This document shows positions 1 through 64,000 of a stretch of DNA of 64,000 bases, one piece after another. Source of the stretch: a bacterium (lineage in GTDB: Bacteria > Acidobacteriota > Blastocatellia > HR10); NCBI GenBank assembly GCA_041640655.1, contig JBEPZV010000002.1, forward strand, positions 128,001 to 192,000, read 5' to 3'. Numbering within the stretch: the stretch's first letter is position 1; every line of letters starts with the position of its first letter. The notes under the pieces are model-generated. The model had not been told where the DNA came from and made no database searches. It was given only the letters and a program-made list of their open reading frames with translations. Made by a program: the position numbers and the translations under genes.

Positions 1-394
1 CGGCATGAGCGTACGCTCAAAGAGACATACCCTCCGCCGACGTCAAACCTCCCCTTGAGTCTCGTGGGACCTCGTGAGGCACGCTATCCCCTTTCCCAAC
101 CGAAGTGGGTTCCCGATGACCCCATCCGCCTCACAAGCAGCTGCCAGCAGAGCCGGCCCCACGGTAGTCTGAACGCATCGCCAGCGGCCGCGAAGATGCT
201 CCAGTCGGGAGCCCCCGCCGCAGCTTTGTTCCTCATCGGGATGGGCGAGCAGCAGTGCGTCACAAACCCTCAGCCCTGCCGCCCGGCATTTCCTCTCACG
301 ATCGGAGGAGCGCACCCAACCGTGATCCCGATGTTTCAGCCGGCATCCGTCGCTCGTGATCTCCCCCTGTTCGGCAAATGCGCGCTTTCGTCCC

Positions 395-658
395 TTACAC
401 GATATTCTCCGTCTCTCCCCTGATCTGCCCTAGGACCTCCTTCCTCACCCACCGCGCCTCCCTCAAGATGTAGAGGTAGATGGAATCGCGCTCCTCATCG
501 ATGATGTCCTTCAACCCGAGCTTCACACGCTCCAGTTGCGCCTCGCTCAGCTCCCCCTCGAATGCGGAATTCTGCACCCAATTCAGGTAGCGGCGCAGGA
601 ACTGACAGACTTTCGCGACCCGCTCTTGCTCCACATCATAGACGAGGATAACGTACAT
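395..658 (-). CDS. cas2: CRISPR-associated endonuclease Cas2
   Basis: MYVILVYDV...LNWVQNSAFEGEL motif, 87 aa, follows cas1; ATG at 658 after a GGGAGGG RBS. Confidence 0.97.
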   Translation of the reverse strand: MYVILVYDVEQERVAKVCQFLRRYLNWVQNSAFEGELSEAQLERVKLGLKDIIDEERDSIYLYILREARWVRKEVLGQIRGETENIV

Positions 659-671
659 TGCCCTCCCCCTC

Positions 672-1859
672 TCACCACCATGCGCGCAGCGCCTGATACG
701 GCTCAATTCCCAGCAGATGCCGCACGAGCTTGTAGCACTCTAATCGGATGAACCCACGATACGAGACATGCCGCCCAAGGCGCCGATGCTTCACCGTCGT
801 TTGCAGCCGATGCTCGAACTCCTGCACGACGATCTTGCGCGCGCGTTCCTTCAAAGCTGCGAACCCCACCTCCGACAGGAGATCGCCCTCGCCGATCATT
901 TGCCGATTGATCAACGCGAAGATCATCTTGTCTACAATCATCGGCTTGAAGACCTCAGCGATGTCCAGCGCCAGGGAGAACCGACGCGTCCCCGGTTCAT
1001 GCAGGTACGAGATCGTGGGATTGAGGGGCGTTCGGTAGATCTGCGAGAGCACGGCCGCATACAACAGTGAGTTCCCGAAGCTGATCAGCGCGTTGATCAA
1101 ATTATCGGGCGGACGCTTCACGCGCTTGAGAAACGGCGTCTCCAGATCGAGAATCTCATTGAAGGCGCGATAGTAGATCTCGCGCATGCGCCCTTCGGCC
1201 CCCATGAGCGCCGCGATGGAGTCGGCGCGTTCAAGCTCCGCAGCCTCTCGCTCCAAGGCTTCGATGACCTCTTGCAACGCCTTGCCCCGATTCCGGTAGT
1301 AGAGCACGTTGCGATGGAGGTTGTGATAAGCGCCGCGCGCGAACTCCCGCGCGATCGTGAGCCGCTTGGCCGCATCGGTGTAATGCTCCACCTGCCTCAC
1401 GAGCAGGTGTCCGGAAACGTTCGTCTCTCGCGGATAGTAGGAACCGCTGTAGAACCCATAGTAGTTGAAGACGTGAACCGGAATGCCCTTCTGCGCGAGG
1501 AAGTTCAGAAGCTTCGTATTCAGGGCGATCTCACCGAAGAGGAAGAGTTCGGTGACATCCTCAACCGGGATAATCCGCCGACGCTCAGATGAAACTGCGG
1601 TCTTACGCCTCTCGTCATCTGGCGGAGATCCGGCTTCTCCTGCGGAATTGGGCGCTCGCCCTACCTCGGCCGCCGAAGATTCTTCGGGCTCCTCGCCCGC
1701 GCGTTCCGAGGGAAGCCCGTGCCCATACTCAGTCCCCGCAGAAGATCGCTCGGCTTCGTCCACGCGTTGAGAGATCGCCGGATCTTCCCCCTCCAAATAT
1801 AACGTGTTCCCTCTTCGCCGAAGACGCCCGTTTTGGAAGACATAATAACTGCGCGCCAT
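672..1859 (-). CDS. cas1: CRISPR-associated endonuclease Cas1 (type I-B), with a ~66-aa acidic insertion
   Basis: GRLRRRGNTLY, IPVEDV...FGEIALNTKLL, HVFNYYGFYSGSYYPRE, NALISFGN, SYLHEP, SLALDIAEVFKP motifs. Confidence 0.97.
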   Translation of the reverse strand: MARSYYVFQNGRLRRRGNTLYLEGEDPAISQRVDEAERSSAGTEYGHGLPSERAGEEPEESSAAEVGRAPNSAGEAGSPPDDERRKTAVSSERRRIIPVEDVTELFLFGEIALNTKLLNFLAQKGIPVHVFNYYGFYSGSYYPRETNVSGHLLVRQVEHYTDAAKRLTIAREFARGAYHNLHRNVLYYRNRGKALQEVIEALEREAAELERADSIAALMGAEGRMREIYYRAFNEILDLETPFLKRVKRPPDNLINALISFGNSLLYAAVLSQIYRTPLNPTISYLHEPGTRRFSLALDIAEVFKPMIVDKMIFALINRQMIGEGDLLSEVGFAALKERARKIVVQEFEHRLQTTVKHRRLGRHVSYRGFIRLECYKLVRHLLGIEPYQALRAWW

Positions 1860-2004
1860 CTCGCCCCCTCCCATTCATCATCAGCCCACAAAGCCGCCCC
1901 CATCCGCGCGACTCATGTCTCGGATGAGCTTCGTCGGCACTGCGATCTCCACACCGCGCTCAGCGCGCCATAAATCCGGCGCGATTTCGACCGCCTCATT
2001 CAGT

Positions 2005-2520
2005 TCATCCCCAACACAACTCAGCATAAGCGCAGGACCGACAAATCGGCATGAACTCGACTTGTGGCGGCGCGGGAAGCTGCTCAATCCGACGGATCTC
2101 CCGCAACGCCGCTTCGACCTCTCGCTCAGCGTCTTCGGTCAGCCACACTGGTTCCCGCCGCCGCTCTTTGGGAAAGCGCAGCTCGCCGGTCAGTCCCGCC
2201 ACGCCCAGGCGTTTCAGGTAATAGAGGTAGTAGAGGACTTGCCGTCGGGCGGCCTCTTTCATACACTGAGAATATTTAACCTCCAGCACCTTCCATTCGC
2301 TTTCCAGAAGATCCACCTTAATGAGATTATCAATGAGCAATTCTCGTCGTGGCTTCTCGCCGTAGGCACGCTCGTGAAGCAATTTGCCCAAAGCCACGCG
2401 GTCGCTCTCTTGCTCCATGCGAATGTCGTGGCTATAGAGCCAGAGTTTCCGCGGACAGACCACATAGTAGTTGACCTTGATACCGTTCGTCTTCAGCTCG
2501 GCAAATTCTTCATCGGTCAT
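2005..2520 (-). CDS. cas4: CRISPR-associated exonuclease Cas4
   Basis: YYVVCPRKLW, GKLLHE, D..EVK, QVLYYLYYL, and C-terminal CRSCAYAELC Fe-S cysteines; start trimmed to ATG 2520. Confidence 0.96.
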   Translation of the reverse strand: MTDEEFAELKTNGIKVNYYVVCPRKLWLYSHDIRMEQESDRVALGKLLHERAYGEKPRRELLIDNLIKVDLLESEWKVLEVKYSQCMKEAARRQVLYYLYYLKRLGVAGLTGELRFPKERRREPVWLTEDAEREVEAALREIRRIEQLPAPPQVEFMPICRSCAYAELCWG

Positions 2521-2533
2521 CGTCCATCTCTCC

Positions 2534-5086
2534 TCAAATGATCCAGTCGGGCACGGGAGACTCGACCTCGCCTTCGCGAACATCCAAAGTTTCATAAACA
2601 GCGCGTGACAAATAGGGAAAACCTTCGGTAATCTGGCCGACCGAGAAATCGCCCAATCGCTGGATAGGCATCGAGAGGGTATACGCCTGGAACATCGGTC
2701 GGAGCAACCGACTGATGCTGAACGCCAACCGACGCCCCGTCTCACGAGAGAGCTGACACGCATATTGCTTCACTCTCTCTGCTTCAACATGGAGAAATTC
2801 TCTCAATGGGCGGAACAATTCTCCCGAGTCACAGAGTTTGCACAGTAAATCCAATGCTCTCATTGGATCTTTACTCGACCACAGCTCAACAGCAATCTCC
2901 TTCAAAAATTCAGCCGTCTCATCGGCAATGCAAAATACCGAAACCTTCCAGGCCCGCTCCTCACCACGAAAGAGCTTCTGGAAATCCAGCTCGTCAAACT
3001 GCCAGGCGAGCGCCGAGCGCAAGATCTGCTCGGACGGCTCGCTCGACAACCGCCGCTCTAACTCCTCCACATACTCTCGCTGAATCTCCCCATAGTCGCA
3101 TTCCTCGATGATATTTCGCCTTCTTGAAAGGACATCCAGCGTTGCCGCCGTGAAGAGAGAATCGTAGATGTAGCTGTGGAACTCTCGTCCACGGTCGTTT
3201 TCATCATCCACCCAGCGATGCACCCAGACATCGGCCGGCGGTCGCTTGCCAAACCGATTCACCCGCCCGCAGATCTGCAACAGCGAATCCCACGGCGCAA
3301 AGTCCCGCACCGCCTCGTCCATATCGAGATCAACGCCGGCCTCGACGCATTGCGTCGAGACAACGCCCACCCACGCCTCCGGATCGCTTTCGATGAGCGT
3401 GCGGATTTCCTTGATCCGCCGGAGGCGTTCTACCGGCACAACGCTACCCGATAGATGGAAGAGCCTGAGCTCCCGAAACTCCCTTTCCTCTTCCTTGAGC
3501 TGACTGAGACGCGCGAATAGATCCCGCGCGCTGCGAATCGTATTGGCCACAAGCAGAACTTTTTTCCCCTTGCGTTGGAGGAGCCAATCGCCGAGCTGCG
3601 ATAGATAGTGGCTAAATGGAATGGGCTCCAGGTCGCGATGCAGGCGCGTCCGCGCGAGCGATCCGAAGTAAGATTTCTCATCTCGCACGAGTCCCGGTAT
3701 GCCCCGCAGAAAAGGCGGATGCGTGGCCGTCATATACAGGATCCGAACGCCGAGCTTTTCGCGAAGCTTTTCCAGAAATGTCCCTACGGCCGGGATGAGC
3801 CGCGCCGGGATCGTCTGCACTTCATCGAGCAGCGACACCGCTCCCGGTAGGCGAAAGAAACGACGGATGAAGCCGCGATCCTGCGAGAGGAACGAATAGA
3901 AGAGTTGATCAAAGGTCGTCACGATGAGGTCCGCGTCCCAATCCTCTAAGGCGAATCGCGCCTTCTCGAAGTTCGCTTCTTCGTTACTTTTGCTTTCGGG
4001 GAAGCTCAGGCTGTGATGCTGGATCACGGAAACGCCGGTTTTGTCTTCTGGGAAAACTCGACGCGCAATGTCCGTCGCCTGCTCGATGATGGAAAGATAA
4101 GGCAGCGCGTAAATGACGGGCTTCGATCCTTGCCTATCCTCGTGCTTGCGTTGCACGGCTCCAGCGAGGTAAAGGCCCATCAGCGTCTTGCCAAGTCCCG
4201 TCGGCAGAGTCAATCTGAAGGCCGAATCGTCCGAGCCTTCGAGGGCTTTTTGAATCTCCTGCCAGGCTCTCTCGCGAAGCCCCTGAAAGAGCGGGCTGGC
4301 CGGCGGTTGAGCGGACGCGTACTGTCGAATCCGTTCGGGATCAAGCGGCGCGGCTTGTTGGGGTTCGGGCGCTCTCACGACGCAAGCGACATCGGCTTCA
4401 GTCAGAGCCGAGACGACGAGCAGGAGGGCGAAATAAAGGTCAACGAGCCAACTCTCGGAAGGATTCGCTTCGTCGGCTTTCTGTCTGAGCAGTTGGCCGA
4501 ATTTTTGAAAGCATTTAGTGATCTGTTGGGCCGTCATTTTCTCGAACTGCTTGCGGTAATCCGCAAAGCGTAGAGTCAGGTCGAGCGGCTCGCATCGCAT
4601 CACGAAACCCCAGATGCGCTCGTCTATGTTGCTTTGAGCAACGGCGATCTGATGCTCGATACTCGCTTCTTCAAAAGCTTCTTCGAGGTTACAGAGCAGC
4701 CCATGATGGCGGTTGACGGCGTAGGCGCAGACGAAGGGGAGCAGCCGCGTCGGCTGCGGCTTCTGGCCGAAAACATGCGAGGCGACGATGAAGGTGAAGA
4801 CCGAGGAGATCGCCGCGTGATCTTTATCCTTGCCTTTGCCGCCATGGATGTAATCCTGGAACTGATGCTTCGCCTTTCCGAAGTCGTGCGTGCATCCGGT
4901 GATGAAGGCCGCTTTAGCGAGATCGTCGGCGCGAACGGCTAAATTCAAACCTGATTTGAGGCGGAGGATGAGCGTTGCGGCGCGACGGCCGGTGTCGCTA
5001 AGGTGATCGTAAAGCCGAATCGGCCGCCCCGACGCATCCGGCGGATGCGAGATCAATTCACGCATCTGGGGCGAAGGTATCGTCAT
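2534..5086 (-). CDS. cas3: CRISPR-associated helicase/endonuclease Cas3 (HD + SF2 helicase)
   Basis: LYDHL...HDFGKA...HHG HD domain; PTGLGKT, DEVQ, MTAT, STQCVEAGVDLD, QICGRVNR helicase motifs. Confidence 0.97.
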   Translation of the reverse strand: MTIPSPQMRELISHPPDASGRPIRLYDHLSDTGRRAATLILRLKSGLNLAVRADDLAKAAFITGCTHDFGKAKHQFQDYIHGGKGKDKDHAAISSVFTFIVASHVFGQKPQPTRLLPFVCAYAVNRHHGLLCNLEEAFEEASIEHQIAVAQSNIDERIWGFVMRCEPLDLTLRFADYRKQFEKMTAQQITKCFQKFGQLLRQKADEANPSESWLVDLYFALLLVVSALTEADVACVVRAPEPQQAAPLDPERIRQYASAQPPASPLFQGLRERAWQEIQKALEGSDDSAFRLTLPTGLGKTLMGLYLAGAVQRKHEDRQGSKPVIYALPYLSIIEQATDIARRVFPEDKTGVSVIQHHSLSFPESKSNEEANFEKARFALEDWDADLIVTTFDQLFYSFLSQDRGFIRRFFRLPGAVSLLDEVQTIPARLIPAVGTFLEKLREKLGVRILYMTATHPPFLRGIPGLVRDEKSYFGSLARTRLHRDLEPIPFSHYLSQLGDWLLQRKGKKVLLVANTIRSARDLFARLSQLKEEEREFRELRLFHLSGSVVPVERLRRIKEIRTLIESDPEAWVGVVSTQCVEAGVDLDMDEAVRDFAPWDSLLQICGRVNRFGKRPPADVWVHRWVDDENDRGREFHSYIYDSLFTAATLDVLSRRRNIIEECDYGEIQREYVEELERRLSSEPSEQILRSALAWQFDELDFQKLFRGEERAWKVSVFCIADETAEFLKEIAVELWSSKDPMRALDLLCKLCDSGELFRPLREFLHVEAERVKQYACQLSRETGRRLAFSISRLLRPMFQAYTLSMPIQRLGDFSVGQITEGFPYLSRAVYETLDVREGEVESPVPDWII

Positions 5087-5190
5087 GGTCTTTCAGATTC
5101 GAAATATTAAGCTCGATCTTCCCCGAAGTCGTTCGTGAGGAGGTTCAAGGAGCAAGAGATGCTGATTGAGTCTACGCCGTGTCCCATCGC

Positions 5191-5200
5191 TGCTCAATCC
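5191..5200. repeat. 10-bp direct repeat TGCTCAATCC, copy 1 (left flank of the III-D cassette)
   Basis: Identical 10-mer at 16108-16117, which spans the cas5 stop codon. Confidence 0.6.
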
Positions 5201-5225
5201 CCTATCCTTACAGATCAAAGCTCCG

Positions 5226-6506
5226 TTAATCATCCTCGGGAAGCTGAGGAAGATGATACTCATTGAGATTTTTCAAGCGATCCTGAACTAGTTTCGACAA
5301 AAAGTCTTCCACCACGACATCTCGGAGCTTCTGAAAGGCTTCTTGACCCACCGGTTGGAAACCATGCGCCAAGGGCGAGATGTTGCGGCATTCAAGATAG
5401 GGCTTCAGCCGAGATTTAGATTCTCGATACAGGTTGAGAAAATGTTGCCCTAGCTCGTCTCCAAGATCAGCGAGGAGCTCGTAGCCATGGAGCATACCTA
5501 CCTTGAGGCGCCCGTCAGGCCCCACACGGGATTCCCATTTGGGCCGCACGGCTTCTGGGATAACCCCCAAACAGACGTTGTCACTTCGAATGCCCTTGTC
5601 GTGGAGGCGCCGTTGGGCGATATACTCCATCAAACGATAGAGGAGGGCCACGGCCACATCATATCTATGCTCCTTCGCTCGCCGATCCGCATTCGCCAGG
5701 ATGTCTAAGGAGATTGCCTCGTTTAACGGTAAGCCGCACCTGCAGCTCTCACTTTTACACCGACTATTCCAGATCCCATGGACGATGGGGCTAGCCCTTT
5801 TAAGTTCGTTTTCAAGCCCTAAATCCTGTACGATGTCCTCGAAGTCCTTAAGCACCTGGCGAAGGCCCTGAGCTGCATCTTCGTAGTGAAGCACGTCCCA
5901 GGCTTCGCAGGCCTTCGCCAGTTGCTCTACAAAATTCAACCGTCTTTTGTGTTCTTCTCTGACTATACGCCACTGAAGGTCCTCGATGCGATTCAGAACG
6001 CTCGCAAAGTGGCCCGCATTGAAAAGTTGGACCAATGTCTTCCAATGTCGCCGGAACAGGAGATTTGATGGCGGGAAGCTCAATAGGCGCTCGGTGCCTG
6101 ACTTGACCTGACCCCGTTCGTCCCGCTCCCCCTCAATATAACTAACGCCAGCCAATTCGAGATTGATGGCCACATAGTCCACAGCGGCTGACATCGCTTT
6201 GGTGCCTCGCGTGTAGTCAACATAAACCTGATTAGGTTGAAACCCTCGATCCCGGAATAAAACCCGACGAATGACCTTCTCGTATTGTAATGCTAGCTCT
6301 TGAACATCATTGATCTCTTGAAACTCTTCGATCTTGTAGCGAGACTCAGGGAGGGATTGGGTTTGAACGACCTTATCAACGTTGCTTCGGCTCTGAGGCG
6401 TACAGAGAAAAAGAACGAAGTCTGGATTATGCTGGTCGGTGGCAAATACCAGCGAGCGATCTACATCCTTACCAACCCCAACTGTCAGAACTAATGCTTT
6501 ACTCAT
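5226..6506 (-). CDS. CARF-HEPN cOA-activated ribonuclease (TIGR02710/Csm6-Csx1-like)
   Basis: N-terminal CARF (LVLTVG, FLCT, VDYTRGTKAMSAA), helical middle, C-terminal HEPN motif RNISPLAHG. Confidence 0.88.
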   Translation of the reverse strand: MSKALVLTVGVGKDVDRSLVFATDQHNPDFVLFLCTPQSRSNVDKVVQTQSLPESRYKIEEFQEINDVQELALQYEKVIRRVLFRDRGFQPNQVYVDYTRGTKAMSAAVDYVAINLELAGVSYIEGERDERGQVKSGTERLLSFPPSNLLFRRHWKTLVQLFNAGHFASVLNRIEDLQWRIVREEHKRRLNFVEQLAKACEAWDVLHYEDAAQGLRQVLKDFEDIVQDLGLENELKRASPIVHGIWNSRCKSESCRCGLPLNEAISLDILANADRRAKEHRYDVAVALLYRLMEYIAQRRLHDKGIRSDNVCLGVIPEAVRPKWESRVGPDGRLKVGMLHGYELLADLGDELGQHFLNLYRESKSRLKPYLECRNISPLAHGFQPVGQEAFQKLRDVVVEDFLSKLVQDRLKNLNEYHLPQLPEDD

Positions 6507-6540
6507 AGTAGCTGGTCCCTCCGCAAAATAAGAAGAGCGA

Positions 6541-7539
6541 TCATCGAACTTCCTCCACAATCCAGCGCTCGACTTCTTGGCGGGCGCGCTCAAGTTGTCC
6601 GGGAGTTTGCGCAGTGGTCGTGAGCCGAAAGCCGATTCCCCGAACCCTCCGCCCCGGCAAATAGAGAACGAGCGCCTTCGGAGCTTCTGCCCTCACCCTG
6701 GGCTGCCCTTCCCGCCAGCCGATGTCCTCGATGCGCTCTACAAACAGAAAACGGTTGGCTAAACGGTCTGCCCACTTTCTGGTTTCCTCGGCTTCCTTAG
6801 GCTCTTTTCGTGCCAGGCTCTTCTCGCATTCGCCAGCCCGGGGTTCGGGCAGGGCCTCGACGCTCTCCAGGACCCGCAAGACCATCCGCCCCAGATCGGT
6901 CGGTCCACTAGCCGTGAGCAGTCCGTTCTGTTCGAGAAGTCCTTTGACCTCGGGACGCACCGAGCTGCCTTTCAGCCCCGCGATGATGTCCCCTAACAGC
7001 GGGAAAAGCCCAATGAAGGGCAGATTCACCAGCTTGATCTGGTCGACGGGCGGATGAAGTGCCCGCTCTTGCTCTTCTTTGCTCTTGTTCCGGAGTTTCG
7101 AAATGTGCCCTTCCTCCTCCAGCACAGGGTCATCCACAAGCACATGGAAAAGGCGCCTGGCACCATAAAACTGTACTGCCAGCGTCAGGAGTGCCGACAT
7201 GGCCTTGCGTCCGCCGGCGATGGAGGCGTAGACCTCCCAGCCCTTCTTGCGGTATTCCCTCAGGACGGCGCAGGCTTGATTCATGAACTCCAAGGCGGCT
7301 GTATCGGAGTCTACATCGTAGAAGGCTTCCAGGATGGGGGGCTCCAGAAGCGTTACCTTGCCATCGTAGTAATCCGGCAGATGCTCTCTCAAAAGACTCA
7401 GTGCATCCCGGGCATCGGTGTCTTGAGTCGTCAGAATGACGACATAGTCTATATGCACGCCGTCTGCCCGGAGGCGGTCAATGGCTTCCGTGACGACGGC
7501 GGGGCTCTCCCCCAGCGTGGCGAGGAGGACTTTCTTCAT
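6541..7539 (-). CDS. CARF protein of ring-nuclease type with a probable wHTH and an extra C-terminal domain
   Basis: LATLGESPAVVTE and SIAGGRKAMS CARF motifs; ATG 7539 after AAGGAGAGGGAG; ~100-aa C-terminal alpha/beta domain not recognised with certainty. Confidence 0.82.
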   Translation of the reverse strand: MKKVLLATLGESPAVVTEAIDRLRADGVHIDYVVILTTQDTDARDALSLLREHLPDYYDGKVTLLEPPILEAFYDVDSDTAALEFMNQACAVLREYRKKGWEVYASIAGGRKAMSALLTLAVQFYGARRLFHVLVDDPVLEEEGHISKLRNKSKEEQERALHPPVDQIKLVNLPFIGLFPLLGDIIAGLKGSSVRPEVKGLLEQNGLLTASGPTDLGRMVLRVLESVEALPEPRAGECEKSLARKEPKEAEETRKWADRLANRFLFVERIEDIGWREGQPRVRAEAPKALVLYLPGRRVRGIGFRLTTTAQTPGQLERARQEVERWIVEEVR

Positions 7540-7852
7540 GGCGGCTCCCTCTCCTTTCGGCAAACCACACAAGGAAGCGGCTGGTGTACCCGAGCACCTC
7601 GGTCACATCTTCTCTCGACAGCGGGGACAGGCGCGAGCGCCATTCCTGCATCACAATAGCAATTGTGCGCGCTGCCCGTTGAGGATCGGAGCGAAGTGCC
7701 GGAGAACTCGCCATCGAATGGGCAAGCTGAATTGCCTTGTCCAACCCTTGGCGCGCAGCATACTGTGCCCACCGCTCCCACTCCGTCCGCCGCAGACCCC
7801 CTAACCGCTCGGCAAGCTGACGTGCCAGTTCGACTTTCTCATCCGTGGTCAT
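7478..7852 (-). CDS. Small alpha-helical type III-associated protein (possible second Cas11-like subunit)
   Basis: Start overlaps the upstream RAMP stop (TGATG); helical, with C-terminal VLGYTSRFL resembling the YLGFLVRKF end of the Cas11 at 11902. Confidence 0.6.
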   Translation of the reverse strand: MTTDEKVELARQLAERLGGLRRTEWERWAQYAARQGLDKAIQLAHSMASSPALRSDPQRAARTIAIVMQEWRSRLSPLSREDVTEVLGYTSRFLVWFAERRGSRHEESPPRHAGGEPRRRHGSH

Positions 7853-8844
7853 CAGTACACCTCCCGGGGACACCGTTCATCTTTCGACTCAAAACCCGCT
7901 TTCAGCGCATTCCACGACGCCTTATGCAGAAGTCCGCTATCTTGACACGCCTGGAGGTACCGGGAAATGAGCCGAAGCACCTCTTTGCCTTGCACTACCT
8001 GGGGATTCAGTAAGCCTTTCACATTCCCGCCCCAGAACCGCATCCTCACCGGACGAAATTCCACTGAGCCAAAGCACCGGGGCTTGGCGCCGCCCAGTTT
8101 GGGAGAAAAGGCAATCTGGACCGACCCGTCTGCCAGCTCCCATCCGAGTGCATGCAGGAGTAACCCCAACTCCGCTTCGCTCAGGTTCTCAAACAGGAGA
8201 GCACCGCGAAATTTCGCCTCCCTCTGCACAGCCTCTACAAAGCGAAAGTTTTGCTGAGGAATAGAGTTCCCCACGGGCTGAAAGGTCTTGCGCTCATAGA
8301 AACGGCGCCGGTTCGGGTCAAAGCGCTTGGGCTCCCAGAGCTCGCCGATTTTCTCCACCTTAGGCTGCGTCTCTCCCTGCACCAGGAAATCGGTGAAATG
8401 CACTCGCCCTCGATAGCCGGTCGTCCCAAACAGCCGGCACGCTGGGCAGAGCGGGCTTCTCTCGTCGCGAAAGCGGCAGGGCTGATGCTGGCTTGAGCTA
8501 ACGCGCTCCCGTGGACGCCGAATCTGTGATACGCACGAATTCGAGATCGCCTCCACGATCGCCCGGATAGCGCCTTTGAGGCTGGTGCCCGGCACGCAGA
8601 GCTGCCCGTTCCGACGGTAGAAGGTGTACCACACATCGGGGCGCCGATTCCCGTGGTTCTGGTCGAACTCATACGCCCCGGAGCCTACGAAGAGGTATTC
8701 CGAGACGACCGTAAAGGTAAGCTCAAGCCGTCCAGTAAGCCCTGTAAATCTTTCGTGGGTTGTGACCTGCTGGCGCACCGGCGCCTCAGACGGGATCGGC
8801 ACCAGCACAAACGGCTTAGGCTCAGCGTTCGGATTCCTGGGCAT
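7852..8844 (-). CDS. Type III-D Cas7-group RAMP (terminal subunit)
   Basis: KPFVLVP, LFVGSG, VPGTSLKGAIR, CPACRLFG, GRVHF, LGGAKPRCFG. Confidence 0.9.
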   Translation of the reverse strand: MPRNPNAEPKPFVLVPIPSEAPVRQQVTTHERFTGLTGRLELTFTVVSEYLFVGSGAYEFDQNHGNRRPDVWYTFYRRNGQLCVPGTSLKGAIRAIVEAISNSCVSQIRRPRERVSSSQHQPCRFRDERSPLCPACRLFGTTGYRGRVHFTDFLVQGETQPKVEKIGELWEPKRFDPNRRRFYERKTFQPVGNSIPQQNFRFVEAVQREAKFRGALLFENLSEAELGLLLHALGWELADGSVQIAFSPKLGGAKPRCFGSVEFRPVRMRFWGGNVKGLLNPQVVQGKEVLRLISRYLQACQDSGLLHKASWNALKAGFESKDERCPREVY

Positions 8845-9283
8845 CGCTTCTTACCTCCCGTGGACTGACAAAGGTTGCGACCTTGTCCCGATAAAAGACC
8901 CGACATATCAGGCGAGCTTCCCGAGCGTTGACGACAGGGTAGACTTCAAACTGCGGGGCAAAGCGCTTGTCTTCCAGGTTGACCAATTGGCTTGTACACT
9001 CCACGACCTCCCACTCTCCCGGGACCGGCCTGAGCGCATCAGGCAGATCCCGGCGCTCCGCATCGCTCAGGACCCAGACCCGATAGAGCCCCTCGGCTGC
9101 CTTCTCCCAGCGGATCTCTACCTCGTGGTTGAAGGCACACCCAGCATCCCGGAGTTCCACGCTGTTCGGAAAATCAAGCTGCGCAAGCTCCCAGCTCAGG
9201 AGCACCCGCCCAGATAGCCGCTCGATGAGCTGCACGAGCGCTTCTGCGCCGAGTTCGCCCGCATAGACCCAGCCCCGCATCAT
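8822..9283 (-). CDS. csx19: Type III-D subunit Csx19 (probable)
   Basis: 153 aa, GCAFNHEVEIRWE motif, canonical position between Cas7 genes in III-D. Confidence 0.7.
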   Translation of the reverse strand: MMRGWVYAGELGAEALVQLIERLSGRVLLSWELAQLDFPNSVELRDAGCAFNHEVEIRWEKAAEGLYRVWVLSDAERRDLPDALRPVPGEWEVVECTSQLVNLEDKRFAPQFEVYPVVNAREARLICRVFYRDKVATFVSPREVRSDAQESER

Positions 9284-10164
9284 ACCGTCTCCAGAATCTG
9301 CGTGAGAGATTCCACCGCCTTGTCTGCTACTCTCTTCCAGGCTTCCCGGTCGTAGGTGCGCCGGAGGAAGACTGCAAGGTCAGTCTCGGCGCTCTCGGGA
9401 AGGTCTTCCAGGCGATCGGAAGCCTGAAGGCCGTAGGCCTTGCGTTCTTCCTCACTGACAAAGGCGCCCACGCCCCAGATCGCATTGGGAGAAAGCCCCG
9501 GCTTTTTGGCCAGCTCTACCGTGGCGTTCTCAACGCTCATCGAGACTTCACCAAAGCCCCGGTTCTTGCCAAAGCCCAGTTTCACAAGCCCGTCGTTGAT
9601 CGCCTGAAGCGTCAGCGCCAGAAGCCCCAGCTGCCAGACCTCGAAGTTCTCCAGCACCAGCGCGGTCCGGAAGCGCCCCTGCACCAGCACCTCGATGTCA
9701 AAAGGGCCCACGGCTACGGCATTCGTCAGCCGGGAGATCGCCACGCCGTAGCGGGTTTCGGTCTTGACCGCACCCTCGGGGAAGGCGTCCGTAAAGGAGA
9801 GCCGACCCTTCAGGCGGGTATTGCCATAGATTCTGCAGGCGCGGCAGGATTTCTTGTAGACCGTCGCCGGATCTTTTTCACTTTCCAATCTACGCCCGCA
9901 GTAGTCCGGGTTAGAGGGAAAGGGCTCAGGGCAGGCTCCATCCTCCCTCACGGTCCGCAGCACCTTTTCCGTGAAGCTTCGGAACGTGCCCTTAAGCGAA
10001 GAGCCGGGGATAAAGACTATCTCACCCTCGGACGTCCACGTGCGCACAAACTGCATATCGGGAAGCGAGGGATTGGGCGAAGCCAGTCCCGACTTGATGA
10101 GAAGGGGTGCACGAGGCTCAATCACAAGATCCAGCTTCAGGGCGTTCCAGCGGCGCTTATGCAT
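9280..10164 (-). CDS. Type III-D Cas7-group RAMP (Csm3-like)
   Basis: PLLIKSG...PDMQFVRT, IPGSSLKG, CRACRIYG, LGFGKNRGFG. Confidence 0.92.
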   Translation of the reverse strand: MHKRRWNALKLDLVIEPRAPLLIKSGLASPNPSLPDMQFVRTWTSEGEIVFIPGSSLKGTFRSFTEKVLRTVREDGACPEPFPSNPDYCGRRLESEKDPATVYKKSCRACRIYGNTRLKGRLSFTDAFPEGAVKTETRYGVAISRLTNAVAVGPFDIEVLVQGRFRTALVLENFEVWQLGLLALTLQAINDGLVKLGFGKNRGFGEVSMSVENATVELAKKPGLSPNAIWGVGAFVSEEERKAYGLQASDRLEDLPESAETDLAVFLRRTYDREAWKRVADKAVESLTQILETV

Positions 10165-11056
10165 GGCTTCCTCCCTCCTTCAGGGCTTGTACAAGTCCCT
10201 GCAGAAGCTCCGAATGCGAAACGGCGGGAGGCTGACCCGCACCCGTCAGGTAGTCCAGCAGATTTTCTCTGCCGATTTTCCGAATGGTGAGTTCAACCAG
10301 TTCGCCCCAGCCGGGACCGCGGGTGGTCTTGCCGCCCACGGGCAGTTCGCCCTTACGCATCGCTTCCAGCGCCAGAAGCAGGAGCCCCACTTCCCACTCC
10401 TCGGCGTTTTCCACCACGATGGTAATGCCGAACGCTGCTCCTGCAGGCACAGTCTCGAAGTCGTATTTGATGCCGGATTTCGCCGAGCCCAGGTCGCGGT
10501 CAATTCCCACGCCGTCGCGGATTTCTGTGAGGCGGAGTAGGCTCTCTTGATTGGACAACATAGCATCCCGGAACGAGACCCGGGATGCCAGCCAGGGCGA
10601 ACCAAAAATCCGACAGGCAGTGCAGGAGTGCTGCCAGACCTGTTGCACGAGCTTTTCATCGTCCAACTGGTTATTCTGCGTTGCACGTTGGACCATACAG
10701 TTTTTGCACCTGCCGCAATCGGAACAGCAACTTCCTTTGCAGTCCTCACAGTGCTCACAGCATTTGGCGATGATGCAGCGATTCTTCTCATCCAGCGGGT
10801 CGCACGCCCAGAGCCGTTCGCCCTGGTGGGTCTGCTTGAGTTCGTCCATCGTGCGCAGGAGCCGCTCTACGTGCGCGCGCACCGCGCCCTTGAGGGAGGA
10901 ACCCGGGATGAAGGGAACGCCTTCCGGGGTCTTGATGACGGGAAGGTCGGAGCCAGCGGGCATGAGCGATGCGCGGGCGCCCACGGAAAGGGCGGTCTTC
11001 ATCCGCAGGGTTGCGGTAATGAGCCAACGGTTTTCGAAGTGCCAGAAGGAATGCAT
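10157..11056 (-). CDS. Type III-D Cas7-group RAMP (Csx7/Csm3-like) with a Cys-rich insert
   Basis: ALSVG...SDLPV, IPGSSLKGAVR, CTACRIFGS, RDGVGIDR, VGGKTTRGPG. Confidence 0.92.
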   Translation of the reverse strand: MHSFWHFENRWLITATLRMKTALSVGARASLMPAGSDLPVIKTPEGVPFIPGSSLKGAVRAHVERLLRTMDELKQTHQGERLWACDPLDEKNRCIIAKCCEHCEDCKGSCCSDCGRCKNCMVQRATQNNQLDDEKLVQQVWQHSCTACRIFGSPWLASRVSFRDAMLSNQESLLRLTEIRDGVGIDRDLGSAKSGIKYDFETVPAGAAFGITIVVENAEEWEVGLLLLALEAMRKGELPVGGKTTRGPGWGELVELTIRKIGRENLLDYLTGAGQPPAVSHSELLQGLVQALKEGGSHA

Positions 11057-11059
11057 GCT

Positions 11060-11896
11060 CTATCCCTCCCTCTGCTTTTCTAGCCACACGGCAACTTCTC
11101 GGGTAAAGGTGGAGAACTGTTCCGGGGCCTGCTGGAGGGCTTCGAGCACATGCCGAAGATCAATCTGCACGTATTCGTGCACAAGCACGTTCCGAAACCC
11201 TCCCGCTCCGCGCAAAGAAGCATACAGGGATTGGGAGATCACACCCACCGAGCACAGCTCTCGCAAAAGCGCCTCGTACGTTTCCGGCTTCCTTCGGAAG
11301 TGCTCGGCGAGGATGTGGTCGGCAAGCTGGAAAATCAGCGTTAATCCCGCCAGGAGCCCTCGTTCCACTGTCCAGCGGAGGCTCAGATTGGTCTCTAGCT
11401 CCAGCAGGGTTACGGTTCGATATTTCGCCAGCTCCGCACTGACCTTCTGGAGCTCCTCCAGCGCTGCGGCGATGAAGGTGCGGTTCAGTCCCATGGCTTC
11501 CTCCTTTTTCCGATGCGTCCGGAGACCTTCCTCCCGGAGAAGTGCTCGCGTAGCGGCTTCCCAGCGCATTCGTTCGCCCGACTCTCGCTCGTAGAGGCAG
11601 ATTCCCGTGCGCATGATCTGCTCCCGCAGCCAGAGGGGCGCCTGGGGAAGCTCCACCAGGTCCAGTCGGTCGGTGCCGAGCGCTTCGGAAAGCTCTGCAT
11701 AGAACGGCTGGAAGCGAAAGTCTGGGGCAGGCAAGAGCGCCAGGTCCACATCTTCTGCCTCCTCCGGCATACGGGCTGCCGAGCCGAACAGGTAGACAAG
11801 CCGCACCGGGTGACGGGCGAAGAGGGCATCGAGCTCCGAAAGCCGGAAACCTCTTCTCAAGGATGGCAGATGCGCGTATTTCTCTCGCACTCCCAT
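11060..11896 (-). CDS. Fused minimal nucleotidyltransferase (MntA-like) - HEPN (HepT/DUF86-like) protein
   Basis: N-half YLFGS-x9-DVDLA and DLVEL; C-half GFRNVLVHEY (R-x4-H-x-Y); single uninterrupted frame. Confidence 0.88.
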   Translation of the reverse strand: MGVREKYAHLPSLRRGFRLSELDALFARHPVRLVYLFGSAARMPEEAEDVDLALLPAPDFRFQPFYAELSEALGTDRLDLVELPQAPLWLREQIMRTGICLYERESGERMRWEAATRALLREEGLRTHRKKEEAMGLNRTFIAAALEELQKVSAELAKYRTVTLLELETNLSLRWTVERGLLAGLTLIFQLADHILAEHFRRKPETYEALLRELCSVGVISQSLYASLRGAGGFRNVLVHEYVQIDLRHVLEALQQAPEQFSTFTREVAVWLEKQREG

Positions 11897-11901
11897 GCCA
11901 C

Positions 11902-12279
11902 TCAGCTCTTCCGCTCCGCTACGAACTTCCGCACCAGAAAACCCAGATAGAGGCGGATCAGCTCCATACGCACCCGGCGGAGCAGTTCAGGATTCCGTTG
12001 TGCAATCTGCTCCGCCCTCCGACTTAGCTCTCGCATATCCTCCAGAATCTGGCGCCCCACCTCAGCAGGGAGCTTTCTCCGCCCCATCTGGTAGCCGATG
12101 AAGTTTTCCAGCGCCAACACGGAATCGGTAGCCGAGGCCAGATTTTGAAGGTTGCGCAGTTGGGATTCCTCAAGGTCTAGGCTCGCTGCACGGGTTCTTG
12201 TAATGCAGGACTCCGCCTTCTGCACGATGTCGTCGAGGCTGTGTTCAATCTGCTGCAAAACCTTTGCTTCGGTGCTCAT
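11902..12279 (-). CDS. Type III small subunit Cas11 (Csm2-like)
   Basis: 125 aa helical, SQLRNL...FIGYQMGR...YLGFL; follows csx10. Confidence 0.8.
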   Translation of the reverse strand: MSTEAKVLQQIEHSLDDIVQKAESCITRTRAASLDLEESQLRNLQNLASATDSVLALENFIGYQMGRRKLPAEVGRQILEDMRELSRRAEQIAQRNPELLRRVRMELIRLYLGFLVRKFVAERKS

Positions 12280-13475
12280 ACCGGCATCACCTCCATGTGG
12301 AACGGATGGCAGATGAGGATTTCGCCCAGCCCTTCGTCGGTACGGATTCCCACACCTCGGGCTTCACGGTCTTCGAGAAACGGCAAAAGCGCCTGCGGGG
12401 AGGCGTCCACCCGGAACACATACACACTCCCCATCGCCGCACCCAGATGGGTGGGCTTAGGCAGCCCCCAGGCCGTGGAGAAGCCTCCCACGAAGGTCGG
12501 CTGCGTCGCCCAAAAGACGGGCTCCAGTATCTGCCCGTTGAAGGGCAGAAAGAGCTTCAGTGTAGGCAGACCGTCCGGATCACGAAGAACGGCGGGCACC
12601 AGCAGGTCCACGCTGAAGTAGGTTCCAGATGGCGCATCTGGCACGGAACTGCCCACCTGCCGGGCAAGTGCGGCAAGGTCGCGCCAGACCTCGCGGAGCT
12701 TGTCATTGAAGATCCTGAGGCGCTCTGCAATCGGGTCCACGCGGGGTTCGGTTTCCCGCAGACGGGCGGCGCCGAAGCCCCGCGTGGTCAGGGCGCCAAC
12801 GCCTGCCTCTTCCACCGCCTGCTTGAGTTCTTCGATGACCGTTTCGTCCTCGGTCCAGATCCTCCCCACGAAACACCCCTGCGGTTGCATCCCGATCAAC
12901 CGATAGAGCATTCCTTCCTGCGCGGCACGGCGGTGACGGCTGAGCGCTACCTTCGTTTGCACACCTTGAGACATAGGGACTTTCATCCACCCCTCAGGCA
13001 AGCTTGCATAAAATCCACCGACCTTCTCCATCCGTCCGCCGCAGCGCTTATCCTCCGCCATCTGCGCCGTACAGCGAAGGAGCAGCGGAACAGGGAAGCG
13101 AGCCCCCAAACGTTTCAACTCTGAGTATGCCACAGCAACGAGGAGACTATCACGGATACCATGTCCTACGTCCTTCCGCCTCTCTCGGAGAACGTTACGA
13201 AAGCCACCGTGAAGCTTACACTCCAGGGCTGTCATCGGAAATGGCAAAGCGTACACGCTTTCTGAAGGCGTTGGAAAGAAATTACCAAACCGAATTTGTT
13301 GCACGGCAGGCAGAATTTCATTTGTGTTTCCCTGCAGTTTAAGCCACTCCGCCAACGCCCCCCGGAGCACGCTGCCAGGGATATAACCTCGCGTGCCAAG
13401 GTAGTCGCCTTTGGGCTTCACATCGCCCGTAAGAATCGGTTCTTCAGGAATCACTACAATGAAATACTCCCTCAT
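12276..13475 (-). CDS. csx10: Type III-D Csx10 (Cas5-group RAMP)
   Basis: YIPGSVLRGALA, VGALTTRGFG, MGSVYVF, GVGIRTDEGLG (two RAMP G-loops). Confidence 0.9.
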   Translation of the reverse strand: MREYFIVVIPEEPILTGDVKPKGDYLGTRGYIPGSVLRGALAEWLKLQGNTNEILPAVQQIRFGNFFPTPSESVYALPFPMTALECKLHGGFRNVLRERRKDVGHGIRDSLLVAVAYSELKRLGARFPVPLLLRCTAQMAEDKRCGGRMEKVGGFYASLPEGWMKVPMSQGVQTKVALSRHRRAAQEGMLYRLIGMQPQGCFVGRIWTEDETVIEELKQAVEEAGVGALTTRGFGAARLRETEPRVDPIAERLRIFNDKLREVWRDLAALARQVGSSVPDAPSGTYFSVDLLVPAVLRDPDGLPTLKLFLPFNGQILEPVFWATQPTFVGGFSTAWGLPKPTHLGAAMGSVYVFRVDASPQALLPFLEDREARGVGIRTDEGLGEILICHPFHMEVMPV

Positions 13476-14122
13476 GATGCAGCCCCATCAGGTCGTTCAA
13501 CAAATGCCCTGACCTTGTGAGCGAGGTCATCCTTAGAGATATTCTGTCCGTTCACGCTTGCTTGAAAGTCTTCCAACTCTACCCAGCCTAGACCTCGGGA
13601 GCGTGCCGCGCCAATAGCATAGCCCATATTGGCTCCCAGCCAAAGGAGCGCCGCCGCTGCTCTGGCTTCGCTCTCAGAATCGAAAATTCCCTGAACCTTG
13701 CCCTCCAATGTCGGATACCATGCCACCTCTGTGGAGAACAATCGCTCTTCATAAGCGGTCTTGCGACGCCGGCTCAAAGAAACACTCATCTTCACATCCC
13801 GCAAAGCACCCTGAAACTTAGCATCGTGGAACCGGAGAGGCGACCTATCCCGCGGGTGTCCGAAGACCTCGCACACGGGACAGAGCCCACAGATGGTGGA
13901 TACTGTAGAAGCGTCGCATACACGCACACCGAGACCCCGCAAGGCGCGTTCTGCTCCCTCTCGCAGCCAACCTTTGAGCGTGGTGGCGGGGATGACAGGA
14001 TGCTTGCCGTCATGCCAATCCAGCACCAGCGCCTTGTCGGTCCACAACTTTGCTCGCTCGCCGGTCACATGTACGCCCGACGCGAACCGGAAGCGAAGAA
14101 GAACTTCAAGCCGACTCCTCAT
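13472..14122 (-). CDS. csm3: Type III-D Cas7-group RAMP Csm3
   Basis: VHVTG...TDKAL, IPATTLKG, CPVCEVFG, IGAARSRGLG; ATG overlaps the cas10 stop. Confidence 0.88.
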   Translation of the reverse strand: MRSRLEVLLRFRFASGVHVTGERAKLWTDKALVLDWHDGKHPVIPATTLKGWLREGAERALRGLGVRVCDASTVSTICGLCPVCEVFGHPRDRSPLRFHDAKFQGALRDVKMSVSLSRRRKTAYEERLFSTEVAWYPTLEGKVQGIFDSESEARAAAALLWLGANMGYAIGAARSRGLGWVELEDFQASVNGQNISKDDLAHKVRAFVERPDGAAS

Positions 14123-15795
14123 AGACGAACCTCCAAGACGGGATACTTGTGTGCCTCCAGCTCGATTAGTTCCAGCACATCCAGAAGAGCCGTCTGCCAG
14201 CCGCCAGCATTTCTCCGCCAAAACCAGAATCCCTCAGGAGCTGGTGTTCCACCGTCCACTAACTCCCCTAACTCCTCATAAGCAGCTCGCAGGTCCTCTT
14301 TATGCTCTTTGGAGCGCGCCACCTGATACAACGCATAATTGAGAGACACATGGACGCCCTTTTCCAACGATTCGGCCAAGGTTCTACGCTGAGCGGCTGG
14401 GCTATGGGATAACTTCCTCGCCAGCGCTGACAGTCGCTCTGCTTGTGCTACCGTATAAGGGCGAGCGGTCAGATGGCGCGCAGCCTCGTCACGCGCATAT
14501 AGAGCCTTCAGTATAACCTTCGCCTCTTCGGATATAACCGGCGCTCGCAACCACAGATGGCAGAGCGTTCCGGTTCGTTTCTCTCGCGCCAATCTCTTCG
14601 CTTCCTTGAGCAACCCTTCCGCCAGATCGAACAGAAAGCGAATGGGATATTTCACATCGGCGATCGCCAAACCAGCGGACGTGGTCAGACGAGTTCCTCT
14701 GCCGCCAAATGCAGCTTGGAGTTTTTGAATCTCAGTATGGCTCTCAAACCCCCTGAGCAGATTCACCGCCAACGCCCAACCAGCACTTGCGGGCACGATG
14801 ACCACGACATCATCTCCTCCGAGGGCGATGATCTCAAACGGCAGCGTGTTCCGTGCGAGCCGCTCTGATCCGAACGTTTCCCACAGGGCCGCAAAGAGCG
14901 CCTCCTCCGTCGCTGTGCTCAAAGCTGTTGAAATATCGCGGTACTCCTGCAACGATTTCGCTCGTTGCAGCAGATCGCCCATGTTATTTCCGTCGGCGTA
15001 GAGCAGGGCAATTCTTCCTTCTCCGGCTGCCAGGGCATCCAAATCTTGTGGGGTTTTCCCAATGATTTCCACACCTTTTTTCTCCCGCACCCACTTGCGG
15101 AATCTCAGCAAAAACTCTCGTTTCCCCCCTCGGCCTTTCCGGCGCTTCATCGAACACAAGCCGCAGAGCCACTCTGCTGGTTCTCGCGCCTCATCACGCT
15201 CCTCTGCCGCCCGTTTCCCGCACGATTGGCACCGCTGGTGAATGGGCAAAGTTTCGTAGAAAGGCGCGCGTTCTTTCCGGCGCTTTGCCTCCTGAAGCTT
15301 CCCCGTGAGTTGAGCAACGAGTTCACCGAAGTTCTTTCGATCCGCGCGGTTCGTGACGATCGCATCAAAATGGCTAAAGAGCAAATCTTGGGCAATCCCG
15401 CGCCCCTGGAGTTGGTTGAGGGTTCGCTCATCATGAGGAAAGATGCCTCGCTCCAAATCAGCACGATCCATCGGATCCGATGCGACGACAGTGATGGTTG
15501 CAGTTTTCGTGCGTTCAAGGTAAAGCCGTTCGATTTCCCGCTTCAACCTGTCCGCCTCACCCGCGGGCACTACGGCAAGGAAACCGCCACCTCCACAATA
15601 AATCAGATCCTTCTCTGGAGCATTTTGTGGGAAAAGCTCGCGAATCTCTTCTTCCAGCTCCGTTAAGATTTCGCTCCCGCCACGGATCTCCGGCAAAGCG
15701 CTTGTCTCATACACGAACGTCTTGATCGCGTCCACGTCGCCGAGCAGGAGGCGAACAGGCGTAACTTCTTTGCCATTTTCAGTTTGTGCGCTCAA
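14119..15795 (-). CDS. cas10: Type III-D Cas10, no HD domain, intact GGDD
   Basis: GDVDAIK..IRGGS, YCGGGGF, CQSCG..CGLC zinc finger, YADGNNMG, LGGDDV; likely TTG start at 15795 after GAGGAG. Confidence 0.95.
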   Translation of the reverse strand: MSAQTENGKEVTPVRLLLGDVDAIKTFVYETSALPEIRGGSEILTELEEEIRELFPQNAPEKDLIYCGGGGFLAVVPAGEADRLKREIERLYLERTKTATITVVASDPMDRADLERGIFPHDERTLNQLQGRGIAQDLLFSHFDAIVTNRADRKNFGELVAQLTGKLQEAKRRKERAPFYETLPIHQRCQSCGKRAAEERDEAREPAEWLCGLCSMKRRKGRGGKREFLLRFRKWVREKKGVEIIGKTPQDLDALAAGEGRIALLYADGNNMGDLLQRAKSLQEYRDISTALSTATEEALFAALWETFGSERLARNTLPFEIIALGGDDVVVIVPASAGWALAVNLLRGFESHTEIQKLQAAFGGRGTRLTTSAGLAIADVKYPIRFLFDLAEGLLKEAKRLAREKRTGTLCHLWLRAPVISEEAKVILKALYARDEAARHLTARPYTVAQAERLSALARKLSHSPAAQRRTLAESLEKGVHVSLNYALYQVARSKEHKEDLRAAYEELGELVDGGTPAPEGFWFWRRNAGGWQTALLDVLELIELEAHKYPVLEVRL

Positions 15796-15853
15796 TTTAT
15801 TCTCCTCGTCTCCACATCGCGCGTTTCGTTCGCGGGGATCAAAGTGTGCCAAT

Positions 15854-15882
15854 AATATACCACGAAGCTAAGCAAAGAGTAA
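15854..15882 (-). promoter_or_regulatory. Probable sigma70 promoter of the III-D cassette
   Basis: TTACTC-N17-TATATT with an extended -10 (TGG TATATT), in an AT-rich gap upstream of cas10. Confidence 0.55.
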
Positions 15883-16107
15883 TAAGACCAGAGATCCCTC
15901 ACCTTTAGAAAGCCGGAGCTTCGGTAGAGCCATCGCTCAGGGAGCCCTTGAAAATCAGGGCAGTCCTGAAAGCGCTTGCGCGTTGAGCACTCGACTTCGC
16001 GCCTTTTGGGCTCAAGATGGGGAATTCCTTTTTCCACTGCCAAGACGCAGAGGATCGAGTAGCGCGATTTGACCAATCGCGCCACTTTAACTGCACGCCA
16101 AACCGTA

Positions 16108-16117
16108 TGCTCAATCC
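16108..16117. repeat. 10-bp direct repeat TGCTCAATCC, copy 2 (right flank; includes the cas5 stop)
   Basis: Identical to 5191-5200. Confidence 0.6.
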
Positions 16118-16875
16118 ACGCATCGCTCAAAAAATACACATTGCACCTCCTTCTTCCTAAGCACGAAGATCGGGATTTTACCTCCGGCACATCGCACCTT
16201 CAGCGGTTTCGCTTCGCGCGAGAGATAGGCCAGATAGAGATGGCGAAAGCGACGATCCGGGAAGACTTCGTTGGGAACTCGCTCTTCGCGCAAGATGGCT
16301 TCGGACTCGGAAAGATCAATCGCCTTCGCTGTCGCCTCATCGAGAGGGAGGACCGAACAGATATCGGCTTGCTCTACCTCAATCAGTTCTGCAACATCTT
16401 CTCCTTCCCACTCGATGTCGGCCAAAAAACCCATGATTCCCATGCAAGGCGGATACACCCATCGTTTCTGCTGGAGACGCTCTCTCAGTTCGTTCATCAG
16501 CTGCTCATCCCGATGCCAAAAGACAATCCGATAGTGAGGTCGGCGAATGACCTCCAGGTTCTCCTGAAATGACTCGATCATCTTGGCAGGGCGGAATCTC
16601 CCTTTATTCAGGATTGGTGGACCTTGGCGCCACTTTTCAGGAAGACGATCCTTCACGATCGATCGCAGCGGACAGACGGCGATACGCGTCGCGTCTGCCG
16701 GAAAGCGTTCCGCCAGCTTGCTACGTGGGACGCCCAAGATCGCGCCGACCATCCCGATCACGGATGTGCGCGGCGGAAAACTATAGGTCAGGGCCGAGGT
16801 AGTCGTGAACCACTTGCGCCAGTGCCCAAATGTGCCACGAATGGTGAAAAGATAGACTGGTATCCCATCGCCCAT
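16111..16875 (-). CDS. cas5: Type I-B Cas5
   Basis: IRGTFGHWRK..TTTSALTYSFPPRTSVIGMVGAILG; YPPCMG. Confidence 0.95.
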   Translation of the reverse strand: MGDGIPVYLFTIRGTFGHWRKWFTTTSALTYSFPPRTSVIGMVGAILGVPRSKLAERFPADATRIAVCPLRSIVKDRLPEKWRQGPPILNKGRFRPAKMIESFQENLEVIRRPHYRIVFWHRDEQLMNELRERLQQKRWVYPPCMGIMGFLADIEWEGEDVAELIEVEQADICSVLPLDEATAKAIDLSESEAILREERVPNEVFPDRRFRHLYLAYLSREAKPLKVRCAGGKIPIFVLRKKEVQCVFFERCVD

Positions 16876-16891
16876 AGTACCTCCATCACGC

Positions 16892-17917
16892 TTAGAATTC
16901 TCGGATGGTCAAGGCATCAGACTTGTCGCCCAGGAGCTCCTTTAACTTTTCGCTCAGCTCCTCAGGCGAGAGCCTCAGCCCGGCATCTATCCAGCATTCG
17001 ATTCGGGCCAAATTCTCGCGCCGCCGTTGAACGCACTCCAGCACGCCGTCTATTTTCACTTTGTAGTCTTTAGGAGAGCGGATGCGCCGCTCGTCTCCCA
17101 GATTGTGCTCCAGCTCGACGCGGTCGAGGAAATAGCCACATTGAACTTCGTTCCGGAAGTCGAAGCGCAAAAGAAGACGCGGATGGTGGAAAGCCTTCGA
17201 GCGCGAATGCAGCGCCAACGTGCCGTGCCACAGCGCTTCCATCAGCAGTTTTACATCATCCTCGGTGAGGCCCGTTTCCTTTGCCAGGTTCTCGTTGATC
17301 ACACCGTAGAAGCCGATGAGCGCGTAGGGGACGATGAACTCGCGCCGAAACGTCTTCTGTCGGGCTGTTTCTTTGGAAGCGAAGCCGCCGGTGCCCGCGA
17401 TTTCGATGATCTCAGCAGCATGGAGGCTCTGTCCCGGATTGAACTGCACGGCTCCGGTCAGTTGAATGCCTCCGCTCTCGCCCTTTTCCTCGGTCTTCGC
17501 TGAGGCTTCGCCCCCACCCTTCTTGCCCTTCGTTGTTTTCTTCTCAGTGATCGGCACGAGAGCGCCGAACAGCCGCACATCCACGCACTTCTTGATGAGC
17601 TGCTCTTTAGCCTTTTCCACTTCGCCGGCTTTCGGCAAGCTTCCGAAAATCTCTTCGTAGCGTCGCTCCGCCGTTAGAGCCTTCTCATCAGCGACGCGAA
17701 CGAAGATTTCCAGGCCATCGTCCCGATCGCGGCGCTTGTAGCGGAGGATATAATCCCGAATGGTCCGTTTGAGGCGCACATCGGTGACATCAATCCGACC
17801 CGTTTCGGGGTCCTGTCTTGGGCGGTTTTCGAACGGATCGCCGTTCGGATTGCAGCGAAACACGTCGTAGAGAAAGAGGATCTCAGACCGATAGGGATAG
17901 GTTGAACTTTTTTCCAT
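16892..17917 (-). CDS. cas7: Type I-B Cas7 (Csh2 family)
   Basis: EILFLYDV..CNPNGDP..NRPR, TDVRLKRTIRDY, DVRLFGA. Confidence 0.95.
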   Translation of the reverse strand: MEKSSTYPYRSEILFLYDVFRCNPNGDPFENRPRQDPETGRIDVTDVRLKRTIRDYILRYKRRDRDDGLEIFVRVADEKALTAERRYEEIFGSLPKAGEVEKAKEQLIKKCVDVRLFGALVPITEKKTTKGKKGGGEASAKTEEKGESGGIQLTGAVQFNPGQSLHAAEIIEIAGTGGFASKETARQKTFRREFIVPYALIGFYGVINENLAKETGLTEDDVKLLMEALWHGTLALHSRSKAFHHPRLLLRFDFRNEVQCGYFLDRVELEHNLGDERRIRSPKDYKVKIDGVLECVQRRRENLARIECWIDAGLRLSPEELSEKLKELLGDKSDALTIREF

Positions 17918-17934
17918 GACGCACCTCCTTGGGT

Positions 17935-18432
17935 TTAGGATTCACCTTCTATTTCCTCTTCGGGAGAAGCTTCCTCGGCCTCTTCGCCCGGTGGCGTCTC
18001 TAACGCCTTACGGACGGCATCCACCGTCGCCCACCAGAGCCCCCAGCCCAGACAGAAGCAAAACCGAGCCTCCTCATCCGAGAGCTCGCCGTCCTGCGAA
18101 GCGAAATCGCACGCCGCCTGTTGAATCGCCTGAATCGCCTGGGTGTTGGCGTCTAATTGGCGAAGCTTCAGCATGAGTTCAGGGAAGATCTTCACCATGA
18201 TCTCTTCCCGCGAAACCGCAAGCCCTCGCAGGCGGCTGACGATGGGCATCTCGCCGGCCTTGCTCTGTCTCTCGCCTCGCTGCTTGCTTTCCACCTGCCC
18301 AAAGAGAACACCAATGAGGAACGCCGCACGCTTTGCGGGGGAATCAAGGAGAAGCCTTGGCTTGAAGAAATTCTCCCAAAACTCCGGCGTCACCCCGGAC
18401 TTTACTGGTTGCGTTGTGGTTTGCGTTGCCAT
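17935..18432 (-). CDS. Cas11b translated from an internal in-frame start in cas8b (predicted)
   Basis: GAAGGAGGT-gcaaat-ATG inside cas8b just before the helical C-terminal domain; 165 aa. Confidence 0.75.
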   Translation of the reverse strand: MATQTTTQPVKSGVTPEFWENFFKPRLLLDSPAKRAAFLIGVLFGQVESKQRGERQSKAGEMPIVSRLRGLAVSREEIMVKIFPELMLKLRQLDANTQAIQAIQQAACDFASQDGELSDEEARFCFCLGWGLWWATVDAVRKALETPPGEEAEEASPEEEIEGES

Positions 18433-19947
18433 ATTTGCACCTCCTTCGAGTTCCGTTGAACGATAAATGAGTGTCCATATTGCCCAGATGAGCCTTGCAC
18501 GCTCGGCGAGAGCGCTCTGCACGGTTCGCTTTTGGTCCTTGCTGCTGATCGTCTCTTGATATGTGGCCCGCAAGAGGCTGTCAGCATCCTGCCAGAACTC
18601 GCGCTCCTGTGGGCGTTGATCCGTCAGGATCGCCGCCACAAGATGCATCGGAGTGAACTTGAGCGCGCCTTGCGTTTCATCTCGACCTCGGCGGGGCCAT
18701 TTCCAGGCCCGCCCCACGAACTCGAAATCCGCCCGCAGTTGTGAAGATAATCGGCTCCCCTCTTCATCAAGAGCCCCTTCCCGTAAAAGCTCGCGTAGCC
18801 TTCCCAACCTCCGTTTTGATCTCCGCAGGTTAGTGGGCAGTATCTCAGAGATGGTGTAGAGGAACATGAACTTCTGACCCGACTGGTAGAAAACGAGCGA
18901 AGCCGAACGAAAAGGAGGCCTGTCCTTAAATCGCCCCTCGGACTCCTCGACGAGTCCTTCAAACAGATTCGGAAAAGAATCTCCGCCTTCGTTCTCGGCG
19001 TCACCTGCGCTTTTCGGCTTCGCTTTCTTTCCCTTGTCTTGGATTGGAAATTCCTCTTGTGGCACGACCTTATCCTTCGTGCGCTCGCGCCATTCCCAGA
19101 GGAAGTGGACGAAGGAACCTTCGATCTCCGCCGCATCAGGCTCCAGCTCGGGCACAAGATAAGTAGGTGTGCCGGCAACTTGCGTGCGCAGGTTCTCTTC
19201 AAGGTAGCTCTCAGCTACATAGAGCCATTTCGCGCATTCCTCACAAACGGGAGCGTATTTCCAAAGGTTCACTTCGCGGCCCATCGGACTGAAGCCGAGC
19301 TTTTCTACAGTGAAGAAGCGGAAGGGAATAGTTGAGCATACCTCGCCCTTCTTGCCACAGACAGCACAACGACCCTTACCTTTAGCTTGAGCCCTGCGCT
19401 CACCGAAGATTTTTCTCTTAATGAACCTCTCACAGAGTTTTTCTTGATCCCCTGGCATTTTTCCATTCCACATAACGCTCAGCAAGACGGAAGTTTCATC
19501 CCTCGTCGCCTCATCGAGCTTCTCTGATAAACCACTCTCGCTCCATTCTTTCAACTTCTGAGCGATATCATTGGGTAGCGAGGCGCTTATTTCTCTGAGT
19601 CCCGTTTGAATGATTTCCTGGCGGGTTTTCTTTGGTTTCGCACTGCTGCGCCCCTTGGAGCTTCGGTCTTCACGGAAGACCAAGAGCCATGATGGGCCTA
19701 TGGCGTGCTTGCCCGTGGACAAAGCATAGAGATACTTATACCGCTCATCGTCCTTGTAATCTTCGAGGCGCACCTCTTGATTTGTTACATCAACCACGGC
19801 CACCTTGGGGATGATTTTATCTTTGCCTTTTGTTCTGATGGCGCTCTCGCACAGGCGATGAAGGATAACTTGTTCCAGAGTCCAGCCGCGCTTTTTGCTT
19901 TCATAGCGGGCCATCTCTCGGGCGACTTGAACCAGTGTTGCGATCAT
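17935..19947 (-). CDS. cas8b: Type I-B large subunit Cas8b (Csh1/TM1802-like)
   Basis: CAVCG...FRFFTVEKLGF...PVCEEC zinc finger; C-terminal AFLIGVL..Q and FCFCLG; lies between cas6 and cas7. Confidence 0.88.
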   Translation of the reverse strand: MIATLVQVAREMARYESKKRGWTLEQVILHRLCESAIRTKGKDKIIPKVAVVDVTNQEVRLEDYKDDERYKYLYALSTGKHAIGPSWLLVFREDRSSKGRSSAKPKKTRQEIIQTGLREISASLPNDIAQKLKEWSESGLSEKLDEATRDETSVLLSVMWNGKMPGDQEKLCERFIKRKIFGERRAQAKGKGRCAVCGKKGEVCSTIPFRFFTVEKLGFSPMGREVNLWKYAPVCEECAKWLYVAESYLEENLRTQVAGTPTYLVPELEPDAAEIEGSFVHFLWEWRERTKDKVVPQEEFPIQDKGKKAKPKSAGDAENEGGDSFPNLFEGLVEESEGRFKDRPPFRSASLVFYQSGQKFMFLYTISEILPTNLRRSKRRLGRLRELLREGALDEEGSRLSSQLRADFEFVGRAWKWPRRGRDETQGALKFTPMHLVAAILTDQRPQEREFWQDADSLLRATYQETISSKDQKRTVQSALAERARLIWAIWTLIYRSTELEGGANMATQTTTQPVKSGVTPEFWENFFKPRLLLDSPAKRAAFLIGVLFGQVESKQRGERQSKAGEMPIVSRLRGLAVSREEIMVKIFPELMLKLRQLDANTQAIQAIQQAACDFASQDGELSDEEARFCFCLGWGLWWATVDAVRKALETPPGEEAEEASPEEEIEGES

Positions 19948-19950
19948 GGC

Positions 19951-20694
19951 TTACCCTCCGGGCTCTATCATACCAAAGCCCTGGCTATTTTTAATTCCAA
20001 GCCCAACGTCGTAAGCGAAGCGGATCAGTCCTTCATCCCCCCACATCTGAAGGTTCAGGTACCATGCTCGCACGGCCGTATCAAAGACGCGAACCAGTTT
20101 TTGCTTGGGATTCCAAACACGAATACTGAGCTCCCCTCCGTGCCATTCCCGCCCATGAAAAGCTTGCCACTTGTTGATGAGATTACGCTGAAGCGCTTCG
20201 ACGAACTCAGGCTGATCGGGACGGAGGTAAATAGGATGTCGCGAGCAATTCGGATCTCCTATCGAAGCGGCGATAGGAGAAGCTGTCCGAAAAACCAAGC
20301 CACTTCCAAGTTCGGGGGGTTCGATGCGAACTATGTCCACAACCTCGATAAGAGTGCCAAAGATATGGAGCTTTCCTGCTTGCCGCTCTATGCCTTTTAT
20401 GAAGGTATCCGTGAATTGCTGGTCTGGACTACTGATCTGCCACGTCATCCACTGAACATCAGTCAGACCGTGCGAGGACAGACTCCAGCGCGTGGGGGTT
20501 AAATCTGAGTAGACAAAGAGACGGTATATGCGATTCTTCCAGGAAAAACCCTGATCATGGAGCTTGGTGCCGTAATCTGAATCGGCGGTATTCAAGGTCA
20601 TGTAAACCACCTTAGTCAGGGCAGCGCGGTAATCCCAAGGGATAGTGATAGGTTTATGAGCTTCAAGTAACAATCGCAATCTCATCCCGATCAC
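19951..20694 (-). CDS. cas6: CRISPR endoribonuclease Cas6 (copy next to cas8b)
   Basis: LHDQGF...YRLFVYS, SPI, GLGIKNSQGFG G-rich loop. Confidence 0.95.
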   Translation of the reverse strand: MIGMRLRLLLEAHKPITIPWDYRAALTKVVYMTLNTADSDYGTKLHDQGFSWKNRIYRLFVYSDLTPTRWSLSSHGLTDVQWMTWQISSPDQQFTDTFIKGIERQAGKLHIFGTLIEVVDIVRIEPPELGSGLVFRTASPIAASIGDPNCSRHPIYLRPDQPEFVEALQRNLINKWQAFHGREWHGGELSIRVWNPKQKLVRVFDTAVRAWYLNLQMWGDEGLIRFAYDVGLGIKNSQGFGMIEPGG

Positions 20695-20709
20695 CTCACC
20701 ACTTGTACT

Positions 20710-20940
20710 TTAGTCCTCCTTACTACATTTTCTGCGGGAGCCGGCTTCTGGAGTTACGCATCTTATGCCCACCTTAAACGGTTCCAGCAAGACCGCCCGT
20801 CTTGTGTCCACCCAGAAGTTGCTGGTGGGGCGGTTGGGGTGGAGTTGAATTACAGGTGATGGCGATGTGACCAGGCTCGGTCTGGGTTCGACTGGCCCGA
20901 GCCACCAGTGGAGTCGGATTACGGGTGATGGCGATCTCAC
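20710..20940 (-). CDS. Putative 76-aa leader ORF with an internal SPSPVI(R/Q)LH repeat
   Basis: GAGGAGG-acaaaa-GTG start just downstream of a promoter; stops 15 nt before cas6. Confidence 0.4.
   Translation of the reverse strand: MRSPSPVIRLHWWLGPVEPRPSLVTSPSPVIQLHPNRPTSNFWVDTRRAVLLEPFKVGIRCVTPEAGSRRKCSKED
20839..20940. repeat. Two imperfect 33-bp direct repeats separated by 36 bp (mini-array-like)
   Basis: 20839-20871 GTGGAGTTGAATTACAGGTGATGGCGATGTGAC and 20908-20940 GTGGAGTCGGATTACGGGTGATGGCGATCTCAC, 28/33 identical. Confidence 0.75.
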
Positions 20941-20967
20941 TTTTGTCCTCCTCGTTCGTGTGCTGAT

Positions 20968-20997
20968 ATTTTCCCCACGCATGCGTCTCGGTGTCAA
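20968..20997 (-). promoter_or_regulatory. Probable promoter of the cas6-cas8b-cas7-cas5 operon
   Basis: TTGACA-N18-GAAAAT. Confidence 0.5.
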
Positions 20998-21648
20998 GCG
21001 GTTTCTTCACCGAACTCGCCTGCGCCCGCACGTCGTCTCGGCACGGAGCTCCGAGCGGCGCCTTCGTCACCCCCTCATCCCTATCCTCGCTCTGGATCGG
21101 GGGAGGGGCCTGAATCTCCAGGTGCTCCCCGTCACGAACCTTTCCACGAATCGCAGAGTGATCGTCGCTCGACCCGAAGGGCTCTTTGCGCACGCAAGAC
21201 AATATGCCGTCATGTCGTCTGCCCTCACCCGTTCAGATGAAGGAGCATGCTCAACGCATCGCCTCCTCTGCTCTCTCGGCGCCACTCCCGGTGTTCCGGA
21301 GGTACGCGGTCGCACTACGGCGCATCCGGTGATGAGGGCGCGGCGGTGAGCGCCGGTTGAACTCATCGCTCCGCGCGAGAGATTCTCGGCAGCGGCCGTG
21401 TCCGCCAGGCGAAGGCGTTGTGCCAGGGAGAGTGCGCTCATGCGCCGGAATGCTGCGTGAGCAGAAGTACAGAGAGGAGTCCGAGCGCTTCGGCCGCTGC
21501 CCAGCGGCCGAGGGCCATGATGAATCGTTGGACGAAGGTGCAAGGATGCCCTCGCGCGAGAGCGATCAATGGATGGGGACGCGTGCTCTCTGCCCATTTC
21601 GGGTCCTCCCTTGACCAGAAGCGGCGCGCGCCGCATGTCCGCCTCCGC

Positions 21649-22416
21649 TCATGCCCTTTGCCGCAAAGAGGTCGGGTGCTCGTGCGGCAGGCACACCATG
21701 CCGAAGCCCTGCGCGTTGCGCTCGCCGAATCCGGCGTCATATCCGAGTCGGATGAGGTCGAGCGATCCACTCACGCGAAACGACATCAGCCATCCGCGCA
21801 CATCGGTCTCGTTCACCCGCATCAGTTTCGATCTCGGCTCGCTCAGCCACTCGAACTGAAGCTCGCCCTCGGGCGCCTCGCCGTAGATCGCCAGAGCCTT
21901 CCGCTTCAAGTTCTCGACGAGCACGCGCGCGAAGTCGGGCTCCGCGGGCGAGAGGAATCGTTTGCGAAACCTCCCTTCAGCGTCACGGGAGCCCGTGGAG
22001 GCGAAGATGGGCGACAGGGTCACGAGCGTCATCGTCTCGGCGAACGTCGGGGGCAGAAGGACGCCGATCTGTCCCACGTGGAGCACACTGGCGCCGAGCC
22101 GGATTTCCGGTCGCATGAGCAAGCCAAGCGCCAGGGCTTCGATGAGTGACTCCAACGGCGAGGAGACCCACCACCGGAGGCGACCGCGCGCGCGCAACCC
22201 TCCGGGAGTTCGCTCATACTGTTCCGGGTACAAGAGCGAGAAGGTCGCGAGCTTATAACGTTTGCCGCCGCCGGAGAACCCCTCGTCGTGCACGTCCCGC
22301 GCCAACTTCGGCCGGCCTTGTTCCATCGCCCGGTAGAAGATCCCGCGCAGCCAATCGAGATAATCCCACGGCAGGAAGATCTCGTCCGGGGCGAAGAATT
22401 CAACGCTGATTCGCAT
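21649..22416 (-). CDS. cas6: CRISPR endoribonuclease Cas6 (second copy)
   Basis: VHDEGF...YKLATFS, TLSPI, GFGERNAQGFG. Confidence 0.95.
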   Translation of the reverse strand: MRISVEFFAPDEIFLPWDYLDWLRGIFYRAMEQGRPKLARDVHDEGFSGGGKRYKLATFSLLYPEQYERTPGGLRARGRLRWWVSSPLESLIEALALGLLMRPEIRLGASVLHVGQIGVLLPPTFAETMTLVTLSPIFASTGSRDAEGRFRKRFLSPAEPDFARVLVENLKRKALAIYGEAPEGELQFEWLSEPRSKLMRVNETDVRGWLMSFRVSGSLDLIRLGYDAGFGERNAQGFGMVCLPHEHPTSLRQRA

Positions 22417-22539
22417 GGCGTGCTCTCCCGCGGAAGATCTCCTGGCCGGAGCGCATGGACCTCATATCGCCCTCGCCCTTCACTCCTGCTCCTCGCGCGA
22501 CGCCGACGGAAGGTCCCCCATCCGGCGCGATCCGCGGGC

Positions 22540-22568
22540 AGGATAGCACACGAGGCCCCGCGCTTCAA
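22540..22568 (-). promoter_or_regulatory. Probable promoter of the second cas6
   Basis: TTGAAG-N17-TATCCT with a TG extension. Confidence 0.45.
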
Positions 22569-22680
22569 AGAGAGCCTTCGCCTTCGATCCCTCCGGAGCG
22601 CATCCGCGAAATCGCTCAAGGGGTGACCGAGACTTCAGCCCGATTCGCACTCGTGTGACGATCAGGCGACGAACCATTCA

Positions 22681-23619
22681 TCAAAAGACGATCCCCAAGC
22701 CCGTGGTGAATGTCACTTCGTTCTTGCGCACGCCCGGCTGCGGGCGGTTGTCATACGCGTCGCTGACCCCGAATCGGATGGTGAACAACTCGCTCACCCG
22801 AAAGCGCAGCGCGCTCTCCAGACGGAATTTGAAGCGCGTGGCCTCGCGCAGATCCTGCAGGAAATGGAACTGCTGCTCCAGTTGACTCTGCGGCGAGAGC
22901 TTCTGTCGGAACTCCTGGCGGAAGACGCCGGAGAGAAATTCCCGACGCGCGCCATCGCGGAAGCTCTCGCGAGTGTAACCGCTGCCCCCGCTGATCGAGA
23001 GCGCGCGCGATTCGGAGACGAGGAGATCGGCGCCGAAGCCCACAGCGTAGATGCTTCGCAGATTCACGCGCTCGACCTCATCGAACTCGAAATCGCCGGA
23101 GGCGAAGACGAAGAGGCGTGGCGAGAAGAACCGATCCAGGCGTCCTCCCCCAAGCCATTCGTTCCCGGCGAGGGAGCGATCCTTGAGCGCGCGGAAATAC
23201 CGAGAACGCAGTCGGAGGCGCCAGGGCTCGCGCTGCCGTTCGGCGCGCACGTCCAGGACGAGGCTATCCGAATCGGTCGTGCCGCGATGTCCGGCGTAGC
23301 TCACATCGAAGGCCCCGCGCCAGGATCGCTCATCCGATCTCGCTGTCGCGGGCGAGGAATCAGGGGGCGAAGCCTGCTTCTCTGTGGGGAGCCGGGCTCC
23401 CATCGCCGCGATACTGTTCGGCCCCAAGCTCAACCGAAGGACGTCACTCGGAGCGACTTCGCGCATCGTCCCGTCCGCTGTGCGAAAGACGATCTGCTCT
23501 CGACTCCACGAGACGAGTGTTCCCACGAACCGCGTGCCATCGGACAGTATGATCTCGTCCGTCGCAGCGACTTCCTGTGAGGCGAAGATGAGCATAAGAC
23601 ACAAAACGCCGATCCCCAT
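22681..23619 (-). CDS. DUF481/YdiY-like outer-membrane beta-barrel protein
   Basis: Signal peptide, GTTDS, alternating beta-strands, YDNRP, terminal GLGIVF. Confidence 0.8.
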   Translation of the reverse strand: MGIGVLCLMLIFASQEVAATDEIILSDGTRFVGTLVSWSREQIVFRTADGTMREVAPSDVLRLSLGPNSIAAMGARLPTEKQASPPDSSPATARSDERSWRGAFDVSYAGHRGTTDSDSLVLDVRAERQREPWRLRLRSRYFRALKDRSLAGNEWLGGGRLDRFFSPRLFVFASGDFEFDEVERVNLRSIYAVGFGADLLVSESRALSISGGSGYTRESFRDGARREFLSGVFRQEFRQKLSPQSQLEQQFHFLQDLREATRFKFRLESALRFRVSELFTIRFGVSDAYDNRPQPGVRKNEVTFTTGLGIVF

Positions 23620-23723
23620 GCTGCCACCGCCTCCTCGCGCGAGAGATTCGAGAACCCGTTGTGATTATGGAGGCGCGTCGAATGGAGGGCAAGCGGAGAC
23701 GACGTCACACACCGCTTGTCCGC

Positions 23724-24638
23724 TCACATTCTCCTCGCTGCTGCCAGCAGGACGTCACTCAGGCGCAGTGTGAGCGTTCGCTCTTCCCACCCCAAGCGGG
23801 CGAGGCCGCGCATGAAGAACCGTCCTAAGGGAGCGTGCCATCGTCGGAGGCGATCGGCCAGGAGCCTCAGGCTCACGGTGCGCCGCGGATGCGTGAGCGC
23901 GAGCACGCGAAATCCGTTCTCCTCCAAGAGTCGGGTCAAGGTCGCGGGCGAGAAGAAATAGTAGTGATCGGGGATGAATTGCCGCCAGCGCCGGCCGAAG
24001 AGGCGGAACCAGACCGAAGCGATGTTCGGCGTTTCAAGGACGACGACGCCTCCGGGTCGGAGCACGCGATGGATCTCCTGAAGCGCGCGTCGCGGCGAAT
24101 CCAGATGCTCCAGGACGTGGAAGAGGACGACGACGTCGAACGACGCGGCCGGATATTGGGCGTCGGCGAGCGTGCCGGGGAAGACGTGGATCCCGGTGTG
24201 CTGCTGAGCCCGCGCGCTCGTCGTCGGATCGGGCTCAACTCCATGCGCATGGAATCCCGCGCGAGCGGCCAGGGCGAGAAACGCGCCATCGGCGCATCCG
24301 ATCTCCAGCAGCCGTCCCGAGGCGACGAAGCGCCGCACCCACTGCAGGCGCTCCTGCATCACGCGCTCGCGAATCGGGGCTTCGCGCGCTTCGACCTCCT
24401 CGTCCACCAGTGCGAGCGCCCGCACGCGTTCGGCCAAGCGGCGCGAGCGCTCGGGATCGAACCGCGAGAACGTGAAATCCTCGCGACGCGCGCCCACATA
24501 GACGAGGCCGCACCGTCGGCATTGCACGAGTGGTCCGTCCAACCGCTCGCATGTCATCAGGAATCGCGCGTCGGTTCCGCCGCAGAGATCGCAGGGCAGA
24601 TAGGTCATGCTGGGACCCCGCGCGCAAGCGGCGATCAT
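23724..24638 (-). CDS. Class I SAM-dependent methyltransferase with an N-terminal Zn ribbon
   Basis: CDLCG..CRRCG, LLEIGCADG, FHVLEHL, ETPN. Confidence 0.88.
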   Translation of the reverse strand: MIAACARGPSMTYLPCDLCGGTDARFLMTCERLDGPLVQCRRCGLVYVGARREDFTFSRFDPERSRRLAERVRALALVDEEVEAREAPIRERVMQERLQWVRRFVASGRLLEIGCADGAFLALAARAGFHAHGVEPDPTTSARAQQHTGIHVFPGTLADAQYPAASFDVVVLFHVLEHLDSPRRALQEIHRVLRPGGVVVLETPNIASVWFRLFGRRWRQFIPDHYYFFSPATLTRLLEENGFRVLALTHPRRTVSLRLLADRLRRWHAPLGRFFMRGLARLGWEERTLTLRLSDVLLAAARRM

Positions 24639-24644
24639 CCGCCC

Positions 24645-25610
24645 TCACGCGAGCGCGCGCTCGGAGACCGGCACGGCGCTCCCCGCGAATCCCACCAGCC
24701 GTCGTTCGCGGATGAAGAGGTCCAGACGTCCGAGGACGATGCCGCCGAATCCAACTTGAAAGATGAGCGTCGCGCCCCCGCTCGGACGGCGGATGAGTTC
24801 CGGTTCCTTCATGAACGTATGCGTATGTCCGCCGATGATGACATCAATGCCCTCGACGGCGTGCGCCAGCTCGCGATCACCGATCGGAGGTGGGGTCACC
24901 TTCATCCGCTCGGATTCGTCGTAGAGTCCCAAGTGCGAGAGGCAGACGACAAGCAACGCGTCCTCTCGCTCTCGCAAGGTTCGGACCATCGCGCGCGCCG
25001 TCGCGATGGGATCGCGATAGCGTACCCCCGCACGATAGCGCTCGGGGACCAATCCCTCCAGCGCGATCCCGAGCCCGAAGATGCCGATGCGGATGCCGGC
25101 CAGCTCCCGCACGACGTAGGGCTTGATGCGATCCCGAAGCAACGTCTCCTGGAAATCGTAGTTCGCCGAGACGACGTCGAACGTGGCGAAGTTGAGGGCG
25201 CGCGCGAGCGCCTCCAATCCGCTGTCGAACTCGTGATTCCCCAAGGTCACGACATCGTAGCCGATGGCCGACATTACCCGATAATCGGCCTCGCCGCGAT
25301 ACACGTTGTAGTAGGGCGTCCCCTGAAAGGCATCGCCCGCGTCCAGAAGCAGCGTGTTCGGATTCTCCCGGCGAAGGCGCTTGACGAGCGCAGCGCGTCG
25401 CGCGGCTCCGCCCAATCCCGCGTATCGCGGATCATCGTCGGGGAACGGCTCCAGCCGCGAATGCACGTCATTCGTATGCAGGAGCGTGATCCGCGTCTCC
25501 GCTTCGCCGGCGGCGAGGCCACGCACAAGCTCCGGGGCGCTGGCGCCCAGGAGCACGGCTGCCCCGGCTCGAAGACCACTCGTGAGAAAGCCTCGGCGTG
25601 AGAGATTCAT
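24645..25610 (-). CDS. Tat-exported 5'-nucleotidase-family metallophosphoesterase (catalytic domain only)
   Basis: SRRGFL Tat motif; LHTNDVH, DAGD, GNHEFD, LSHLG, GGHTH. Confidence 0.9.
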
Positions 25611-26902
25611 ACGTCCCCCTCGCGCTCCGCCACCAAGGCGCGGATGGCGTCATTCACAGCCTCCGGGAAGCAGAGCCGATCAATATGGAATCGGCGCAAC
25701 CGGCGGATGGCCGGAGAGACTTCGGTGATCTCGCGCAGCGTGCGGCTTCCTCCGTCCACCTCGACGTAGATGCGACTCTCCGGACCCGATGTCTCCGGAG
25801 AATAGGGGCCGAGATAGGGGATGTCGCTCGCGCGATCTTCGATCAGGTAATAGCGCGGGTCGAAACCCGCCGCTTCGACGATCTGGCGCGCGCGCTCGAT
25901 GAGTTGGCGCCGGCGCTCGGCATTGACCTGCAGGTCCACGGCTTTGAAGAGGCGGCGATGGAGGAACCCACTGGCCAGATCGCGCAGGATCGGATCCGGG
26001 GCCTTCGTCCACCACTTGATGTGGAACATGACATCGTGATCGTCAAGGGCCAGATATTCCTCGGTCGAGAGCGGTTCGCGCCGCAATACCTTCACCATCA
26101 CGGAATCGGGGACGACGAGTGACAACTGCCCGCTCGCCATGAGATCAATCGCGCGACGGAAGATGGAGCGGAGCATCACCTCGGCCGTCCGCAAGTTGCG
26201 ATGGAAGTAGACCTGGCGGAACATGTAGTAACGCGCCTGCAGGTACTCCTCGACGGCGTAAAGCCCTTTGGCCGCGACGTAGAGGCATTCCTCATCGGGA
26301 GCGATCTCCAACGTGTGCAGGATCCACTCCAGATCGTAGAAGCCGTATTTGGCGCCGGTCATCAAGCTGTCGCGCAGGAGATAATCGAAGCGGTCCACGT
26401 CCATCTGGCTGGAGATGAGCTGCGAGATGAATCGCGGCCGATAGGCGTGCTGCAAGACGGCGACGACTCGCGTCGGGAGATCGCGATCCCTCTGGACGAG
26501 GATCCGATGGACCGTCGTCTCCTCATCGAGAATGATGCGCGCTCCCCACGCTTCGTGCCGATACCCGAGAACGGCCTCCACGACGTGAGAGAATGGCCCG
26601 TGCCCGATGTCGTGAAGCAGCGCGGCGCAGGTGGCCGTCAGGCGCGTCTCGCGAGCGATCGGGTACCGTCGCCCCAAATGGGCGAGGACGCGCCGCATCA
26701 GATGCATCACGCCGAGCGAATGCGAGAAGCGGCTGTGTTCGGCTCCCTGATAGGTGAAGAGCGCCAAGCCCAATTGCTTGATCCGGCGCAGGCGCTGGAA
26801 CTCGGGGGTATCAATCAACCGGATGAGCACCCGATCATCCGGGTCGGCTTCGTCAAGCGAGATGATGTTGTGCACCGGATCGCGATAGATGCGCTCGGCC
26901 AT
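25607..26902 (-). CDS. HD-domain dNTP triphosphohydrolase-like protein
   Basis: [48 protein letters not shown]. Confidence 0.92.
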
Positions 26903-26906
26903 GACC

Positions 26907-27974
26907 TCACCCTCTCCCGCGAGGCGCGTGGCGGCCCGATCGCGCGTCCACCTGATGCAAGCGCAGGCCGGGCTCGGCCGTCAACTCCCATCCCGAGCGT
27001 TCGCCGCGCTGCAGCTTCGGATACGCGGCCGCCGCGATCATGGCAGCGTTATCGGTCGTGAGCGGCGGGCTGGGGACATAGACGGGGAGGCTCGCCTCTC
27101 GCCCCAGGCGAAACGCTTCTTCGCGCAACCGGCTGTTGCAGGCGACCCCCCCCGTCAGAATGAGCGTGTGTGCCTCGTACTCCTCCAGGGCGCGCGACAG
27201 GCGCTGAATGAGCGTGCGCACGACCGTGTCCTGAAAGCTCGCGAGGAGATCGAGAATGATGTTCGGCACTTCCTCCCCCTCGCGCACGGGGCGAATGCCC
27301 CGCTCGCGCACGTAGCGGGCGACGGCCGTCTTGAGCCCGCTGAAGCTGAAATCGAAATCGTTCTCACTCATCCTCGGGATCGTGAAGCGAACGGCGCGAG
27401 GATTCCCGCGCTTCGCCAACCGATCAATCACGGGGCCACCCGGATACCCGAGCCCCAGCAGTTTCGCCACCTTATCGAAGGCCTCGCCCGCGGCATCGTC
27501 GCGCGTGTGCCCGAGCAGGTGATACCGCTCCGGCTCCGGCATCCAGAAGAGGCTCGTATCGCCTCCGGAGACGACGAGCGCGAGCGCGGGGTATCGAACG
27601 GGGGGATTCTCGAAGACGACGGAGAAGATGTGCCCCTCGTGATGATTCACGCCAAGCAGCGGGCGCGAGAGCGCATACGCGACCGATTTCGCATAGCAGA
27701 TGCCCACCAGCAGTGAGCCGATCAATCCCGGCCCGCGGGTCACCGCGACGGCATCAATCTCTCTGAAGGTGACGCCGGCTTCGTGGAGCGCCTCCCGGAC
27801 GACGGGGACGATGTTCCGCAGATGCTCGCGCGAGGCCAATTCGGGCACGATCCCCCCATAGGGCCGATGGATCGCATACTGCGTGGCCACGATGTTCGAC
27901 CGAATGAGCCGCCCATCTTCAACGACGGCGGCCGCCGTCTCATCGCACGAGGTCTCGATTCCCAGGATCAACAT
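26907..27974 (-). CDS. tsaD: tRNA N6-adenosine threonylcarbamoyltransferase
   Basis: [39 protein letters not shown]. Confidence 0.97.
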
Positions 27975-27988
27975 CGCCGTTCTCCTGG

Positions 27989-29104
27989 TCAGGAGCGCTC
28001 CGGGGACGATGCGCCCTCGGCGCGTATCCCTTCGTCGGCGGGACTGTGCGCGACATCCGGCTGCGCGGCGAGCGCGCTCAAGCTCTCCCGATAGGGCGGA
28101 TGTGCGATCCCCCGCTCGGTCACAATCGCCGTCACGTAACGATGGGGGGTGATGTCGAAGGCCGGATTGGCGACGGCAATACCCTCGGGGGCGATGGGCT
28201 GTCCGTTGATGTGCGTGACTTCGTGAGCCGGGCGTTCCTCGATGGGGATGTGTTCGCCGGATTCGATGGAGAGATCGAGCGTCGAAATGGGCGCGACGAC
28301 GTAGAAGGGGATGCCGTGCTCCTTCGCCAAGACGGCGAGCGTATAGGTGCCGATCTTATTGGCGACATCACCGTTGGCGGCGATGCGGTCCGCACCGACG
28401 AGCACGCAATCCACCAATCCGCGATACATCAGGTATCCGGCCATATTGTCCGTGATGAGCGTGGCCGGGATCTGCTCCTTGAGCAACTCCCACGCCGTCA
28501 ATCGCGCGCCTTGGAGGAAGGGACGCGTCTCGTCCACGTACACGTGCACGCGCTTGCCCATGAGCACGGCCGCGCGCACAACGCCGAGCGCCGTCCCCAT
28601 GCCGCCGGCCGTCGCCAGCGCCCCCGTGTTGCAGTGTGTGAGGACGCGGGCGGGATCGGGGAGCAAGGCCGCCCCATTTCGCGCCATGCGCCAATTCGTC
28701 TCGATGTCCTCCCGATAGATGTTCTGCGCTTCTTGAATGAGCCACTCGCGGACGAGCGGCAGCGGCAAGTTCCGCCGACGGGCTTCGGCCAGCGCGCGAC
28801 GCATGCGCTCGATGGCCCAGAAGAGGTTCACCGCCGTCGGCCGCGCGCGCGCCATCAGGCGACACCAGGCCTCGAACTCCGCCTCCAATTCCTCCACCGT
28901 GCGCGCGCTCGATCGCTTCACCCCGAGCGCCAGACCGAACGCCGCTGTCACGCCGATGGCCGGCGCGCCGCGCACGACCATCTGGCGAATAGCCTCGGTC
29001 ACCTCTTCCGGCGTGCGCAAGAGCGAATAGACCTCCTCATGGGGCAGCTTTCGCTGATCAATCACGCGAACGCCTTCGTCTGTCCATTCGACCGTCTTGA
29101 TCAT
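27989..29104 (-). CDS. mtnA: S-methyl-5-thioribose-1-phosphate isomerase
   Basis: [47 protein letters not shown]. Confidence 0.97.
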
Positions 29105-29263
29105 GGGCCGGACCTCGCTCGACAACGGGAAATCTTATCCGAAGGTCGACGAGCGGCGCAACCGCACCGCTTCGCGATGTCACATGAGGCGGATCGCTTC
29201 CTGCCCCCTCAAGGAAGGCGTCGCTGCCTTCCGACCGCGCCCTCCCCCTTCGCTTGCGCTCGA

Positions 29264-29995
29264 TCACAAATCTCCCCAGAGGAATTGGACCATGCTGAGC
29301 ACGACGAGCCCAGCCGTCTCCGTGCGGAGGACGCGCGGCCCGAGAGAGAGCAGTGCCGCTCCAGCGCGTCGAGCGGCCTCGATCTCCTCATCCGCCCATC
29401 CCCCCTCCGGACCGATGAAGATCGTGAGCTGACGCGGAAGGACATCTCCCCATTGCCGCGCGATCTCGCGTAGCGGCAGCCCTCCGCGTTCCGAGCAAAA
29501 GAGCGCGGGCGCGCGCAGGTCCTCGAGCAGAGCCTGCACCGGCTGAGGCTCCTCGACCTCCACCAGACGCGTCCGATGCGATTGCTTCACAGCTTCCAGG
29601 GCGATGCGGCGCCACCGCTGCAACCGATGGGGCGAATACCGTTCGACCACCGCGCGACGCGTCAGCACAGGGATGATGCGCGCGACGCCCAGCTCGGTCG
29701 CCTTCTGCACGACGAGATCGAACTTCTCGCCCTTGATGAGGGCCTGCGCGAGCGTGAGCGCCAGGGGCGACTCGACCGACGGCACGGTCCGCGCCTGAAT
29801 GCGTACCGCCACACGTCGCTCGCGTGTCTCCAGCACGATCCCCTCATACTCGATCCCCGTTCCGTCGAAGACGGCGACGAGGGCGCCCGGCTTCAACCGC
29901 AGCACGTGTCGCAAATGATGCGACTCCCGTTCATCGAGCCGGATCACCCCTTCCTGCAGGGCCTCCGGAGGAGCGTAAAACCGATGTCGGCTCAT
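29264..29995 (-). CDS. rsmE: 16S rRNA m3U1498 methyltransferase
   Basis: HLRHVLRL, QKATELG, IGPEGG, LGPRVLRTETA. Confidence 0.95.
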   Translation of the reverse strand: MSRHRFYAPPEALQEGVIRLDERESHHLRHVLRLKPGALVAVFDGTGIEYEGIVLETRERRVAVRIQARTVPSVESPLALTLAQALIKGEKFDLVVQKATELGVARIIPVLTRRAVVERYSPHRLQRWRRIALEAVKQSHRTRLVEVEEPQPVQALLEDLRAPALFCSERGGLPLREIARQWGDVLPRQLTIFIGPEGGWADEEIEAARRAGAALLSLGPRVLRTETAGLVVLSMVQFLWGDL

Positions 29996-30851
29996 ATCGC
30001 GCGATGATTGTCTGCCATTCGCCTCCCGGCTTGATCTCGATGAGGCGAAAGGCCCTCGCCGCGAGCGCCTCCCGGAATACTTCGTCCTCTCCCTTGAGGA
30101 GACCGGAGAGGACGAGTGTCCCGCCCGACTCAAGCCGATGGGGGAACAGCGGCAGCATGCTCAGGAGCACATCGGCGGTGAGGTTGGCTATTACCATCTC
30201 GAAGTGCTCCTCGGGGGCGTCCTCGAGCGTCCCGCAAATCACCGTGACGCGCTCGCGAACGCCATTGCGCGCCAGATTCTCCAGGGCGACGGCGCACGCT
30301 TCCGGATCAATGTCGAGCGCGACGATACGAGCCTCCGGGCTCATGCGGGCGGCCGCGATGGCGAGAATACCCGTCCCGGTCCCCACATCGAGCAGGGAGC
30401 GTCCGCCCCAATATTCCTCAAGCGCGAGCAAGCACTGCTGCGTCGTCTCATGCGTGCCCGTGCCGAAGGCCATCCCCGGATCAATCACCAAAAGGAGGCG
30501 CTCGCCAGCATCCGGCGGCTGCGCCCACGAGGGCGTGATGAGGAATCGCCGCCCGACGGGAAAGGGAGTGTACCCTTCCTTCCACCGGCTCGCCCAATCC
30601 TTGGCCGGGACGACTCGCACGCGCACCTCGATCACGCGATGCGCGGGAAATCCAGCCTCGCGCACGGCGCGCCGCACCTCCTGCGCCCACCACGTGGCGT
30701 CTTGCGGCTCATCGAAATAGGCGAGGAGCTCAAGGCCGCTCTCTTCTTCCGCGAACGCGAGTCCGCGCGTCCCCGCGCGCGAGAAGAGGGGGAAGAGGAT
30801 CTCGCTCAGGTCCTCCCGAAGCCGAACGCCGACCTCCCAAAATGTCCGCAT
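29931..30851 (-). CDS. prmA: Ribosomal protein L11 methyltransferase
   Basis: DPGMAFGTGTHETT, LDVGTGTGIL, ANL, LSG. Confidence 0.95.
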   Translation of the reverse strand: MRTFWEVGVRLREDLSEILFPLFSRAGTRGLAFAEEESGLELLAYFDEPQDATWWAQEVRRAVREAGFPAHRVIEVRVRVVPAKDWASRWKEGYTPFPVGRRFLITPSWAQPPDAGERLLLVIDPGMAFGTGTHETTQQCLLALEEYWGGRSLLDVGTGTGILAIAAARMSPEARIVALDIDPEACAVALENLARNGVRERVTVICGTLEDAPEEHFEMVIANLTADVLLSMLPLFPHRLESGGTLVLSGLLKGEDEVFREALAARAFRLIEIKPGGEWQTIIARYEPTSVLRSSGGPAGRGDPAR

Positions 30852-30879
30852 AGCGCGTGCGAGGGCGACCGATGCGGTG

Positions 30880-32013
30880 TCATCCCATCAGCAGCCGGCG
30901 CAATTCGGGCTCGCGCTCTCGCGTGACCAGAGCGACCACCATATCGCCCACTTCCAGGCGCGTCTCTCCACGAGGGATGAGCGTCGTGCCCGCGCGTTCG
31001 ATGGCCACGATATTGCAGTCGGGCGGAAAGGCGATGTCGCGCAAGGCCTTTCCAGCCACCGGACAGGTCTCGCCGAGCACGTACTCGATGATCTGGGCTC
31101 GCTCCCCGTGCAGATTCAGGAGCGTGCGAATAGGAATCGTCGGCAGTTCGCGCTCGATGACCTGCTCGATGATAGCCGTCGAGCTGACGGTGGCATCCAC
31201 GCCGAGCCGACGCATCACGGGCTCGTTCTTCGGATTGCTCACGCGCGCGATCGTCTTGGGCACATGGAACACGCGCTTGGCGAGCTGACAGGCGATCAGA
31301 TTGTTCTCATCGTTGCCGGTGACGGCGACGAAGACGCGCGCGCGCCGGGCGCCGGCCTCTTCGAGGACGGGCCCCAACGTCCCGTCACCGATGATGACCG
31401 GGCAGTCCAGCTCCGTCCGCAGCCGCGCGGCGTAAGCGACGTCGCGCTCGACGAGCGCCACCTCATGCCCGCTGCCGAGCAGCGAACGAACGAGATTGAT
31501 CCCCACCTTCCCCGCGCCCACCACGAGGATGAACTTCGATTCATCAGCGCGCGGGCGCGTCGGACGCGGCTCCCGCACCGGCAGCACCTCCGGCCGCGTC
31601 ATGGGATGCGCCGCCCATTCATCCACGCGCTGCATGATGGCATCAACCGTATAGAGCGTGGGACAGACGGTGATCAACTGTCCATCGTCGGTGACGTCCC
31701 GATGGCTCGGCTCATAGACGCGGGCGATGGCGCGCGGCACTTGGAAGATCAGGCGCGCGACCTGCGCCGCCATCAGATTCACGTTGTCCTCGCGCGTGAG
31801 CGCCAGAAAGAGATCGGCATGCTCCACGCCCGCCTGCCGTTGCACGTCCACATCGGTGCCATCTCCCTGCACCAACTTCACATTGGGGAAGTCCACGGCG
31901 CCGCGCAACCGAACGGCCTCTTTGTCAATCAACGTCACTTCATGACCGCGCTCCAGCAATTGCGCGATCGCGCGACGACCCACGCGTCCATATCCGACGA
32001 CGACGACTCGCAT
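30880..32013 (-). CDS. TrkA/KtrA-family RCK protein with two tandem NAD-binding domains
   Basis: VVGYGRVG and VVGAGKVG Rossmann motifs, GDGT twice, C-terminal TrkA-C domain. Confidence 0.9.
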   Translation of the reverse strand: MRVVVVGYGRVGRRAIAQLLERGHEVTLIDKEAVRLRGAVDFPNVKLVQGDGTDVDVQRQAGVEHADLFLALTREDNVNLMAAQVARLIFQVPRAIARVYEPSHRDVTDDGQLITVCPTLYTVDAIMQRVDEWAAHPMTRPEVLPVREPRPTRPRADESKFILVVGAGKVGINLVRSLLGSGHEVALVERDVAYAARLRTELDCPVIIGDGTLGPVLEEAGARRARVFVAVTGNDENNLIACQLAKRVFHVPKTIARVSNPKNEPVMRRLGVDATVSSTAIIEQVIERELPTIPIRTLLNLHGERAQIIEYVLGETCPVAGKALRDIAFPPDCNIVAIERAGTTLIPRGETRLEVGDMVVALVTREREPELRRLLMG

Positions 32014-32042
32014 CGCCTCCCCTCCCCATTCGAGATGCCCAC

Positions 32043-32618
32043 TCAGCTCACCCTTTCGGGCACCATGTCAATGATCACTTCGACGCCTGCCCGGCGCAGG
32101 ATCGTCTCGATCCCGCGACCGATGGAATCCCCGGCCGCGACGCGTCGAGGATTGAGCCCGATCACGACCAGATCCACATCGTAATCGGTGACGACGCTCA
32201 CGATCCCCCGGCCGACCTCGCGATCGCGTCGGACGACCGGAACCGGCGTGAGGTGATGTAGCCGCACCAACTCGACGGCGCGCTCCAACGCCTCGCGCGC
32301 CCGCTGCTCCTCTTGATCGAGGGGGGTATTCAAGGGGAGCGACAGCGGGACCTCGATCACATATGCCAGGATCACTTCGGCCTGCTGCTCCTGCCCGAGG
32401 CGACACGCCAGCTCCACGGCCCGATCGCTATACCCCGTCCCCTTCACGGGGACGAGGATGCGCTTGAGGGCGCTCACCCCGCGATAGGCGCGCGCGACCG
32501 CCGGCCCAATGGGCGCCGGTGGATGCAGCATCCACCAGAGCATCCCCCCCAAGGAGGCCGCGAAGATCACGGCCAGGATCACGCCCACTAGGGAGACGTG
32601 AACGTCACCCCCTGACAT
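32043..32618 (-). CDS. Membrane-anchored universal stress protein
   Basis: N-terminal TM helix; RILVPV, DLVVIG, SIGRGIETILRRA. Confidence 0.85.
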   Translation of the reverse strand: MSGGDVHVSLVGVILAVIFAASLGGMLWWMLHPPAPIGPAVARAYRGVSALKRILVPVKGTGYSDRAVELACRLGQEQQAEVILAYVIEVPLSLPLNTPLDQEEQRAREALERAVELVRLHHLTPVPVVRRDREVGRGIVSVVTDYDVDLVVIGLNPRRVAAGDSIGRGIETILRRAGVEVIIDMVPERVS

Positions 32619-32853
32619 CCGAACGCTCCTCCCTCTTCCGAGCGAAATAATAGCCGAGGACGAAACGCACTCGGTAGACGCCCAGGAGTACGAAGCCCCC
32701 GCCCACGCCGAGCCCCACCGGACTCCCCCCCAGGCGGATCACCCGATAGAGGATGATCAGGCCGAGGAGCACAAAGAGGACCCCGTAAACGATCAGCACC
32801 ACGTCCCGAAGCGAGACGCCACGTGGTTCATTCACGGGTGAGCTCGGCCTCAT
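32605..32853 (-). CDS. Small two-TM membrane protein
   Basis: GGAGG RBS + ATG 32853; two hydrophobic helices; overlaps both neighbours. Confidence 0.7.
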   Translation of the reverse strand: MRPSSPVNEPRGVSLRDVVLIVYGVLFVLLGLIILYRVIRLGGSPVGLGVGGGFVLLGVYRVRFVLGYYFARKREERSDVRG

Positions 32854-34408
32854 GGGTCCGCCTCCTCCATCGGTCGCGTTCGGCCAGGGCGATCCGGTAT
32901 TGTTCCAAGAGGTCGTATTCCTCAGCCGCTTCGAGCACCTCCATCTGCTCCCGCTCCCAATCTCGCGGCACGCTCCGGAAGATCGGGAGCCCCCGCCGCC
33001 GGCGATACCAGGCATAGTAGCCGAAACAGAGGAGCACCCACGATGGTCCCGCCACAGCCGCGATCTCATGCGTGAAGAGCACGATCACGAGGACCGTCGT
33101 GATCCCCACAAGTCCGATGATCCCCAGCACGGGGACGTGAATCGTCGCGCCCGGCCGTCTCATCGGAATATTGAACGGCACGCGATAGGGACGAGGCGTG
33201 TACGGATCAGTGAACCGCAATCGAATGAGTGAGAGCATGACGAGGGTGTATCCGAGCGTGGCGCCGAAAGCATACATGTTGGCCAGTGTGTCTATAGCGC
33301 TCTCGGTCAGGGAGGCCAGGACGACCTGCAGCGCCGCGATGGACGAGAAGACGATGATCGTGCGCGCCGGCGTGCGATAGCGCGGATGGACGTGCTCGAA
33401 CCACGAGGAGATCGCCTCATATCGGCTCATCGAGAACGCCACGCGGGAGACGCTCATCACCCCGGAATTGGACGAGAGCATGAGGACGAGCACGGCCAGC
33501 GCCGCCGTCACATCCTCGGCCGCGCGCCCGATCCAGGGCAGATGTCCCGCCACAAGAGCGACTGAGCGCCCCACATTGCGCTCCTCCAGAAAGACCTCCC
33601 AGCGCACCGTACCGAGCGTCAGCACCGAGAGCGAGACGGCGAAGAGGAAGACCGTGAAGACCAACGCGATCGAAGTCCGCGGGACGATCGTGGCCGGACG
33701 CCGCGTCTCCTGCGCCGCTTGCGAGATGGACTCCAAGCCCACAAAGGAGATGATCGCCAACGACGCCCCGTAGAGGAACTGACGCGGATGGAAATTCGCG
33801 AACGTCTCGCTCCACTGAGCCGCGAGCAGCTCCGGCCGCCAGGCGAAGATCAAGCCCATGGCGATGATGAGCGTCTCCACCAGAATGATCAGGACGCCGA
33901 TCAGCTCGTTGAGCAGACTGGCCTGCCGCATCCCCCGCACATTCAACCACGCCAGAAAGGCGATGAGCAGAAGCGTGGCCAGGGCCAGGCCGATCCGCAC
34001 GTGCGCGAACGGTCCGAGAGCGATCGTGGCTTCGGCCAATTCCGGGACGAAATGCGAGAAATAGGTCGTGGCGAAATAGGCGAAGAGCGCCGTGCAGAGC
34101 GTGTAATCGAGCACGAGCGCGCTGCCGGCGATCAGGCTCCAGAAGTCTCCCAGGCCGCGCAAGGCGAAATACTGTCCCCCTCCGGCGACCGGATACGCCG
34201 AGGCCAATTCCGTGTAGGCCAACCCCACCAAGATGTAGACCGTCCCGGCCAGCAAGAAGGCCAACGGCGCGGCTCCCTCCGAGAACGCGAAGACCAAGCC
34301 GAGCGCGACGAATGTGTCGGCCCCAACATCGGCGAAGCCCCACATGTACGATCCCCAGACGGTCACATCCCGTCGCAACTCGGCGACCGCCGTTCGTCCC
34401 TCCGCCAT
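32828..34408 (-). CDS. APC-family permease
   Basis: YTELASAYPVAGG, SFVGLESISQAAQE, R..FSMSR, HPRYRTP; ~12 TM helices. Confidence 0.92.
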   Translation of the reverse strand: MAEGRTAVAELRRDVTVWGSYMWGFADVGADTFVALGLVFAFSEGAAPLAFLLAGTVYILVGLAYTELASAYPVAGGGQYFALRGLGDFWSLIAGSALVLDYTLCTALFAYFATTYFSHFVPELAEATIALGPFAHVRIGLALATLLLIAFLAWLNVRGMRQASLLNELIGVLIILVETLIIAMGLIFAWRPELLAAQWSETFANFHPRQFLYGASLAIISFVGLESISQAAQETRRPATIVPRTSIALVFTVFLFAVSLSVLTLGTVRWEVFLEERNVGRSVALVAGHLPWIGRAAEDVTAALAVLVLMLSSNSGVMSVSRVAFSMSRYEAISSWFEHVHPRYRTPARTIIVFSSIAALQVVLASLTESAIDTLANMYAFGATLGYTLVMLSLIRLRFTDPYTPRPYRVPFNIPMRRPGATIHVPVLGIIGLVGITTVLVIVLFTHEIAAVAGPSWVLLCFGYYAWYRRRRGLPIFRSVPRDWEREQMEVLEAAEEYDLLEQYRIALAERDRWRRRTHEAELTRE

Positions 34409-34486
34409 CGCGTCTCTGTTCCTCCCCAAGGCATCACCTTCCTCAGCTCAGAAGGGGGATCTCAACGGAGTCATCTTGCGGGCGAA

Positions 34487-36148
34487 TCACGGCTTGCGCG
34501 AGGACATCGCCAGCTCTTGCGCCAACTCGCGCGCCTCCGCATCGTTCGGATCCAGGGCTAATGCCCGTTCTACGCTCAAGCGCGCGCGCTCGCGTTCGCC
34601 GACGGCCAAGTAAACACGGGCCAGTAACAGATGGGCCGAGATCAATCGAGGATTCCAAAAGGCCGCCGCCTGCGCCGCATCGGCCGCCTCGCGCCAGCTC
34701 CCGCGCCGAAAATAGAGGCGCGCCTTCAGCAGATGCGCATCGGCCTGATCCGGAGCCGTTCGCAGTACGCTCTCCACGAGTCCCAGGGCCTCCTCCTCCC
34801 GACCGGCCTCCAGCAGCGCCTCCGCCTGACGCACGGCTTCGGTGGGCGACATCGCCAGAGCGCGCGAAGCCAGACCGATCGCGCCGCGAGCTTGAGGACG
34901 CGCGATCTGCAGCTTGAGCCGAGGAGCGATAGGCGGGTCGGCCATGTTCTCCCACTCGGCGAACGCGGGCAAAGAGCGCCGAGCGATCGTCAATGCCCCC
35001 TGTGCTTCCTCGACTCGCCCCAACCGTTGCAAGCTCTTCCCTAGGAGATAATGCGCCTCGACATCGGCCGTGCGCTGCCGCACGACTTGTCGAAACTGTC
35101 CCGCGGCACTCTCAAACTCCCCGAGTTTCCACAGCGCGTAGCCGTAATTGAAACGGATGTCGGGATCGGGACCAGAACGCTCAAGCGCCTGCGAGAAATC
35201 AGCGGCGGCTGCCGCTGTTTGCCCCAACCGCAGTTCGGCGACAGCCAGGTTGTTATATACCTCCGCCAATGGCCACACGCGCGCGAGCGCCCGATAGATG
35301 TTCACAGCGCGCGACCAGTCTCCGTGCTGGAGGGCACACACCCCCAGATAAAACTGCGCTTCTTTGTCGACGGACGCGTCCGACGTGAGCCGATGCAAGT
35401 ACGGGAGCGCATCGGCACACTGCCCCTGCCGGACATAGGCGCGCCCCAACTCCAGAAGCAGGGGGGCATATTCGGCCGCCCTTCGCCCCGCCGCGCGTTC
35501 AGCGCGACGCAGCAAGGGAATCGCCACCTGCGGATCGGCCGCCATCCACGCTTTCGTGTAATACTCCAGCGCACTTGTGGGCAAAGCCGTCGCCATTTGT
35601 GCCACCGCCTGACGCGCTGATGGAGAGAGCCGATCTCCGAGCACCTCCCCGACCAGCGTCGCCAGCAATGCGGGCAAGTCTCGCAGCGGAGCGCCCAACG
35701 TCAGTTCGTTCGTCAACATCCGCGCCTCCGCCACGTGAATCACCCGAGCCGTGATGGCGACGCGCTCTTGTCCTCTCGGACCGGTCACCTGATACGTTCC
35801 CACCAGCAGTCGCTCGGCTCCCAAACGCTCGGCGACGACGAGTGCCGAAGCCCGCGTCACCACCAAGCCCTTGGGCAACCGAAGCTGCTCGTAGAGCGCC
35901 CGCCGATCATCCGGGGAGACGACCGACTCTCCCGCCCGCGCCAAGAGCTCCGACAGAAGCAGCGCGCATGCCTCCCCCACCCAATGGTAATCGGCCTGCC
36001 GCGTCTTATTCTCGAAGGGCAGCGCCAGCCAGGACGCTCCGCGCGCCGAAGCGCGCGCGCCGAACAAAAGGAGCGCAGCGGTTATACCCAGACTCAACCG
36101 CAGAGCCCGCTGCGCCCTTCTCACGCTCGATCTCGCTGCATCGGCCAT
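34487..36148 (-). CDS. Secreted tetratricopeptide-repeat protein with an N-terminal TolB/CsgG-like domain
   Basis: Signal peptide, ALPFEN motif, multiple TPRs (YNNLA, FNYGYAL, HYLLG). Confidence 0.85.
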   Translation of the reverse strand: MADAARSSVRRAQRALRLSLGITAALLLFGARASARGASWLALPFENKTRQADYHWVGEACALLLSELLARAGESVVSPDDRRALYEQLRLPKGLVVTRASALVVAERLGAERLLVGTYQVTGPRGQERVAITARVIHVAEARMLTNELTLGAPLRDLPALLATLVGEVLGDRLSPSARQAVAQMATALPTSALEYYTKAWMAADPQVAIPLLRRAERAAGRRAAEYAPLLLELGRAYVRQGQCADALPYLHRLTSDASVDKEAQFYLGVCALQHGDWSRAVNIYRALARVWPLAEVYNNLAVAELRLGQTAAAAADFSQALERSGPDPDIRFNYGYALWKLGEFESAAGQFRQVVRQRTADVEAHYLLGKSLQRLGRVEEAQGALTIARRSLPAFAEWENMADPPIAPRLKLQIARPQARGAIGLASRALAMSPTEAVRQAEALLEAGREEEALGLVESVLRTAPDQADAHLLKARLYFRRGSWREAADAAQAAAFWNPRLISAHLLLARVYLAVGERERARLSVERALALDPNDAEARELAQELAMSSRKP

Positions 36149-36157
36149 AAAAACAGA

Positions 36158-36233
36158 TGGTGAGCCGTGCAGGAATCGAACCTGCGACCCTCGGGTTAAA
36201 AGCCCGATGCTCTACCGACTGAGCTAACGGCCC
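36158..36233 (-). tRNA. tRNA-Lys (anticodon UUU)
   Basis: GGGCCGTTAGCTCAGTCGGTAGAGCATCGGGCTTTTAACCCGAGGGTCGCAGGTTCGATTCCTGCACGGCTCACCA; full cloverleaf with encoded CCA. Confidence 0.98.
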
Positions 36234-36258
36234 ACACCGTGATGCTCACGCACGTGAG

Positions 36259-36288
36259 ATGATAGCGCGTCCCTCGCCTCCTTGTCCA
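36259..36288 (-). promoter_or_regulatory. tRNA-Lys promoter
   Basis: TGGACA-N18-TATCAT. Confidence 0.55.
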
Positions 36289-36450
36289 GCAGTGGATCGA
36301 GAACGCGCTCGTGATCGTGGGAGAGCCGCTCGCCCTCGCGCCTCCGAGGAGAGCGATTCACCGTCAGCGCCTCTCACCGATGTGGCACACGCCCCTCCGA
36401 AGGGGCATCCGTTGGGCTCTTCCCATCGCCCAGAAGTCCCTGATGCTCGA

Positions 36451-38152
<1,702 letters not shown>

Positions 38153-38202
38153 AGCGCGCGCCATCTCCGTGAGCGGCTCGCCCAGCACAGCGCGTTCTCC
38201 CC

Positions 38203-40038
38203 TCATCGGTGGAAAAGCCGCTCGATCTCCCGGAGCGTGAACCGCACCACCACGGGGCGTCCGTGCGGGCAGCTCGCCAGGAAGGAGGCGCGGAATAACT
38301 CCTCGACGAGCCATCGCATCATCGGTTCGGTCAACGGGGTATTGATCTTCACGGCAGCGCGGCACGCGAGGCTGGCCGCTAAGCGATCGCGGAGGCGTTC
38401 CGGCGATGCCGTGCGCCGCTCCTGCTCGGCGATCTCCAAAAGCTCCAGGATGAGGAGGCGTGCTTCGGAGACAGGCACGTCGGCCGGCAACGCCGTGACC
38501 ACAAGCGCACGCCCGGAAAACTCCCCGACTTCGATCCCCAGCCGCCCCAGCTCCTCGCGCACGCTCTCGAAGATGGCGTGTTGAGCCGGCGTCAGCTCGA
38601 TGACCTCCGGCACCAGAAGGGGCTGTCTGGGTAATGCCTCGCGCGCCAGATGCTCCCGAAAGCGCTCGAAGAGGATGCGCTCATGCGCGGCATGTTGATC
38701 GATGAGGAGCAGCTCCCGCTCCGTCGCCGCCAGGATGAAGCTCCGGCGGAATTGACCGATGACGCGAATTCGTTCGGCCTCCTCCCCCTCGATCGTCGCT
38801 TCCAGCGAAGGACGCGCCAGGCACTGCGGGCTGATCGACGGGCGATCCGGCGATACTTCAAGATGGGGTCGCGCGGCCTCGGGCGCAGATTTTGGCGAGA
38901 AGGTGAGCGCCAGCGGCGATTGGCGTGGTGTCGGTGGGGTGAGCGGCGCCTGCAGGCGAAAGGCCTCGCGATGGAACGCGCGCTCGGAACTCACCGCTGA
39001 GGCGCGCTCCCGCGCGAAGGGGACGGCGCGCCCGACCTCCACGACAGGCCGCGCGCGCTCGAGCGCTCGTCGCACGGCCTCGATGATCGCCGCCTGAACC
39101 TGAAGAGGGCGCCGAAATCGCACCTCGATCTTCGCCGGATGCACATTCACATCCACTTCCGACGGCGGCAGCTCGACGAAGAGGATCGCCGCCGGATGCG
39201 TGCCCGAGGGCAGGAGCGTGCGATAGCTCTCGCCGAGCGCCTGCGCCAACACGCGATCGCGCACATAGCGACCGTTCACGAAGAAATACTGGGCCTCGCG
39301 CGTGGTCCGTCCCCAATTCGGCTTGGAGGCGAACCCGTGGATGCGAATCCCCCCCTGCGCGTGCTCCAGCTCGACCACGTGGGCGAGGAAGTCCGCGCCA
39401 AAGATCTGATATGCGCGGTCGCGCACCGCCTCGACCGGAGGCACGTCCAAGAGCGTCCTCTCTCCATGCTGCAGGCGGAAGGCCACCTGCGGATAGCAGA
39501 GCGCGTAATGCGTCACGAGATTCGTGATGTGGAACAATTCGGTGGCCTCGCTCTTGAGGAATTTGCGCCGAGCCGGGACATTGAAGAAGAGATCGCGCAC
39601 GCACACCTCCGTCCCTCCGGCCCAGGCGCAGTCGCGCACCTCCTTGATCTTCCCCCCCTCGATCTCGACCTCCGTCCCGACCAGCTCGACCGCCGCCTTC
39701 GTCCGCACGAGGACGCGCGCGACCGCCGCGATCGAGGGGAGCGCCTCGCCGCGAAATCCGAGCGTCGCGATCCGTTCCAGGTCTTCGAGCGCGGCGATCT
39801 TGCTCGTGGCATGTCGCTCGAAGGCCAAAAGGGCATCATCGCGCGTCATCCCCTCGCCATCATCGGTGACGCGCACGAGCCTTTTCCCCCCGAGCTCCAC
39901 CTCGATCTGGATCCGTCGGCTCCCGGCATCCAGAGCATTCTCGACCAGCTCCTTGACGACCGACGCCGGGCGCTCGACCACCTCGCCCGCGGCGATCTTG
40001 CTCGCCAGAAGGTCCGGGAGAATGCGAATCTTCCCCAT
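38203..40038 (-). CDS. mutL: DNA mismatch repair endonuclease MutL
   Basis: IAAGEVVERP, GFRGEAL, DVNVHP, DQHAAHER, CPHGRP. Confidence 0.98.
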   Translation of the reverse strand: MGKIRILPDLLASKIAAGEVVERPASVVKELVENALDAGSRRIQIEVELGGKRLVRVTDDGEGMTRDDALLAFERHATSKIAALEDLERIATLGFRGEALPSIAAVARVLVRTKAAVELVGTEVEIEGGKIKEVRDCAWAGGTEVCVRDLFFNVPARRKFLKSEATELFHITNLVTHYALCYPQVAFRLQHGERTLLDVPPVEAVRDRAYQIFGADFLAHVVELEHAQGGIRIHGFASKPNWGRTTREAQYFFVNGRYVRDRVLAQALGESYRTLLPSGTHPAAILFVELPPSEVDVNVHPAKIEVRFRRPLQVQAAIIEAVRRALERARPVVEVGRAVPFARERASAVSSERAFHREAFRLQAPLTPPTPRQSPLALTFSPKSAPEAARPHLEVSPDRPSISPQCLARPSLEATIEGEEAERIRVIGQFRRSFILAATERELLLIDQHAAHERILFERFREHLAREALPRQPLLVPEVIELTPAQHAIFESVREELGRLGIEVGEFSGRALVVTALPADVPVSEARLLILELLEIAEQERRTASPERLRDRLAASLACRAAVKINTPLTEPMMRWLVEELFRASFLASCPHGRPVVVRFTLREIERLFHR

Positions 40039-40077
40039 CGCCTCGCCTCGGTGAATGCGGCGCAGCGCGCGGCGTCC

Positions 40078-41940
40078 TCACTCGCTGCGCTTCGAGATGA
40101 TGGCCAAGCCCAATTCCTCCAATTGCGCGGGCGAGACCTCACTCGGAGAATCGAGCATGAGATCGGTGGCGCTAGCCGTCTTCGGGAAAGCGATCACCTC
40201 GCGAATGGACGTCTCCCCCGCCAGCAGCATGATCAAGCGATCAAAGCCGAGAGCGATCCCCCCATGTGGGGGCGCTCCATATTCGAAGGCGTCCAGCAAG
40301 AAGCCGAATTTCCGTCGCGCCTCTTCCTCCCCGAGTCCGATCACACGGAAGACACGCTGCTGCACGTCTCGCCGGTGGATCCGAATGGATCCTCCACCAA
40401 TCTCCACGCCGTTCAGCACCAGATCATACGCCTTGGCGCGCACCGACGCCGGGTCCGTCTCCAACCGATCCACATCCTCATCGCGCGGAGAGGTGAAGGG
40501 ATGGTGCACGGCGCTCCATCGCTGCTCCGACGCCTCCCATTCGAACATGGGGAAATCAGTGATCCAGACGAATCGGAACTGCCCGCCATCGGCCAAGCCC
40601 TCGCGTCGCGCGATCTCCACCCGCAACAGCCCGAGCGTCTGGTTCACCACGGTACGGGGGCCGGCGGCGATGAGCACGAGATCGCCGCGCTCCGCCCCGA
40701 CAGCGCGCGCGAGTGCTTCCAGGCGCGCCGGTCTGAGCGCGGGCGCAGAGGCGATCTCCCCCTCGCCCAGCTTCACCCACGTCAGGCCGGAGAGTCCCGC
40801 GCGTCGCGCGAGGTCCGCTAACTCCTCCAACCGCTTTCGCGAATATTTCGCCCCCCCTCGCACGGCGATCCCCTTGATCACCCCCCCACCGTCGAGCGCC
40901 CGCCGATAGGGCGCGAACTCGACGTCCTGAAGCCAGGGGCTCACATCCACCAACTCCATTCCGAAGCGGAGATCCGGCTTATCCGTCCCATAGCGCTCGA
41001 TCGCCTCCGCGAAGGGGAGGCGGGGAAAGGGTCGGACGATCTCTCGCCCCACCAAGAGACACAGCTCCTCGATGAGCGGCTCAATGAGCGCGAAGATCAT
41101 CTCGGGTGTGGCGAACGACATCTCCACATCAATCTGCGTGAACTCCGGCTGGCGATCCGCGCGCAGATCCTCGTCGCGAAAGCAGCGCACGATCTGGAAG
41201 TACCGATCGAATCCCGCCACCATCAGGAGCTGTTTGAAGAGCTGCGGTGACTGCGGCAGGGCGTAAAATTTCCCCGGATGCAACCGGCTCGGGACGATGA
41301 AGTCGCGCGCTCCCTCGGGCGTGGACTTGATGAGCATCGGCGTCTCGATCTCCAGAAAGCCATGCCGATCGAAGTACTGGCGCACCGCGAGCGCCGCGCG
41401 ATGGCGCAGCAGGAGATTCCGCTGCAAGCGCGGCCGGCGCAGGTCGAGATAACGATACTTCAAGCGCACCTCTTCGGACGGCGGACTTCCCCGCTCGTCC
41501 TCAATGGGGAAGGGCGGCGTCTTCGCCGGGTTGAGGACGATCACCCGCTCGGCGACGACTTCGACTTCCCCGGTCGCGATCTTCGGGTTGACCGTCTCCG
41601 GCGCTCGGCACACGACCGTCCCGATGACGGCGATGACGTACTCGTTGCGCACCTGCTTGGCCACGGCATGCGCCTCCGGCGCCCGCTGCTCATCGCAGAC
41701 GATCTGCGTGATCCCGTAGCGATCGCGCAGATCCAGAAACGTCAGCGGGCCGAGATCGCGCCGCCGATGCACCCACCCCATGAGGATGACGCGCGCGCCG
41801 GCATGCTCCGGACGCAATTCGCCACAGGTGTGCGTGCGCACAAGCTCCTGGTCACACTCGCTCGCCCTCATGCCTCGCTCATCCGATCGCGCGACATCCA
41901 TCAGAGGCTCATCCCCCTCGTTTGACGTTCCCGCAGTCAA
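40078..41940 (-). CDS. aspS: Aspartate-tRNA ligase (true start may be 41901 or later)
   Basis: RTHTCGEL, TPEGARDF, LPQSPQLFKQ, FRDEDLRADRQPEF, GAPPHGG. Confidence 0.97.
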   Translation of the reverse strand: MTAGTSNEGDEPLMDVARSDERGMRASECDQELVRTHTCGELRPEHAGARVILMGWVHRRRDLGPLTFLDLRDRYGITQIVCDEQRAPEAHAVAKQVRNEYVIAVIGTVVCRAPETVNPKIATGEVEVVAERVIVLNPAKTPPFPIEDERGSPPSEEVRLKYRYLDLRRPRLQRNLLLRHRAALAVRQYFDRHGFLEIETPMLIKSTPEGARDFIVPSRLHPGKFYALPQSPQLFKQLLMVAGFDRYFQIVRCFRDEDLRADRQPEFTQIDVEMSFATPEMIFALIEPLIEELCLLVGREIVRPFPRLPFAEAIERYGTDKPDLRFGMELVDVSPWLQDVEFAPYRRALDGGGVIKGIAVRGGAKYSRKRLEELADLARRAGLSGLTWVKLGEGEIASAPALRPARLEALARAVGAERGDLVLIAAGPRTVVNQTLGLLRVEIARREGLADGGQFRFVWITDFPMFEWEASEQRWSAVHHPFTSPRDEDVDRLETDPASVRAKAYDLVLNGVEIGGGSIRIHRRDVQQRVFRVIGLGEEEARRKFGFLLDAFEYGAPPHGGIALGFDRLIMLLAGETSIREVIAFPKTASATDLMLDSPSEVSPAQLEELGLAIISKRSE

Positions 41941-43214
41941 CGGGACGCGCTCGCCGATGATGCGCGCGAGGCCACGAGCTTCTGCACGAGCGCGTCCTCC
42001 GAGAGCGCTTCCTGTGCGCCGGTCCGCATATCGCGAAGCGTATAGCGCCCGGCCGCCAACTCATCCTCGCCGATCAGCACCGCGTACCGCGCCCGCACGC
42101 GATCGGCTTGCGCCATGAGTCGCCGCAGCCTCCGCTCCTCAAAATCGTAGAGCACGATGAGACCCTCGCGGCGCAGCCGCCGGGCCAAGCGAAAGGCGTG
42201 TTGGCGCGCCGCCTCCCCCAGATAAGCGATGTAAAGGTCCGGCGCCTCATCGGCGACCGCCGCCTCCTCGGGCAGAGCCAGCAGAAGTCGCTCCACACCC
42301 AGCGCGAATCCGATCCCCTTAGCCGGCGGTCCGCCGAGCAATTCCGAGAGCCCATCGTAGCGCCCGCCACCAGCGATGGCATTCTGCGCCCCCAGTCGCG
42401 CGCCGGTGATCTCGAACGCCGTGCGCGTGTAGTAATCAAGCCCGCGCACAAGTCGGGGCGAGATCCGATAGGCGATCCCCCGAGCGTCCAGATGCCGCCG
42501 CAAGGTCTCGAAATGCGCCGCACACGCCGAGCACAGGTGATCCACCAACGCTGGCGCCCGCTCGATGAACGGTTGATCGCCCTCCACCTTGCAATCCAGA
42601 ATCCGCAGCGGGTTCGTCTCATACCGCCGCCGGCAGTTCTCGCACATGCGCGGGATCGCATCGGCCAGCGCCGCCTTCAAGCGTCGCACATATGCCGGAC
42701 GACACTGCGTGCATCCGACGGAATTCAAGAAGAGCGCGCGCTCTCGAACCCCCAGGCGTTCCAGATACTCCTCGACCATCTCGATCAGCTCGGCATCAAT
42801 GGCCGGATCATCCGTTTGCCCGATGGCCTCCGCGCCGATCTGATGAAACTGCCGGAAGCGCCCCTTCTGCGGCCGCTCATATCGAAAGTGCGGCCCGATA
42901 TAGAAGAGCTTCACCACGCTCCCCCACGTCCACATCTTGTGCTGAATGTAGGCGCGGACGACCGAGGCCGTGCTCTCCGGGCGCAGGCTCAAACTCTCGC
43001 CGCTGCGATCCGTGAATGTGTACATCTCCTTGGCGACGATGTCCGTCTCCTCACCCACACTGCGGGCGAACAGCTCCGTGCGCTCGAAGATCGGGGTTCG
43101 AATCTCACGATACCCATAGCACCGGAAGACAGCGCGCGCCGTCTCCTCCACCAACCGCCAGCGCGGCAGCTCATCGGGCAAGATGTCGAAAGTCCCCCGT
43201 ACCGTTTGGATCAT
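41937..43214 (-). CDS. hisS: Histidine-tRNA ligase
   Basis: LRPE.TA, FRYERPQKGR, LVRGLDYY, GGGRYDGL. Confidence 0.98.
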   Translation of the reverse strand: MIQTVRGTFDILPDELPRWRLVEETARAVFRCYGYREIRTPIFERTELFARSVGEETDIVAKEMYTFTDRSGESLSLRPESTASVVRAYIQHKMWTWGSVVKLFYIGPHFRYERPQKGRFRQFHQIGAEAIGQTDDPAIDAELIEMVEEYLERLGVRERALFLNSVGCTQCRPAYVRRLKAALADAIPRMCENCRRRYETNPLRILDCKVEGDQPFIERAPALVDHLCSACAAHFETLRRHLDARGIAYRISPRLVRGLDYYTRTAFEITGARLGAQNAIAGGGRYDGLSELLGGPPAKGIGFALGVERLLLALPEEAAVADEAPDLYIAYLGEAARQHAFRLARRLRREGLIVLYDFEERRLRRLMAQADRVRARYAVLIGEDELAAGRYTLRDMRTGAQEALSEDALVQKLVASRASSASASR

Positions 43215-43738
43215 CGCCCCGATCGCATCCGCTCCGCGAGATAGTGGTCCTTCAGCTCACAATAGCCTCGCCACCCTCCCTCGATCCGACGCCATTCCTC
43301 CTCGGTCAGCGCGCGCACGACGCGCGCCGGAACGCCCGCCACAAGCGATCCCGGAGGCACCACCGTCCCCTCGCGAACCACGGCACCGGCAGCGATGAGC
43401 GATCGTTCGCCGATGACGACGCCGTCCAAGAGAATGGCCCCCATCCCGATCAGACATTCATTCCCCACCGTGCATCCATGCACGATCGCGCGATGCCCGA
43501 CCGTGACGCGATCGCCGATGAGCGCGGGAAACCGACCACCGGTCACATGCACCACGGCTCCATCCTGGATGTTCGTATAGCTCCCAATGCGGATGAAGTG
43601 CACGTCCCCCCGCACCACCGCGTGAAACCAGATCGAAGAATGCTCCCCGATCTCCACATCCCCGATGACCGCCGCGCTCTCTTCCACAAAGGCCGTCTCG
43701 GCGATCTTGGGCCACGTCCCGCGAAACGGTAGAATCAT
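43211..43738 (-). CDS. Gamma-carbonic anhydrase family protein
   Basis: Hexapeptide repeats, RGD, NIQDG..H, VGH...HGC. Confidence 0.93.
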   Translation of the reverse strand: MILPFRGTWPKIAETAFVEESAAVIGDVEIGEHSSIWFHAVVRGDVHFIRIGSYTNIQDGAVVHVTGGRFPALIGDRVTVGHRAIVHGCTVGNECLIGMGAILLDGVVIGERSLIAAGAVVREGTVVPPGSLVAGVPARVVRALTEEEWRRIEGGWRGYCELKDHYLAERMRSGR

Positions 43739-43869
43739 CGTCCACCCCTCATGCGATGCCTCACTTCATCCTGGAACCCGTAAGGCTACCACATGACTTC
43801 TTCACCTGGCAAGAAATGGCGAAGACAGGGGACCTTCCGCCGATCACCACATGGTCGAAGAGTCACCCC

Positions 43870-44361
43870 TTATCGCCGTCCAAAGGTGAAGACGATGCCG
43901 ACTGAGAGTCGCGCGTTATTTTGCGTCTCGCCGCCGAAGCGTGTGAAGAGATAGTCGGCCTGCAGCAGTCGAAGCGTGAAGCGCTCATTCAATGGCACAT
44001 CCACACCGCCGCCAAAGACCATCCCGAAGGCGGAGAGCGCTCCGCCATCCCCCAACCGCGCTCCGCCGAACAGAAAATGCGTGAAGGCCGTGACCGTATT
44101 GCGCGCGGCGAATCGAGGCCCCACCGTGTACGCATGGAGGGAGAGGCCCGACCGATAATGACCGCTCACATCGGCGGCAATCCCCAACCAGGAATTCACG
44201 TTCCCCACAATCGAGACATTCCATCCGTGGGAATTGATGGCGTCCGCCAGCCGAGCGTACGAATAGCCAGCGAAGACCTCAACACGAGGGACCTCCTGAG
44301 CACCCCCCTGCTTCACTCCGCACAGGATGAGGCCGAGAACGATACCCAACCTTCTCCGCAT
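43870..44361 (-). CDS. Small outer-membrane beta-barrel protein
   Basis: Signal peptide, EVFAGYSY, GGGVD, QADY, GIVFTF end; ATG after GAGGAGGGG. Confidence 0.8.
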   Translation of the reverse strand: MRRRLGIVLGLILCGVKQGGAQEVPRVEVFAGYSYARLADAINSHGWNVSIVGNVNSWLGIAADVSGHYRSGLSLHAYTVGPRFAARNTVTAFTHFLFGGARLGDGGALSAFGMVFGGGVDVPLNERFTLRLLQADYLFTRFGGETQNNARLSVGIVFTFGRR

Positions 44362-44378
44362 GTCTCCCCTCCTCGCCT

Positions 44379-45101
44379 CTATCGAAGGGTCCCCTCGCCC
44401 ATCATCAGGCGCCATTCGCTCGATGAGACGGCGCCGCGGAGGGCGCCGTCGGCTGCGCCAACGCCTTTTGGTGAGAGGCTCTCGCCTGACCGACTGCACG
44501 CTCGAACGTCCGCGTCCACGCTGCGAGATGTCGCCGCAGCCTCCGCGTCACGGCGCGCGTAAAAACTCAAGACATTCTCCCCCTGTCGAAGCTGCCGCAC
44601 GCGCTCGAACTCACCGTAATGCGTTGCTAAGGCGCGCTTGGCATGATGCATGACGATGAGTATGCCCTCTGGCGCAAGCACCGAGGGCGTGCGCGCCAGA
44701 CGCTCCAACACGGCCTCGTAGAGCTCCGAGGCATACGGGGGATCGAAGAAGATCACGTCAAACGCCTCCCCCCGTCTCCCAAGCTGCTCCAAGGCGCGAG
44801 CCGCATCTTGCTGGAGGATCTCGATGCCCTCGCGAATCCCACAGGCGGCGAGATTTTGCCGAAGCTGTGCGATGACGATCCGCGAGCGCTCAACGAAGGT
44901 GACATGTCGAGCCCCACGGCTGAGCGCTTCAATCCCCACGGCTCCCGTTCCAGCACAGAGATCCAGAACGCGCGCCCCGATCAATCGCGGTCGCAAGACG
45001 TTGAAGAGCGCTTCCTTCAAACGATCGGGAATCGGACGGACCGCTCGCCCCGAGAGCCCCTTCAACCGCCGCCCCCTGTATATCCCCGCGATCACACGCA
45101 C
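44379..45101 (-). CDS. rsmD: 16S rRNA m2G966 methyltransferase
   Basis: MRVIAG..RGRRL, RP..DRLKEALFN, LDL.AGTG, FFDPPY. Confidence 0.94.
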   Translation of the reverse strand: MRVIAGIYRGRRLKGLSGRAVRPIPDRLKEALFNVLRPRLIGARVLDLCAGTGAVGIEALSRGARHVTFVERSRIVIAQLRQNLAACGIREGIEILQQDAARALEQLGRRGEAFDVIFFDPPYASELYEAVLERLARTPSVLAPEGILIVMHHAKRALATHYGEFERVRQLRQGENVLSFYARRDAEAAATSRSVDADVRACSRSGESLSPKGVGAADGALRGAVSSSEWRLMMGEGTLR

Positions 45102-45150
45102 GGAATCATCTTAATCGTGTCGCCCCGGAGGAGGCAATCAGCGATTGGTG

Positions 45151-45193
45151 AAAAAGAAAACCCCACCTCCCTCCGCAGGAGGGACCGGTGGGG
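45151..45193 (-). terminator. Rho-independent terminator after the small-peptide pair
   Basis: CCCCACC..TCCCTCC/GGAGGGA.GGTGGGG stem followed by TTTTCTTTTT. Confidence 0.8.
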
Positions 45194-45226
45194 ATTCGGA
45201 ATACAGAAGGCTCCTCCAGCTGCTCG

Positions 45227-45334
45227 CTACGGCCCCGAGGACACGCCAAGCAGCAGGAACACAAAGAGGAACAGCACCAAAAAGATCACAAGCACCAACA
45301 GGGTCGTCGTATCCATCTGACCTCTCTCGCGCAT
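45227..45334 (-). CDS. 35-aa hydrophobic peptide with a class III signal-like RG/Q motif (paralog 2)
   Basis: GGGAGGAG RBS; MRERGQMDTTTLLVLVIFLVLFLFVFLLLGVSSGP; below the ORF-track cutoff. Confidence 0.85.
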   Translation of the reverse strand: MRERGQMDTTTLLVLVIFLVLFLFVFLLLGVSSGP

Positions 45335-45421
45335 CGTCTACTCCTCCCAATAAGATGAGGCCGATACATCCCCTGCGTCTCGCTAGCGCGATGCCACAGG
45401 GGATCTCTGCTCAGAAGGCGC

Positions 45422-45532
45422 TTAGCCTCCGCCGCCGCCTCCTCCAAGCAGCAGGAACAGGAACAGGAACAAGATCACAAACGCCATCACGAGCACGAGC
45501 GTGAGCGTATCGAGTTGTCCTCTTTCGCGCAT
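45422..45532 (-). CDS. 36-aa hydrophobic peptide with a class III signal-like RG/Q motif (paralog 1)
   Basis: AAAGGAGAGG RBS; MRERGQLDTLTLVLVMAFVILFLFLFLLLGGGGGGG. Confidence 0.85.
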   Translation of the reverse strand: MRERGQLDTLTLVLVMAFVILFLFLFLLLGGGGGGG

Positions 45533-45574
45533 ATCGCCTCTCCTTTGCAAGATCGAGATTCAACATCGGTCCGG

Positions 45575-45603
45575 AGTATACAGAGAGTCCCTGGCATTGT
45601 CAA
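45575..45603 (-). promoter_or_regulatory. Near-consensus sigma70 promoter for the peptide pair
   Basis: TTGACA-N17-TATACT. Confidence 0.8.
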
Positions 45604-45708
45604 GGAAAAAATCGTATGCGCTTTTTCTCGTCGGAGAAGATGGGGCAGCTCGTGGGCTCCCACACGACCTTTGGGGCTCCACCGCAATGGTTGCTATAAT
45701 GCGGTGAT

Positions 45709-46806
45709 GTGAGGGAGACGCTTCTTGGACGAACGCGAGGCGAGCTGAAAGAGCTCCTCAAGGCGCGCGATCCGAAGCCGTACCGGGCGCACCAGCTCTT
45801 CGAGGCGCTCTATCGGCGGCGCATCACGGAGCTGCAGGCGGCGACTGATCTGCCCGCATCGCTTCGGGCGGCGCTCAGCGAGGCATTCGTCATCACCGAC
45901 GTCGAGATCGCCGACGTCTTTCGCGCGAGCGATGGGACGCGACGCTACGTGCTGCGCCTGCGGGATGGGGTGCTCGTCGAGTCGGTGTGGCTTCCCGAAC
46001 CCTATGCCGATACGATCTGCCTCTCGACGCAGGCTGGCTGCCCCTTGGCCTGTGCCTTCTGCATGACGGCTCGGCTGGGCTTGAGGCGAAATCTGGAAGC
46101 TGGAGAGATCGTGGCTCAAGTGTGGCTCATCCTCAACGACATCTACGGTCCGGGGGTGAGGCCGGAGCGGGGTGTCAATCTCGTCCTCATGGGGATGGGC
46201 GAGCCGCTCCTGAATTACGAGAACGTTTTGAAAGCGATCCGACTCTTCTGCGAACCTCGAGGGATGAACATCTCCCAACGGCGGATCACCCTCTCGACGG
46301 CGGGCGTCGTCCCGGGGATTCGGCGCCTCGCGCACGAACCCATCCGCCCGGAACTGGCCATCTCGCTCTCGGCCACGACGAACGCGCTGCGCGATCGGCT
46401 CATGCCGATCAATCGGCGATGGCCGCTCGAAGAGCTCCAGGCCGCATGTCGCGAGTATCCGCTCCGACGGAACGAATGGATCTCCTTCGAATACGTGATG
46501 CTCGACGACGTCAACGATCGTGAGGAGGATGCCCGGCGGCTCGTTCGCTGGCTCCGCGGGATTCGCGCGAAGGTGAATCTGATCCCGCACAATCCGGCTC
46601 CCGAGCTGCCCTTCGCCGCCTCGCCAGAGGAGCGCATACTGCGGTTCCAACACATCCTGCGCGCTGCCGGGATCCCGACATTCATCCGTCACCCTCGAGG
46701 CCGCGAGATCGCCGCCGCGTGTGGACAGCTCGCCGCCCGGCGACGAGAGGACCTCATGATGCTTCTCGCGTCGTCGCCCCCTCGCGATGTCGCAGCTCGC
46801 GAATGA
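45709..46806 (+). CDS. rlmN: Dual-specificity RNA m2A methyltransferase RlmN
   Basis: CLSTQAGCPLACAFC, MGMGEPL, FEYV, NLIP, AACGQL. Confidence 0.96.
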   Translation: MRETLLGRTRGELKELLKARDPKPYRAHQLFEALYRRRITELQAATDLPASLRAALSEAFVITDVEIADVFRASDGTRRYVLRLRDGVLVESVWLPEPYADTICLSTQAGCPLACAFCMTARLGLRRNLEAGEIVAQVWLILNDIYGPGVRPERGVNLVLMGMGEPLLNYENVLKAIRLFCEPRGMNISQRRITLSTAGVVPGIRRLAHEPIRPELAISLSATTNALRDRLMPINRRWPLEELQAACREYPLRRNEWISFEYVMLDDVNDREEDARRLVRWLRGIRAKVNLIPHNPAPELPFAASPEERILRFQHILRAAGIPTFIRHPRGREIAAACGQLAARRREDLMMLLASSPPRDVAARE

Positions 46807-48184
46807 GCTTCTCGTGAATCCCTCCGAAATCTCCATTGGAGAAGACGACGACGACATCCCCAGAGGTGAGTCGCGAACTGAGGTGCCGGACGATCTCCTC
46901 AACGGAGGAGAAGGCGTGAGCCGAACGCCCCCGCTCTCGAAGCGCGCGCGCCAGCTCCGGCGGAGAGAGCCGCGCGTCTTCCGGGACCACTTCGGGGCGA
47001 AACACCGGGCCGATGAGGGCGACATCGGCCAAGAGCAAGGCGTCCTCAAAGGCTCGTTGCATGATCCGAAGGCGCGAGGTCCGCGATCGCGGCTCGAAGA
47101 CGGCGATGAGCCGCCGATCGGGATATCGCTGCCGAAGCGCCTCCAGCGTGACGCGCACGGCCGTCGGATGATGCGCGAAGTCGTCAATGAGGGTGATCCC
47201 GGCGACCTCCGCCTTCACCTCCATGCGACGTCGGACGCTGCGGAAGCTGGCCAGAGCGCGAGCGAGCGCTTCGCGTTCGACGCCGAGCAACGTGGCCGCC
47301 GCGATGACGGCCAGACAATTGCGCACATTGAATATGCCGATCAGCGGCGTGACGAATTCGCCCAGCGAGCGATCGCCATGCCGCACCTCGAACCGGGTGC
47401 CGCGCTCATCCTGGCGGATGCCCACGGCGCGCCATTCGGCCTCCGGCGTCGTGCCAAACGAATGGACCGGACACCAGGCGCCAGCCACGACCTCGCGCAC
47501 GACCGGGGAATCGAAATCGGCGATCACGCGCCCGCGCCGCGGGATGATGTTGATCAATCGCCGAAAGGCCGTCTTCACCGCCTCCAGATCCGCATAGATG
47601 TCCGCGTGATCGAACTCGATGGCGTTCAGGATCACGGTATCCGGCAAATAATGCAGGAACTTCGGTCCTTTGTCGAAGAACGCCGTATCGTACTCGTCCC
47701 CCTCGATGACGAAGTGAGCGCTCTCGGTCCAGCGGAAATTCGTCTCGAAATTCTCGGCGATGCCGCCGATGAGGAAACTCGGGCGCAACCCGCCCTGTTC
47801 GAGCGCCCACGCCATGAGCGAAGTCGTCGTCGTCTTGCCATGCGTTCCGGCGATCACCACCGAATGCCGACCGCGAATGAACTCCTCCTTGAGGACCTCA
47901 GGCAGAGAGACATAGTGCAACTTCGCATCGAGCACATATTCGATCTCCGGATTCCCGCGTGAGAGGGCATTGCCAATGACGACGCGATCCGGATGGGGCT
48001 GCAGATGCTCCGGCCGGTATCCCCGGAAGACGGGGATCTCCAAGCGCTCGAGCAACTCCGACATCGGCGGGTAGATGTCCTGATCTGATCCCGTGACCCG
48101 ATATCCCTTGGCCAGCAGGAGTCCGGCCAAGCCCGCCATCGCCGTCCCGCCAATCCCGATCAGGTGATAGTGGCGCGCGCGCAT
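46754..48184 (-). CDS. mpl: Murein peptide ligase Mpl (MurC-like)
   Basis: GIGGTAM, YPPMS, GTHGKTTT, EGDEYDTAFFDK, DDFAHHPTA, FEPRS. Confidence 0.93.
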   Translation of the reverse strand: MRARHYHLIGIGGTAMAGLAGLLLAKGYRVTGSDQDIYPPMSELLERLEIPVFRGYRPEHLQPHPDRVVIGNALSRGNPEIEYVLDAKLHYVSLPEVLKEEFIRGRHSVVIAGTHGKTTTTSLMAWALEQGGLRPSFLIGGIAENFETNFRWTESAHFVIEGDEYDTAFFDKGPKFLHYLPDTVILNAIEFDHADIYADLEAVKTAFRRLINIIPRRGRVIADFDSPVVREVVAGAWCPVHSFGTTPEAEWRAVGIRQDERGTRFEVRHGDRSLGEFVTPLIGIFNVRNCLAVIAAATLLGVEREALARALASFRSVRRRMEVKAEVAGITLIDDFAHHPTAVRVTLEALRQRYPDRRLIAVFEPRSRTSRLRIMQRAFEDALLLADVALIGPVFRPEVVPEDARLSPPELARALRERGRSAHAFSSVEEIVRHLSSRLTSGDVVVVFSNGDFGGIHEKLIRELRHREGATTREAS

Positions 48185-48240
48185 AGGGCCTCAATGCTAC
48201 TGTCCGCCCGCCGATCCGTCAACGGATGACGCGATCCCCC

Positions 48241-48672
48241 TCACTCCGGCTCCACGCAGAGGAAGGCTTCGAGCGTCTTCAGCTTTCGCGCGCCCACGCC
48301 GCGCAGGACCAGCAGCTCCTCCACGCGATGGAACGGGCCGTGTCGTTCTCGATAGCGCACGATCTCCTGCGCCAGGACAGGGCCGATGCCCCGAATGGCC
48401 TGCAGCTCCGCCAGCGTCGCCCGATTCAGGTTCACCCTCCCGGGCGAACACACCCACTCGACGGATGGTCGCTGCTCACGGATCGCGCGCTCTTCCCTCC
48501 ACCGGCGAAAGCGCGCGAGCGCGAACACAAGCACGGCGAGGAGCACCACCGCGCTGGCGCCTCTGAGGCCGCGCGCGAGCGATTCGCGCCACTCGGTCTC
48601 CCTGATCTTCCGGCGCGCACGTCGAGCGACAGCGGCGATGATGCCCCACGCATTCCCGATAGAGCGCCTCAT
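48241..48672 (-). CDS. ComEA-family helix-hairpin-helix DNA-binding protein
   Basis: TM helix, VNLNRAT..EL, GIGP..A, GPF..VEEL..LRGVG. Confidence 0.85.
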   Translation of the reverse strand: MRRSIGNAWGIIAAVARRARRKIRETEWRESLARGLRGASAVVLLAVLVFALARFRRWREERAIREQRPSVEWVCSPGRVNLNRATLAELQAIRGIGPVLAQEIVRYRERHGPFHRVEELLVLRGVGARKLKTLEAFLCVEPE

Positions 48673-48944
48673 AATGCGCGCGCCCTTCCCGCGAAGGGGT
48701 TCACCGAGTCGGAAGTCCGCCGAAGCTGTCGCCGGACATCGGGACGCTCGACGATCCGGCGGAGCGGAGCCGTGATATCGCGCACGCCCCCGCGCTCGAA
48801 GAGCTCCTTGTTGTGACCGAGCTTGAGGCGTTCCATCCGCCCCCCGCACGCGCAGACGACCGAGCATTTGGCCGCGAGGGCCAGAGTCTCGATCCCGCCG
48901 ATCCCTTCGAGGGAGAAGCGATGAACGACTACTGCGATCCTCAC
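48669..48944 (-). pseudogene. Possible remnant of a GT4 glycosyltransferase N-terminus
   Basis: GGAGG RBS; MRIAVVVHRF...GGIET start typical of GT4, but the ORF ends after 91 aa. Confidence 0.3.
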
Positions 48945-48997
48945 GCCTCCTCATGTTAGCACACGCACGCGGCGCACGATGAGGCGAAGACCATGCT

Positions 48998-49027
48998 TTG
49001 ACAAGCACACGCCTCCCCCGTTAAACT
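48998..49027 (+). promoter_or_regulatory. Promoter for the peptidase C26-MFS pair
   Basis: TTGACA-N18-TAAACT. Confidence 0.6.
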
Positions 49028-49069
49028 GAAGGACTTTCGCGCGAGCGCCCTTTCAGTGGAGAGGGGGAT

Positions 49070-49792
49070 ATGAGGCGGCCGCTGATCGCCATCTCGATGC
49101 GAAGCCATCCGAGGCGGGCGCATTTTTACCTGGAGCGCTCATATGCGGAGGCGGTGCGCGCAGCCGGCGGTGTTCCGATCCTCGTCCCCGTGCTGCCGGA
49201 CCGCGCCCTCCTCTTCAATCTGGTGGAGCGATGTGACGGGGTGCTCCTCAGCGGGAGTCATAACGACGTGGATCCCCGCCGCTATGGGCATCCTCCGCAC
49301 GCGCGTTTGAGGTCGGTGCTGCCGGAGCGTGACCAGACCGATTGGTTGCTTCTTGAGGCTGCGGAAGTCTATCGCCGACCTGTACTCGCCATCTGTTACG
49401 GGATGCACGTGCTCAACGTCTTTCGGGGCGGCACGCTCTATCAGGATATCGCCTCGGAGCGAGAGAGGGCCGTGCGGCATGAACCGGACACGCCCGGGGA
49501 GCATCCCACCCATCGTATCCGGATCGCGGCGGGGACGCTTCTCGCCCATCTGGCCGGCGGGACGACAGCCGACGTCAACAGCTTCCACCATCAGGCTGTG
49601 AGAGACGTGGGGCGCGATCTGAAGCCGATCGCGTGGAGCGAGGACGGGATCATCGAGGCCGTGCTCGACGCGCGACCTGATGTGTTCATCCTCGGCGTCC
49701 AATGGCACCCGGAGCTGACGTTCGCCTCGGACGCCTTCTCACGGGCGATCTTCGCGCACTTCCTGCATGAGGCGGCCAGACGAGCATCATGA
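49070..49792 (+). CDS. Gamma-glutamyl-gamma-aminobutyrate hydrolase family (peptidase C26)
   Basis: LAICYGM, GGTLYQDI, VNSFHHQA, GVQWHPE. Confidence 0.93.
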   Translation: MRRPLIAISMRSHPRRAHFYLERSYAEAVRAAGGVPILVPVLPDRALLFNLVERCDGVLLSGSHNDVDPRRYGHPPHARLRSVLPERDQTDWLLLEAAEVYRRPVLAICYGMHVLNVFRGGTLYQDIASERERAVRHEPDTPGEHPTHRIRIAAGTLLAHLAGGTTADVNSFHHQAVRDVGRDLKPIAWSEDGIIEAVLDARPDVFILGVQWHPELTFASDAFSRAIFAHFLHEAARRAS

Positions 49793-49805
49793 CGCGGAGG
49801 CACAC

Positions 49806-51005
49806 ATGTCGCGAGAAGGACGGCGAGCGCTCCTGGTTCTCGGATTCGGCCATTTCGTGAACGACTTGCATACGAGCACGCTCTATCCGCTGCTGCCGCT
49901 GATCGCGCGGAAGTTGCATCTGAGCGAAGCGGAGGTCTTCTGGCTCGCGCCGCTCTTGAATTTCACCTCCTCGCTCATGCAGCCCGTGTATGGATTTCTC
50001 GCTGATCGGTACTCGCGCCGCGCGTTCGCCATCGCGGGGCCGGCGATCGCCGGATCGTTCCTCTCGCTCATCGGCACAGCGACGTCCTATGGGATGCTCT
50101 TGCTCTTCCTCGTCTTGGGGGGGATCGGCAACGGGGCGTTCCATCCGCAGGGCGCGGCTCTGGCCGCTCGAACCCATGAGCATCGGCGCCGGCTCGCGCT
50201 CTCGACGTTCTCGTCCTCGGGGACGCTCGGTTTCGCCCTCGGTCCTCTGATTATCACGGCGATCGTAGCGGCCACGGACCTGACGCGAACCTATTTGCTG
50301 ATGCCGCTCGGATGGCTGGCGGCTCTCTTTCTTTATCGCTATGCCCCCCGCGACGATTGGCGCGAACAGCCCTCGAACAGGTCGCGCGCCCTCGCCGAAT
50401 TGGCGGGGACGCTGCGTCGCGTCTGGCGCCCGATGCTCTCCCTCTACGTCATCACCGTCTCCCGCTCGGCCATGTATGTGATGACCAACAGCTACATGCC
50501 CTTCATTCTGACCCAGCGGGGATATGGCTTGCGCGAGACGGGTGGGCTTTTGACGGCATATCTGCTGGCCGGGGCCTGCGGGAGCTTTCTCGGAGGAGCC
50601 TTCGCCGAACGCTTCGGCGGCCGATGGCTCACGTTCGGGACAGGCGTGCTCATCCCGCTCTTGTTCGCCATGGCGGCGCTCGGACGCGGTCCGCTGAGCG
50701 TGGCCGCCCTCATCGCCGGAGGGTTCACCCTTATGTCCGTCTTCCCCGTGAACGTCGCCACGGCTCAGGAGCTGGCTCCACGGGAGACCTCGACCGTCTC
50801 CGCGCTGATGATGGGATTCGCGTGGGGAGTCGGCTCGATGGCTCCGGCACTCTGTGAACCCCTCACCCGAACGTTCGGATTTGAGGGCGTGCTCGCCGTG
50901 ATGGCGACTTTTCCCTTCGCGACGTCTCTCCTCGCCCTCTGGATCCCCGAGGATCGCGCTCTCGCCCTCTCCTCCCGCGCGACCTCCCCACATCCGGCCC
51001 GATGA
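49806..51005 (+). CDS. MFS transporter (Fsr-like)
   Basis: HFVND, QPVYGFLADR, AFHPQG; ~12 TM helices. Confidence 0.9.
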   Translation: MSREGRRALLVLGFGHFVNDLHTSTLYPLLPLIARKLHLSEAEVFWLAPLLNFTSSLMQPVYGFLADRYSRRAFAIAGPAIAGSFLSLIGTATSYGMLLLFLVLGGIGNGAFHPQGAALAARTHEHRRRLALSTFSSSGTLGFALGPLIITAIVAATDLTRTYLLMPLGWLAALFLYRYAPRDDWREQPSNRSRALAELAGTLRRVWRPMLSLYVITVSRSAMYVMTNSYMPFILTQRGYGLRETGGLLTAYLLAGACGSFLGGAFAERFGGRWLTFGTGVLIPLLFAMAALGRGPLSVAALIAGGFTLMSVFPVNVATAQELAPRETSTVSALMMGFAWGVGSMAPALCEPLTRTFGFEGVLAVMATFPFATSLLALWIPEDRALALSSRATSPHPAR

Positions 51006-51008
51006 GGC

Positions 51009-52553
51009 TCACATCCAATACGCGCGATCAAGACTGCGATACTGAATCGCCTCGGAGATGTGATGCGGTCGAATGACGTCACTCTCTTCGAGATCGGCGA
51101 TCGTGCGGCTCACCTTCAGGATGCGATCGTAGGCGCGAGCAGATAGCCCCAACCGCGAGACGGCGTGTTCCAGGAGGCGCTCGGCCGATTCGTCCAGCCG
51201 ACAGTATGTGCGGATCAACCGGGGCGTCATCTGCGCATTGCAGTAAATCCCATCGGCCACATAACGGCGCACCTGCCGCTCGCGAGCACGAACCACGCGC
51301 TCTCGAACGGTCTGAGAGGTTTCACCCGCGGCACTATCGGCGAGCTCTCGAAATCGCACCGCCGGGACCTCGATGTGAATGTCTATGCGGTCCAGAAGCG
51401 GCCCGGAGATCTTCGAGACGTAACGCTGGATCATGGCCGGCGTGCACGTGCACTGTCGCACGCGCGATCCCCAATACCCGCACGGGCAGGGATTCATCGC
51501 CGCCACCAGCATGAACCGCGCGGGGAACGTCAAGGACATCGCCGCGCGGGAGATCGTCACGCGCCCGTCCTCCAGCGGCTGCCGCAAGACTTCGAGCACA
51601 TTTCGATCGAACTCCGGCAGCTCATCCAAGAAGAGGACGCCATGATGGGCGAGGCTGACCTCCCCCGGTCGGGGAATAGCACCGCCGCCGATAAGCCCCG
51701 CATCACTGATCGTGTGATGCGGGGCGCGAAACGGTCGGGTCACCACAAGACCGCGCTCTTCGGTCAATCCCGCGACACTGTGAATCTTGGTGACCTCGAT
51801 GGCCTCCTCGAAGGTGAGCGGCGGCAGGATCGTCGGGATCCGCTTGGCGAGCATCGTCTTGCCGCTTCCCGGCGGACCGATCATCAAGATGTTGTGCCCC
51901 CCAGCGCACGCGACCTCGATGGCCCGCTTGGCCGCCAGTTGCCCCTTCACCTCGCTGAAATCAACAGGATACCGGTTGATCTCCCTCAAGAACTCGCCGG
52001 GAGAGATCTTCAGGGGAGCGGTCGAGATCTGCCCGATGAGCATCCGAACGAGGTCCGGGAGCGTCCGCACCGGGTACACGTCAATCCCCTCGACGACGGC
52101 CGCCTCGCGCGCATTCTCCTCCGGCACGAACAGGCGTCGAATACGGCGCGCTCGCGCGGCCACGGCGATGGGCAAGGCGCCGCGAATCGGTCGGAGGCGA
52201 CCATCCAGGGAGAGCTCTCCCACAAAGAGCGCATCCTCGAGGCTCACCCCCTCCAGATATCCGTTCGCGCCGAGAATGCCTACGGCGATCGGCAGATCAA
52301 AGCTCGACCCCTCTTTCTTGATGTCCGCCGGAGCGAGATTCACCGTGACGCGATGAATGGGGAAGAAGAACCCACAATTTTGAATCGCCGCGCGAATGCG
52401 CTCGCGACTCTCCCGAACGGCGGCATCCGGCAAACCCACCATGATGAAGGCCGATCCGGCTTGATCCCCCGCCCGAGGAGAGAGATCCACCTCGACCTCC
52501 ACCAGATAGGCATCAATGCCGAGCGTCGCCGCGCTCACGACCTTGAAGAGCAC
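51009..52553 (-). CDS. comM: YifB/ComM Mg-chelatase-like AAA ATPase
   Basis: [46 protein letters not shown]. Confidence 0.93.
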
Positions 52554-52682
52554 GGGGCATCGCCTCCACCTGGCGAGGCCCCCACGGAGGGCCTCAAAAA
52601 ATAAACACAGGACGACTCTCGTCGGGCATCGGATCCCCTCCGGATCACCTCCCGACGAGAGTCGTCCCATCAACGAAGATCC

Positions 52683-53057
52683 TCACGGTGTCCGAGCGGC
52701 CGCTCGGGCCACCTGGACGCGGATGGACTTGAGCAAGCACTTGCCGCCGGATTCATCGCAGCGCGTGGTCACGCGATCGCCCGGCTTCACATCACTCAAA
52801 GTGATCGTCTGACGCGCCCTCGTGATCCGAGCGTCCGGGGCGACCTCCAGCGTCATCTCCTTGCCCGTCCGCTGCTTGATCACGATCTGGTTCTTCACCG
52901 TGTCGACGGAGACGACCTCACCGGAATGAGTCTTGAGCGCCGGACGCGCCGCCGCTTTCGGCGCCGGTGCTTGCCCGGTTTTTTGCTCCTGAGCCCACAG
53001 GCTGACAAATGGGACGATCAGGGAAAGCGCGACGCTGTATGTGATCATTCGCCTCAT
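52683..53057 (-). CDS. Small secreted protein (OB-fold-like)
   Basis: Signal peptide; GEVVSVD...LSDVKPGDRV; own promoter TTGACG-N18-TAAAAT at 53097-53126. Confidence 0.75.
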   Translation of the reverse strand: MRRMITYSVALSLIVPFVSLWAQEQKTGQAPAPKAAARPALKTHSGEVVSVDTVKNQIVIKQRTGKEMTLEVAPDARITRARQTITLSDVKPGDRVTTRCDESGGKCLLKSIRVQVARAAARTP

Positions 53058-53207
53058 GGCTCCATCCCTCCTCGCTGTCGGAATTGAGCGACTGTCATTT
53101 TATGGGGTTAAGGGGCACGACGTCAAGAGCGCCGGTTGGGGAAAGCCCCCCTTCGCGTGATCCCGGGGATCACGCCCTCACAGAGGGCAGAGAGGGCGCG
53201 CCGAATC

Positions 53208-54404
53208 TCAGCGTCGCGACGAGGCGGCTCGCTCCGATTCGACTTGAAGCGAATTCAGGAATTCCGCGTTCGTCTTCGTCTTCGCCAGGCGCTCCAGCAT
53301 GAGCTGCATGGCCTCGACCGGCGAGAGCGTGGCCAGAACGCGACGCAGGACGATGATGCGATTCAAATCCTGAGGCGGAATGAGCAATTCCTCCCGCCGC
53401 GTCCCCGACCGATGGATGTCAATGGCCGGGAAGACGCGCTTGTCCGCCAACGCACGGTCCAGGTGAATCTCCATGTTGCCCGTTCCCTTGAACTCCTCGA
53501 AGATGACCTGGTCCATGCGCGATCCCGTATCAATGAGCGCCGTGGCGATGATGGTGAGACTGCCCGCATCCTCCAGATTGCGCGCGGCGCCGAAGAAGCG
53601 CTTCGGCTTCTCCATGGCGCTGGCATCAATCCCCCCGGTCAGCGTCCGACCGCTCCGCTCCACGATGGAGTTGTGCGCGCGCGCCAAGCGGGTGATGGAA
53701 TCCAACAGGATCACCACATCGTTCCCATACTCGACCAGCCGCTTGGCCTTCTCCAGGACGATCTCCGCCACGCGCGCATGCCGCTCCGCTGGCTGATCGA
53801 AGGTGGAGGCGACGATCTCCCCGTGCACCTTGCGCTCCCAATCGGTGACCTCCTCCGGACGCTCGTCAATCAGGAGAACGATCAGCTTCACCTCCGGATG
53901 ATTGCGGGTGATCGAATTGGCGATCGTCTGAAGGAGCATCGTCTTCCCCGTGCGCGGCGGAGCCACGATCAGACCGCGCTGCCCCTTCCCGATCGGGGTC
54001 AACAGATCCATCACCCGCGCCGAGAGGTTGTCCGGCGTCGTCTCCAGGCGAAATCGCTCCTCCGGGAACAGCGGGACCAGCGTCTCAAAAGGCGGCGTCT
54101 CGCGCCGCTTGTCCGGAGGTTCCCCATTGATCGTCTCCACCCGCACCAGAGCGAAATACCGCTCATCATCGTGGGGCGGGCGACAGAGCCCACACACGAC
54201 ATCGCCCGTGCGCATCTTGAACCGACGAATCTGCGATTGCGCGACGTAGATGTCGTCCGGGCTGGGAATGTAGCCATTCTCGGGCGAGAGCAGAAAGCCA
54301 TGCCCTTCGGGCAGGACCTCCAACACGCCCTCGATCAGGATGAGATCATTTTTCGTCATAGTCGAATGGGATGAAGTCTCATGTCCGGTCTGGAACTCCT
54401 CCAT
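53208..54404 (-). CDS. rho: Transcription termination factor Rho, lacking the N-terminal helical subdomain
   Basis: [46 protein letters not shown]. Confidence 0.93.
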
Positions 54405-54421
54405 CCGCTCTCCCATAGCCC

Positions 54422-56164
54422 TCAACCCAGGAAGGACTTGAGCTTGGAACTGATCGCCGGATGTCGCAGTTTCGCCAAGGCCCGAGCCTCGATCTGACGG
54501 ACGCGCTCGCGCGTGACGCCCAAATGCTTGCCGATCTCCTCCAGCGTGTATTCCTCTCCCTGCGGATTGAGGCCGAACCGCATGCGGATGATCGTCTGCT
54601 CGCGTGGCGTGAGGACTTTCAGCGATTCCTCCGTCACGCGCTTGAGGTTGTTCTGAATCGCCAGCTCAATGGGATTGTTGGAGCTCTTATCCGGGATGAG
54701 ATGACCGAGCCGGACCTCTTCGTTCTCAAACATGGGCGTCTCCAAGGAGACGGGTCCCTGCGCGGCCTCCATCAGTTGTCGCAACTTCTCGGTCGTGATC
54801 CCCACCTTCCGCGCGATCTCGGCCGGCGTCGGCTCCCGTCCCAGCTTCTCGCTCAGCTCCCGCGTCACTTGCCGGACGCGCTCCAACGTATCGGTCACGT
54901 GCACGGGGAGGCGAATCGTCCGCGCCTTGTCCGAGATCGCTCGCCGAATCGCCTGTCGAATCCACCACACGGCATACGTCGAGAACTTGTACCCCCGCCG
55001 ATAGTCGAACTTCTCGACCGCCTTCATGAGCCCGATGTTCCCCTCCTGAATGAGATCGAGCAACGGCAGCCCCAAATGCGCGTATCGCTTGGCGAAGGCG
55101 ATCACCAAACGCAAGTTCGCTTCCGTCAACTCGCGCTTCGCCTGCTCCGACTGCTGCTCGCCGCGCGTGATCCGCTCCAACGTTCGAGCCGGGTCTTGAA
55201 GCGCTACCCCGTACTGCTCCTCCAACTCCCGCACCCGCCGTCGGGCCGCACGCAGGCGCGCGCGCGTCTCAGCCGACTTCCGCCGGCTCCGCCCGGCGGT
55301 GGCCTCGGCTTGCGCTAACTCCTCGCGAGCCCGCCGCAGCTCCTCGACCGCCTGCCGAATCTTCGCGATGAGTTTCTCGCGAACCGAGGGCGTCAGGTCC
55401 AATTCCCGAATCTTGCGCGAGAGCTGAACCCGCGTCTTCTGAAATTGGCGCAGCAGCCGACGCCGACGCGCCCCATCCTTACGCAGCGTCCGCAGCCGCT
55501 CCGCTTGCGCGCGACAGCGCCGATAGAGCTTCTTCACCTCGTCCAGAATGTGCAACACCTGCGCCCTCAACTGACGCGCCCGCTCCTCGGACGAGGCCTC
55601 AGTTTCCGTATCCACGAACTCCTCCAGCTCGATCTCCCCCTTCCGAAGCCGCTCGCCCAGCGCCAGAAGCTCCATGACGGCGATCGGCGAACGAGAGAGG
55701 GCCTTCCGCACCATGCGCTGCCCGCGCTCAATGCGCTTGGCCAGCATGACCTCCCCTTCCTGCGTCAATAGGGGCGTCGAGGCGATCTCCCGAAAATACG
55801 TCCGAATCGCATCAACCGCCTCAACCTCCTCGATCTCTCCCTCTCCCGCGATCTCCTCCTCCAACGCCTCGCCCTCAGAGAGGCCCTCCAATCCCTCCTC
55901 AAACTCCTCCTCGGGATAGGCGAAATCCAAGAGGTCCTCACGGGAGAAGCCCTCCTCCAGAGAGGACGGGTCTTCCTCCATCAGGAGCTCGTCATCAATG
56001 GATTCCAGTAAGGTCTCCATACGCGTTCTCGTCTTCCTCAGAGTCTGCCCCACGCTTACTGGATGTCGGGTCGTCTTCGCACGTTGCTCTTCCGACGAAG
56101 CGACCGAAGTCTGGTCCCGCACAGAAGGCTCCACTTCCTCCCCGGCGGCACGTCTTGCCCCCAC
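54422..56164 (-). CDS. RpoD-like sigma-70 factor, divergent (start uncertain)
   Basis: Region 1.2 [10 protein letters not shown], large non-conserved region, [49 protein letters not shown]. Confidence 0.92.
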
Positions 56165-56225
56165 ACGCGCTCTCCGACAGCCCGCCGGGTGCCTAAGATT
56201 CCCACCCTCTCTACAGAACCATCTG

Positions 56226-56255
56226 AGTATATGGAGAAGAGGTCCCTTTTGTCAA
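56226..56255 (-). promoter_or_regulatory. Promoter of the sigma-rho operon
   Basis: TTGACA-N18-TATACT. Confidence 0.7.
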
Positions 56256-56260
56256 GCACG

Positions 56261-56297
56261 AAAAACAAAAATCCCCCTCCCCGCTCAGGAGGGGGAT
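56261..56297 (-). terminator. Rho-independent terminator after hsp20
   Basis: ATCCCCCTCC/GGAGGGGGAT stem followed by TTTTGTTTTT. Confidence 0.85.
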
Positions 56298-56305
56298 GAC
56301 AACCC

Positions 56306-56818
56306 TCACTTGGCCGCCGCCTCGGCCGCCCGGGGAGCTTCTAACACCTTCACCTGAACCTTCTTCACCTCTAGCGCCGCCGGAGCTGGCATCACCAACT
56401 CCAGGACGCCATTCCGATAGGTCGCCTCAATCTGGTCCGTATTGACACCCTCAGGCAGCGGGATCACCCGCTCGAAGCTCCCATAGGCGATCTCCCGACG
56501 GATGAAGTTGGCCTCCTCGACTTTCCGATCAAAGGTCTTACGACCGCGAATCGCGAGCTGGTTGCCCGTGACACTGATGTCCAGGTCCTTCGGATCCACA
56601 CCCGGCACCTCCACCCGCAGATGCAGCTTCCCCTGATCCACGAACGCTTCGACCGGAATCCACGAGCTGGACAGCCGAGGAAGCCCCTCCTCCTCGGACC
56701 GAGGCGCGAACCACTCTTCAAGATCCCGGGTCAGATCATAGAAGACCCGGCGAAACATATTGTCAATGTCCCGATAGAGATTGAAGAACTCATCAAACGG
56801 CCGCCATCTCGCCAGCAT
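56306..56818 (-). CDS. Hsp20/alpha-crystallin small heat-shock protein
   Basis: EVPGVDPKDLDI, EIAYGSFER.I.LP, ATYRNGVL; ATG after GGAGGT. Confidence 0.95.
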   Translation of the reverse strand: MLARWRPFDEFFNLYRDIDNMFRRVFYDLTRDLEEWFAPRSEEEGLPRLSSSWIPVEAFVDQGKLHLRVEVPGVDPKDLDISVTGNQLAIRGRKTFDRKVEEANFIRREIAYGSFERVIPLPEGVNTDQIEATYRNGVLELVMPAPAALEVKKVQVKVLEAPRAAEAAAK

Positions 56819-56869
56819 AGCCCTCACCTCCCAAAAGTTTCGTTTCGTTTGCTCAACTTTCCTGACACT

Positions 56870-56898
56870 AATATAGTGAGATTTTCTGACTTTGTCAA
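56870..56898 (-). promoter_or_regulatory. hsp20 promoter
   Basis: TTGACA-N17-TATATT. Confidence 0.75.
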
Positions 56899-56948
56899 GA
56901 GCATATATTGATCTCGCCCCACCTTCTCCGGGCTTCGTTAAGCCCAAG

Positions 56949-58694
56949 CTATTTCAGCACTTTGAGCCTCACAATGCAGTATTCGCCATCTGACCCGACC
57001 AGCTCAACGTCGAACTCAGGGGAGCTGCGAAGCTCGCGCACGTGGCGCTGTTGGGTTACAACGAGCACGGAGCCGAGATCGCGCGCGATTTCCCATAACT
57101 CTCTCTGGGAGAAGATGATGCGGACCCTCCCGTGCTCATCATAGATCGAGCGCGCATTGGTGTAAAAGGTCAACGTATGGTGGAACCAACCGTATCCGAC
57201 GAGTCTCTCCCCGGGCTGGAAATTTCTCAGAGCGATCTCGGCCACGGTTCGATAGGACTCTTTCCTCTCAATCGCGGGCTGGAAGATCGTGAGCAATATG
57301 GGCACACCGGCGACGCACATCGAGAGGATGAGGAGAATGAGGGCCCTCTGTCGAGCGGCGAGCGCCAGTCCGATTCCGACCAAAGCTCCTCCTCTGATTC
57401 CCCACAGCAGGAGGGGCTTCATGGAGTTGACGTCCCCGAGCTCTCGTCGGGCATAAAGAAGCGCCGCCTCAGCAATGGCGAAGAAGAAGATCGGGAGTGA
57501 AATCGCCTGCAGCTTCATTGCGCGAGCCGGAGGCGCCCCCCATATGCGGAGCAGTTCGGCAGCGGCCAAGAGCGCTGCAGCCGGGATGACGGGCAACAGA
57601 TAGCCCGGGAGCTTGGACTGAGAGAAAGAGAAGAAGAGGAAGGGCCAGGCGATCCACAGGGCCGCGAACACCCTGAGGCGTGCAAGGGGGTGGTTCTCGG
57701 AATCCCCGCTCGAGGCGATTCCGCGTCGCTCTCCGAGAAGCCGCGCGAGGGCCAGAAGGAGCAGAGGCGTCCACGGGAACATGCCGACGAGCAGAACGGG
57801 GAGATAGTAGTAAACAGGGCCGGGATGTTGGAATCGGTCGGTCGTGTAACGCTGGATGTGGTGCTCGATGAAGAACTCATTGATGAATCGCCATCCGTGT
57901 CGCGCGAGCATGGGACCATACCAGCTGGCACACGCCAGCAGGAATGCGAGGCTGCTCCAGGCGAGCTCTTTCCCCCGCGGGAATAGCCTCAGCGACCGGC
58001 GAAGGAAGAACGAGCTTCCCATGATCAGGATTGGGAAGAGCACCCCGATGAGCCCCTTCGCGAGGACAGCGAGGCCGAGGCAGAAGCCGGCCGCGATGAA
58101 AAGCCGGGATCGTCTTCGGGGCGCAGTCGCCTCCGAGGCGAGGAAGAGGAGGCAAAGGCCGGCTGTGAGTGTGGCCGAGAACGGCATATCGGTCGTCGCG
58201 CCGCGCGCGAAGCCGAAGGCCATTGGAGTCACAATAAAACAGCACGCGGCGAAGAATCCGTAGAGGGGAGAGTGAGCCCGCCGTCCTACGCCGTAGAGGA
58301 CAAAGGCCACGGCTGTCGCCAGCAGCGCCGAGGGCAATCGAGCGGCGAGCTCACTGACGCCCAGGGCCCGCATGCTGAGGGCCATCAGCCAGTAGGTGAG
58401 GGCGGGTTTCTCCAGCCAGGGCTGTCCGCCGATTGTCGGGGTGATGGGATCTCGGCGGGCCAGCATCTCTCGAGCGACCTGGGCATAGCGCGGTTCATCG
58501 GGGCCGATGAGGGCCATCGCGCCCAGGCGGTAAAAGAAGAAGAGTCCGCACAGTCCCGCCAGCAGGAGCGGCCATAGCGTCTCCCTCTGCAGCCGGCGTG
58601 CGAGCACCGAACGAAGATTATGGGGGGTCCTTATTGGGCGGGCAAGCTCGATGCGGCATGCGGGTGACGGAGCGCGGTGCTTACAGCGGCGCAT
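56949..58694 (-). CDS. ArnT/GT39-like membrane glycosyltransferase (start uncertain)
   Basis: PDEPRYAQVAREM, EKP.L.YW, ARLPSA, LAKG, SKLPGY. Confidence 0.9.
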   Translation of the reverse strand: MRRCKHRAPSPACRIELARPIRTPHNLRSVLARRLQRETLWPLLLAGLCGLFFFYRLGAMALIGPDEPRYAQVAREMLARRDPITPTIGGQPWLEKPALTYWLMALSMRALGVSELAARLPSALLATAVAFVLYGVGRRAHSPLYGFFAACCFIVTPMAFGFARGATTDMPFSATLTAGLCLLFLASEATAPRRRSRLFIAAGFCLGLAVLAKGLIGVLFPILIMGSSFFLRRSLRLFPRGKELAWSSLAFLLACASWYGPMLARHGWRFINEFFIEHHIQRYTTDRFQHPGPVYYYLPVLLVGMFPWTPLLLLALARLLGERRGIASSGDSENHPLARLRVFAALWIAWPFLFFSFSQSKLPGYLLPVIPAAALLAAAELLRIWGAPPARAMKLQAISLPIFFFAIAEAALLYARRELGDVNSMKPLLLWGIRGGALVGIGLALAARQRALILLILSMCVAGVPILLTIFQPAIERKESYRTVAEIALRNFQPGERLVGYGWFHHTLTFYTNARSIYDEHGRVRIIFSQRELWEIARDLGSVLVVTQQRHVRELRSSPEFDVELVGSDGEYCIVRLKVLK

Positions 58695-58736
58695 GGCTTG
58701 CCCTTCCGCATCGGGCTTCATTACACTTGACACGCG

Positions 58737-59690
58737 ATGACGCGCGTGGCAGTCATCGGCGCGGGGCGAATTGGGAAAGAGCACGTGCGGATCTACACCT
58801 CGCTCCCGGAGGCTACGCTCGTTGGCGTGTGCGACACGGATCGGACGCGAGGCGAGCAGATCGCCGCGCAATACGCCGTTCGGTATTACGCCGATTATCA
58901 TGAGCTTCTCGGCCGGGTGGATGCGGTGAGCATTGCCGTCCCGACCGAGAGCCACTGCGAGATCGCCTGCGAATTCCTGAAACATGGCGTGGCGGTCCTC
59001 GTGGAGAAGCCGATGGCGCGCACATTGGATGAGGCTGAGCGCATGATCTGGTGGGCGCGGCAGACGGGAGCGCTCCTGCAGGTCGGGCATCTGGAACGCT
59101 TCAACCCGGCCGTGCGAGCGCTGACAGCGCTCATCGTCGAACCCAAGTTCTTCGAGGTCCATCGCCTGGGCGAGTTCACCGAGCGCAGTTTGGACATTGA
59201 CGTCGTCCTCGACCTGATGATTCACGATTTGGATATTTTGCTCTCTCTGGTCCAGGCCGACATTCAGGCGATTTACGCTGTGGGTGTCCCCATCCTGACC
59301 GATCGCGTGGACATCGCCAATGCGCGGCTGGAGTTCGCTAATGGCTGCGTCGCCAACGTGACGGCGAGCCGCATCTCGCGGGAGAAGGTGCGAAAGCTCC
59401 GGGTTTTTCAACCGAACGCGTATCTCTCCCTGGACTACACCCGCCAGGAGCTGGAGGTCTATCGCCTCGTGACCCCCTCCGATCTCGGCCAGCGCCCGCG
59501 CATCGTCGCCGAGCGCGTTCCGGTGGCGAAAGACGAGCCGCTGCGCGCGCAGCTTCAGTCTTTTCTGAGGTGCGTGCGCGAAGGAACGCCTCCTCTTGTG
59601 AGCGGCGAGGATGGGCGCAAGGCGCTGGCGTTGGCGTTGCGCATTCTCGCGGCGATCGAAGACCACGGGCATCGCGTGAGGATCGGTTGA
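58737..59690 (+). CDS. Gfo/Idh/MocA-family oxidoreductase
   Basis: VIGAGRIG, VEKP, VGHLERFNPA, DLMIHDLD. Confidence 0.94.
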   Translation: MTRVAVIGAGRIGKEHVRIYTSLPEATLVGVCDTDRTRGEQIAAQYAVRYYADYHELLGRVDAVSIAVPTESHCEIACEFLKHGVAVLVEKPMARTLDEAERMIWWARQTGALLQVGHLERFNPAVRALTALIVEPKFFEVHRLGEFTERSLDIDVVLDLMIHDLDILLSLVQADIQAIYAVGVPILTDRVDIANARLEFANGCVANVTASRISREKVRKLRVFQPNAYLSLDYTRQELEVYRLVTPSDLGQRPRIVAERVPVAKDEPLRAQLQSFLRCVREGTPPLVSGEDGRKALALALRILAAIEDHGHRVRIG

Positions 59691-59835
59691 TTCGGCGGCC
59701 AGCTCCGGGCTATCATTGTGAGTGTTTCGGGTCACGAGGCAGCGTTCAGTGAGAAGAAGCCGTCGGCGAAATTGCGCCGCGCGCGTCGTGCGAGGTTGCT
59801 CCGCGCACGCTCGGCTGGGATGAAAGGATGGGCAG

Positions 59836-60792
59836 ATGGAGCGCCTCTCCTTCCAGACGGCCCTCGCCCTGAACGAGACGTTCCGTCTGACGCGGGAAGC
59901 GCGCGTCGGAGCGGTGATCTCGCTGCTGCTTCATCTGGCCCTTGCTCTCGTGATCTCGCTTTGGGGAGCTTCTCCGCCGCCACCTGCTTCGGCGGAAGAG
60001 GAGGGGGGGATCACGGTCGGATACCCTCGCGCGCAGATCATCGAGCTGGATAGGCCCTTCTATGCGCCCCCGCCGGAGGTGATTCGGCAGCTCGGAGGGG
60101 TGGAAGCTGTGCGTCCGCCGCGACATCCCGAATTTCTCTCCGAACGCACGACGATCGCGCGTGGAGAGCCGAACCCAAATCCCACGGGCTCTTCCTCGTT
60201 GCCGAAGGTGAGTGGCCGAGGTCGCACGCTGCCGGAGCTGATTGAGGACAAGCCACCAGCCTCTCGCCCCCTGGCCGGTTCGTCTGCTCAGGAAGCGCGG
60301 GCGGACCCGCGCCTGGCCCCAACTCTTCCGGCCCCGGGATCTCACAGAGAAGCGCTCGATCGTCGTCGCGACTCCATTCCGGAATCCATCCTCGCCGCGC
60401 TTCGTGGCAGCAGTGCTCCGGCTTCGGTGGAATCGTTCAGCAATCCCCAATCGGGCGTGACGTTGGAGGGCCCGCCGTCGGTGAATGCGCAAGCCGTCGC
60501 CGCCATGGAAGAGTATCGCGCGTATTTGGAGCGCGCGATCCAGCAACGCTGGTTCATCCCCCCGGAGGCGAACCTGCTGCAGGCCCCGACGACGGTGATT
60601 GTCGTCTTCGAAGTCGCGCGGGATGGACGACTCCTGCAATTGCGGCTGCGACAATCCTCGGGCATCCCGGCGCTGGATCGGGCGGCCATCAATGCGGTCC
60701 GTCTGGCTGCGCCGTTTCGTCCGCTGCCGAGCGTGTACGCCTTCGAGAGTCAGTGGTTCACGGACAAGTTCATCTATTATCCGCCTCGATGA
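59836..60792 (+). CDS. TonB/TolA-family energy transducer protein
   Basis: SLLLH TM anchor, Pro-rich linker, C-terminal SSG..ALDRAA..AV..AAPF.PLP. Confidence 0.85.
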   Translation: MERLSFQTALALNETFRLTREARVGAVISLLLHLALALVISLWGASPPPPASAEEEGGITVGYPRAQIIELDRPFYAPPPEVIRQLGGVEAVRPPRHPEFLSERTTIARGEPNPNPTGSSSLPKVSGRGRTLPELIEDKPPASRPLAGSSAQEARADPRLAPTLPAPGSHREALDRRRDSIPESILAALRGSSAPASVESFSNPQSGVTLEGPPSVNAQAVAAMEEYRAYLERAIQQRWFIPPEANLLQAPTTVIVVFEVARDGRLLQLRLRQSSGIPALDRAAINAVRLAAPFRPLPSVYAFESQWFTDKFIYYPPR

Positions 60793-60988
60793 ACGGACGG
60801 CCGTGAGCGTGGGTGTTGGTCGCGCGCGTGAGATCCGCAGAGCGCGCGCTCAGACATGCAAACCAGAGGTGACCGCACGGACCGGAAGATCGGGATAGGA
60901 GATCGCTCATGACGCGGGGGCAACGGTGGGGGGCATGGGTGCTCTTGACCGCGCTGCTGCTGCTCGGCCTTCTGCGCGGATTCTGGCC

Positions 60989-61966
60989 ATGACCGCAGAG
61001 CGTCCGATCTTGGCCGTCGTGGGGCCGACGGCGTCAGGAAAGAGCGAGCTGGGGATCGCCCTGGCCGAAGCTTTCGACGGTGAGATCATCAACTGCGATT
61101 CCGTGCAGCTCTACCGAGGGCTGTACGTGGGCACGGCGAAGGTCCCGCCGGAGAAGCGGCGCGGCATCCCGCACCATCTCATTGACGTTCTGGATCCCAC
61201 GGAGCATTTCACGGCGGGCGAATACGCGCGTCGCGCGCTCTCGGTCATCGAGGAGATCGAGGCGCGGGGTAAGCTCGCCATCCTCGTCGGCGGGACGGGC
61301 TTCTATATCCGGGCGCTGCGTCAACCGCTCTTCCCCTCCCCGCCGACGGACCTCGTCTTACGAGAGCGATTGAAGCGCATCCTGCAGCGGCGCGGGCCAC
61401 CGCATCTGCATCGGATGCTCGCGCGCGTGGATCCGGAGGCAGCCGCGCGCATCTCCCCACGAGATTGGGCGCGCACGACGCGCGCGCTGGAGTATTTCTT
61501 CCAGACCGGGCGGCGCATCTCCGAAGCGCAGCGCGAGCGTCCCGCTCCCCCATCGCTGGCGCATCGGCTGCACCTGATCGCCTTGAATCCGCCGCGCGAG
61601 GAGCTGTACCGCCGTATCAATCGGCGCGCGGAGGAGATGTTCGCGCGCGGATGGGTCGAGGAGGTGCAGGCGCTGCTGCGATCGGGGGTCCCGGAGACGG
61701 CCAAGGCGCTTCAGGCCCACGGGTATCGGCGGATCGTGCAGTACCTGCGCGGGGAGATCTCGCTCGCACAAGCGCTTGAGCTGACGCAGCGCGACGTGCG
61801 CCATTACGCGAAACGACAGCTCACCTGGTTTCGTCGCGAACCCAACGTCATCTGGTTTCACGGATTCGGCGATGATCCTCATCTTCAGCGCGAGGTGATG
61901 CGCGTGATCCGTGCGCGGTGGGGTGAGCTCTTGACCGATGTTGAAAACCGGGCCGCGAGGTGTTAG
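60989..61966 (+). CDS. miaA: tRNA dimethylallyltransferase
   Basis: GPTASGKS, DS.Q.Y, GTAK, HHLID, VGGTGFY, YAKRQLTWF. Confidence 0.97.
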   Translation: MTAERPILAVVGPTASGKSELGIALAEAFDGEIINCDSVQLYRGLYVGTAKVPPEKRRGIPHHLIDVLDPTEHFTAGEYARRALSVIEEIEARGKLAILVGGTGFYIRALRQPLFPSPPTDLVLRERLKRILQRRGPPHLHRMLARVDPEAAARISPRDWARTTRALEYFFQTGRRISEAQRERPAPPSLAHRLHLIALNPPREELYRRINRRAEEMFARGWVEEVQALLRSGVPETAKALQAHGYRRIVQYLRGEISLAQALELTQRDVRHYAKRQLTWFRREPNVIWFHGFGDDPHLQREVMRVIRARWGELLTDVENRAARC

Positions 61967-61982
61967 GGTTAGGGGTGGTCCC

Positions 61983-62591
61983 ATGCGAGGGGTATTCATC
62001 ACGTTCGAGGGGATTGATGGGAGCGGCAAGACGACGATGCTCGAACGCGTCGCGCTGAAGTTGCAGTCTCTGGGTTTTCGTGTTGTGGTGACGCGCGAGC
62101 CGGGAGGGACTGAGTTGGGTCGCGCTGTTCGCGATCTCGTGCTCACGCGTGAGATGTCACCGATGGCGGAGCTCTTCCTCTACGCGGCGGATCGCGCCGA
62201 GCATGTCGCGCGCGTCATTCGACCGGCCCTGGAGGCGGGGCTCATCGTCCTCTCCGATCGGTATGCGGATGCGACGCTCGCTTATCAAGGCTACGGGCGG
62301 GGGCTGCCTCTTGAGATGGTTCGCGAGGTGAACCGGTGGGCGACCGATGGGGTGATGCCAGAGCTCACGATCGTGCTCGATTGCGAGATCGCCGAAGCGC
62401 GGCGCCGCAAGGGGTGGCTCACGGATCGGTTCGAGCGCGGTGGCGAAGACTTCCTGGCCCGCGTGCGGCAGGGGTATTTGGAGGTTGCGCTGGAGGAGCC
62501 CGAGCGCGTTCGCGTCATCTCCTCCTCGGGGCCGAAGGATGTGACGGCCGAGCTGGTCTGGACAACGGTGGCGTCCGCGCTCAATCTGTGA
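61983..62591 (+). CDS. tmk: Thymidylate kinase
   Basis: FITFEGIDGSGKTT, TREPGGT, DRY..AT.AYQG. Confidence 0.97.
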   Translation: MRGVFITFEGIDGSGKTTMLERVALKLQSLGFRVVVTREPGGTELGRAVRDLVLTREMSPMAELFLYAADRAEHVARVIRPALEAGLIVLSDRYADATLAYQGYGRGLPLEMVREVNRWATDGVMPELTIVLDCEIAEARRRKGWLTDRFERGGEDFLARVRQGYLEVALEEPERVRVISSSGPKDVTAELVWTTVASALNL

Positions 62592-62665
62592 CCGATCACC
62601 TGTTTCACCCCGCGGGCGAGGTGGTGGACGCTCACCGAAACGACGGCTTGCGACCATCCTTGACG

Positions 62666-64000
<1,335 letters not shown>

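Follow-up and report, generated by a model that had tools for sequence, protein, structure and literature searches.

A type III-D cassette nested within a type I-B operon

The window analysed here, a 64,000-nucleotide stretch of DNA from a hot-spring bacterium (genome G000), probably carries a composite I-B/III-D locus in which a horizontally mobile III-D cassette, devoid of adaptation genes, occupies the cas5/cas3 junction of a type I-B system, with crRNAs and an operon that the two systems are likely to share. An RNA-sensing module thus lies within a DNA-cutting one. Family models give the minus-strand order as cas6a, the I-B genes cas6b-cas8b-cas7-cas5, a 12-gene III-D cassette and cas3-cas4-cas1-cas2 (Table 1), which bears out the original prediction of a III-D cassette between I-B cas5 and cas3; the interval proposed for the insert, 5087-16117, brackets it correctly. 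An array of 265 repeats follows cas2, just beyond the edge of the window. Genes are co-oriented and tightly packed across the locus.

Table 1. Features of the I-B/III-D locus, in window coordinates
Feature	Position	Strand	Family model (E-value) or remark
cas2	395..706	-	TIGR01573 4.2e-14, PF09827 1.2e-22
cas1, I-B type (cas1b)	672..1874	-	TIGR03641 1.5e-128
cas4	2005..2763	-	PF01930 2.1e-51
cas3, HD nuclease and helicase	2534..5086	-	TIGR01587, TIGR01596
csm6-cas3 gap, 139 nt	5087..5225	-	unique sequence
csm6, CARF-HEPN RNase, likely start 6506	5226..6593	-	TIGR02710 1.2e-56, PF09670
CARF protein, Cas_NE0113/Csx14 family, likely start 7539, 332 aa	6541..7572	-	PF09623 4.2e-39
131-aa protein without family match	7478..7873	-	position conserved in cassette
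Cas7-type RAMP, 330 aa, TIGR03986-like	7852..8844	-	TIGR03986 4.3e-30, PF03787
153-aa protein, Csx19 position	8822..9283	-	TIGR03984 0.073
Csx7-type Cas7 RAMP (b)	9280..10164	-	TIGR02581 3.2e-27
Csx7-type Cas7 RAMP (a)	10157..11056	-	TIGR02581 9.2e-68
MNT-HEPN fusion (MntA-like nucleotidyltransferase and HepT-like RNase)	11060..11896	-	NF047751 1.5e-20, NF047752 3.5e-16
125-aa protein, Cas11 position, without family match	11902..12279	-	position conserved
csx10, III-D signature Cas5-like RAMP	12276..13475	-	TIGR02674 8.6e-82, over cut-off
249-aa RAMP, Csm3/Csx7-like	13472..14221	-	PF03787 2.5e-17
cas10, 558 aa, HD-less	14119..15795	-	PF22335 7.8e-20
cas5-cas10 gap, 315 nt	15796..16110	-	unique to G000
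cas5b	16111..16875	-	TIGR02592 9.1e-28
cas7, I-B (Csh2)	16892..17917	-	TIGR02590 3.4e-63
cas8b	17935..19947	-	PF09484 2e-46
cas6b, I-B lineage Cas6	19951..20694	-	TIGR01877 7.4e-34
promoter-like site upstream of cas6b	20968..20997	-	TTGACA-18-GAAAAT, 10/12
cas6a, second Cas6	21649..22416	-	TIGR01877 1.2e-38

An assembly chimera could in principle create such an order, and both the state of the genome (128 contigs, 89.8% complete) and short loose ends near 15469-16155 in metagenome run X4 would be compatible with one. However, in metagenome runs that may include the source sample, a single contig of run X2 spans 2001-21000 with two differences, contigs of X1 and X3 bridge both junctions of the cassette and X4 bridges that between csm6 and cas3. 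Since the order is repeated gene for gene in a second species, G010, from an unrelated assembly, it is not a product of chance, and we regard a chimera as extremely improbable.

Composition of the cassette

Matches of Cas10 to family models are confined to the Palm2 domain and the C-terminal halves of Csm1/Cmr2. As originally predicted, the protein has no HD domain: its translation opens directly at a Palm1-like segment, GDVDAIKTF, and the cyclase GGDD motif is intact (ALGGDDVV). Three other cassette genes had earlier been labelled cas11, csx19 and 'small subunit'; these labels are not confirmed, as none of the proteins has a significant family match. Searches of family models with the 125-aa and 131-aa proteins returned no match, and homologues of the latter, 37-52% identical, lie in the same place in 12 of 35 III-D loci. 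The 153-aa protein and its homologues all score below the cut-off of the Csx19 model (six of 12 homologues at E <= 1, the best at 0.003), and hhalign gave no match between it and the Csx19 of a relative in the same genus, G005.

The MNT-HEPN fusion, an optional accessory gene of the cassette, contains GS..DxD and R-x4-H motifs, and its slot is also occupied in two of the 35 loci (L046 and L050, 52% identity). Csm6, with an R-x6-H motif at residue 403, has no tblastn match in the nine relatives' stretches tested or in the 35 III-D loci, and is confined, among these relatives and loci, to the G000 version of the cassette. The structural model of the NE0113-type CARF protein (pLDDT 78.8) has as its best Foldseek matches the Crn1 ring nucleases Sso2081/Sis0455 and the CARF domain of Cad1 (E ~1e-8); no clear match was found for its 147-aa C-terminal extension.

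Filled, empty and refilled cas5/cas3 junctions

Across relatives, the cas5/cas3 slot is found filled, empty, or refilled with a cassette of another kind. The empty junctions expected from the original prediction were found in four close I-B relatives (G037, L077, L078 and L079), in all of which cas5 and cas3 overlap by 1-10 nt of the aligned segments. Empty G037 is 73% identical to G000 in cas3 and 89% in cas7, and empty L077 82-84%. The slot is filled in two other Blastocatellia species. G010, from a different family of the same order, has the identical nested gene order (56-77% identity to G000 in I-B genes, 47-72% in III-D genes). G005 has I-B genes that are 80-90% identical to those of G000 and holds a different, partly fused III-D cassette, made up of a Card1-like CARF protein, a 551-aa cas10, a RAMP, a 537-aa csx10, a double cas7, csx19 (7.7e-37) and an 856-aa TIGR03986 RAMP. 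In quick, midpoint-rooted trees of seven rows each, the Cas5, Cas3 and Cas7 proteins of G000, G005, L077 and G037 group together (SH-aLRT 97-99) with G010 outside, and the filled and empty states are therefore interleaved on the I-B trees.

Identity profiles show sharp breakpoints inside both cas5 and cas3, which suggest recombination. Counted from the ATG at 5065, which may be the true start of cas3, nucleotides 1-180 of G000 cas3 are 52-60% identical to those of empty L077 and G037, and the next two 90-nt windows 94-95%. On the other side, cas5 is 73-96% identical to that of L077 over nucleotides 1-660, with 46-63% identity to L077 and G037 in its last ~160 nt. Compared with G005, G000 is 96% identical in the first 90 nt of cas3 and 46-51% identical at the cas5 end. 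The N-terminus of Cas3 reads MRELISHPPDASG.PIRLYDHL in the nested loci and MRELKSHPDILL.DHL in empty L077 and G037, and the first ~180 nt of G000 cas3 belong to the 'nested' allele. Moreover, the 13-nt overlap of cas3 start and cas5 stop in empty alleles is present in two copies in G000, where the last 13 nt of cas5b (16123-16111) are a vestigial copy of the cas3 start. Homologous recombination has probably carried the cassette from one I-B backbone to another along with its immediate flanks, ~160 nt of cas5 and ~180 nt of cas3, in which case the cas5/cas3 junction would act as a slot for type III cassettes.

A mobile and mosaic cassette

A Csx10-based scan of 185,579 species genomes yielded the 35 loci referred to above. 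By the labels of these loci, the same cassette order, at 33-84% identity, occurs in Thermoflexus, Fervidibacter, Poribacteria, Bipolaricaulota, Armatimonadota and Gemmatales, and further in Caldatribacterium, Kapaibacterium, Firmicutes UBA3570, Thermoproteota and others. Among the 13 loci with ~10 kb on both sides (the remaining 22 were too short to judge both flanks), only L040, which is G010, has I-B flanks in a tblastn search with the window proteins (E <= 1e-6) that could miss divergent type I genes. Many other thermophile lineages have the cassette with no I-B genes beside it, and it thus appears to be mobile. It is also a mosaic: G000 and G010 group together in the Cas10 tree (96/96), and in a quick tree of Csx7b G000 groups with Thermoflexus, not G010 (SH-aLRT 99).

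Cas6, adaptation genes and the repeat array

The III-D module had been predicted to lack a cas6 of its own, a claim that is doubtful, since the locus contains two cas6 genes and cas6a resembles those beside standalone III-D systems. Cas6a is 49-50% identical to the Cas6 whose gene immediately precedes cas10 in a standalone III-D locus of Thermoflexus, compared with only 29-33% to the I-B Cas6b group, and no counterpart was found in the empty G037 locus. Cas6b is 72% identical to the Cas6 of that empty locus. The predicted lack of cas1 and cas2 in the cassette does apply in the window, and the 34 other III-D loci gave a single cas1 match, at 30% identity, in L042 of G006; this gene lies downstream of the cassette, is not of the I-B type and matches a cas1 on contig C3 of G000 at 72%.

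The array beside cas2 comprises 265 repeats, of which 264 are perfect, and its modal spacer length is 36 nt. On the cas strand the repeat reads GTGCTAATCGAACCAAGGTGGGATTGAAAC, and it shares its family with the repeats of G010 and empty G037. This I-B-lineage repeat has the 3' end ATTGAAAC, which matches that of the repeat beside standalone cassette L041 (...GGGATTGAAAC). Only two standalone cassettes have an array within reach, and the repeat end of the other, L048, differs (...GACGGAAAC). Elsewhere in the genome, arrays with 37-nt repeats are present on contigs C1 and C13, and contig C3 carries both a III-B locus and a III-A locus whose Cas10 has an HD motif at its N-terminus; the III-A/III-B loci have their own cas6-like gene and cas1. 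The III-D complex could take crRNAs from the 37-nt-repeat arrays or the III-A/III-B loci instead.

These sources bear on the suggestion that the two systems are mere neighbours, joined by an accident of recombination, with the III-D complex served by Cas6a and other arrays and with nothing shared or gained through the position. Further arrays would allow for this, the interleaving of filled and empty alleles is what is expected of a dispensable insert, and the same cassette occurs in other contexts, among them a different locus in the same genus; in G006 it is found beside csx1-crn3 and another cas1. Nevertheless, three species have kept the nested order, with the G005 slot refilled rather than lost, the genes are all co-oriented and closely packed, and the locus's only array has the repeat end matching that of a standalone cassette. 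In addition, published surveys describe complex loci joining I-B and type III modules as having mostly one cas1 and I-B repeats (PMC7145637). We therefore consider mere neighbourhood distinctly unlikely.

Transcription of the locus

The best promoter-like site of the locus is that upstream of cas6b, where G005 and G010 likewise have a TTGACA hexamer. The promoter formerly assigned to the III-D cassette corresponds to an extended -10-like element (TGgTATATT, 15862-15854) situated 50-60 nt upstream of cas10, which is weak, is not conserved and fails the consensus scan. The surrounding 315-nt gap resembles no other sequence in the genome or in the loci compared, and the other nested loci have no counterpart of it: in G005 the cassette sits almost flush against cas5 and cas3, its last gene overlapping the cas3 start, and in G010 the gap next to cas5 measures 72 nt and a small ORF links the CARF gene to cas3. 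Such spacing suggests a single long operon more than it does a promoter of the III-D cassette's own. Scanning with a sigma-70 consensus, which may miss promoters in this phylum, detected no consensus promoter or terminator in the 315-nt gap and, in the 139-nt csm6-cas3 gap, nothing on this strand that resembles a promoter or a terminator, and either gap could hold promoters that such a scan misses.

The original prediction went further, proposing that a III-D module without its own Cas6 drives cas3-cas4-cas1-cas2 from its own promoter, coupling signalling to Cas3 and so offsetting the HD-less Cas10. The position of the cassette directly upstream of cas3, the lack of a terminator-like site between them, the -10-like element, the missing HD domain and the overlapping or bridging genes of G005 and G010 would all suit such a scheme, but we consider it unlikely in view of the promoter evidence above and the kinship of Cas6a with the Cas6 of standalone III-D loci. 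Moreover, HD-less Cas10 is given as the norm for III-D in a published account (PMC11026444), and a common transcript alone does not couple cyclic oligoadenylate signalling to Cas3. The associated claim that Cas3 is the only interference DNase holds within this locus but not genome-wide, given the HD motif of the III-A Cas10 on contig C3.

A model for the composite locus

Under our preferred reading, of a composite locus with common crRNAs, the string from cas6b to cas2 is probably one transcription unit; the promoter-like site ahead of cas6b would drive it, perhaps helped by weaker starts inside the unit. The I-B Cas1-Cas2-Cas4 proteins would fill the single 265-repeat array, and Cas6b and/or Cas6a would cut the 30-nt repeat to leave the 8-nt tag ATTGAAAC, so that the same crRNAs could load both Cascade and the III-D complex. 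Cascade would bring in Cas3 at PAM-flanked DNA, and target transcripts would be bound by the III-D complex, upon which the HD-less Cas10, with its intact GGDD motif, is predicted to synthesise cyclic oligoadenylate. This second messenger would switch on the Csm6 RNase and engage the NE0113-type CARF protein, in a ring-nuclease-like or regulatory role. If this model is correct, III-D provides a PAM-independent second layer of defence.

Comparison with known systems

In common with known III-D systems, the cassette has csx10, an HD-less Cas10, more than one Cas7 gene and a gene at the place of csx19. The G005 cassette resembles III-Dv in its double cas7, csx19 and large insertion-type Cas7, whereas the cassette in the window is unfused, like III-D1. 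Unlike the III-Dv and III-D systems compared, the latter carries the MNT-HEPN fusion, the NE0113-type CARF protein and Csm6, and is without adaptation genes or an array of its own.

In Marinomonas mediterranea, a type III-B system reportedly uses the crRNAs of a type I-F system as a back-up against PAM or seed escape. Our model likewise combines common crRNAs and type I DNA targeting with PAM-independent, RNA-activated type III defence, although in that organism the sharing was shown experimentally and the loci are separate, whereas here it is read from sequence.

Complex I-B/type III loci with one common adaptation module have already been described. The locus resembles them in having two interference modules of different types, one cas1-cas2-cas4 set, one array with an I-B-type repeat and a thermophile host, and differs from them in that the type III cassette lies inside the I-B cluster, parting the Cascade genes from cas3, and in the second cas6 upstream of the I-B genes. 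The hybrid immune locus is of a known kind, but its nested gene order is unusual; the text consulted on complex loci does not describe nested order, empty, filled and refilled alleles or junction footprints, although its figures or supplements may show such loci. Adjacent 'hybrid/coupled' clusters of I-B with III-B or III-D are reported for group I Clostridium botulinum and C. sporogenes, as is the replacement of III-B by III-D while cas6 stayed where it was (PMC8865420, citing Puigbo/Kristensen et al. 2017). Those clusters are described as adjacent, whereas the cassette in the window lies inside the I-B operon, and phylum and III-D lineage differ; in both cases, I-B and III-D are found side by side and the type III module appears to have been swapped by recombination with the neighbouring cas genes kept, as between G005 and G000.

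A type III-D cassette lies between cas5 and cas3 of a type I-B operon

Searches with NCBIfam and Pfam models place all cas genes of the locus on the minus strand and bear out the original prediction that a III-D cassette sits inside a I-B operon, between cas5 and cas3 (see table). The I-B effector genes are present, with cas8b (PF09484, 2e-46), cas7 (Csh2; TIGR02590, 3.4e-63) and cas5 (Cas5h; TIGR02592, 9.1e-28, only just above the family cut-off), and cas3 is an 850-aa ORF that carries both the HD nuclease (TIGR01596, 5.2e-18) and the helicase (TIGR01587, 4.4e-32). The cas4-cas1-cas2 adaptation module is present too, as are cas6 and an adjacent array. The I-B and III-D modules share one strand within 22 kb and have one cas1 and one cas2 between them.

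Features of the CRISPR-Cas locus (window positions) and of other CRISPR-Cas loci in the same genome
Feature	Position or length	Strand	Remarks
cas6a (second Cas6, upstream of the I-B genes)	22416-21649	minus	
cas6a-cas6b spacer region	954 nt		
Two 33-nt direct repeats, 69 nt apart	20839-20940	minus	in frame within small ORF 20943-20710
cas6b (I-B lineage Cas6)	20694-19951	minus	TIGR01877, 7.4e-34
cas8b, cas7/Csh2, cas5b	cas5b end at 16111	minus	follow cas6b
Gap cas5-cas10	315 nt		
Type III cassette	15795-5226	minus	12 genes
Gap csm6-cas3	139 nt		
cas3	5086-2534	minus	followed by cas4, cas1, cas2
cas1		minus	I-B type; TIGR03641, 1.5e-128
cas2	706-395	minus	
III-B locus	contig C3		cas6-like gene, cmr1, 937-aa Cas10, cmr3-6, csx1-crn3 fusion
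III-A locus	contig C3		842-aa Cas10, csm2-5, NE0113-type CARF protein, cas1 cut by contig end
Arrays of 37-nt repeats	C1 222636-223263; C13 68-1002		at contig ends

The organism is known from metagenomes only. That its nested order is an assembly chimera is very unlikely, because contigs from four public metagenome runs (X1 to X4, from four studies, some of which may be the source of the assembly) match the stretch almost letter for letter and bridge one or both junctions, and because the identical gene order is found, independently of these runs, in another species (G010, of the same order and a different family). One X2 contig spans 2001-21000, contigs of X1 and X3 cross both junctions and an X4 contig crosses csm6-cas3. 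In X4, which is labelled a viral metagenome, contigs are fragmented into short pieces over the cas5-cas10 gap and four loose ends lead into unlike sequence (window 15469-16155, 3031 and 7702); these breaks hint at further strains or relatives, present alongside, whose junctions differ at these places.

Proteins encoded by the cassette

The cassette begins with genes for a 558-aa Cas10, a 249-aa RAMP, Csx10, a 125-aa protein and an MNT-HEPN fusion, followed by two Csx7 RAMPs, a 153-aa protein, a 330-aa TIGR03986-like RAMP, a 131-aa protein, a CARF protein and Csm6. The Cas5 variant Csx10, the signature of III-D, matches TIGR02674 at 8.6e-82 (275 bits against a cut-off of 177), and family models identify four RAMP genes in the cassette. 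The 125-aa and 131-aa proteins, which are the Cas11 candidates, have zero family matches in NCBIfam and Pfam. The 153-aa protein in the csx19 position reaches TIGR03984 at E 0.073, under the cut-off; six of its 12 homologues match this model at E <= 1 (best 0.003), again all under the cut-off, and neither BLASTP nor hhalign matched it to the Csx19 of G005, a genome of the same genus.

Translation of cas10 most likely starts at a TTG codon at 15795, preceded by GAGGAG. The 558-aa product matches the Palm2 domain, and it lacks the N-terminal HD region, as the original prediction had it: since the protein opens at once at a Palm1-like GDVDAIKTF and carries ALGGDDVV (GGDD), the HD domain is absent and the cyclase motif intact. 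Most III-D Cas10 proteins are without an HD domain, according to PMC11026444. The GGDD-containing Cas10 and two CARF proteins, Csm6 and one of the NE0113/Csx14 type, form a predicted cOA signalling set. Csm6 matches TIGR02710 and has an R-x6-H motif at residue 403, and the MNT-HEPN fusion carries GS..DxD and R-x4-H motifs.

The NE0113-type CARF protein comprises 332 aa from an ATG at 7539. In a structural model built from seven homologues (pLDDT 78.8), its CARF domain resembles the Crn1 ring nucleases Sso2081 and Sis0455 and the CARF domain of Cad1 (E about 1e-8). The C-terminal 147 residues, modelled separately (pLDDT 88.8), gave no Foldseek match at E <= 0.001; VIA-align returned weak similarity (Z 4.0-4.6 over 42 residues) to winged-helix parts of MarR/PadR proteins and Z <= 5.2 to Roadblock-like folds, and the remainder is an alpha/beta domain without a clear relative. 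Candidate roles for the protein are ring nuclease, regulator or effector, and one candidate idea is that it might be a Csa3-like CARF transcription factor controlling cas3-cas2.

The proposal that Cas3 is the only interference DNase is true within this locus only, given the type III loci on contig C3: genome-wide it fails, as the N-terminus of the III-A Cas10 there contains LLHDIGK (HD). C3:1-24200 (L075 and L076) constitutes a second CRISPR-Cas supercluster, in which an S9 peptidase gene accompanies the III-B and III-A genes, and to which the arrays of 37-nt repeats at the ends of two other contigs probably belong.

The cassette is found at many loci and normally travels without adaptation genes

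To survey the cassette we scanned 185,579 species, each represented by a single genome, with a five-sequence Csx10 alignment; a nine-sequence alignment was dropped for the genome scan as too divergent. The scan returned 35 loci with the same cassette order, as judged by tblastn with the window proteins, at identities of mostly 45-84% (33-84% across all cassette genes). The carriers are labelled Thermoflexus, Fervidibacter, Poribacteria, Bipolaricaulota, Armatimonadota, Gemmatales, Caldatribacterium, Kapaibacterium, a Firmicutes MAG, a Thermoproteota archaeon and others. Thirteen loci have about 10 kb of sequence on either side; among these, I-B flanks were detected only in that of G010 (L040), by a tblastn test that could miss divergent type I genes; the same search found no I-B genes in the 22 shorter loci, which are too short for both flanks to be judged. 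As the sole cas1 match among the 34 other III-D loci is one of 30% in L042, from the congeneric genome G006, the cassette normally travels without adaptation genes, in agreement with the view that the III-D module has none of its own.

G006 carries the cassette at a different locus (L022, C15:1-15000), adjoining csx1-crn3 and neighboured by a cas1 that is 72% identical to the C3 cas1 of the window's genome and by an S9 peptidase that is 89% identical. This site corresponds to the place that holds the III-B cassette in the window's genome. The csx10 of L022 aligns as two pieces, which may reflect a frameshift.

Filled, empty and refilled junctions in relatives

Cas5b and the Csx10 family model served as queries against 41 related genomes, and the window proteins were then mapped onto the DNA. 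G010 has gene for gene the same order from cas6a to the CARF gene, followed by cas3, cas4, cas1, cas2 and an array, with 56-77% identity to the window for I-B genes and 47-72% for III-D genes. It is without MNT-HEPN and csm6, having a PIN-domain gene instead; its cas5-cas10 gap is 72 nt, and an 80-codon ORF bridges the CARF gene and cas3. The synteny comparison proposed with the original prediction also uncovered the empty cas5-cas3 junction, in G037 (same class) and in the metagenome I-B loci L077, L078 and L079. In G037, cas6b-cas8b-cas7-cas5-cas3-cas4-cas1-cas2 are 61-89% identical to the window genes, cas5 and cas3 overlap, and a III-B cmr cassette with a csx1-crn3 fusion lies directly upstream of cas6. 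All three loci recovered by the metagenome scan with Cas3 are empty (L077, 82-84% identity; L078, 60%; L079, 65%). A sample of 401 genomes of the phylum contained no further close relative of the window Cas3 (G037 74%, next best 32%).

G005 represents a further state, in which the I-B genes are 80-90% identical to those of the window but the slot holds a different cassette. This encodes a weakly matching Card1-like CARF-nuclease, a 551-aa Cas10 (27% identical), a RAMP, a 537-aa Csx10, a double Cas7, Csx19 (7.7e-37) and an 856-aa TIGR03986 RAMP, and its end overlaps the start of cas3. The make-up is as described for the partly fused III-Dv in PMC11026444. The cas4 gene of G005 (L024 14433-16065) aligns as two pieces about 850 nt apart, which suggests an insertion or disruption.

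Probable recombination breakpoints inside cas5 and cas3

In the empty loci L077 and G037 the start codon of cas3 lies within the end of cas5, in a 13-nt overlap that reads ATGCGTGAGTTGA in L077. The window contains this 13-nt motif twice, at the end of cas5 (16123-16111) and in cas3 (from 5065). Sliding-window nucleotide comparison of the window cas3 with those of L077 and G037 gave 52-60% identity in the first 180 nt and then 94-95% in two 90-nt windows. The window cas5 matches that of L077 at 73-96% as far as about nt 660, and over the last ~160 nt its identity to L077 and G037 is 46-63%. In the comparison with G005, identity is 96% over the first 90 nt of cas3 and 46-51% at the cas5 end. 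A six-residue insertion marks the Cas3 N-terminus in all three filled loci and is absent in the empty L077 and G037.

In quick trees of Cas5, Cas3 and Cas7 the filled window and G005 fall together with the empty L077 and G037 (SH-aLRT 97-99), and the filled G010 lies outside this group. In the Cas10 tree the window joins G010 (96/96), and in a quick tree of Csx7b it joins Thermoflexus (SH-aLRT 99). The genes from csx7a to CARF are 73-84% identical to those of Thermoflexus, except for the 131-aa protein (49%), versus 47-72% identical to those of G010. The optional MNT-HEPN gene stands at the point where identity switches, and it occupies the same position in L046 and L050.

With breakpoints inside cas5 and cas3, the assembly route, an exchange at an overlapping gene junction, is directly readable. 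On the simplest reading, the cassette would travel together with the adjoining parts of cas5 and cas3, would move between I-B backbones through homologous recombination, and would itself be patched and replaced in place. What is new here is comparative: a polymorphic, refillable slot at the cas5-cas3 junction with visible recombination breakpoints, together with a second Cas6 that probably came in with the cassette.

A second Cas6 is related to those of standalone III-D loci

The two Cas6 proteins fall into separate groups, Cas6b (window, G005, G010 and G037), with 56-85% identity within the group, and Cas6a (window, G005 and G010), with 68-87% within the group and 29-33% to Cas6b. Among the sequences compared, the closest outside relatives of Cas6a are encoded near cas10 in standalone III-D loci, namely the Thermoflexus Cas6, directly upstream of cas10 (49-50% identical), and the Caldatribacterium Cas6, on the opposite strand (36-43%). 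In the empty G037 locus, no cas6a was found within the portion searched. These findings suggest that cas6a arrived with the III-D module, and they speak against the earlier statement that the module has no cas6 of its own. Three observations keep this origin tentative: four I-B genes separate cas6a from the cassette, G005 has a 520-codon non-cas ORF between cas6a and cas6b, and in the empty L078 a cas6a-like gene (44%) follows cas2, where the contig ends. This gene lies at 9459-10178 of L078, where a type III cassette might follow past the contig end.

The G005 ORF (L038 4426-5988) has only a faint GDSL-lipase match. Window positions 20695-21648 retain no more than about 640 nt of this ORF (77% identity), which makes the spacer region a deletion remnant. 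GC content is 51-62% across the cas locus in 1-kb windows and 62-67% beyond about 21000. The small ORF that contains the two 33-nt repeats stands behind a GAGGAGG site and lies between the best promoter-like site, which it closely follows, and cas6b; the 36-nt piece between the repeats has an inverted repeat, GGCTCGG...CCGAGCC. CreA/CreR is a kind of degenerate mini-array, and we rejected this reading of the repeats: their global alignment to the CRISPR repeat scored -5 to +2 (shuffle mean -8.5, maximum 2), so that any resemblance is unconvincing, the 36-nt 'spacer' matches at <= 21/36 elsewhere in 1-24000, and G005 has one copy only, within a small ORF. The repeats are probably a 69-nt in-frame duplication.

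Transcription and the shared array

In neither junction gap did a consensus scan of the cas strand detect a promoter-like or terminator-like site, with the proviso that promoters of this phylum may differ from the consensus. The III-D module had been credited with its own promoter, for which there is no consensus site in the cas5-cas10 gap; the element meant is probably an extended -10-like TGgTATATT at 15862-15854. The sequence of the 315-nt gap is unique to the window genome, and neither G010 nor G005 has a counterpart. Upstream of cas6b lies the best promoter-like site of the region, TTGACA-18-GAAAAT at 20997-20968; a TTGACA hexamer stands before cas6b in G005 and G010 as well. From the sequence we infer an operon model for the locus. 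Read-through into cas3 may occur, and cOA signalling might be coupled to Cas3.

The array lies outside the window, 678 nt past cas2 on the cas strand, and has 265 repeats of 30 nt (264 perfect) and a modal spacer of 36 nt, 262 of 264 spacers being unique. A degenerate repeat at its far end indicates that the leader adjoins cas2. Its repeat, read in the direction of the cas genes, ends in ATTGAAAC, as does the repeat beside one standalone III-D cassette. Both effector complexes may draw crRNAs from this one array. In G037 the array after cas2 (L037 14778-14953) is built of a homologous repeat, which, with respect to the cas genes, points the other way from the repeats of G010 and of the window's locus.

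Comparison with known systems

In hybrid type I/type III loci, a single spacer memory is believed to support several layers of immunity. The present locus is a member of the known hybrid I-B/type III class with an unusually interleaved gene order. Complex loci in which several interference modules share a single adaptation module are well known; according to PMC7145637, the pairing of I-B with type III is the commonest, and such loci mostly have I-B repeats (38/63). CRISPRCasTyper has a 'Hybrid' class, as a preprint describes, and PMC8865420 reports adjacent I-B and III-B/III-D clusters in C. botulinum, with III-B replaced by III-D. In the texts that our literature searches returned, we found no mention of a III-D cassette between I-B cas5 and cas3. 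How hybrid loci are built is rarely visible, and here empty, filled and refilled states occur in close relatives. As a compact natural construct, the locus would also lend itself to asking whether a single operon with a single array is able to supply two effector complexes, which complex each of the two Cas6 enzymes works for, and whether an HD-less Cas10 gains from its position beside Cas3.

On this last point, it is conceivable, as a very long shot, that the position is functional and more than tolerated: the III-D complex, with its HD-less Cas10, would act jointly with Cas3 in one interference pathway, an I-D-like hybrid made from two operons in which transcript-bound III-D would recruit or license Cas3 on transcribed DNA. 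This would explain why the slot directly before cas3 persists and receives different III-D cassettes, why the last cassette gene of G005 is translationally coupled to cas3, and why a distinctive Cas3 N-terminus is common to the three nested loci. A shared recombination history explains the slot, the coupling and the N-terminus more simply, and the idea of a III-D complex working through Cas3 is unsupported. In type I-D, a Cas10-like large subunit within Cascade recruits Cas3, and this Cas10d carries an HD domain; unlike type I-D, the locus described here has a Cas10 without HD and a complete, separate Cascade gene set with cas8b.

Follow-up and report, generated by a model that had tools for sequence, protein, structure and literature searches.

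A single-chain MntA-HepT-like toxin-antitoxin gene with a candidate internal start inside a type III-D CRISPR-Cas effector operon

In a stretch of 64,000 nucleotides of bacterial DNA, here called the window, a single open reading frame on the minus strand (P0001, 11060..11896) encodes a protein of 278 amino acids without an internal stop, in which an MntA-like nucleotidyltransferase (MNT) domain is joined to a HepT-like HEPN RNase domain. The gene is packed between cas11 and csx7 of a type III-D effector operon. Taken as a whole, the gene is probably best explained as a type VII toxin-antitoxin in a single chain with the architecture of the protein FhepTA, in which an adenylyltransferase of the MntA type is followed by a HEPN RNase of the HepT type. 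Architecture, motifs, conservation, contexts and the homology between the junction Met and the hepT start are observed in the sequences; AMPylation, toxicity, internal translation and any role in immunity are inferred.

Both active sites can be recognized by their motifs. The nucleotidyltransferase motif G38-S39-x9-D49-V50-D51 is encoded at 11744..11785 and the HEPN motif R235-NVLV-H240-E-Y242 at 11171..11194, both on the minus strand, and Y242 is the expected AMPylation site. The Pfam family Polbeta (PF18765) matches residues 24-105 with 44.2 bits (cut-off 26.9) and HepT-like (PF01934) residues 154-267 with 60.2 bits (cut-off 23.5). Furthermore, the NCBIfam equivalog HepT_toxin (NF047751) reaches 73.2 bits (cut-off 60) and MntA_antitoxin (NF047752) 59.0 bits, which is 1 bit short of its cut-off of 60. 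An earlier note on this DNA had described one 278-residue frame with GS-x9-DVD and RNVLVHEY, and the reading frame, the motifs and the Pfam scans confirm this description. Scans of the protein with Pfam, NCBIfam and PADLOC matched only the MNT and HEPN domains and no CARF, SAVED or other sensor domain. In an alignment of 37 members, G38, S39, D49, D51, H194, N236, H240 and Y242 are invariant, and R235 is conserved in at least 90%. Since the catalytic residues and Y242 are kept to this degree, both active sites as well as the tyrosine are under selection.

The AlphaFold2 model of the protein (mean pLDDT 83.9, pTM 0.52) consists of two confident domains and a linker, residues 128-135, with a pLDDT below 50. 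Here, the HEPN half superimposes on the HEPN toxin of A. flos-aquae (7ae8/7ae9) with a TM score of 0.93 by target and an rmsd of 1.5 Å, and the MNT half on MntA from Shewanella (6m6u_A) with a TM score of 0.71. A profile search of the PDB sequences returned the A. flos-aquae entries 7ae2-7ae9 and the Shewanella HepT/MntA entries 5yep and 6m6u as the closest (1e-17 to 1e-11). These data bear on the idea that the gene is a domesticated nucleotidyltransferase, whose HEPN part only binds the substrate as in kanamycin nucleotidyltransferase and has no RNase activity. It would be in line with the statement, in the part of the survey cited here, that MNT-fused HEPN domains typically lack catalytic residues (Anantharaman et al. 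2013, PMC3710099) and with ANT(4') and AadA, which appear as weak whole-length fold matches (TM 0.3-0.4). Nevertheless, the conservation of R235, the invariance of H240 and Y242, the HepT_toxin match above cut-off and the close superposition on active HEPN toxins argue against it, and we regard this idea as highly improbable.

As a homodimer, the protein was modeled with an ipSAE of 0.63 compared to 0.00 for the best control, a mark which was reached by 20 of the 30 same-chain pairs and by 1 of the 23 single chains among solved proteins. The runs have at least 77% of their contacts in common, with a partner pLDDT of at least 78. Since HEPN toxin dimers have already been solved, the success of the dimer model may reflect this likeness. 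The modeled interface is formed solely by residues 144-190 and 239-243, and the HEPN motif is located at it. All of these residues lie inside the short product that would arise from an internal start at the domain junction. This product could therefore associate with a second copy or with the full-length chain, and become AMPylated in trans.

The fusion itself is a conserved property of the family. In a collection of 5.8 billion proteins, 96 of 105 homologues carry both Pfam domains in about 280 amino acids, and their source names point to Armatimonadota, Chloroflexota, Acidobacteriota and Clostridia. A scan of metagenome contigs revealed 79 loci, and among the 43 with a full-length single match the junction is free of a stop in 39; a scan of genome contigs with the single protein gave 2 loci only. 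Three Logan assemblies from other studies, each of them possibly related to the source sample, contain 10900-12300 in one contig each, are identical to the window at the junction and show no indel and a single base difference, at 11048 within csx7. The earlier note had considered that the fusion might be an assembly error or a strain-specific stop loss and had proposed to look for a stop at the junction. With 96 of 105 homologues fused, 39 of 43 metagenome loci open and the contigs of three other studies the same at this place, such an artifact is close to inconceivable and was rejected. The search of the whole library gave 1526 representatives at E ≤0.001 vs. 11 at 1e-30, and about twenty more distant fused forms are found among the best 150 of the 1526. 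Judged by these searches, the close fused family appears to be small.

The two-gene relatives suggest how the fusion was formed. In 10 of 16 such loci hepT starts 1–20 nt before the mntA stop, and in all 16 the two genes are in different frames. Since the hepT start overlaps the mntA end in another frame, a frame change near the overlap is sufficient to make a fusion. Stand-alone HepT proteins align, starting with their residue 1-3, to the query from residues 135-137 on, and because the alignment begins there, Met135 corresponds to the former hepT initiator. This methionine is the last residue of the linker (11492..11515, minus strand). The ancestor would therefore have been an mntA-hepT pair with overlapping stop and start codons, and a frame change would have joined both genes and left the ribosome-binding site and the ATG of hepT within the new frame. 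A tree was calculated with a quick method from the HEPN half only, with L074, L073 and L100 absent (L073 and L100 being partial genes). In this tree, all fused forms together with four split ones form a starred clade of 43 rows, and inside it a starred clade of 14 rows unites the genes embedded in III-D operons with L047, L001/34/35 and L037. The four split members inside the fused clade indicate that switches between fused and split forms do occur.

At the domain junction, the Shine-Dalgarno-like (SD-like) sequence AAGGAGG (11506-11500, minus strand) is followed by the spacer aagcc and an ATG (11494-11492). This ATG opens an in-frame internal reading frame of 144 amino acids (11060..11494, minus strand), which comprises the HEPN domain alone and, by its alignment with stand-alone HepT proteins, is a candidate for free HepT. 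The earlier note had compared this site to the ribosome-binding site of the cas7-like gene starting at 10164; indeed, the ten bases before the internal ATG, GGAGGAAGCC, are identical in both places. The predicted anti-SD pairing amounts to -11.8 kcal/mol for the internal ATG vs. -3.5 kcal/mol for the gene's own ATG. The former value ranks in the top 1.5% when every codon position of the gene is scored, which exceeds chance, and relatives show the same feature.

Over 97 members of fused length, column 135 contains Met in 81, Val in 9, Thr in 2 and Ile in 1, and no other column of 127-136 rises above 45%. On DNA level, the junction codon of 39 distinct genes is ATG in 29, GTG in 5, ATA in 3 and ACG in 2. 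The SD score before this codon belongs to the best 5% of the gene's codon positions in 20 of the 39 genes and to the best 10% in 26, and the latter cases are spread over 7 of 8 subclades. The residues encoded at the SD-like motif vary by subclade (KEEA, KGGET, GRTA, RWGMAP, SGGGS, SREGS and others), and a G-rich stretch persists. Selection acting on the RNA and not on the protein would be expected to leave such a pattern, and the Met lies, in addition, within a disordered linker. An internal start is therefore plausible across the family. The claim of the earlier note that SD and ATG at the junction are real has therefore gained support, since they match the hepT start of the two-gene relatives and are retained across the family.

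The picture is not uniform. One subclade of 12 is without an SD-like motif. Its own start codon is preceded at a distance of a few bases by a TATACT-like box, which suggests that this subclade may not rely on SD pairing at all. The nearest relative of the window's gene (L045), 94% identical and at the same position of a III-D operon, has ATA together with a weakened SD at the junction. This points to a dispensable internal start. ATA is also found in L070 and in L040, L041 and L042, which are identical in the MNT-HEPN gene, ACG in L048 and L060, and GTG in L044 and L037. Given ATA in L045 and L040-42 and GTG in L044 and L037, the internal start is not strictly kept in the III-D setting. Within the subclade of the window, 32 of 283 codons have two variable sites, and the junction codon, as one of them, belongs to the more variable ones. 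In 9 of 23 more distant fused proteins neither Met nor Val is present there. The predicted RNA fold of 11455-11545 (minus strand) has a z of -0.42 compared to shuffles, with no sign of a structure hiding or exposing the internal site. Weighing the sequences, we think that free HepT of 144 amino acids is probably made in this organism; for the family, the chances that the internal start is kept by selection appear about even.

The surrounding operon is well-defined. Directly upstream lies a III-D cas11 (csm2-like; 11902..12279, minus strand; PADLOC PDLC01474, Csm2 CAS-III-D, 4e-29) and directly downstream csx7, a cas7 (10157..11056, minus strand; TIGR02581, 228 bits vs. a cut-off of 108). The coordinates of the reading frames leave 5 nt to cas11 and 3 nt to csx7, so that the tight packing between a cas11 and a cas7 described in the earlier note is confirmed together with the identity of both neighbors. 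The III-D module with its accessory genes extends over 5226..15852 on the minus strand and comprises, according to Pfam, NCBIfam and PADLOC, cas10, csm3-like, csx10, cas11, MNT-HEPN, csx7, csm3-like, csx19, cas7-like, CARF5 and Csx1. The last is a CARF-HEPN protein (5226-6593, minus strand; family scans). The Cas10 protein contains GGDD at residue 345. The entire module is nested between the I-B genes cas6-cas8b-cas7-cas5 and cas3. Promoter- and terminator-like sites in 10000-16500 are not more common than in shuffled sequences, and with the tight junctions this suggests that the gene is read together with the effector genes. A CRISPR array search of the window found no array and two repeats only, and no match of the spacer between them to the rest of the window exceeds 10 nt. 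In a metatranscriptome, contigs of a relative (85–98% alike) extend over parts of this region, bridge both gene boundaries and leave 11182-11463 uncovered; such libraries may contain DNA, and contigs give neither starts nor levels, so that they were not taken as a sign of transcription.

The family was followed beyond the window by a tblastn search of the window's 18 cas-locus proteins over 80 loci. The order cas11-MNT-HEPN-csx7, as far as visible, is present in 12 of the 80 loci in addition to the window (L036, L038-L046, L073 and L100), and the order in those loci is cas10, csm3-like, csx10, cas11, MNT-HEPN and csx7. Compared to the window, the MNT-HEPN genes embedded there are 49–94% and the cas11 genes 36–90% identical. 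The embedded junctions are 4-nt overlaps or 3–6-nt gaps in all eight complete loci. Outside of these operons the contexts are diverse. The members with about 50% identity (L048-L072 and L078) have no cas match in the tblastn search, and the ten loci scanned from this group adjoin housekeeping genes such as SmpB, Era, ScpB, PabA and carbonic anhydrase. L001/L034/L035 (79% identical) are located beside a type II restriction enzyme and a DNA methylase, and L047 (64% identical) lies between a CARF-HEPN-Csx3 gene and an I-B cas8b. In L043, the MNT-HEPN gene is intact; of csx10 a fragment is present, and csx7 continues after some 80 residues as the back half of a CARF-HEPN-Csx3 gene. L037 had been a candidate for a further embedded locus and was rejected, since it has only the gene, 36 nt upstream and 24 nt downstream in common with L036.

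Among 401 genomes of the window's phylum, the family profile matches in 80 (a tally including G049), mostly as two-gene pairs, and the close fused form is found only in the genome of the window. Csx10 is present in 5 of these 401 genomes, and in all four other III-D loci cas11 is directly followed by csx7. The absence of the gene from these four loci indicates an insert and not a core subunit. The co-occurrence with III-D loci proposed as a check in the earlier note thus holds for one lineage, in which the 12 loci carry the gene. It does not hold for the III-D type in general, as the four other loci of the phylum lack it and the family is mainly solitary; the note's concern that homologous III-D loci might be devoid of the gene applies to these four and not to the loci of that lineage. 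The sequences point to an insertion into III-D in one hot-spring lineage, where the gene apparently stays in place. A collection of 50,697 phage records contained no match to the family, and 72,556 plasmids gave three distant haloarchaeal matches with 24–27% identity, which are annotated as two genes. Carriage on phage or plasmid therefore finds no support from these collections. The solitary, defense-locus and III-D contexts together suggest an autonomous and mobile module, which often lands in defense loci.

Pairs of HepT and MntA are usually encoded by two genes, as the earlier note had stated, and this is correct; however, the fused form has already been published as FhepTA. The account cited here describes FhepTA as SO_1440, a 276-residue MNT-HEPN protein from the prophage CP4So of Shewanella oneidensis, which oligoAMPylates its own tyrosine; toxicity is seen with the isolated HEPN part and not with the full-length protein (Yao et al., NAR 2026, PMC13000451). 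According to the same account, HEPN RNases are active as dimers, FhepTA itself is mainly monomeric with its MNT domain hindering HEPN pairing, and two extra HEPN cysteines provide an added redox control. Falling ATP, Lon proteolysis of the MNT part and AMP-removing enzymes are listed there as options for release, and fhepTA is stated to be without a ribosome-binding site or ATG for the HEPN part and to have a short hydrophobic linker of 3–5 residues (PMC13000451). That DUF86 HEPN domains are "occasionally fused to MNT" had been noted before (Anantharaman et al. 2013, PMC3710099, in the part cited).

As far as this published description goes, both proteins share a single chain of about 276–278 amino acids, the order MNT then HEPN, the nucleotidyltransferase motif and R-x4-H with the adjacent tyrosine. 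In contrast to the prophage gene, the window's gene resides in a cas operon, keeps a strong internal SD and ATG and has a charged linker, HRKKEEAM at residues 128-135. Its only cysteines are C100 and C215, which give no evidence for a redox switch like that of the two extra HEPN cysteines in FhepTA, and its homodimer model passes, which disagrees with the mainly monomeric state reported for FhepTA. By architecture and the published description, and not by sequence alignment or shown descent, the window's gene belongs with the fused MNT-HEPN modules represented by FhepTA.

The two-gene type VII systems, HepT/MntA from S. oneidensis (SO_3166/SO_3165, PDB 5yep/6m6u) and its counterpart from A. 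flos-aquae (7ae2-7ae9), agree with the window's protein in both domains by sequence and fold and in R-x4-H-x-Y. Furthermore, the junction Met aligns with the first residues of their toxin; the difference is one gene in the window and two genes there. The A. flos-aquae module is said to lie near a type I-D CRISPR locus, reportedly after work by Songailiene in 2020. A toxin-antitoxin made of RNAs, CreTA, reportedly safeguards type I-B cas genes under Cascade-dependent repression, as Li et al. are said to have described in Science in 2021. CreTA resembles the present case as a toxin-antitoxin lodged in a CRISPR-cas locus and serves as the model for a guard role; it differs from it in consisting of RNAs and not of protein domains.

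For the HEPN toxin of A. flos-aquae, trimming of tRNA 3' ends is described in the cited part of PMC11610964. In-frame internal starts are known from other defense genes. The Rpn "genes within genes" toxin-antitoxins use one, with the short product as the antitoxin (PMC10327210, in the part cited), and Cas11 arises by internal in-frame translation of cas8/cas10d, as the cited parts of two reports describe (10.1101/2020.04.18.045682; PMC11899642). As described, Rpn shares with the window's gene a second protein from an in-frame internal start in a defense gene; in contrast to it, the short product of the window's gene would be the toxin. The CARF-HEPN RNases Csm6/Csx1, of which Csx1 is present in the window's locus, are likewise HEPN RNases encoded with a type III system. 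In contrast to them, the gene described here has no CARF domain and its control would be AMPylation and not cyclic oligoadenylate. A literature search of open full text, which covers neither subscription papers nor supplements, found no MNT-HEPN gene in a type III operon. The same was true for the available text of the type III accessory gene survey (Shah et al. 2018, PMC6546367), the 2025 CRISPR classification (PMC12669027) and the 2025 review on toxin-antitoxins and CRISPR (PMC12737573). Within this literature, the fused gene type is already known, its placement inside a III-D operon is not.

Mechanistically, the MNT domain would use ATP to add AMP to Tyr242 beside the R-x4-H site and thereby hold the RNase off, and pairing of HEPN domains would form the active site. 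The strong internal SD and ATG would probably give free HepT of 144 amino acids, which would be neutralized in trans by the full-length protein. The module should work alone, as most members are solitary genes. Its insertion between cas11 and csx7 would have taken place in one hot-spring Chloroflexota lineage, where it would be read with the effector genes. As to its role in the operon, the gene would most likely be a selfish element or a guard that is lodged there, or else a back-up RNase gated by stress, and the effector complex would not include it as a subunit. Addiction or ATP sensing beside Cas10, both brought up in the earlier note, would be pure conjecture.

How much of this mechanism is used can be viewed in different ways. 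If the internal start has no function, only the full-length protein would matter, the SD and ATG would be a relic of the two-gene state or be kept by fused/split switching, and the gene would be a passenger of the operon. We regard this as rather unlikely. It would fit well with the ATA and ACG junction codons of L045, L040-42, L070, L048 and L060, with the four split members of the HEPN tree and with the distant fused forms and FhepTA, which lack the start (the latter according to the cited part of PMC13000451). However, Met in 81 of 97 members within an otherwise variable linker, and an SD-like motif that persists in 7 of 8 subclades at about 50% protein identity under changing residues, speak against a relic. 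Moreover, the internal site of the window matches the operon's best in strength, so that some initiation would be hard to avoid. At the other end, one frame might encode a full two-part toxin-antitoxin with the full-length protein as catalytic antitoxin and free HepT from a selected internal start, acting as a CreTA-like guard of the operon or firing when ATP falls. In this complete form, the proposal must be called unlikely.

A different view is that of a working III-D accessory effector, whose AMPylated RNase would be released as infection or Cas10 lowers ATP, leading to abortive infection beside Csx1. The gene has held the same operon slot while cas11 dropped to 36–43% and the gene itself to 49% identity, and an insertion maintained while cas11 fell to 36% identity could mean a use to the operon. 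Cas10 has its GGDD and CARF effectors come after it, the FhepTA authors propose the ATP level as one input (PMC13000451, in the part cited), and relatives outside of III-D also occur in defense loci, beside CARF-HEPN-Csx3 in L047 and a restriction-modification pair in L035. Nevertheless, no CARF, SAVED or other sensor domain was matched and no link to Cas10 was found. Most of the family is solitary among housekeeping genes, all four other III-D loci are without the gene, and L043 and L037 have an intact copy with truncated or missing III-D neighbors. We therefore consider an accessory effector distinctly unlikely. The lack of a sensor domain, the III-D loci without the gene and a gene that outlives its cas neighbors favor a lodged module over an integrated accessory effector.

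Fused MNT-HEPN proteins were first characterized in 2026, in a prophage, and the release of the toxin is the question they pose. To this, the family described here contributes an in-frame start that is conserved and could allow one gene to deliver free toxin as well. It also offers a natural example in which such a module is read along with the genes of a type III-D effector complex. Should the module guard the operon or serve as its back-up, toxin-antitoxin safeguards of CRISPR would extend from the RNA pairs of type I to a protein toxin under enzymatic control in type III. As a mere passenger, it would still show that III-D operons tolerate a lodged selfish gene at their tight cas11-cas7 junction over the long term.

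The genes of the III-D module, together with its CARF genes (5226-15852), lie nested between I-B genes, all on the minus strand, an arrangement which covers positions 2534-20694 of the window. Here, family matches from Pfam, NCBIfam and PADLOC place the I-B genes cas6-cas8b-cas7-cas5b at 16111-20694 on one side of the module and the I-B cas3 at 2534-5086 on the other, with cas1 at 672-1874. The arrangement differs in the closest relative, L045, where the III-D operon comes after a cas1 and I-B genes are absent.

Two direct repeats with a spacer are present at 20839-20940, around 145 nt upstream of the start of the I-B cas6 and in the same orientation. The repeats are 33 nt each and 85% alike, with a start-to-start distance of 69 nt and a spacer of 36 nt, which is the geometry of a one-spacer mini-array. 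Such a geometry occurs in cas-regulating or CreA-like RNAs, which the pair resembles in this respect. The spacer has no match longer than 10 nt elsewhere in the window, and no CRISPR array longer than this pair is present in the 64 kb.

At the boundary of cas5b and cas10, a 132-aa frame (15792-16190, minus strand) overlaps the end of cas5b as well as the TTG listed as the cas10 start, and no Pfam, NCBIfam or PADLOC family matches it. Where cas10 really begins is uncertain: the alignments of relatives start at residue 6 in some cases and at residues 32-35 in others.

In the related metagenomic locus L043, the frame at 3295-4437 is chimeric, joining around 80 N-terminal residues of Csx7 to the back part of a CARF-HEPN-Csx3 protein (profile positions 180-464), and adjoins a csx10 fragment. 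The cas11 and the MNT-HEPN gene are intact, and L043 looks like a deletion derivative of the III-D locus that has kept both.

The region 10900-12300, which contains the fused gene, was also found in Logan assemblies: in the hot spring run X3 the contig that holds it is just 1605 nt long and has a word depth of 3334, while two other runs have it at word depths of 14-30 on contigs of 7-28 kb.

Furthermore, among the more distant, approximately 50% identical members without cas hits, the loci L062-L072 and L078 display a GGTATACT-like box 5-7 nt ahead of the start codon of the fused gene, and an SD-like motif is absent from these start contexts. Taken together, this suggests that the fused gene is expressed from leaderless transcripts in this subclade.

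Follow-up and report, generated by a model that had tools for sequence, protein, structure and literature searches.

What are two tandem micro-ORFs that each open with a short charged leader ending in Gly, run through one membrane-length hydrophobic stretch and then stop? They lie in the window analyzed here (a 64,000-nt stretch of an Acidobacteriota genome), for which a sequence-only reading, made without database searches, had described a promoter, two Shine–Dalgarno sequences (SDs), two ORFs, a hairpin and a terminator. We found all of these, on the minus strand (Table 1). The promoter is the sole promoter-like site on both strands of 44900-45900 (shuffles give a mean of 0.2), its −35 and −10 hexamers are unchanged in 7/7 genus genomes and in the nine metagenome loci examined, and the sequence AATTTTT[C/T]C[C/T] ahead of TTGACA is kept in the alignment of all seven genomes. 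Within the 5′ UTR of ORF1, CCGATG...GGAG is conserved; because the consensus fold of this UTR is weak (−2.07 kcal/mol, with 0/9 pairs covarying), there is no support for sequestration of the SD. The hairpin between the ORFs has a stem (TCCCCTGTG/CACAGGGGA) that is constant and a loop that varies among relatives. It is followed by at least four T in 9 of the 11 loci listed, where the window's lineage has GTATCGG instead, and we read it as a predicted intrinsic terminator in most relatives. The fold of the 419-nt transcript has a z of −3.6, which comes mainly from the two hairpins. Many GGA motifs occur in the unit, a feature that can be compared with RNA sponges of the CsrA type. Around it lie hisS, a hexapeptide transferase gene, a 209-aa ORF without a Pfam match, rsmD, rlmN and a Mur ligase gene; none is pilus-related, and the statement that no pilus machinery is adjacent therefore stands. 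Since rsmD has a promoter-like site of its own, it would be independent of read-through from the micro-ORFs.

Table 1 Features of the micro-ORF unit and of the adjoining rsmD start, in window positions
Feature	Position	Strand	Remarks
Micro-ORF unit, whole	45603-45151	−	Promoter, ORF1, hairpin, ORF2, terminator
T-rich tract, UP-element-like	45604..45611	−	Abuts the −35 hexamer upstream; read from sequence, putative function
Sigma-70-type promoter, TTGACA-17-TATACT	45575..45603	−	11/12 matches to consensus
Promoter hexamers	TTGACA 45603-45598; TATACT 45580-45575	−	Spacer 17 nt
Predicted 5′ UTR	45533..45568	−	SD AAGGAGAGG (45545-45537); putative transcript start, placed from the −10 hexamer
ORF1, 36 aa + stop, MRERGQLDTLTLVLVMAFVILFLFLFLLLGGGGGGG	45422..45532	−	SD-led; leader MRERG, Gln6, Asp8, hydrophobic to Leu29, Gly tail
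Inter-ORF hairpin, ATCCCCTG/CAGGGGAT	45368..45404	−	Stem conserved; T-run weakened in the window's lineage
ORF2, 35 aa + stop, MRERGQMDTTTLLVLVIFLVLFLFVFLLLGVSSGP	45227..45334	−	SD GGGAGGAG (45348-45341); paralogue of ORF1, same leader
Intrinsic terminator of the unit	45151..45193	−	CCCCACC...GGTGGGG stem, then T-run TTTTCTTTTT
rsmD promoter-like site, TTGCCT-18-TAAGAT	45108..45137	−	6 nt before GTG at 45101; conserved in the genus alignment

A search of the rlmN–rsmD interval in relatives had been proposed as a check, and it returned the whole unit at that place in 7/7 genus genomes; the same position in all seven puts the unit beyond chance. ORF1 was detected in all seven genomes. ORF2 is missing in one (G006), and in another (G004) a leaderless ORF1-type copy takes its place. 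The proposal of selection on the peptide was borne out: pN is smaller than pS in 21/21 ORF1 pairs and in all nine ORF2 pairs that differ, and variation in MRERGQ is almost purely synonymous, including the differences between ORF1 and ORF2 that had been pointed out in the window (GAA/GAG, GGA/GGT, CAA/CAG). Across 23 leader-bearing copies, R2, E3, G5 and Q6 show synonymous change only (CGC/CGT, GAA/GAG, GGA/GGT/GGG, CAA/CAG), with Gly5 and Gln6 invariant in every copy. Variable sites of ORF1 fall on the three codon positions as 13/4/12, and indels in the micro-ORFs comprise whole codons. The most conserved part of ORF1 is its membrane segment, MAFVILFLFLFLLL. In the ORF2 class, M1, R2, E3, G5, Q6 and L27-L29 are invariant and the membrane segment is more variable, identity to the window's ORF2 going down to 29-50% in more distant copies. 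We conclude that both micro-ORFs are genuine, conserved genes on which purifying selection acts.

How widely is the family distributed? ORF1 occurs letter for letter in the ESM Atlas, public collections contain closely related predicted proteins of 32-41 aa, and a 42-aa TTG-start version of the window's peptide found one homologous protein. Related metagenome loci were collected by a degenerate DNA pattern. Among 1.84 billion representatives, a profile search picked out four true matches, and as far as these searches reach, the family is confined to one genus (order HR10, Blastocatellia). Two marginal class-wide profile matches (E 0.003 and 0.009) were dismissed as chance, covering 17-19 residues within frames of 59 and 320 aa, and a 334-aa protein with GQLDPTTL repeats (P0003) was set aside as unrelated. 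Pfam returned sub-threshold chance matches only (for example ATP-synt_8 at E 0.033 for ORF2), as did NCBIfam, where the best was Rv3103c_Nterm (member 1; E 0.0076, 12.4 bits against a cut-off of 50). ESM Atlas features reached 0.78-0.79 at best, for unnamed clusters, values that shuffled proteins often exceed. With no Pfam or NCBIfam match and four true matches among the 1.84 billion representatives, the suggestion of a new small-membrane-protein family gains support.

Transcript evidence comes from RNA library X20, in which one 443-nt contig spans 45114-45535; depth is 56.5 over the unit and 5.15 over rsmD, with no cover over 45546-45900, and these values cannot rank expression. We take the contig as a weak hint that the micro-ORFs are expressed. 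Judged from the sequence, the unit is probably strongly expressed, and we infer translation from the SDs together with the substitution pattern.

Do the peptides carry a class III signal? The passages of PMC4471445 that define it describe a hydrophilic leader of 6-26 residues closed by a conserved Gly and followed by about 21 predominantly hydrophobic residues, a tract interrupted at +5 by a Glu that is almost invariable in bacteria and is reported to be dispensable for prepilin processing. The micro-peptides have a hydrophilic leader closed by Gly (MRERG, five residues, one below the quoted range and equal to the pilin leader of G001 and G003) and then 24 mostly hydrophobic residues from Gln6 to Leu29, a stretch in which Asp8, Thr9 and Thr11 are the sole polar residues of ORF1. 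Three peculiarities read earlier from the window proved correct throughout: the residue at +3 is acidic (Asp in 24 and Glu in 2 unique peptides); Glu +5 is absent, with Leu, Thr, Val, Ala, Ile or Met there in the copies aligned; and no domain beyond the stem (α1C and head, or the C-terminal part of Flp) follows, the tail consisting of 1-8 residues (Gly, Pro, Ala, Ser, Thr). Because the tail is so short, a filament of their own is unlikely.

Models of pilin families did not recognize the peptides. Neither ORF matches N_methyl (PF07963) at E up to 10, a model that finds three pilin-like genes in the same genome, and neither matches Flp_Fap (PF04964) at E up to 10; the EY motif is absent. Alignment to the host Flp by hhalign gave a probability of 0.5% over four columns only (ERGQ/EKGQ). 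The membrane segment is Leu/Phe-rich, and inspection by eye, unscored, suggests that it bears no detectable likeness to the pilin stem. The idea of minimal pilins thus finds no support as a claim of membership in a pilin family, with Glu +5, the EY of Flp and matches to N_methyl and Flp_Fap all missing. The resemblance to a class III signal turned out to be better grounded than the window alone could show: the leader is the genus's own pilin leader, G5 and Q6 are invariant, Gln at +1 recurs in the genus's Flp, and the genome encodes a PilD-type peptidase.

The major type IVa pilin of the window's own genome begins MNRERG|FSLIELL, and a leader of this type (M[x]RERG|FSLIELL) is found on the major type IVa pilin in 5/7 genus genomes (MRERG| in G001 and G003, MARERG| in G006, MVRERG| in G004). 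Outside the genus, 0/4 genomes have an RERG-type pilin leader, and other leaders stand there; in the sister genus G007 the leader of its pilin was found on its pilin alone. The frequency of RERG over six frames of the window's own genome is 9.8e-5. That genome has 22 M-x(0-2)-RERG starts, and a hydrophobic stretch of membrane length comes after only three of them, those of the pilin and of both micro-ORFs. The pilin leader has changed in G002 (MNHERG) and G005 (MNRQQG), where the micro-ORFs are still MRERG. Gln at +1 is also present in the genus's Flp pilin (EKG|QGMAEY). Three of the 26 unique peptides are leaderless, and these alleles (MDTTTL..., METTTL..., MDTMTL...) begin at +2. G004 ORF1b and L063 ORF1 differ by 14 synonymous and 5 nonsynonymous codons of 29, and the leaderless alleles are judged to be old. 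A start at +2 fits a leader that is removed anyway, and can equally be read as a leader that is merely dispensable.

The window's genome encodes a PilD-type prepilin peptidase with invariant D148 and G366-D367-x-K369, which from these residues appears catalytically intact. In each of the four near-complete genus genomes only one A24 peptidase gene was found, although three of these four have Flp. No TadV was detected. In the window's genome, PilC and TadB/C-type platform genes lie elsewhere, and Flp adjoins TadE on another contig. The major pilin has a TPR protein and an ABC-2 permease as neighbors, and no PilS/PilR-type genes were found near it. PilD is present in 41/41 genomes of the class sample and the micro-peptides in one genus only; the distribution therefore gives no link between PilD and the peptides. 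A predicted complex of PilD with ORF1 scored 0.01 against a mark of 0.32, a value obtained without controls and uninformative either way.

We propose that the micro-peptides, which look like pilins cut down to the membrane stem, are headless prepilins, predicted to be cut by PilD and to mimic the pilin stem while remaining in the membrane, and we give this reading even odds (probability about 0.5). A self-contained, strongly promoted unit would encode two paralogous headless prepilins, each of them a class-III-type signal with a Gly/Pro-rich tail of 1-8 residues and nothing more. Once inserted in the cytoplasmic membrane, N-terminus inside, the peptides would be cleaved after Gly5 by the PilD-type peptidase, of which the genus has a single one, and the mature peptides of about 30 residues would remain in the membrane, where they would mimic the stem (α1N). 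They could then act on contacts of the membrane pilin pool, be it PilD, a kinase that senses pilin or the platform for pilus assembly. ORF1 would be the core gene, with ORF2 made at a lower level through read-through of the hairpin. High expression, topology, cleavage and action on pilus proteins we infer alike. Counting against headless prepilins are the Gln after the Gly, where the leader-sharing type IVa pilin has Phe; the lack of co-variation of the leader with the pilin in G002 and G005; the basic N-terminus plus membrane helix, which is that of a generic N-in small membrane protein; and the fact that the unit adjoins no pilus gene. Glu5-less pilins have been reported to co-assemble with pilin. 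More tentatively, as a possibility that we rate as rather doubtful, the strongly expressed stem-only peptide of this thermophilic genus may derive from, or have converged on, the organism's own pilA signal and be matured by PilD. It would then either act within the membrane like a natively encoded version of the synthetic CIP peptide discussed below, as a decoy or ligand by which the apparent pilin pool is reported to, or set for, the machinery or a kinase, or co-assemble with the pilin.

With the type IVa pilin (M[x]RERG|FSLIELLIVIAIIGIILAIAIP...) the micro-peptides share a short hydrophilic Gly-ended leader with identical RERG letters, about 21-24 mostly hydrophobic residues with one acidic interruption, and a PilD-type peptidase in the genome; they differ in having Gln rather than Phe at +1 and Asp +3 rather than Glu +5, and in lacking α1C and a globular head (1-8 residues follow the tract), an N_methyl match and pilus neighbors. 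The Flp/Fap pilins of Tad pili (PF04964) are the smallest described pilins, with the processing motif G|XXXXEY. Like them, the micro-peptides are very small and have a ...[KR]G|Q cleavage context as in the genus's Flp, and by hand count the span between Gln+1 and a Gly is 24 residues in each; unlike them, they have no EY at +5/+6, C-terminal amphipathic part, PF04964 match or tad locus. A literature search found no headless, minimal or shortest pilin described. The nearest functional parallel, in the part of PMC7196804 that we draw on, is the CIP peptide, a 17-residue membrane piece of Caulobacter crescentus PilA that alone signals to the kinase PleC; that text also cites intramembrane sensing between pilin and PilS in P. 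aeruginosa. In both cases a bare stem acts in the membrane on a sensor kinase, as proposed here, but CIP, as that text presents it, is a laboratory product, a fragment of a complete pilin, whereas here the genome itself would encode a stem-only peptide, with its own strong promoter and a putative target.

The peptides may instead be ordinary lineage-restricted small membrane proteins, unprocessed N-in helices in which MRERG is a positive-inside anchor and the pilin-leader likeness is either left over from their origin or coincidental; they would then tune an abundant membrane complex or self-associate through a Leu/Phe face. Small membrane proteins of ≤50 aa include AcrZ, KdpF, CydX, MgrB and YohP, and where a partner is known, the small protein is usually co-transcribed with it or is regulated. 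By length and by their one membrane-length hydrophobic helix the micro-peptides resemble these (29-37 aa, no family match, lineage-restricted, easily missed in annotation); their stand-alone promoter-to-terminator unit, the high conservation of the ORF1 membrane segment, which fits a helix–helix interface, and the persistence of leaderless alleles also favor this account. A generic anchor, however, should allow K/R swaps and shifts, whereas the leader residues R2, E3, G5 and Q6 tolerate synonymous change only; the ORF2 class shows stronger conservation in the leader than in the helix, and RERG would coincide with the host pilin leader by chance at about 1e-4 per position. The unit also stands alone, with two paralogues, no partner gene within it and a leader copied from or converged on that of the pilin. 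We regard this account as possible but somewhat unlikely.

Type I toxins (Ldr, Fst, TisB, Ibs) resemble the micro-peptides in size (about 30 aa), hydrophobicity, frequent tandem copies and narrow distribution, and the short, terminator-ended transcript would suit peptides that damage membranes when translated and are restrained by an RNA. Yet the pattern scan of 44900-45900 gave no promoter-like site on the opposite strand (an unusual RNA could escape it), Rfam gave 0 matches at E up to 1 within 44000-47000, the strong SDs have no supported hiding structure, and the near-consensus promoter is apparently constitutive. The fixed place beside housekeeping genes in 7/7 genomes and the uncharged C-terminal tail also speak against toxins, which we consider improbable here. 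Still less probable, to the point that we give it very little credence, is a cis-acting role in which translation of Leu/Phe-rich ORFs before terminator hairpins attenuates rsmD transcription. Leader-peptide attenuators use alternative terminator and antiterminator folds to control a biosynthetic operon downstream, and their peptide is free to vary except at regulatory codons. Each micro-ORF is indeed Leu/Phe/Val-rich and followed by a hairpin, the first of which is the one read as terminating in most relatives, and rsmD follows them on the same strand. Against this, selection acts on the peptide itself, the nonhydrophobic leader included; rsmD has its own conserved promoter-like site close to its start and encodes an rRNA methyltransferase, not an amino-acid biosynthesis enzyme; and the alignments, by eye, show no conserved pairing alternative to the terminator, the Gly-tail codons, which might pair with it, being unconserved.

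Returning to headless prepilins, to our knowledge class III signals occur only at the N-terminus of pilins, pseudopilins, archaellins and a few other full-length proteins. If cleavage is confirmed, prepilin peptidases would have a substrate of a new kind, a natural protein that consists of a class III signal alone. Such a protein would also give the laboratory result of PMC7196804, that a pilin stem alone signals to a sensor kinase, a counterpart in nature. The finding suggests a screen that goes from each organism's own pilin leader to micro-ORFs bearing the same leader. Even on the ordinary reading, the peptides form a small-protein family that is well delimited and conserved in an uncultivated lineage of thermophiles (hot-spring Acidobacteria), encoded by small genes of a kind that standard annotation largely ignores.

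The sequence-only reading had described a promoter, two small genes with strong SDs, an intervening hairpin, and a terminator, and each element was borne out, on the minus strand (see table). The host genome is a 3.13-Mb draft (63.7% GC, 128 contigs). When both strands of 44900-45900 were scanned for promoter-like sites, the unit's promoter was the only one recovered (shuffle mean 0.2). Both rsmD and rlmN carry a -10-like hexamer 6-8 nt ahead of a GTG start, and their mRNAs look leaderless, unlike the micro-ORFs with their strong SDs. Beyond these genes lie hisS, a hexapeptide transferase, a 209-aa ORF, and a Mur ligase. The 209-aa ORF, which lies downstream of rsmD (43870-44499, minus strand), drew no Pfam match at E up to 1e-5, and its N-terminal part includes a hydrophobic stretch; its C-terminus, …FTFGRR, recurs near-identically as …FTFGRR or …FTFGRH at the same place in two other genomes of the genus, G002 and G005.

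Features of the micro-ORF unit and its flanking genes (window positions)
Feature	Position	Strand	Details
Promoter	45603-45575	minus	sigma-70-type, near-consensus TTGACA-17-TATACT; T-rich tract upstream
ORF1 (36 aa)	45532-45422	minus	SD AAGGAGAGG
Inter-ORF hairpin	45404-45368	minus	stem TCCCCTGTG/CACAGGGGA
ORF2 (35 aa)	45334-45227	minus	SD GGGAGGAG
Terminator of unit	45193-45151	minus	
rsmD promoter-like site	45108-45137	minus	TTGCCT-18-TAAGAT; 6 nt before GTG; conserved in genus alignment
rsmD	45101-44379	minus	Pfam Cons_hypoth95, E 4.8e-53
rlmN -10-like hexamer	45695-45700	plus	TATAAT; before GTG start; conserved in genus alignment
rlmN	45709-46806	plus	Radical_SAM and RlmN_N

A search of rsmD-rlmN intergenic regions in relatives, which the earlier reading had proposed, found the unit in all seven genomes of the genus, with the rlmN-unit-rsmD arrangement kept (7/7). 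In the intergenic alignment, conservation is concentrated in both promoter hexamers, the SDs, and ORF1, amid diverged surroundings. Across the first 29 codons of ORF1, variable sites number 13, 4, and 12 at codon positions 1, 2, and 3; pN was below pS in 21 of 21 genome pairs (0.126 versus 0.423 for the window's genome and G004), as it was for ORF2 in all 9 differing pairs. Length differences among copies are whole codons, and the SD lies 4-10 nt ahead of the start in 13 of 13 copies examined. As judged from these sequence patterns, ORF1 and ORF2 are a pair of real genes. ORF2 is absent from G006, which has ORF1, and from G004 (L007:1501-1903), which has a GTG-start ORF1 that ends early (…LLLV, then stop) and a second, leaderless ORF1-type copy. 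The order in G004 is ORF1, 35 nt, the SD-led leaderless copy (MDTMTL…), and the hairpin, with a stretch lacking a clear start codon at ORF2's place. In relatives, the inter-ORF hairpin keeps its stem with a variable loop, and because at least four T follow it in 9 of 11 loci compared, it is a terminator in most of them; the T-run was lost in the window's lineage. Wherever the hairpin is a terminator, ORF2 expression would need read-through.

We built a profile from 13 peptides and ran it on class genomes and on 1.84 billion representative proteins. The family was found in the window's genome and in 6/6 others of the genus, with no convincing match in the 294 class genomes outside it; two partial class-wide matches, with E 0.003 and 0.009, were discounted. 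Among the representative proteins, five matched at E up to 0.001, four of them family members of 32-41 aa. The fifth, P0003 (334 aa), was rejected as an unrelated repeat protein with about eleven GQLDPTTLHFPQVE repeats; its E of 2.7e-12 against the profile comes from the word GQLDPTTL alone, so a short polar motif is capable of spurious profile matches. A degenerate DNA pattern (SD plus MRERGQxD) recovered 15 loci in genome contigs (5 with family peptides, 10 unrelated) and 19 in metagenome contigs (11 and 8, respectively). In total, 26 distinct peptides were gathered. The rlmN neighborhood differs outside the genus. The relatives' records are titled as hot-spring Acidobacteriota/Blastocatellia bins, including 'Bacterium HR10'; according to PMC8787282, GTDB ranks HR10 as an order within Blastocatellia that is related to GAL08, an uncultivated group. 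The peptides' matches in Pfam and NCBIfam were all sub-threshold and taken as chance, Rfam gave no match for the unit region, and the ESM Atlas yielded nothing usable for the peptides.

As a test of the prepilin idea, we sought class III proteins in the window's genome, which has three N_methyl pilin-like genes, an Flp pilin adjoining a TadE gene, and PilC and TadB/C-type platform genes. Its top-scoring pilin starts with MNRERG, followed past the cut site by FSLIELLIVIAIIGIILAIAIP. The corresponding leader is MRERG in G001 and G003, MARERG in G006, MVRERG in G004, MNHERG in G002, and MNRQQG in G005; in four genomes outside the genus it is MKRRQQG, MNKRNRQSG, MKNEAG, and MTKRLGRNQAG. At the level of sequence, then, the micro-ORF leader MRERG is the genus's pilin leader in five of seven genomes, letter for letter in two, and this identity is the distinguishing feature of these micro-ORFs. 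RERG occurs at 9.8e-5 per position in the six-frame translation of the window's genome, where 22 starts read M-x(0-2)-RERG and only three, those of the pilin and the two micro-ORFs, precede a membrane-length hydrophobic stretch. The Gln after Gly also follows the cleavage Gly of the genus's Flp (NEKG, then QGMAEYALILV...). In 23 leader-bearing gene copies, R2, E3, G5, and Q6 vary synonymously only, position 4 being Arg in 21, Met in 1, and Lys in 1, and ORF2-class copies all keep the leader unchanged, whereas the more distant of them are only 29-50% identical overall to the window's ORF2. The synonymous-only changes and the invariant ORF2-class leader suggest that the leader is constrained as a peptide, under tighter constraint than a positive-inside anchor alone would need. 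Against a pilin-linked reading, the micro-ORF leader has stayed constant in G002 and G005, where that of the pilin has drifted. Also against it, the Leu/Phe-rich helix, compared by eye, showed no similarity to the pilin stem.

PMC4471445 reports that in class III signals Gly is critical for processing and Glu5 always dispensable for it, and that Glu5 mutants cannot form homopolymers yet can be incorporated alongside wild-type subunits. The prepilin-like signal proposed earlier held in part: the peptides share leader, Gly, and hydrophobic tract with such signals, but have neither Glu5 (their acidic residue is at +3) nor a mature domain, and neither matches the N_methyl or Flp_Fap models. Aligned with the host Flp by hhalign, they paired over ERGQ/EKGQ alone. 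We place the peptides outside the pilin families; they could nonetheless be prepilin peptidase substrates. The window's genome encodes an intact PilD-type peptidase (A24_N_bact plus Peptidase_A24), whose D148 and G366-D367-x-K369 do not vary across 29 sequences. PF01478 finds a single peptidase gene in 4/4 near-complete genus genomes (G001, G003, G004, and G006), of which 3/4 have Flp; in the sister genus, a 157-aa TadV-like ORF adjoins Flp (G007:C163:1231-2059). In the genus, either PilD matures Flp or a divergent TadV was missed; if the single enzyme does mature Flp, PilD would already take Gly-Gln sites. The genus's PilD (L071:19-1308, contig C83 of the window's genome) is 398-430 aa long, compared with 280-300 aa in most other families of the class, and has a long low-complexity Ala/Gly/Ser/Asp/Pro-rich insert between its N-terminal and A24 domains. 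Speaking against a pilus link, PilD is present in 41/41 sampled class genomes and the peptides in one genus only.

RERGQ[L] is missing from three distinct peptides, which start MDTTTL, METTTL, or MDTMTL, with SD and spacing unchanged. An exact in-frame 18-nt deletion separates the metagenome loci L054 and L055. Between the leaderless copy of G004 (ORF1b) and ORF1 of a third such locus, L063, there are 14 synonymous and 5 nonsynonymous codon differences of 29, by which measure the leaderless form is old and selected. Its start lies one residue past the proposed cut site, close to the expected cleavage product, which is consistent with routine removal of the leader and equally with its being simply dispensable. 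L054, L055, and L063 have near-identical flanks and hold three ORF1 alleles in seemingly one species (a full-length one, a leaderless one that shares its helix, and a leaderless one whose helix resembles that of ORF1b), a pattern suggestive of exchange among strains or copies.

If the peptides were ordinary small membrane proteins that undergo no processing, their helix, the leaderless alleles, and a unit that stands alone would all be accounted for, but the exact, tightly constrained pilin leader would not; we regard this reading as possible but doubtful. A type-I-toxin-like peptide is improbable, given that 44900-45900 has no opposite-strand promoter-like site, the RNA family search was empty, and no fold that sequesters the SDs is supported. 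Least probable is a leader-peptide attenuator of rsmD, because selection acts on the peptide and rsmD has its own conserved promoter-like site. Tandem micro-membrane-peptide units are not new as a general kind; no account of 'headless' or stem-only pilins turned up in the literature searched.

We favor processing by PilD followed by membrane residence, at a probability of roughly 0.5. Transcription would start at the promoter, which appears strong from its sequence; a 443-nt contig from an RNA library (X20) spans 45114-45535, such contigs proving neither transcription nor its level. Another contig of the same library, 1785 nt long and derived from a relative at greater distance, aligns with 45450-45544 and 44911-44975, with 489 letters between its two matches versus 474 in the window. 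Translation would proceed from strong, apparently accessible SDs; the 5' UTR consensus fold is weak and without covariation. The peptides would insert N-in and be cut by PilD after Gly5, and the membrane would retain a hydrophobic product some 30 residues long that has one acidic residue close to the cytoplasmic end. No PilS/PilR-type genes flank the genus's pilin gene in the window's genome. A precedent for a stem-like peptide acting on a membrane partner is the 17-residue piece of Caulobacter PilA, which, according to PMC7196804, suffices to act on the kinase PleC via membrane-helix contacts; that paper also refers to pilin-PilS sensing within the membrane in P. aeruginosa. By analogy, and as a further step within the above estimate, the processed peptides may act as pilin mimics, stem look-alikes that would touch any component that senses or handles the pool of pilin in the membrane.
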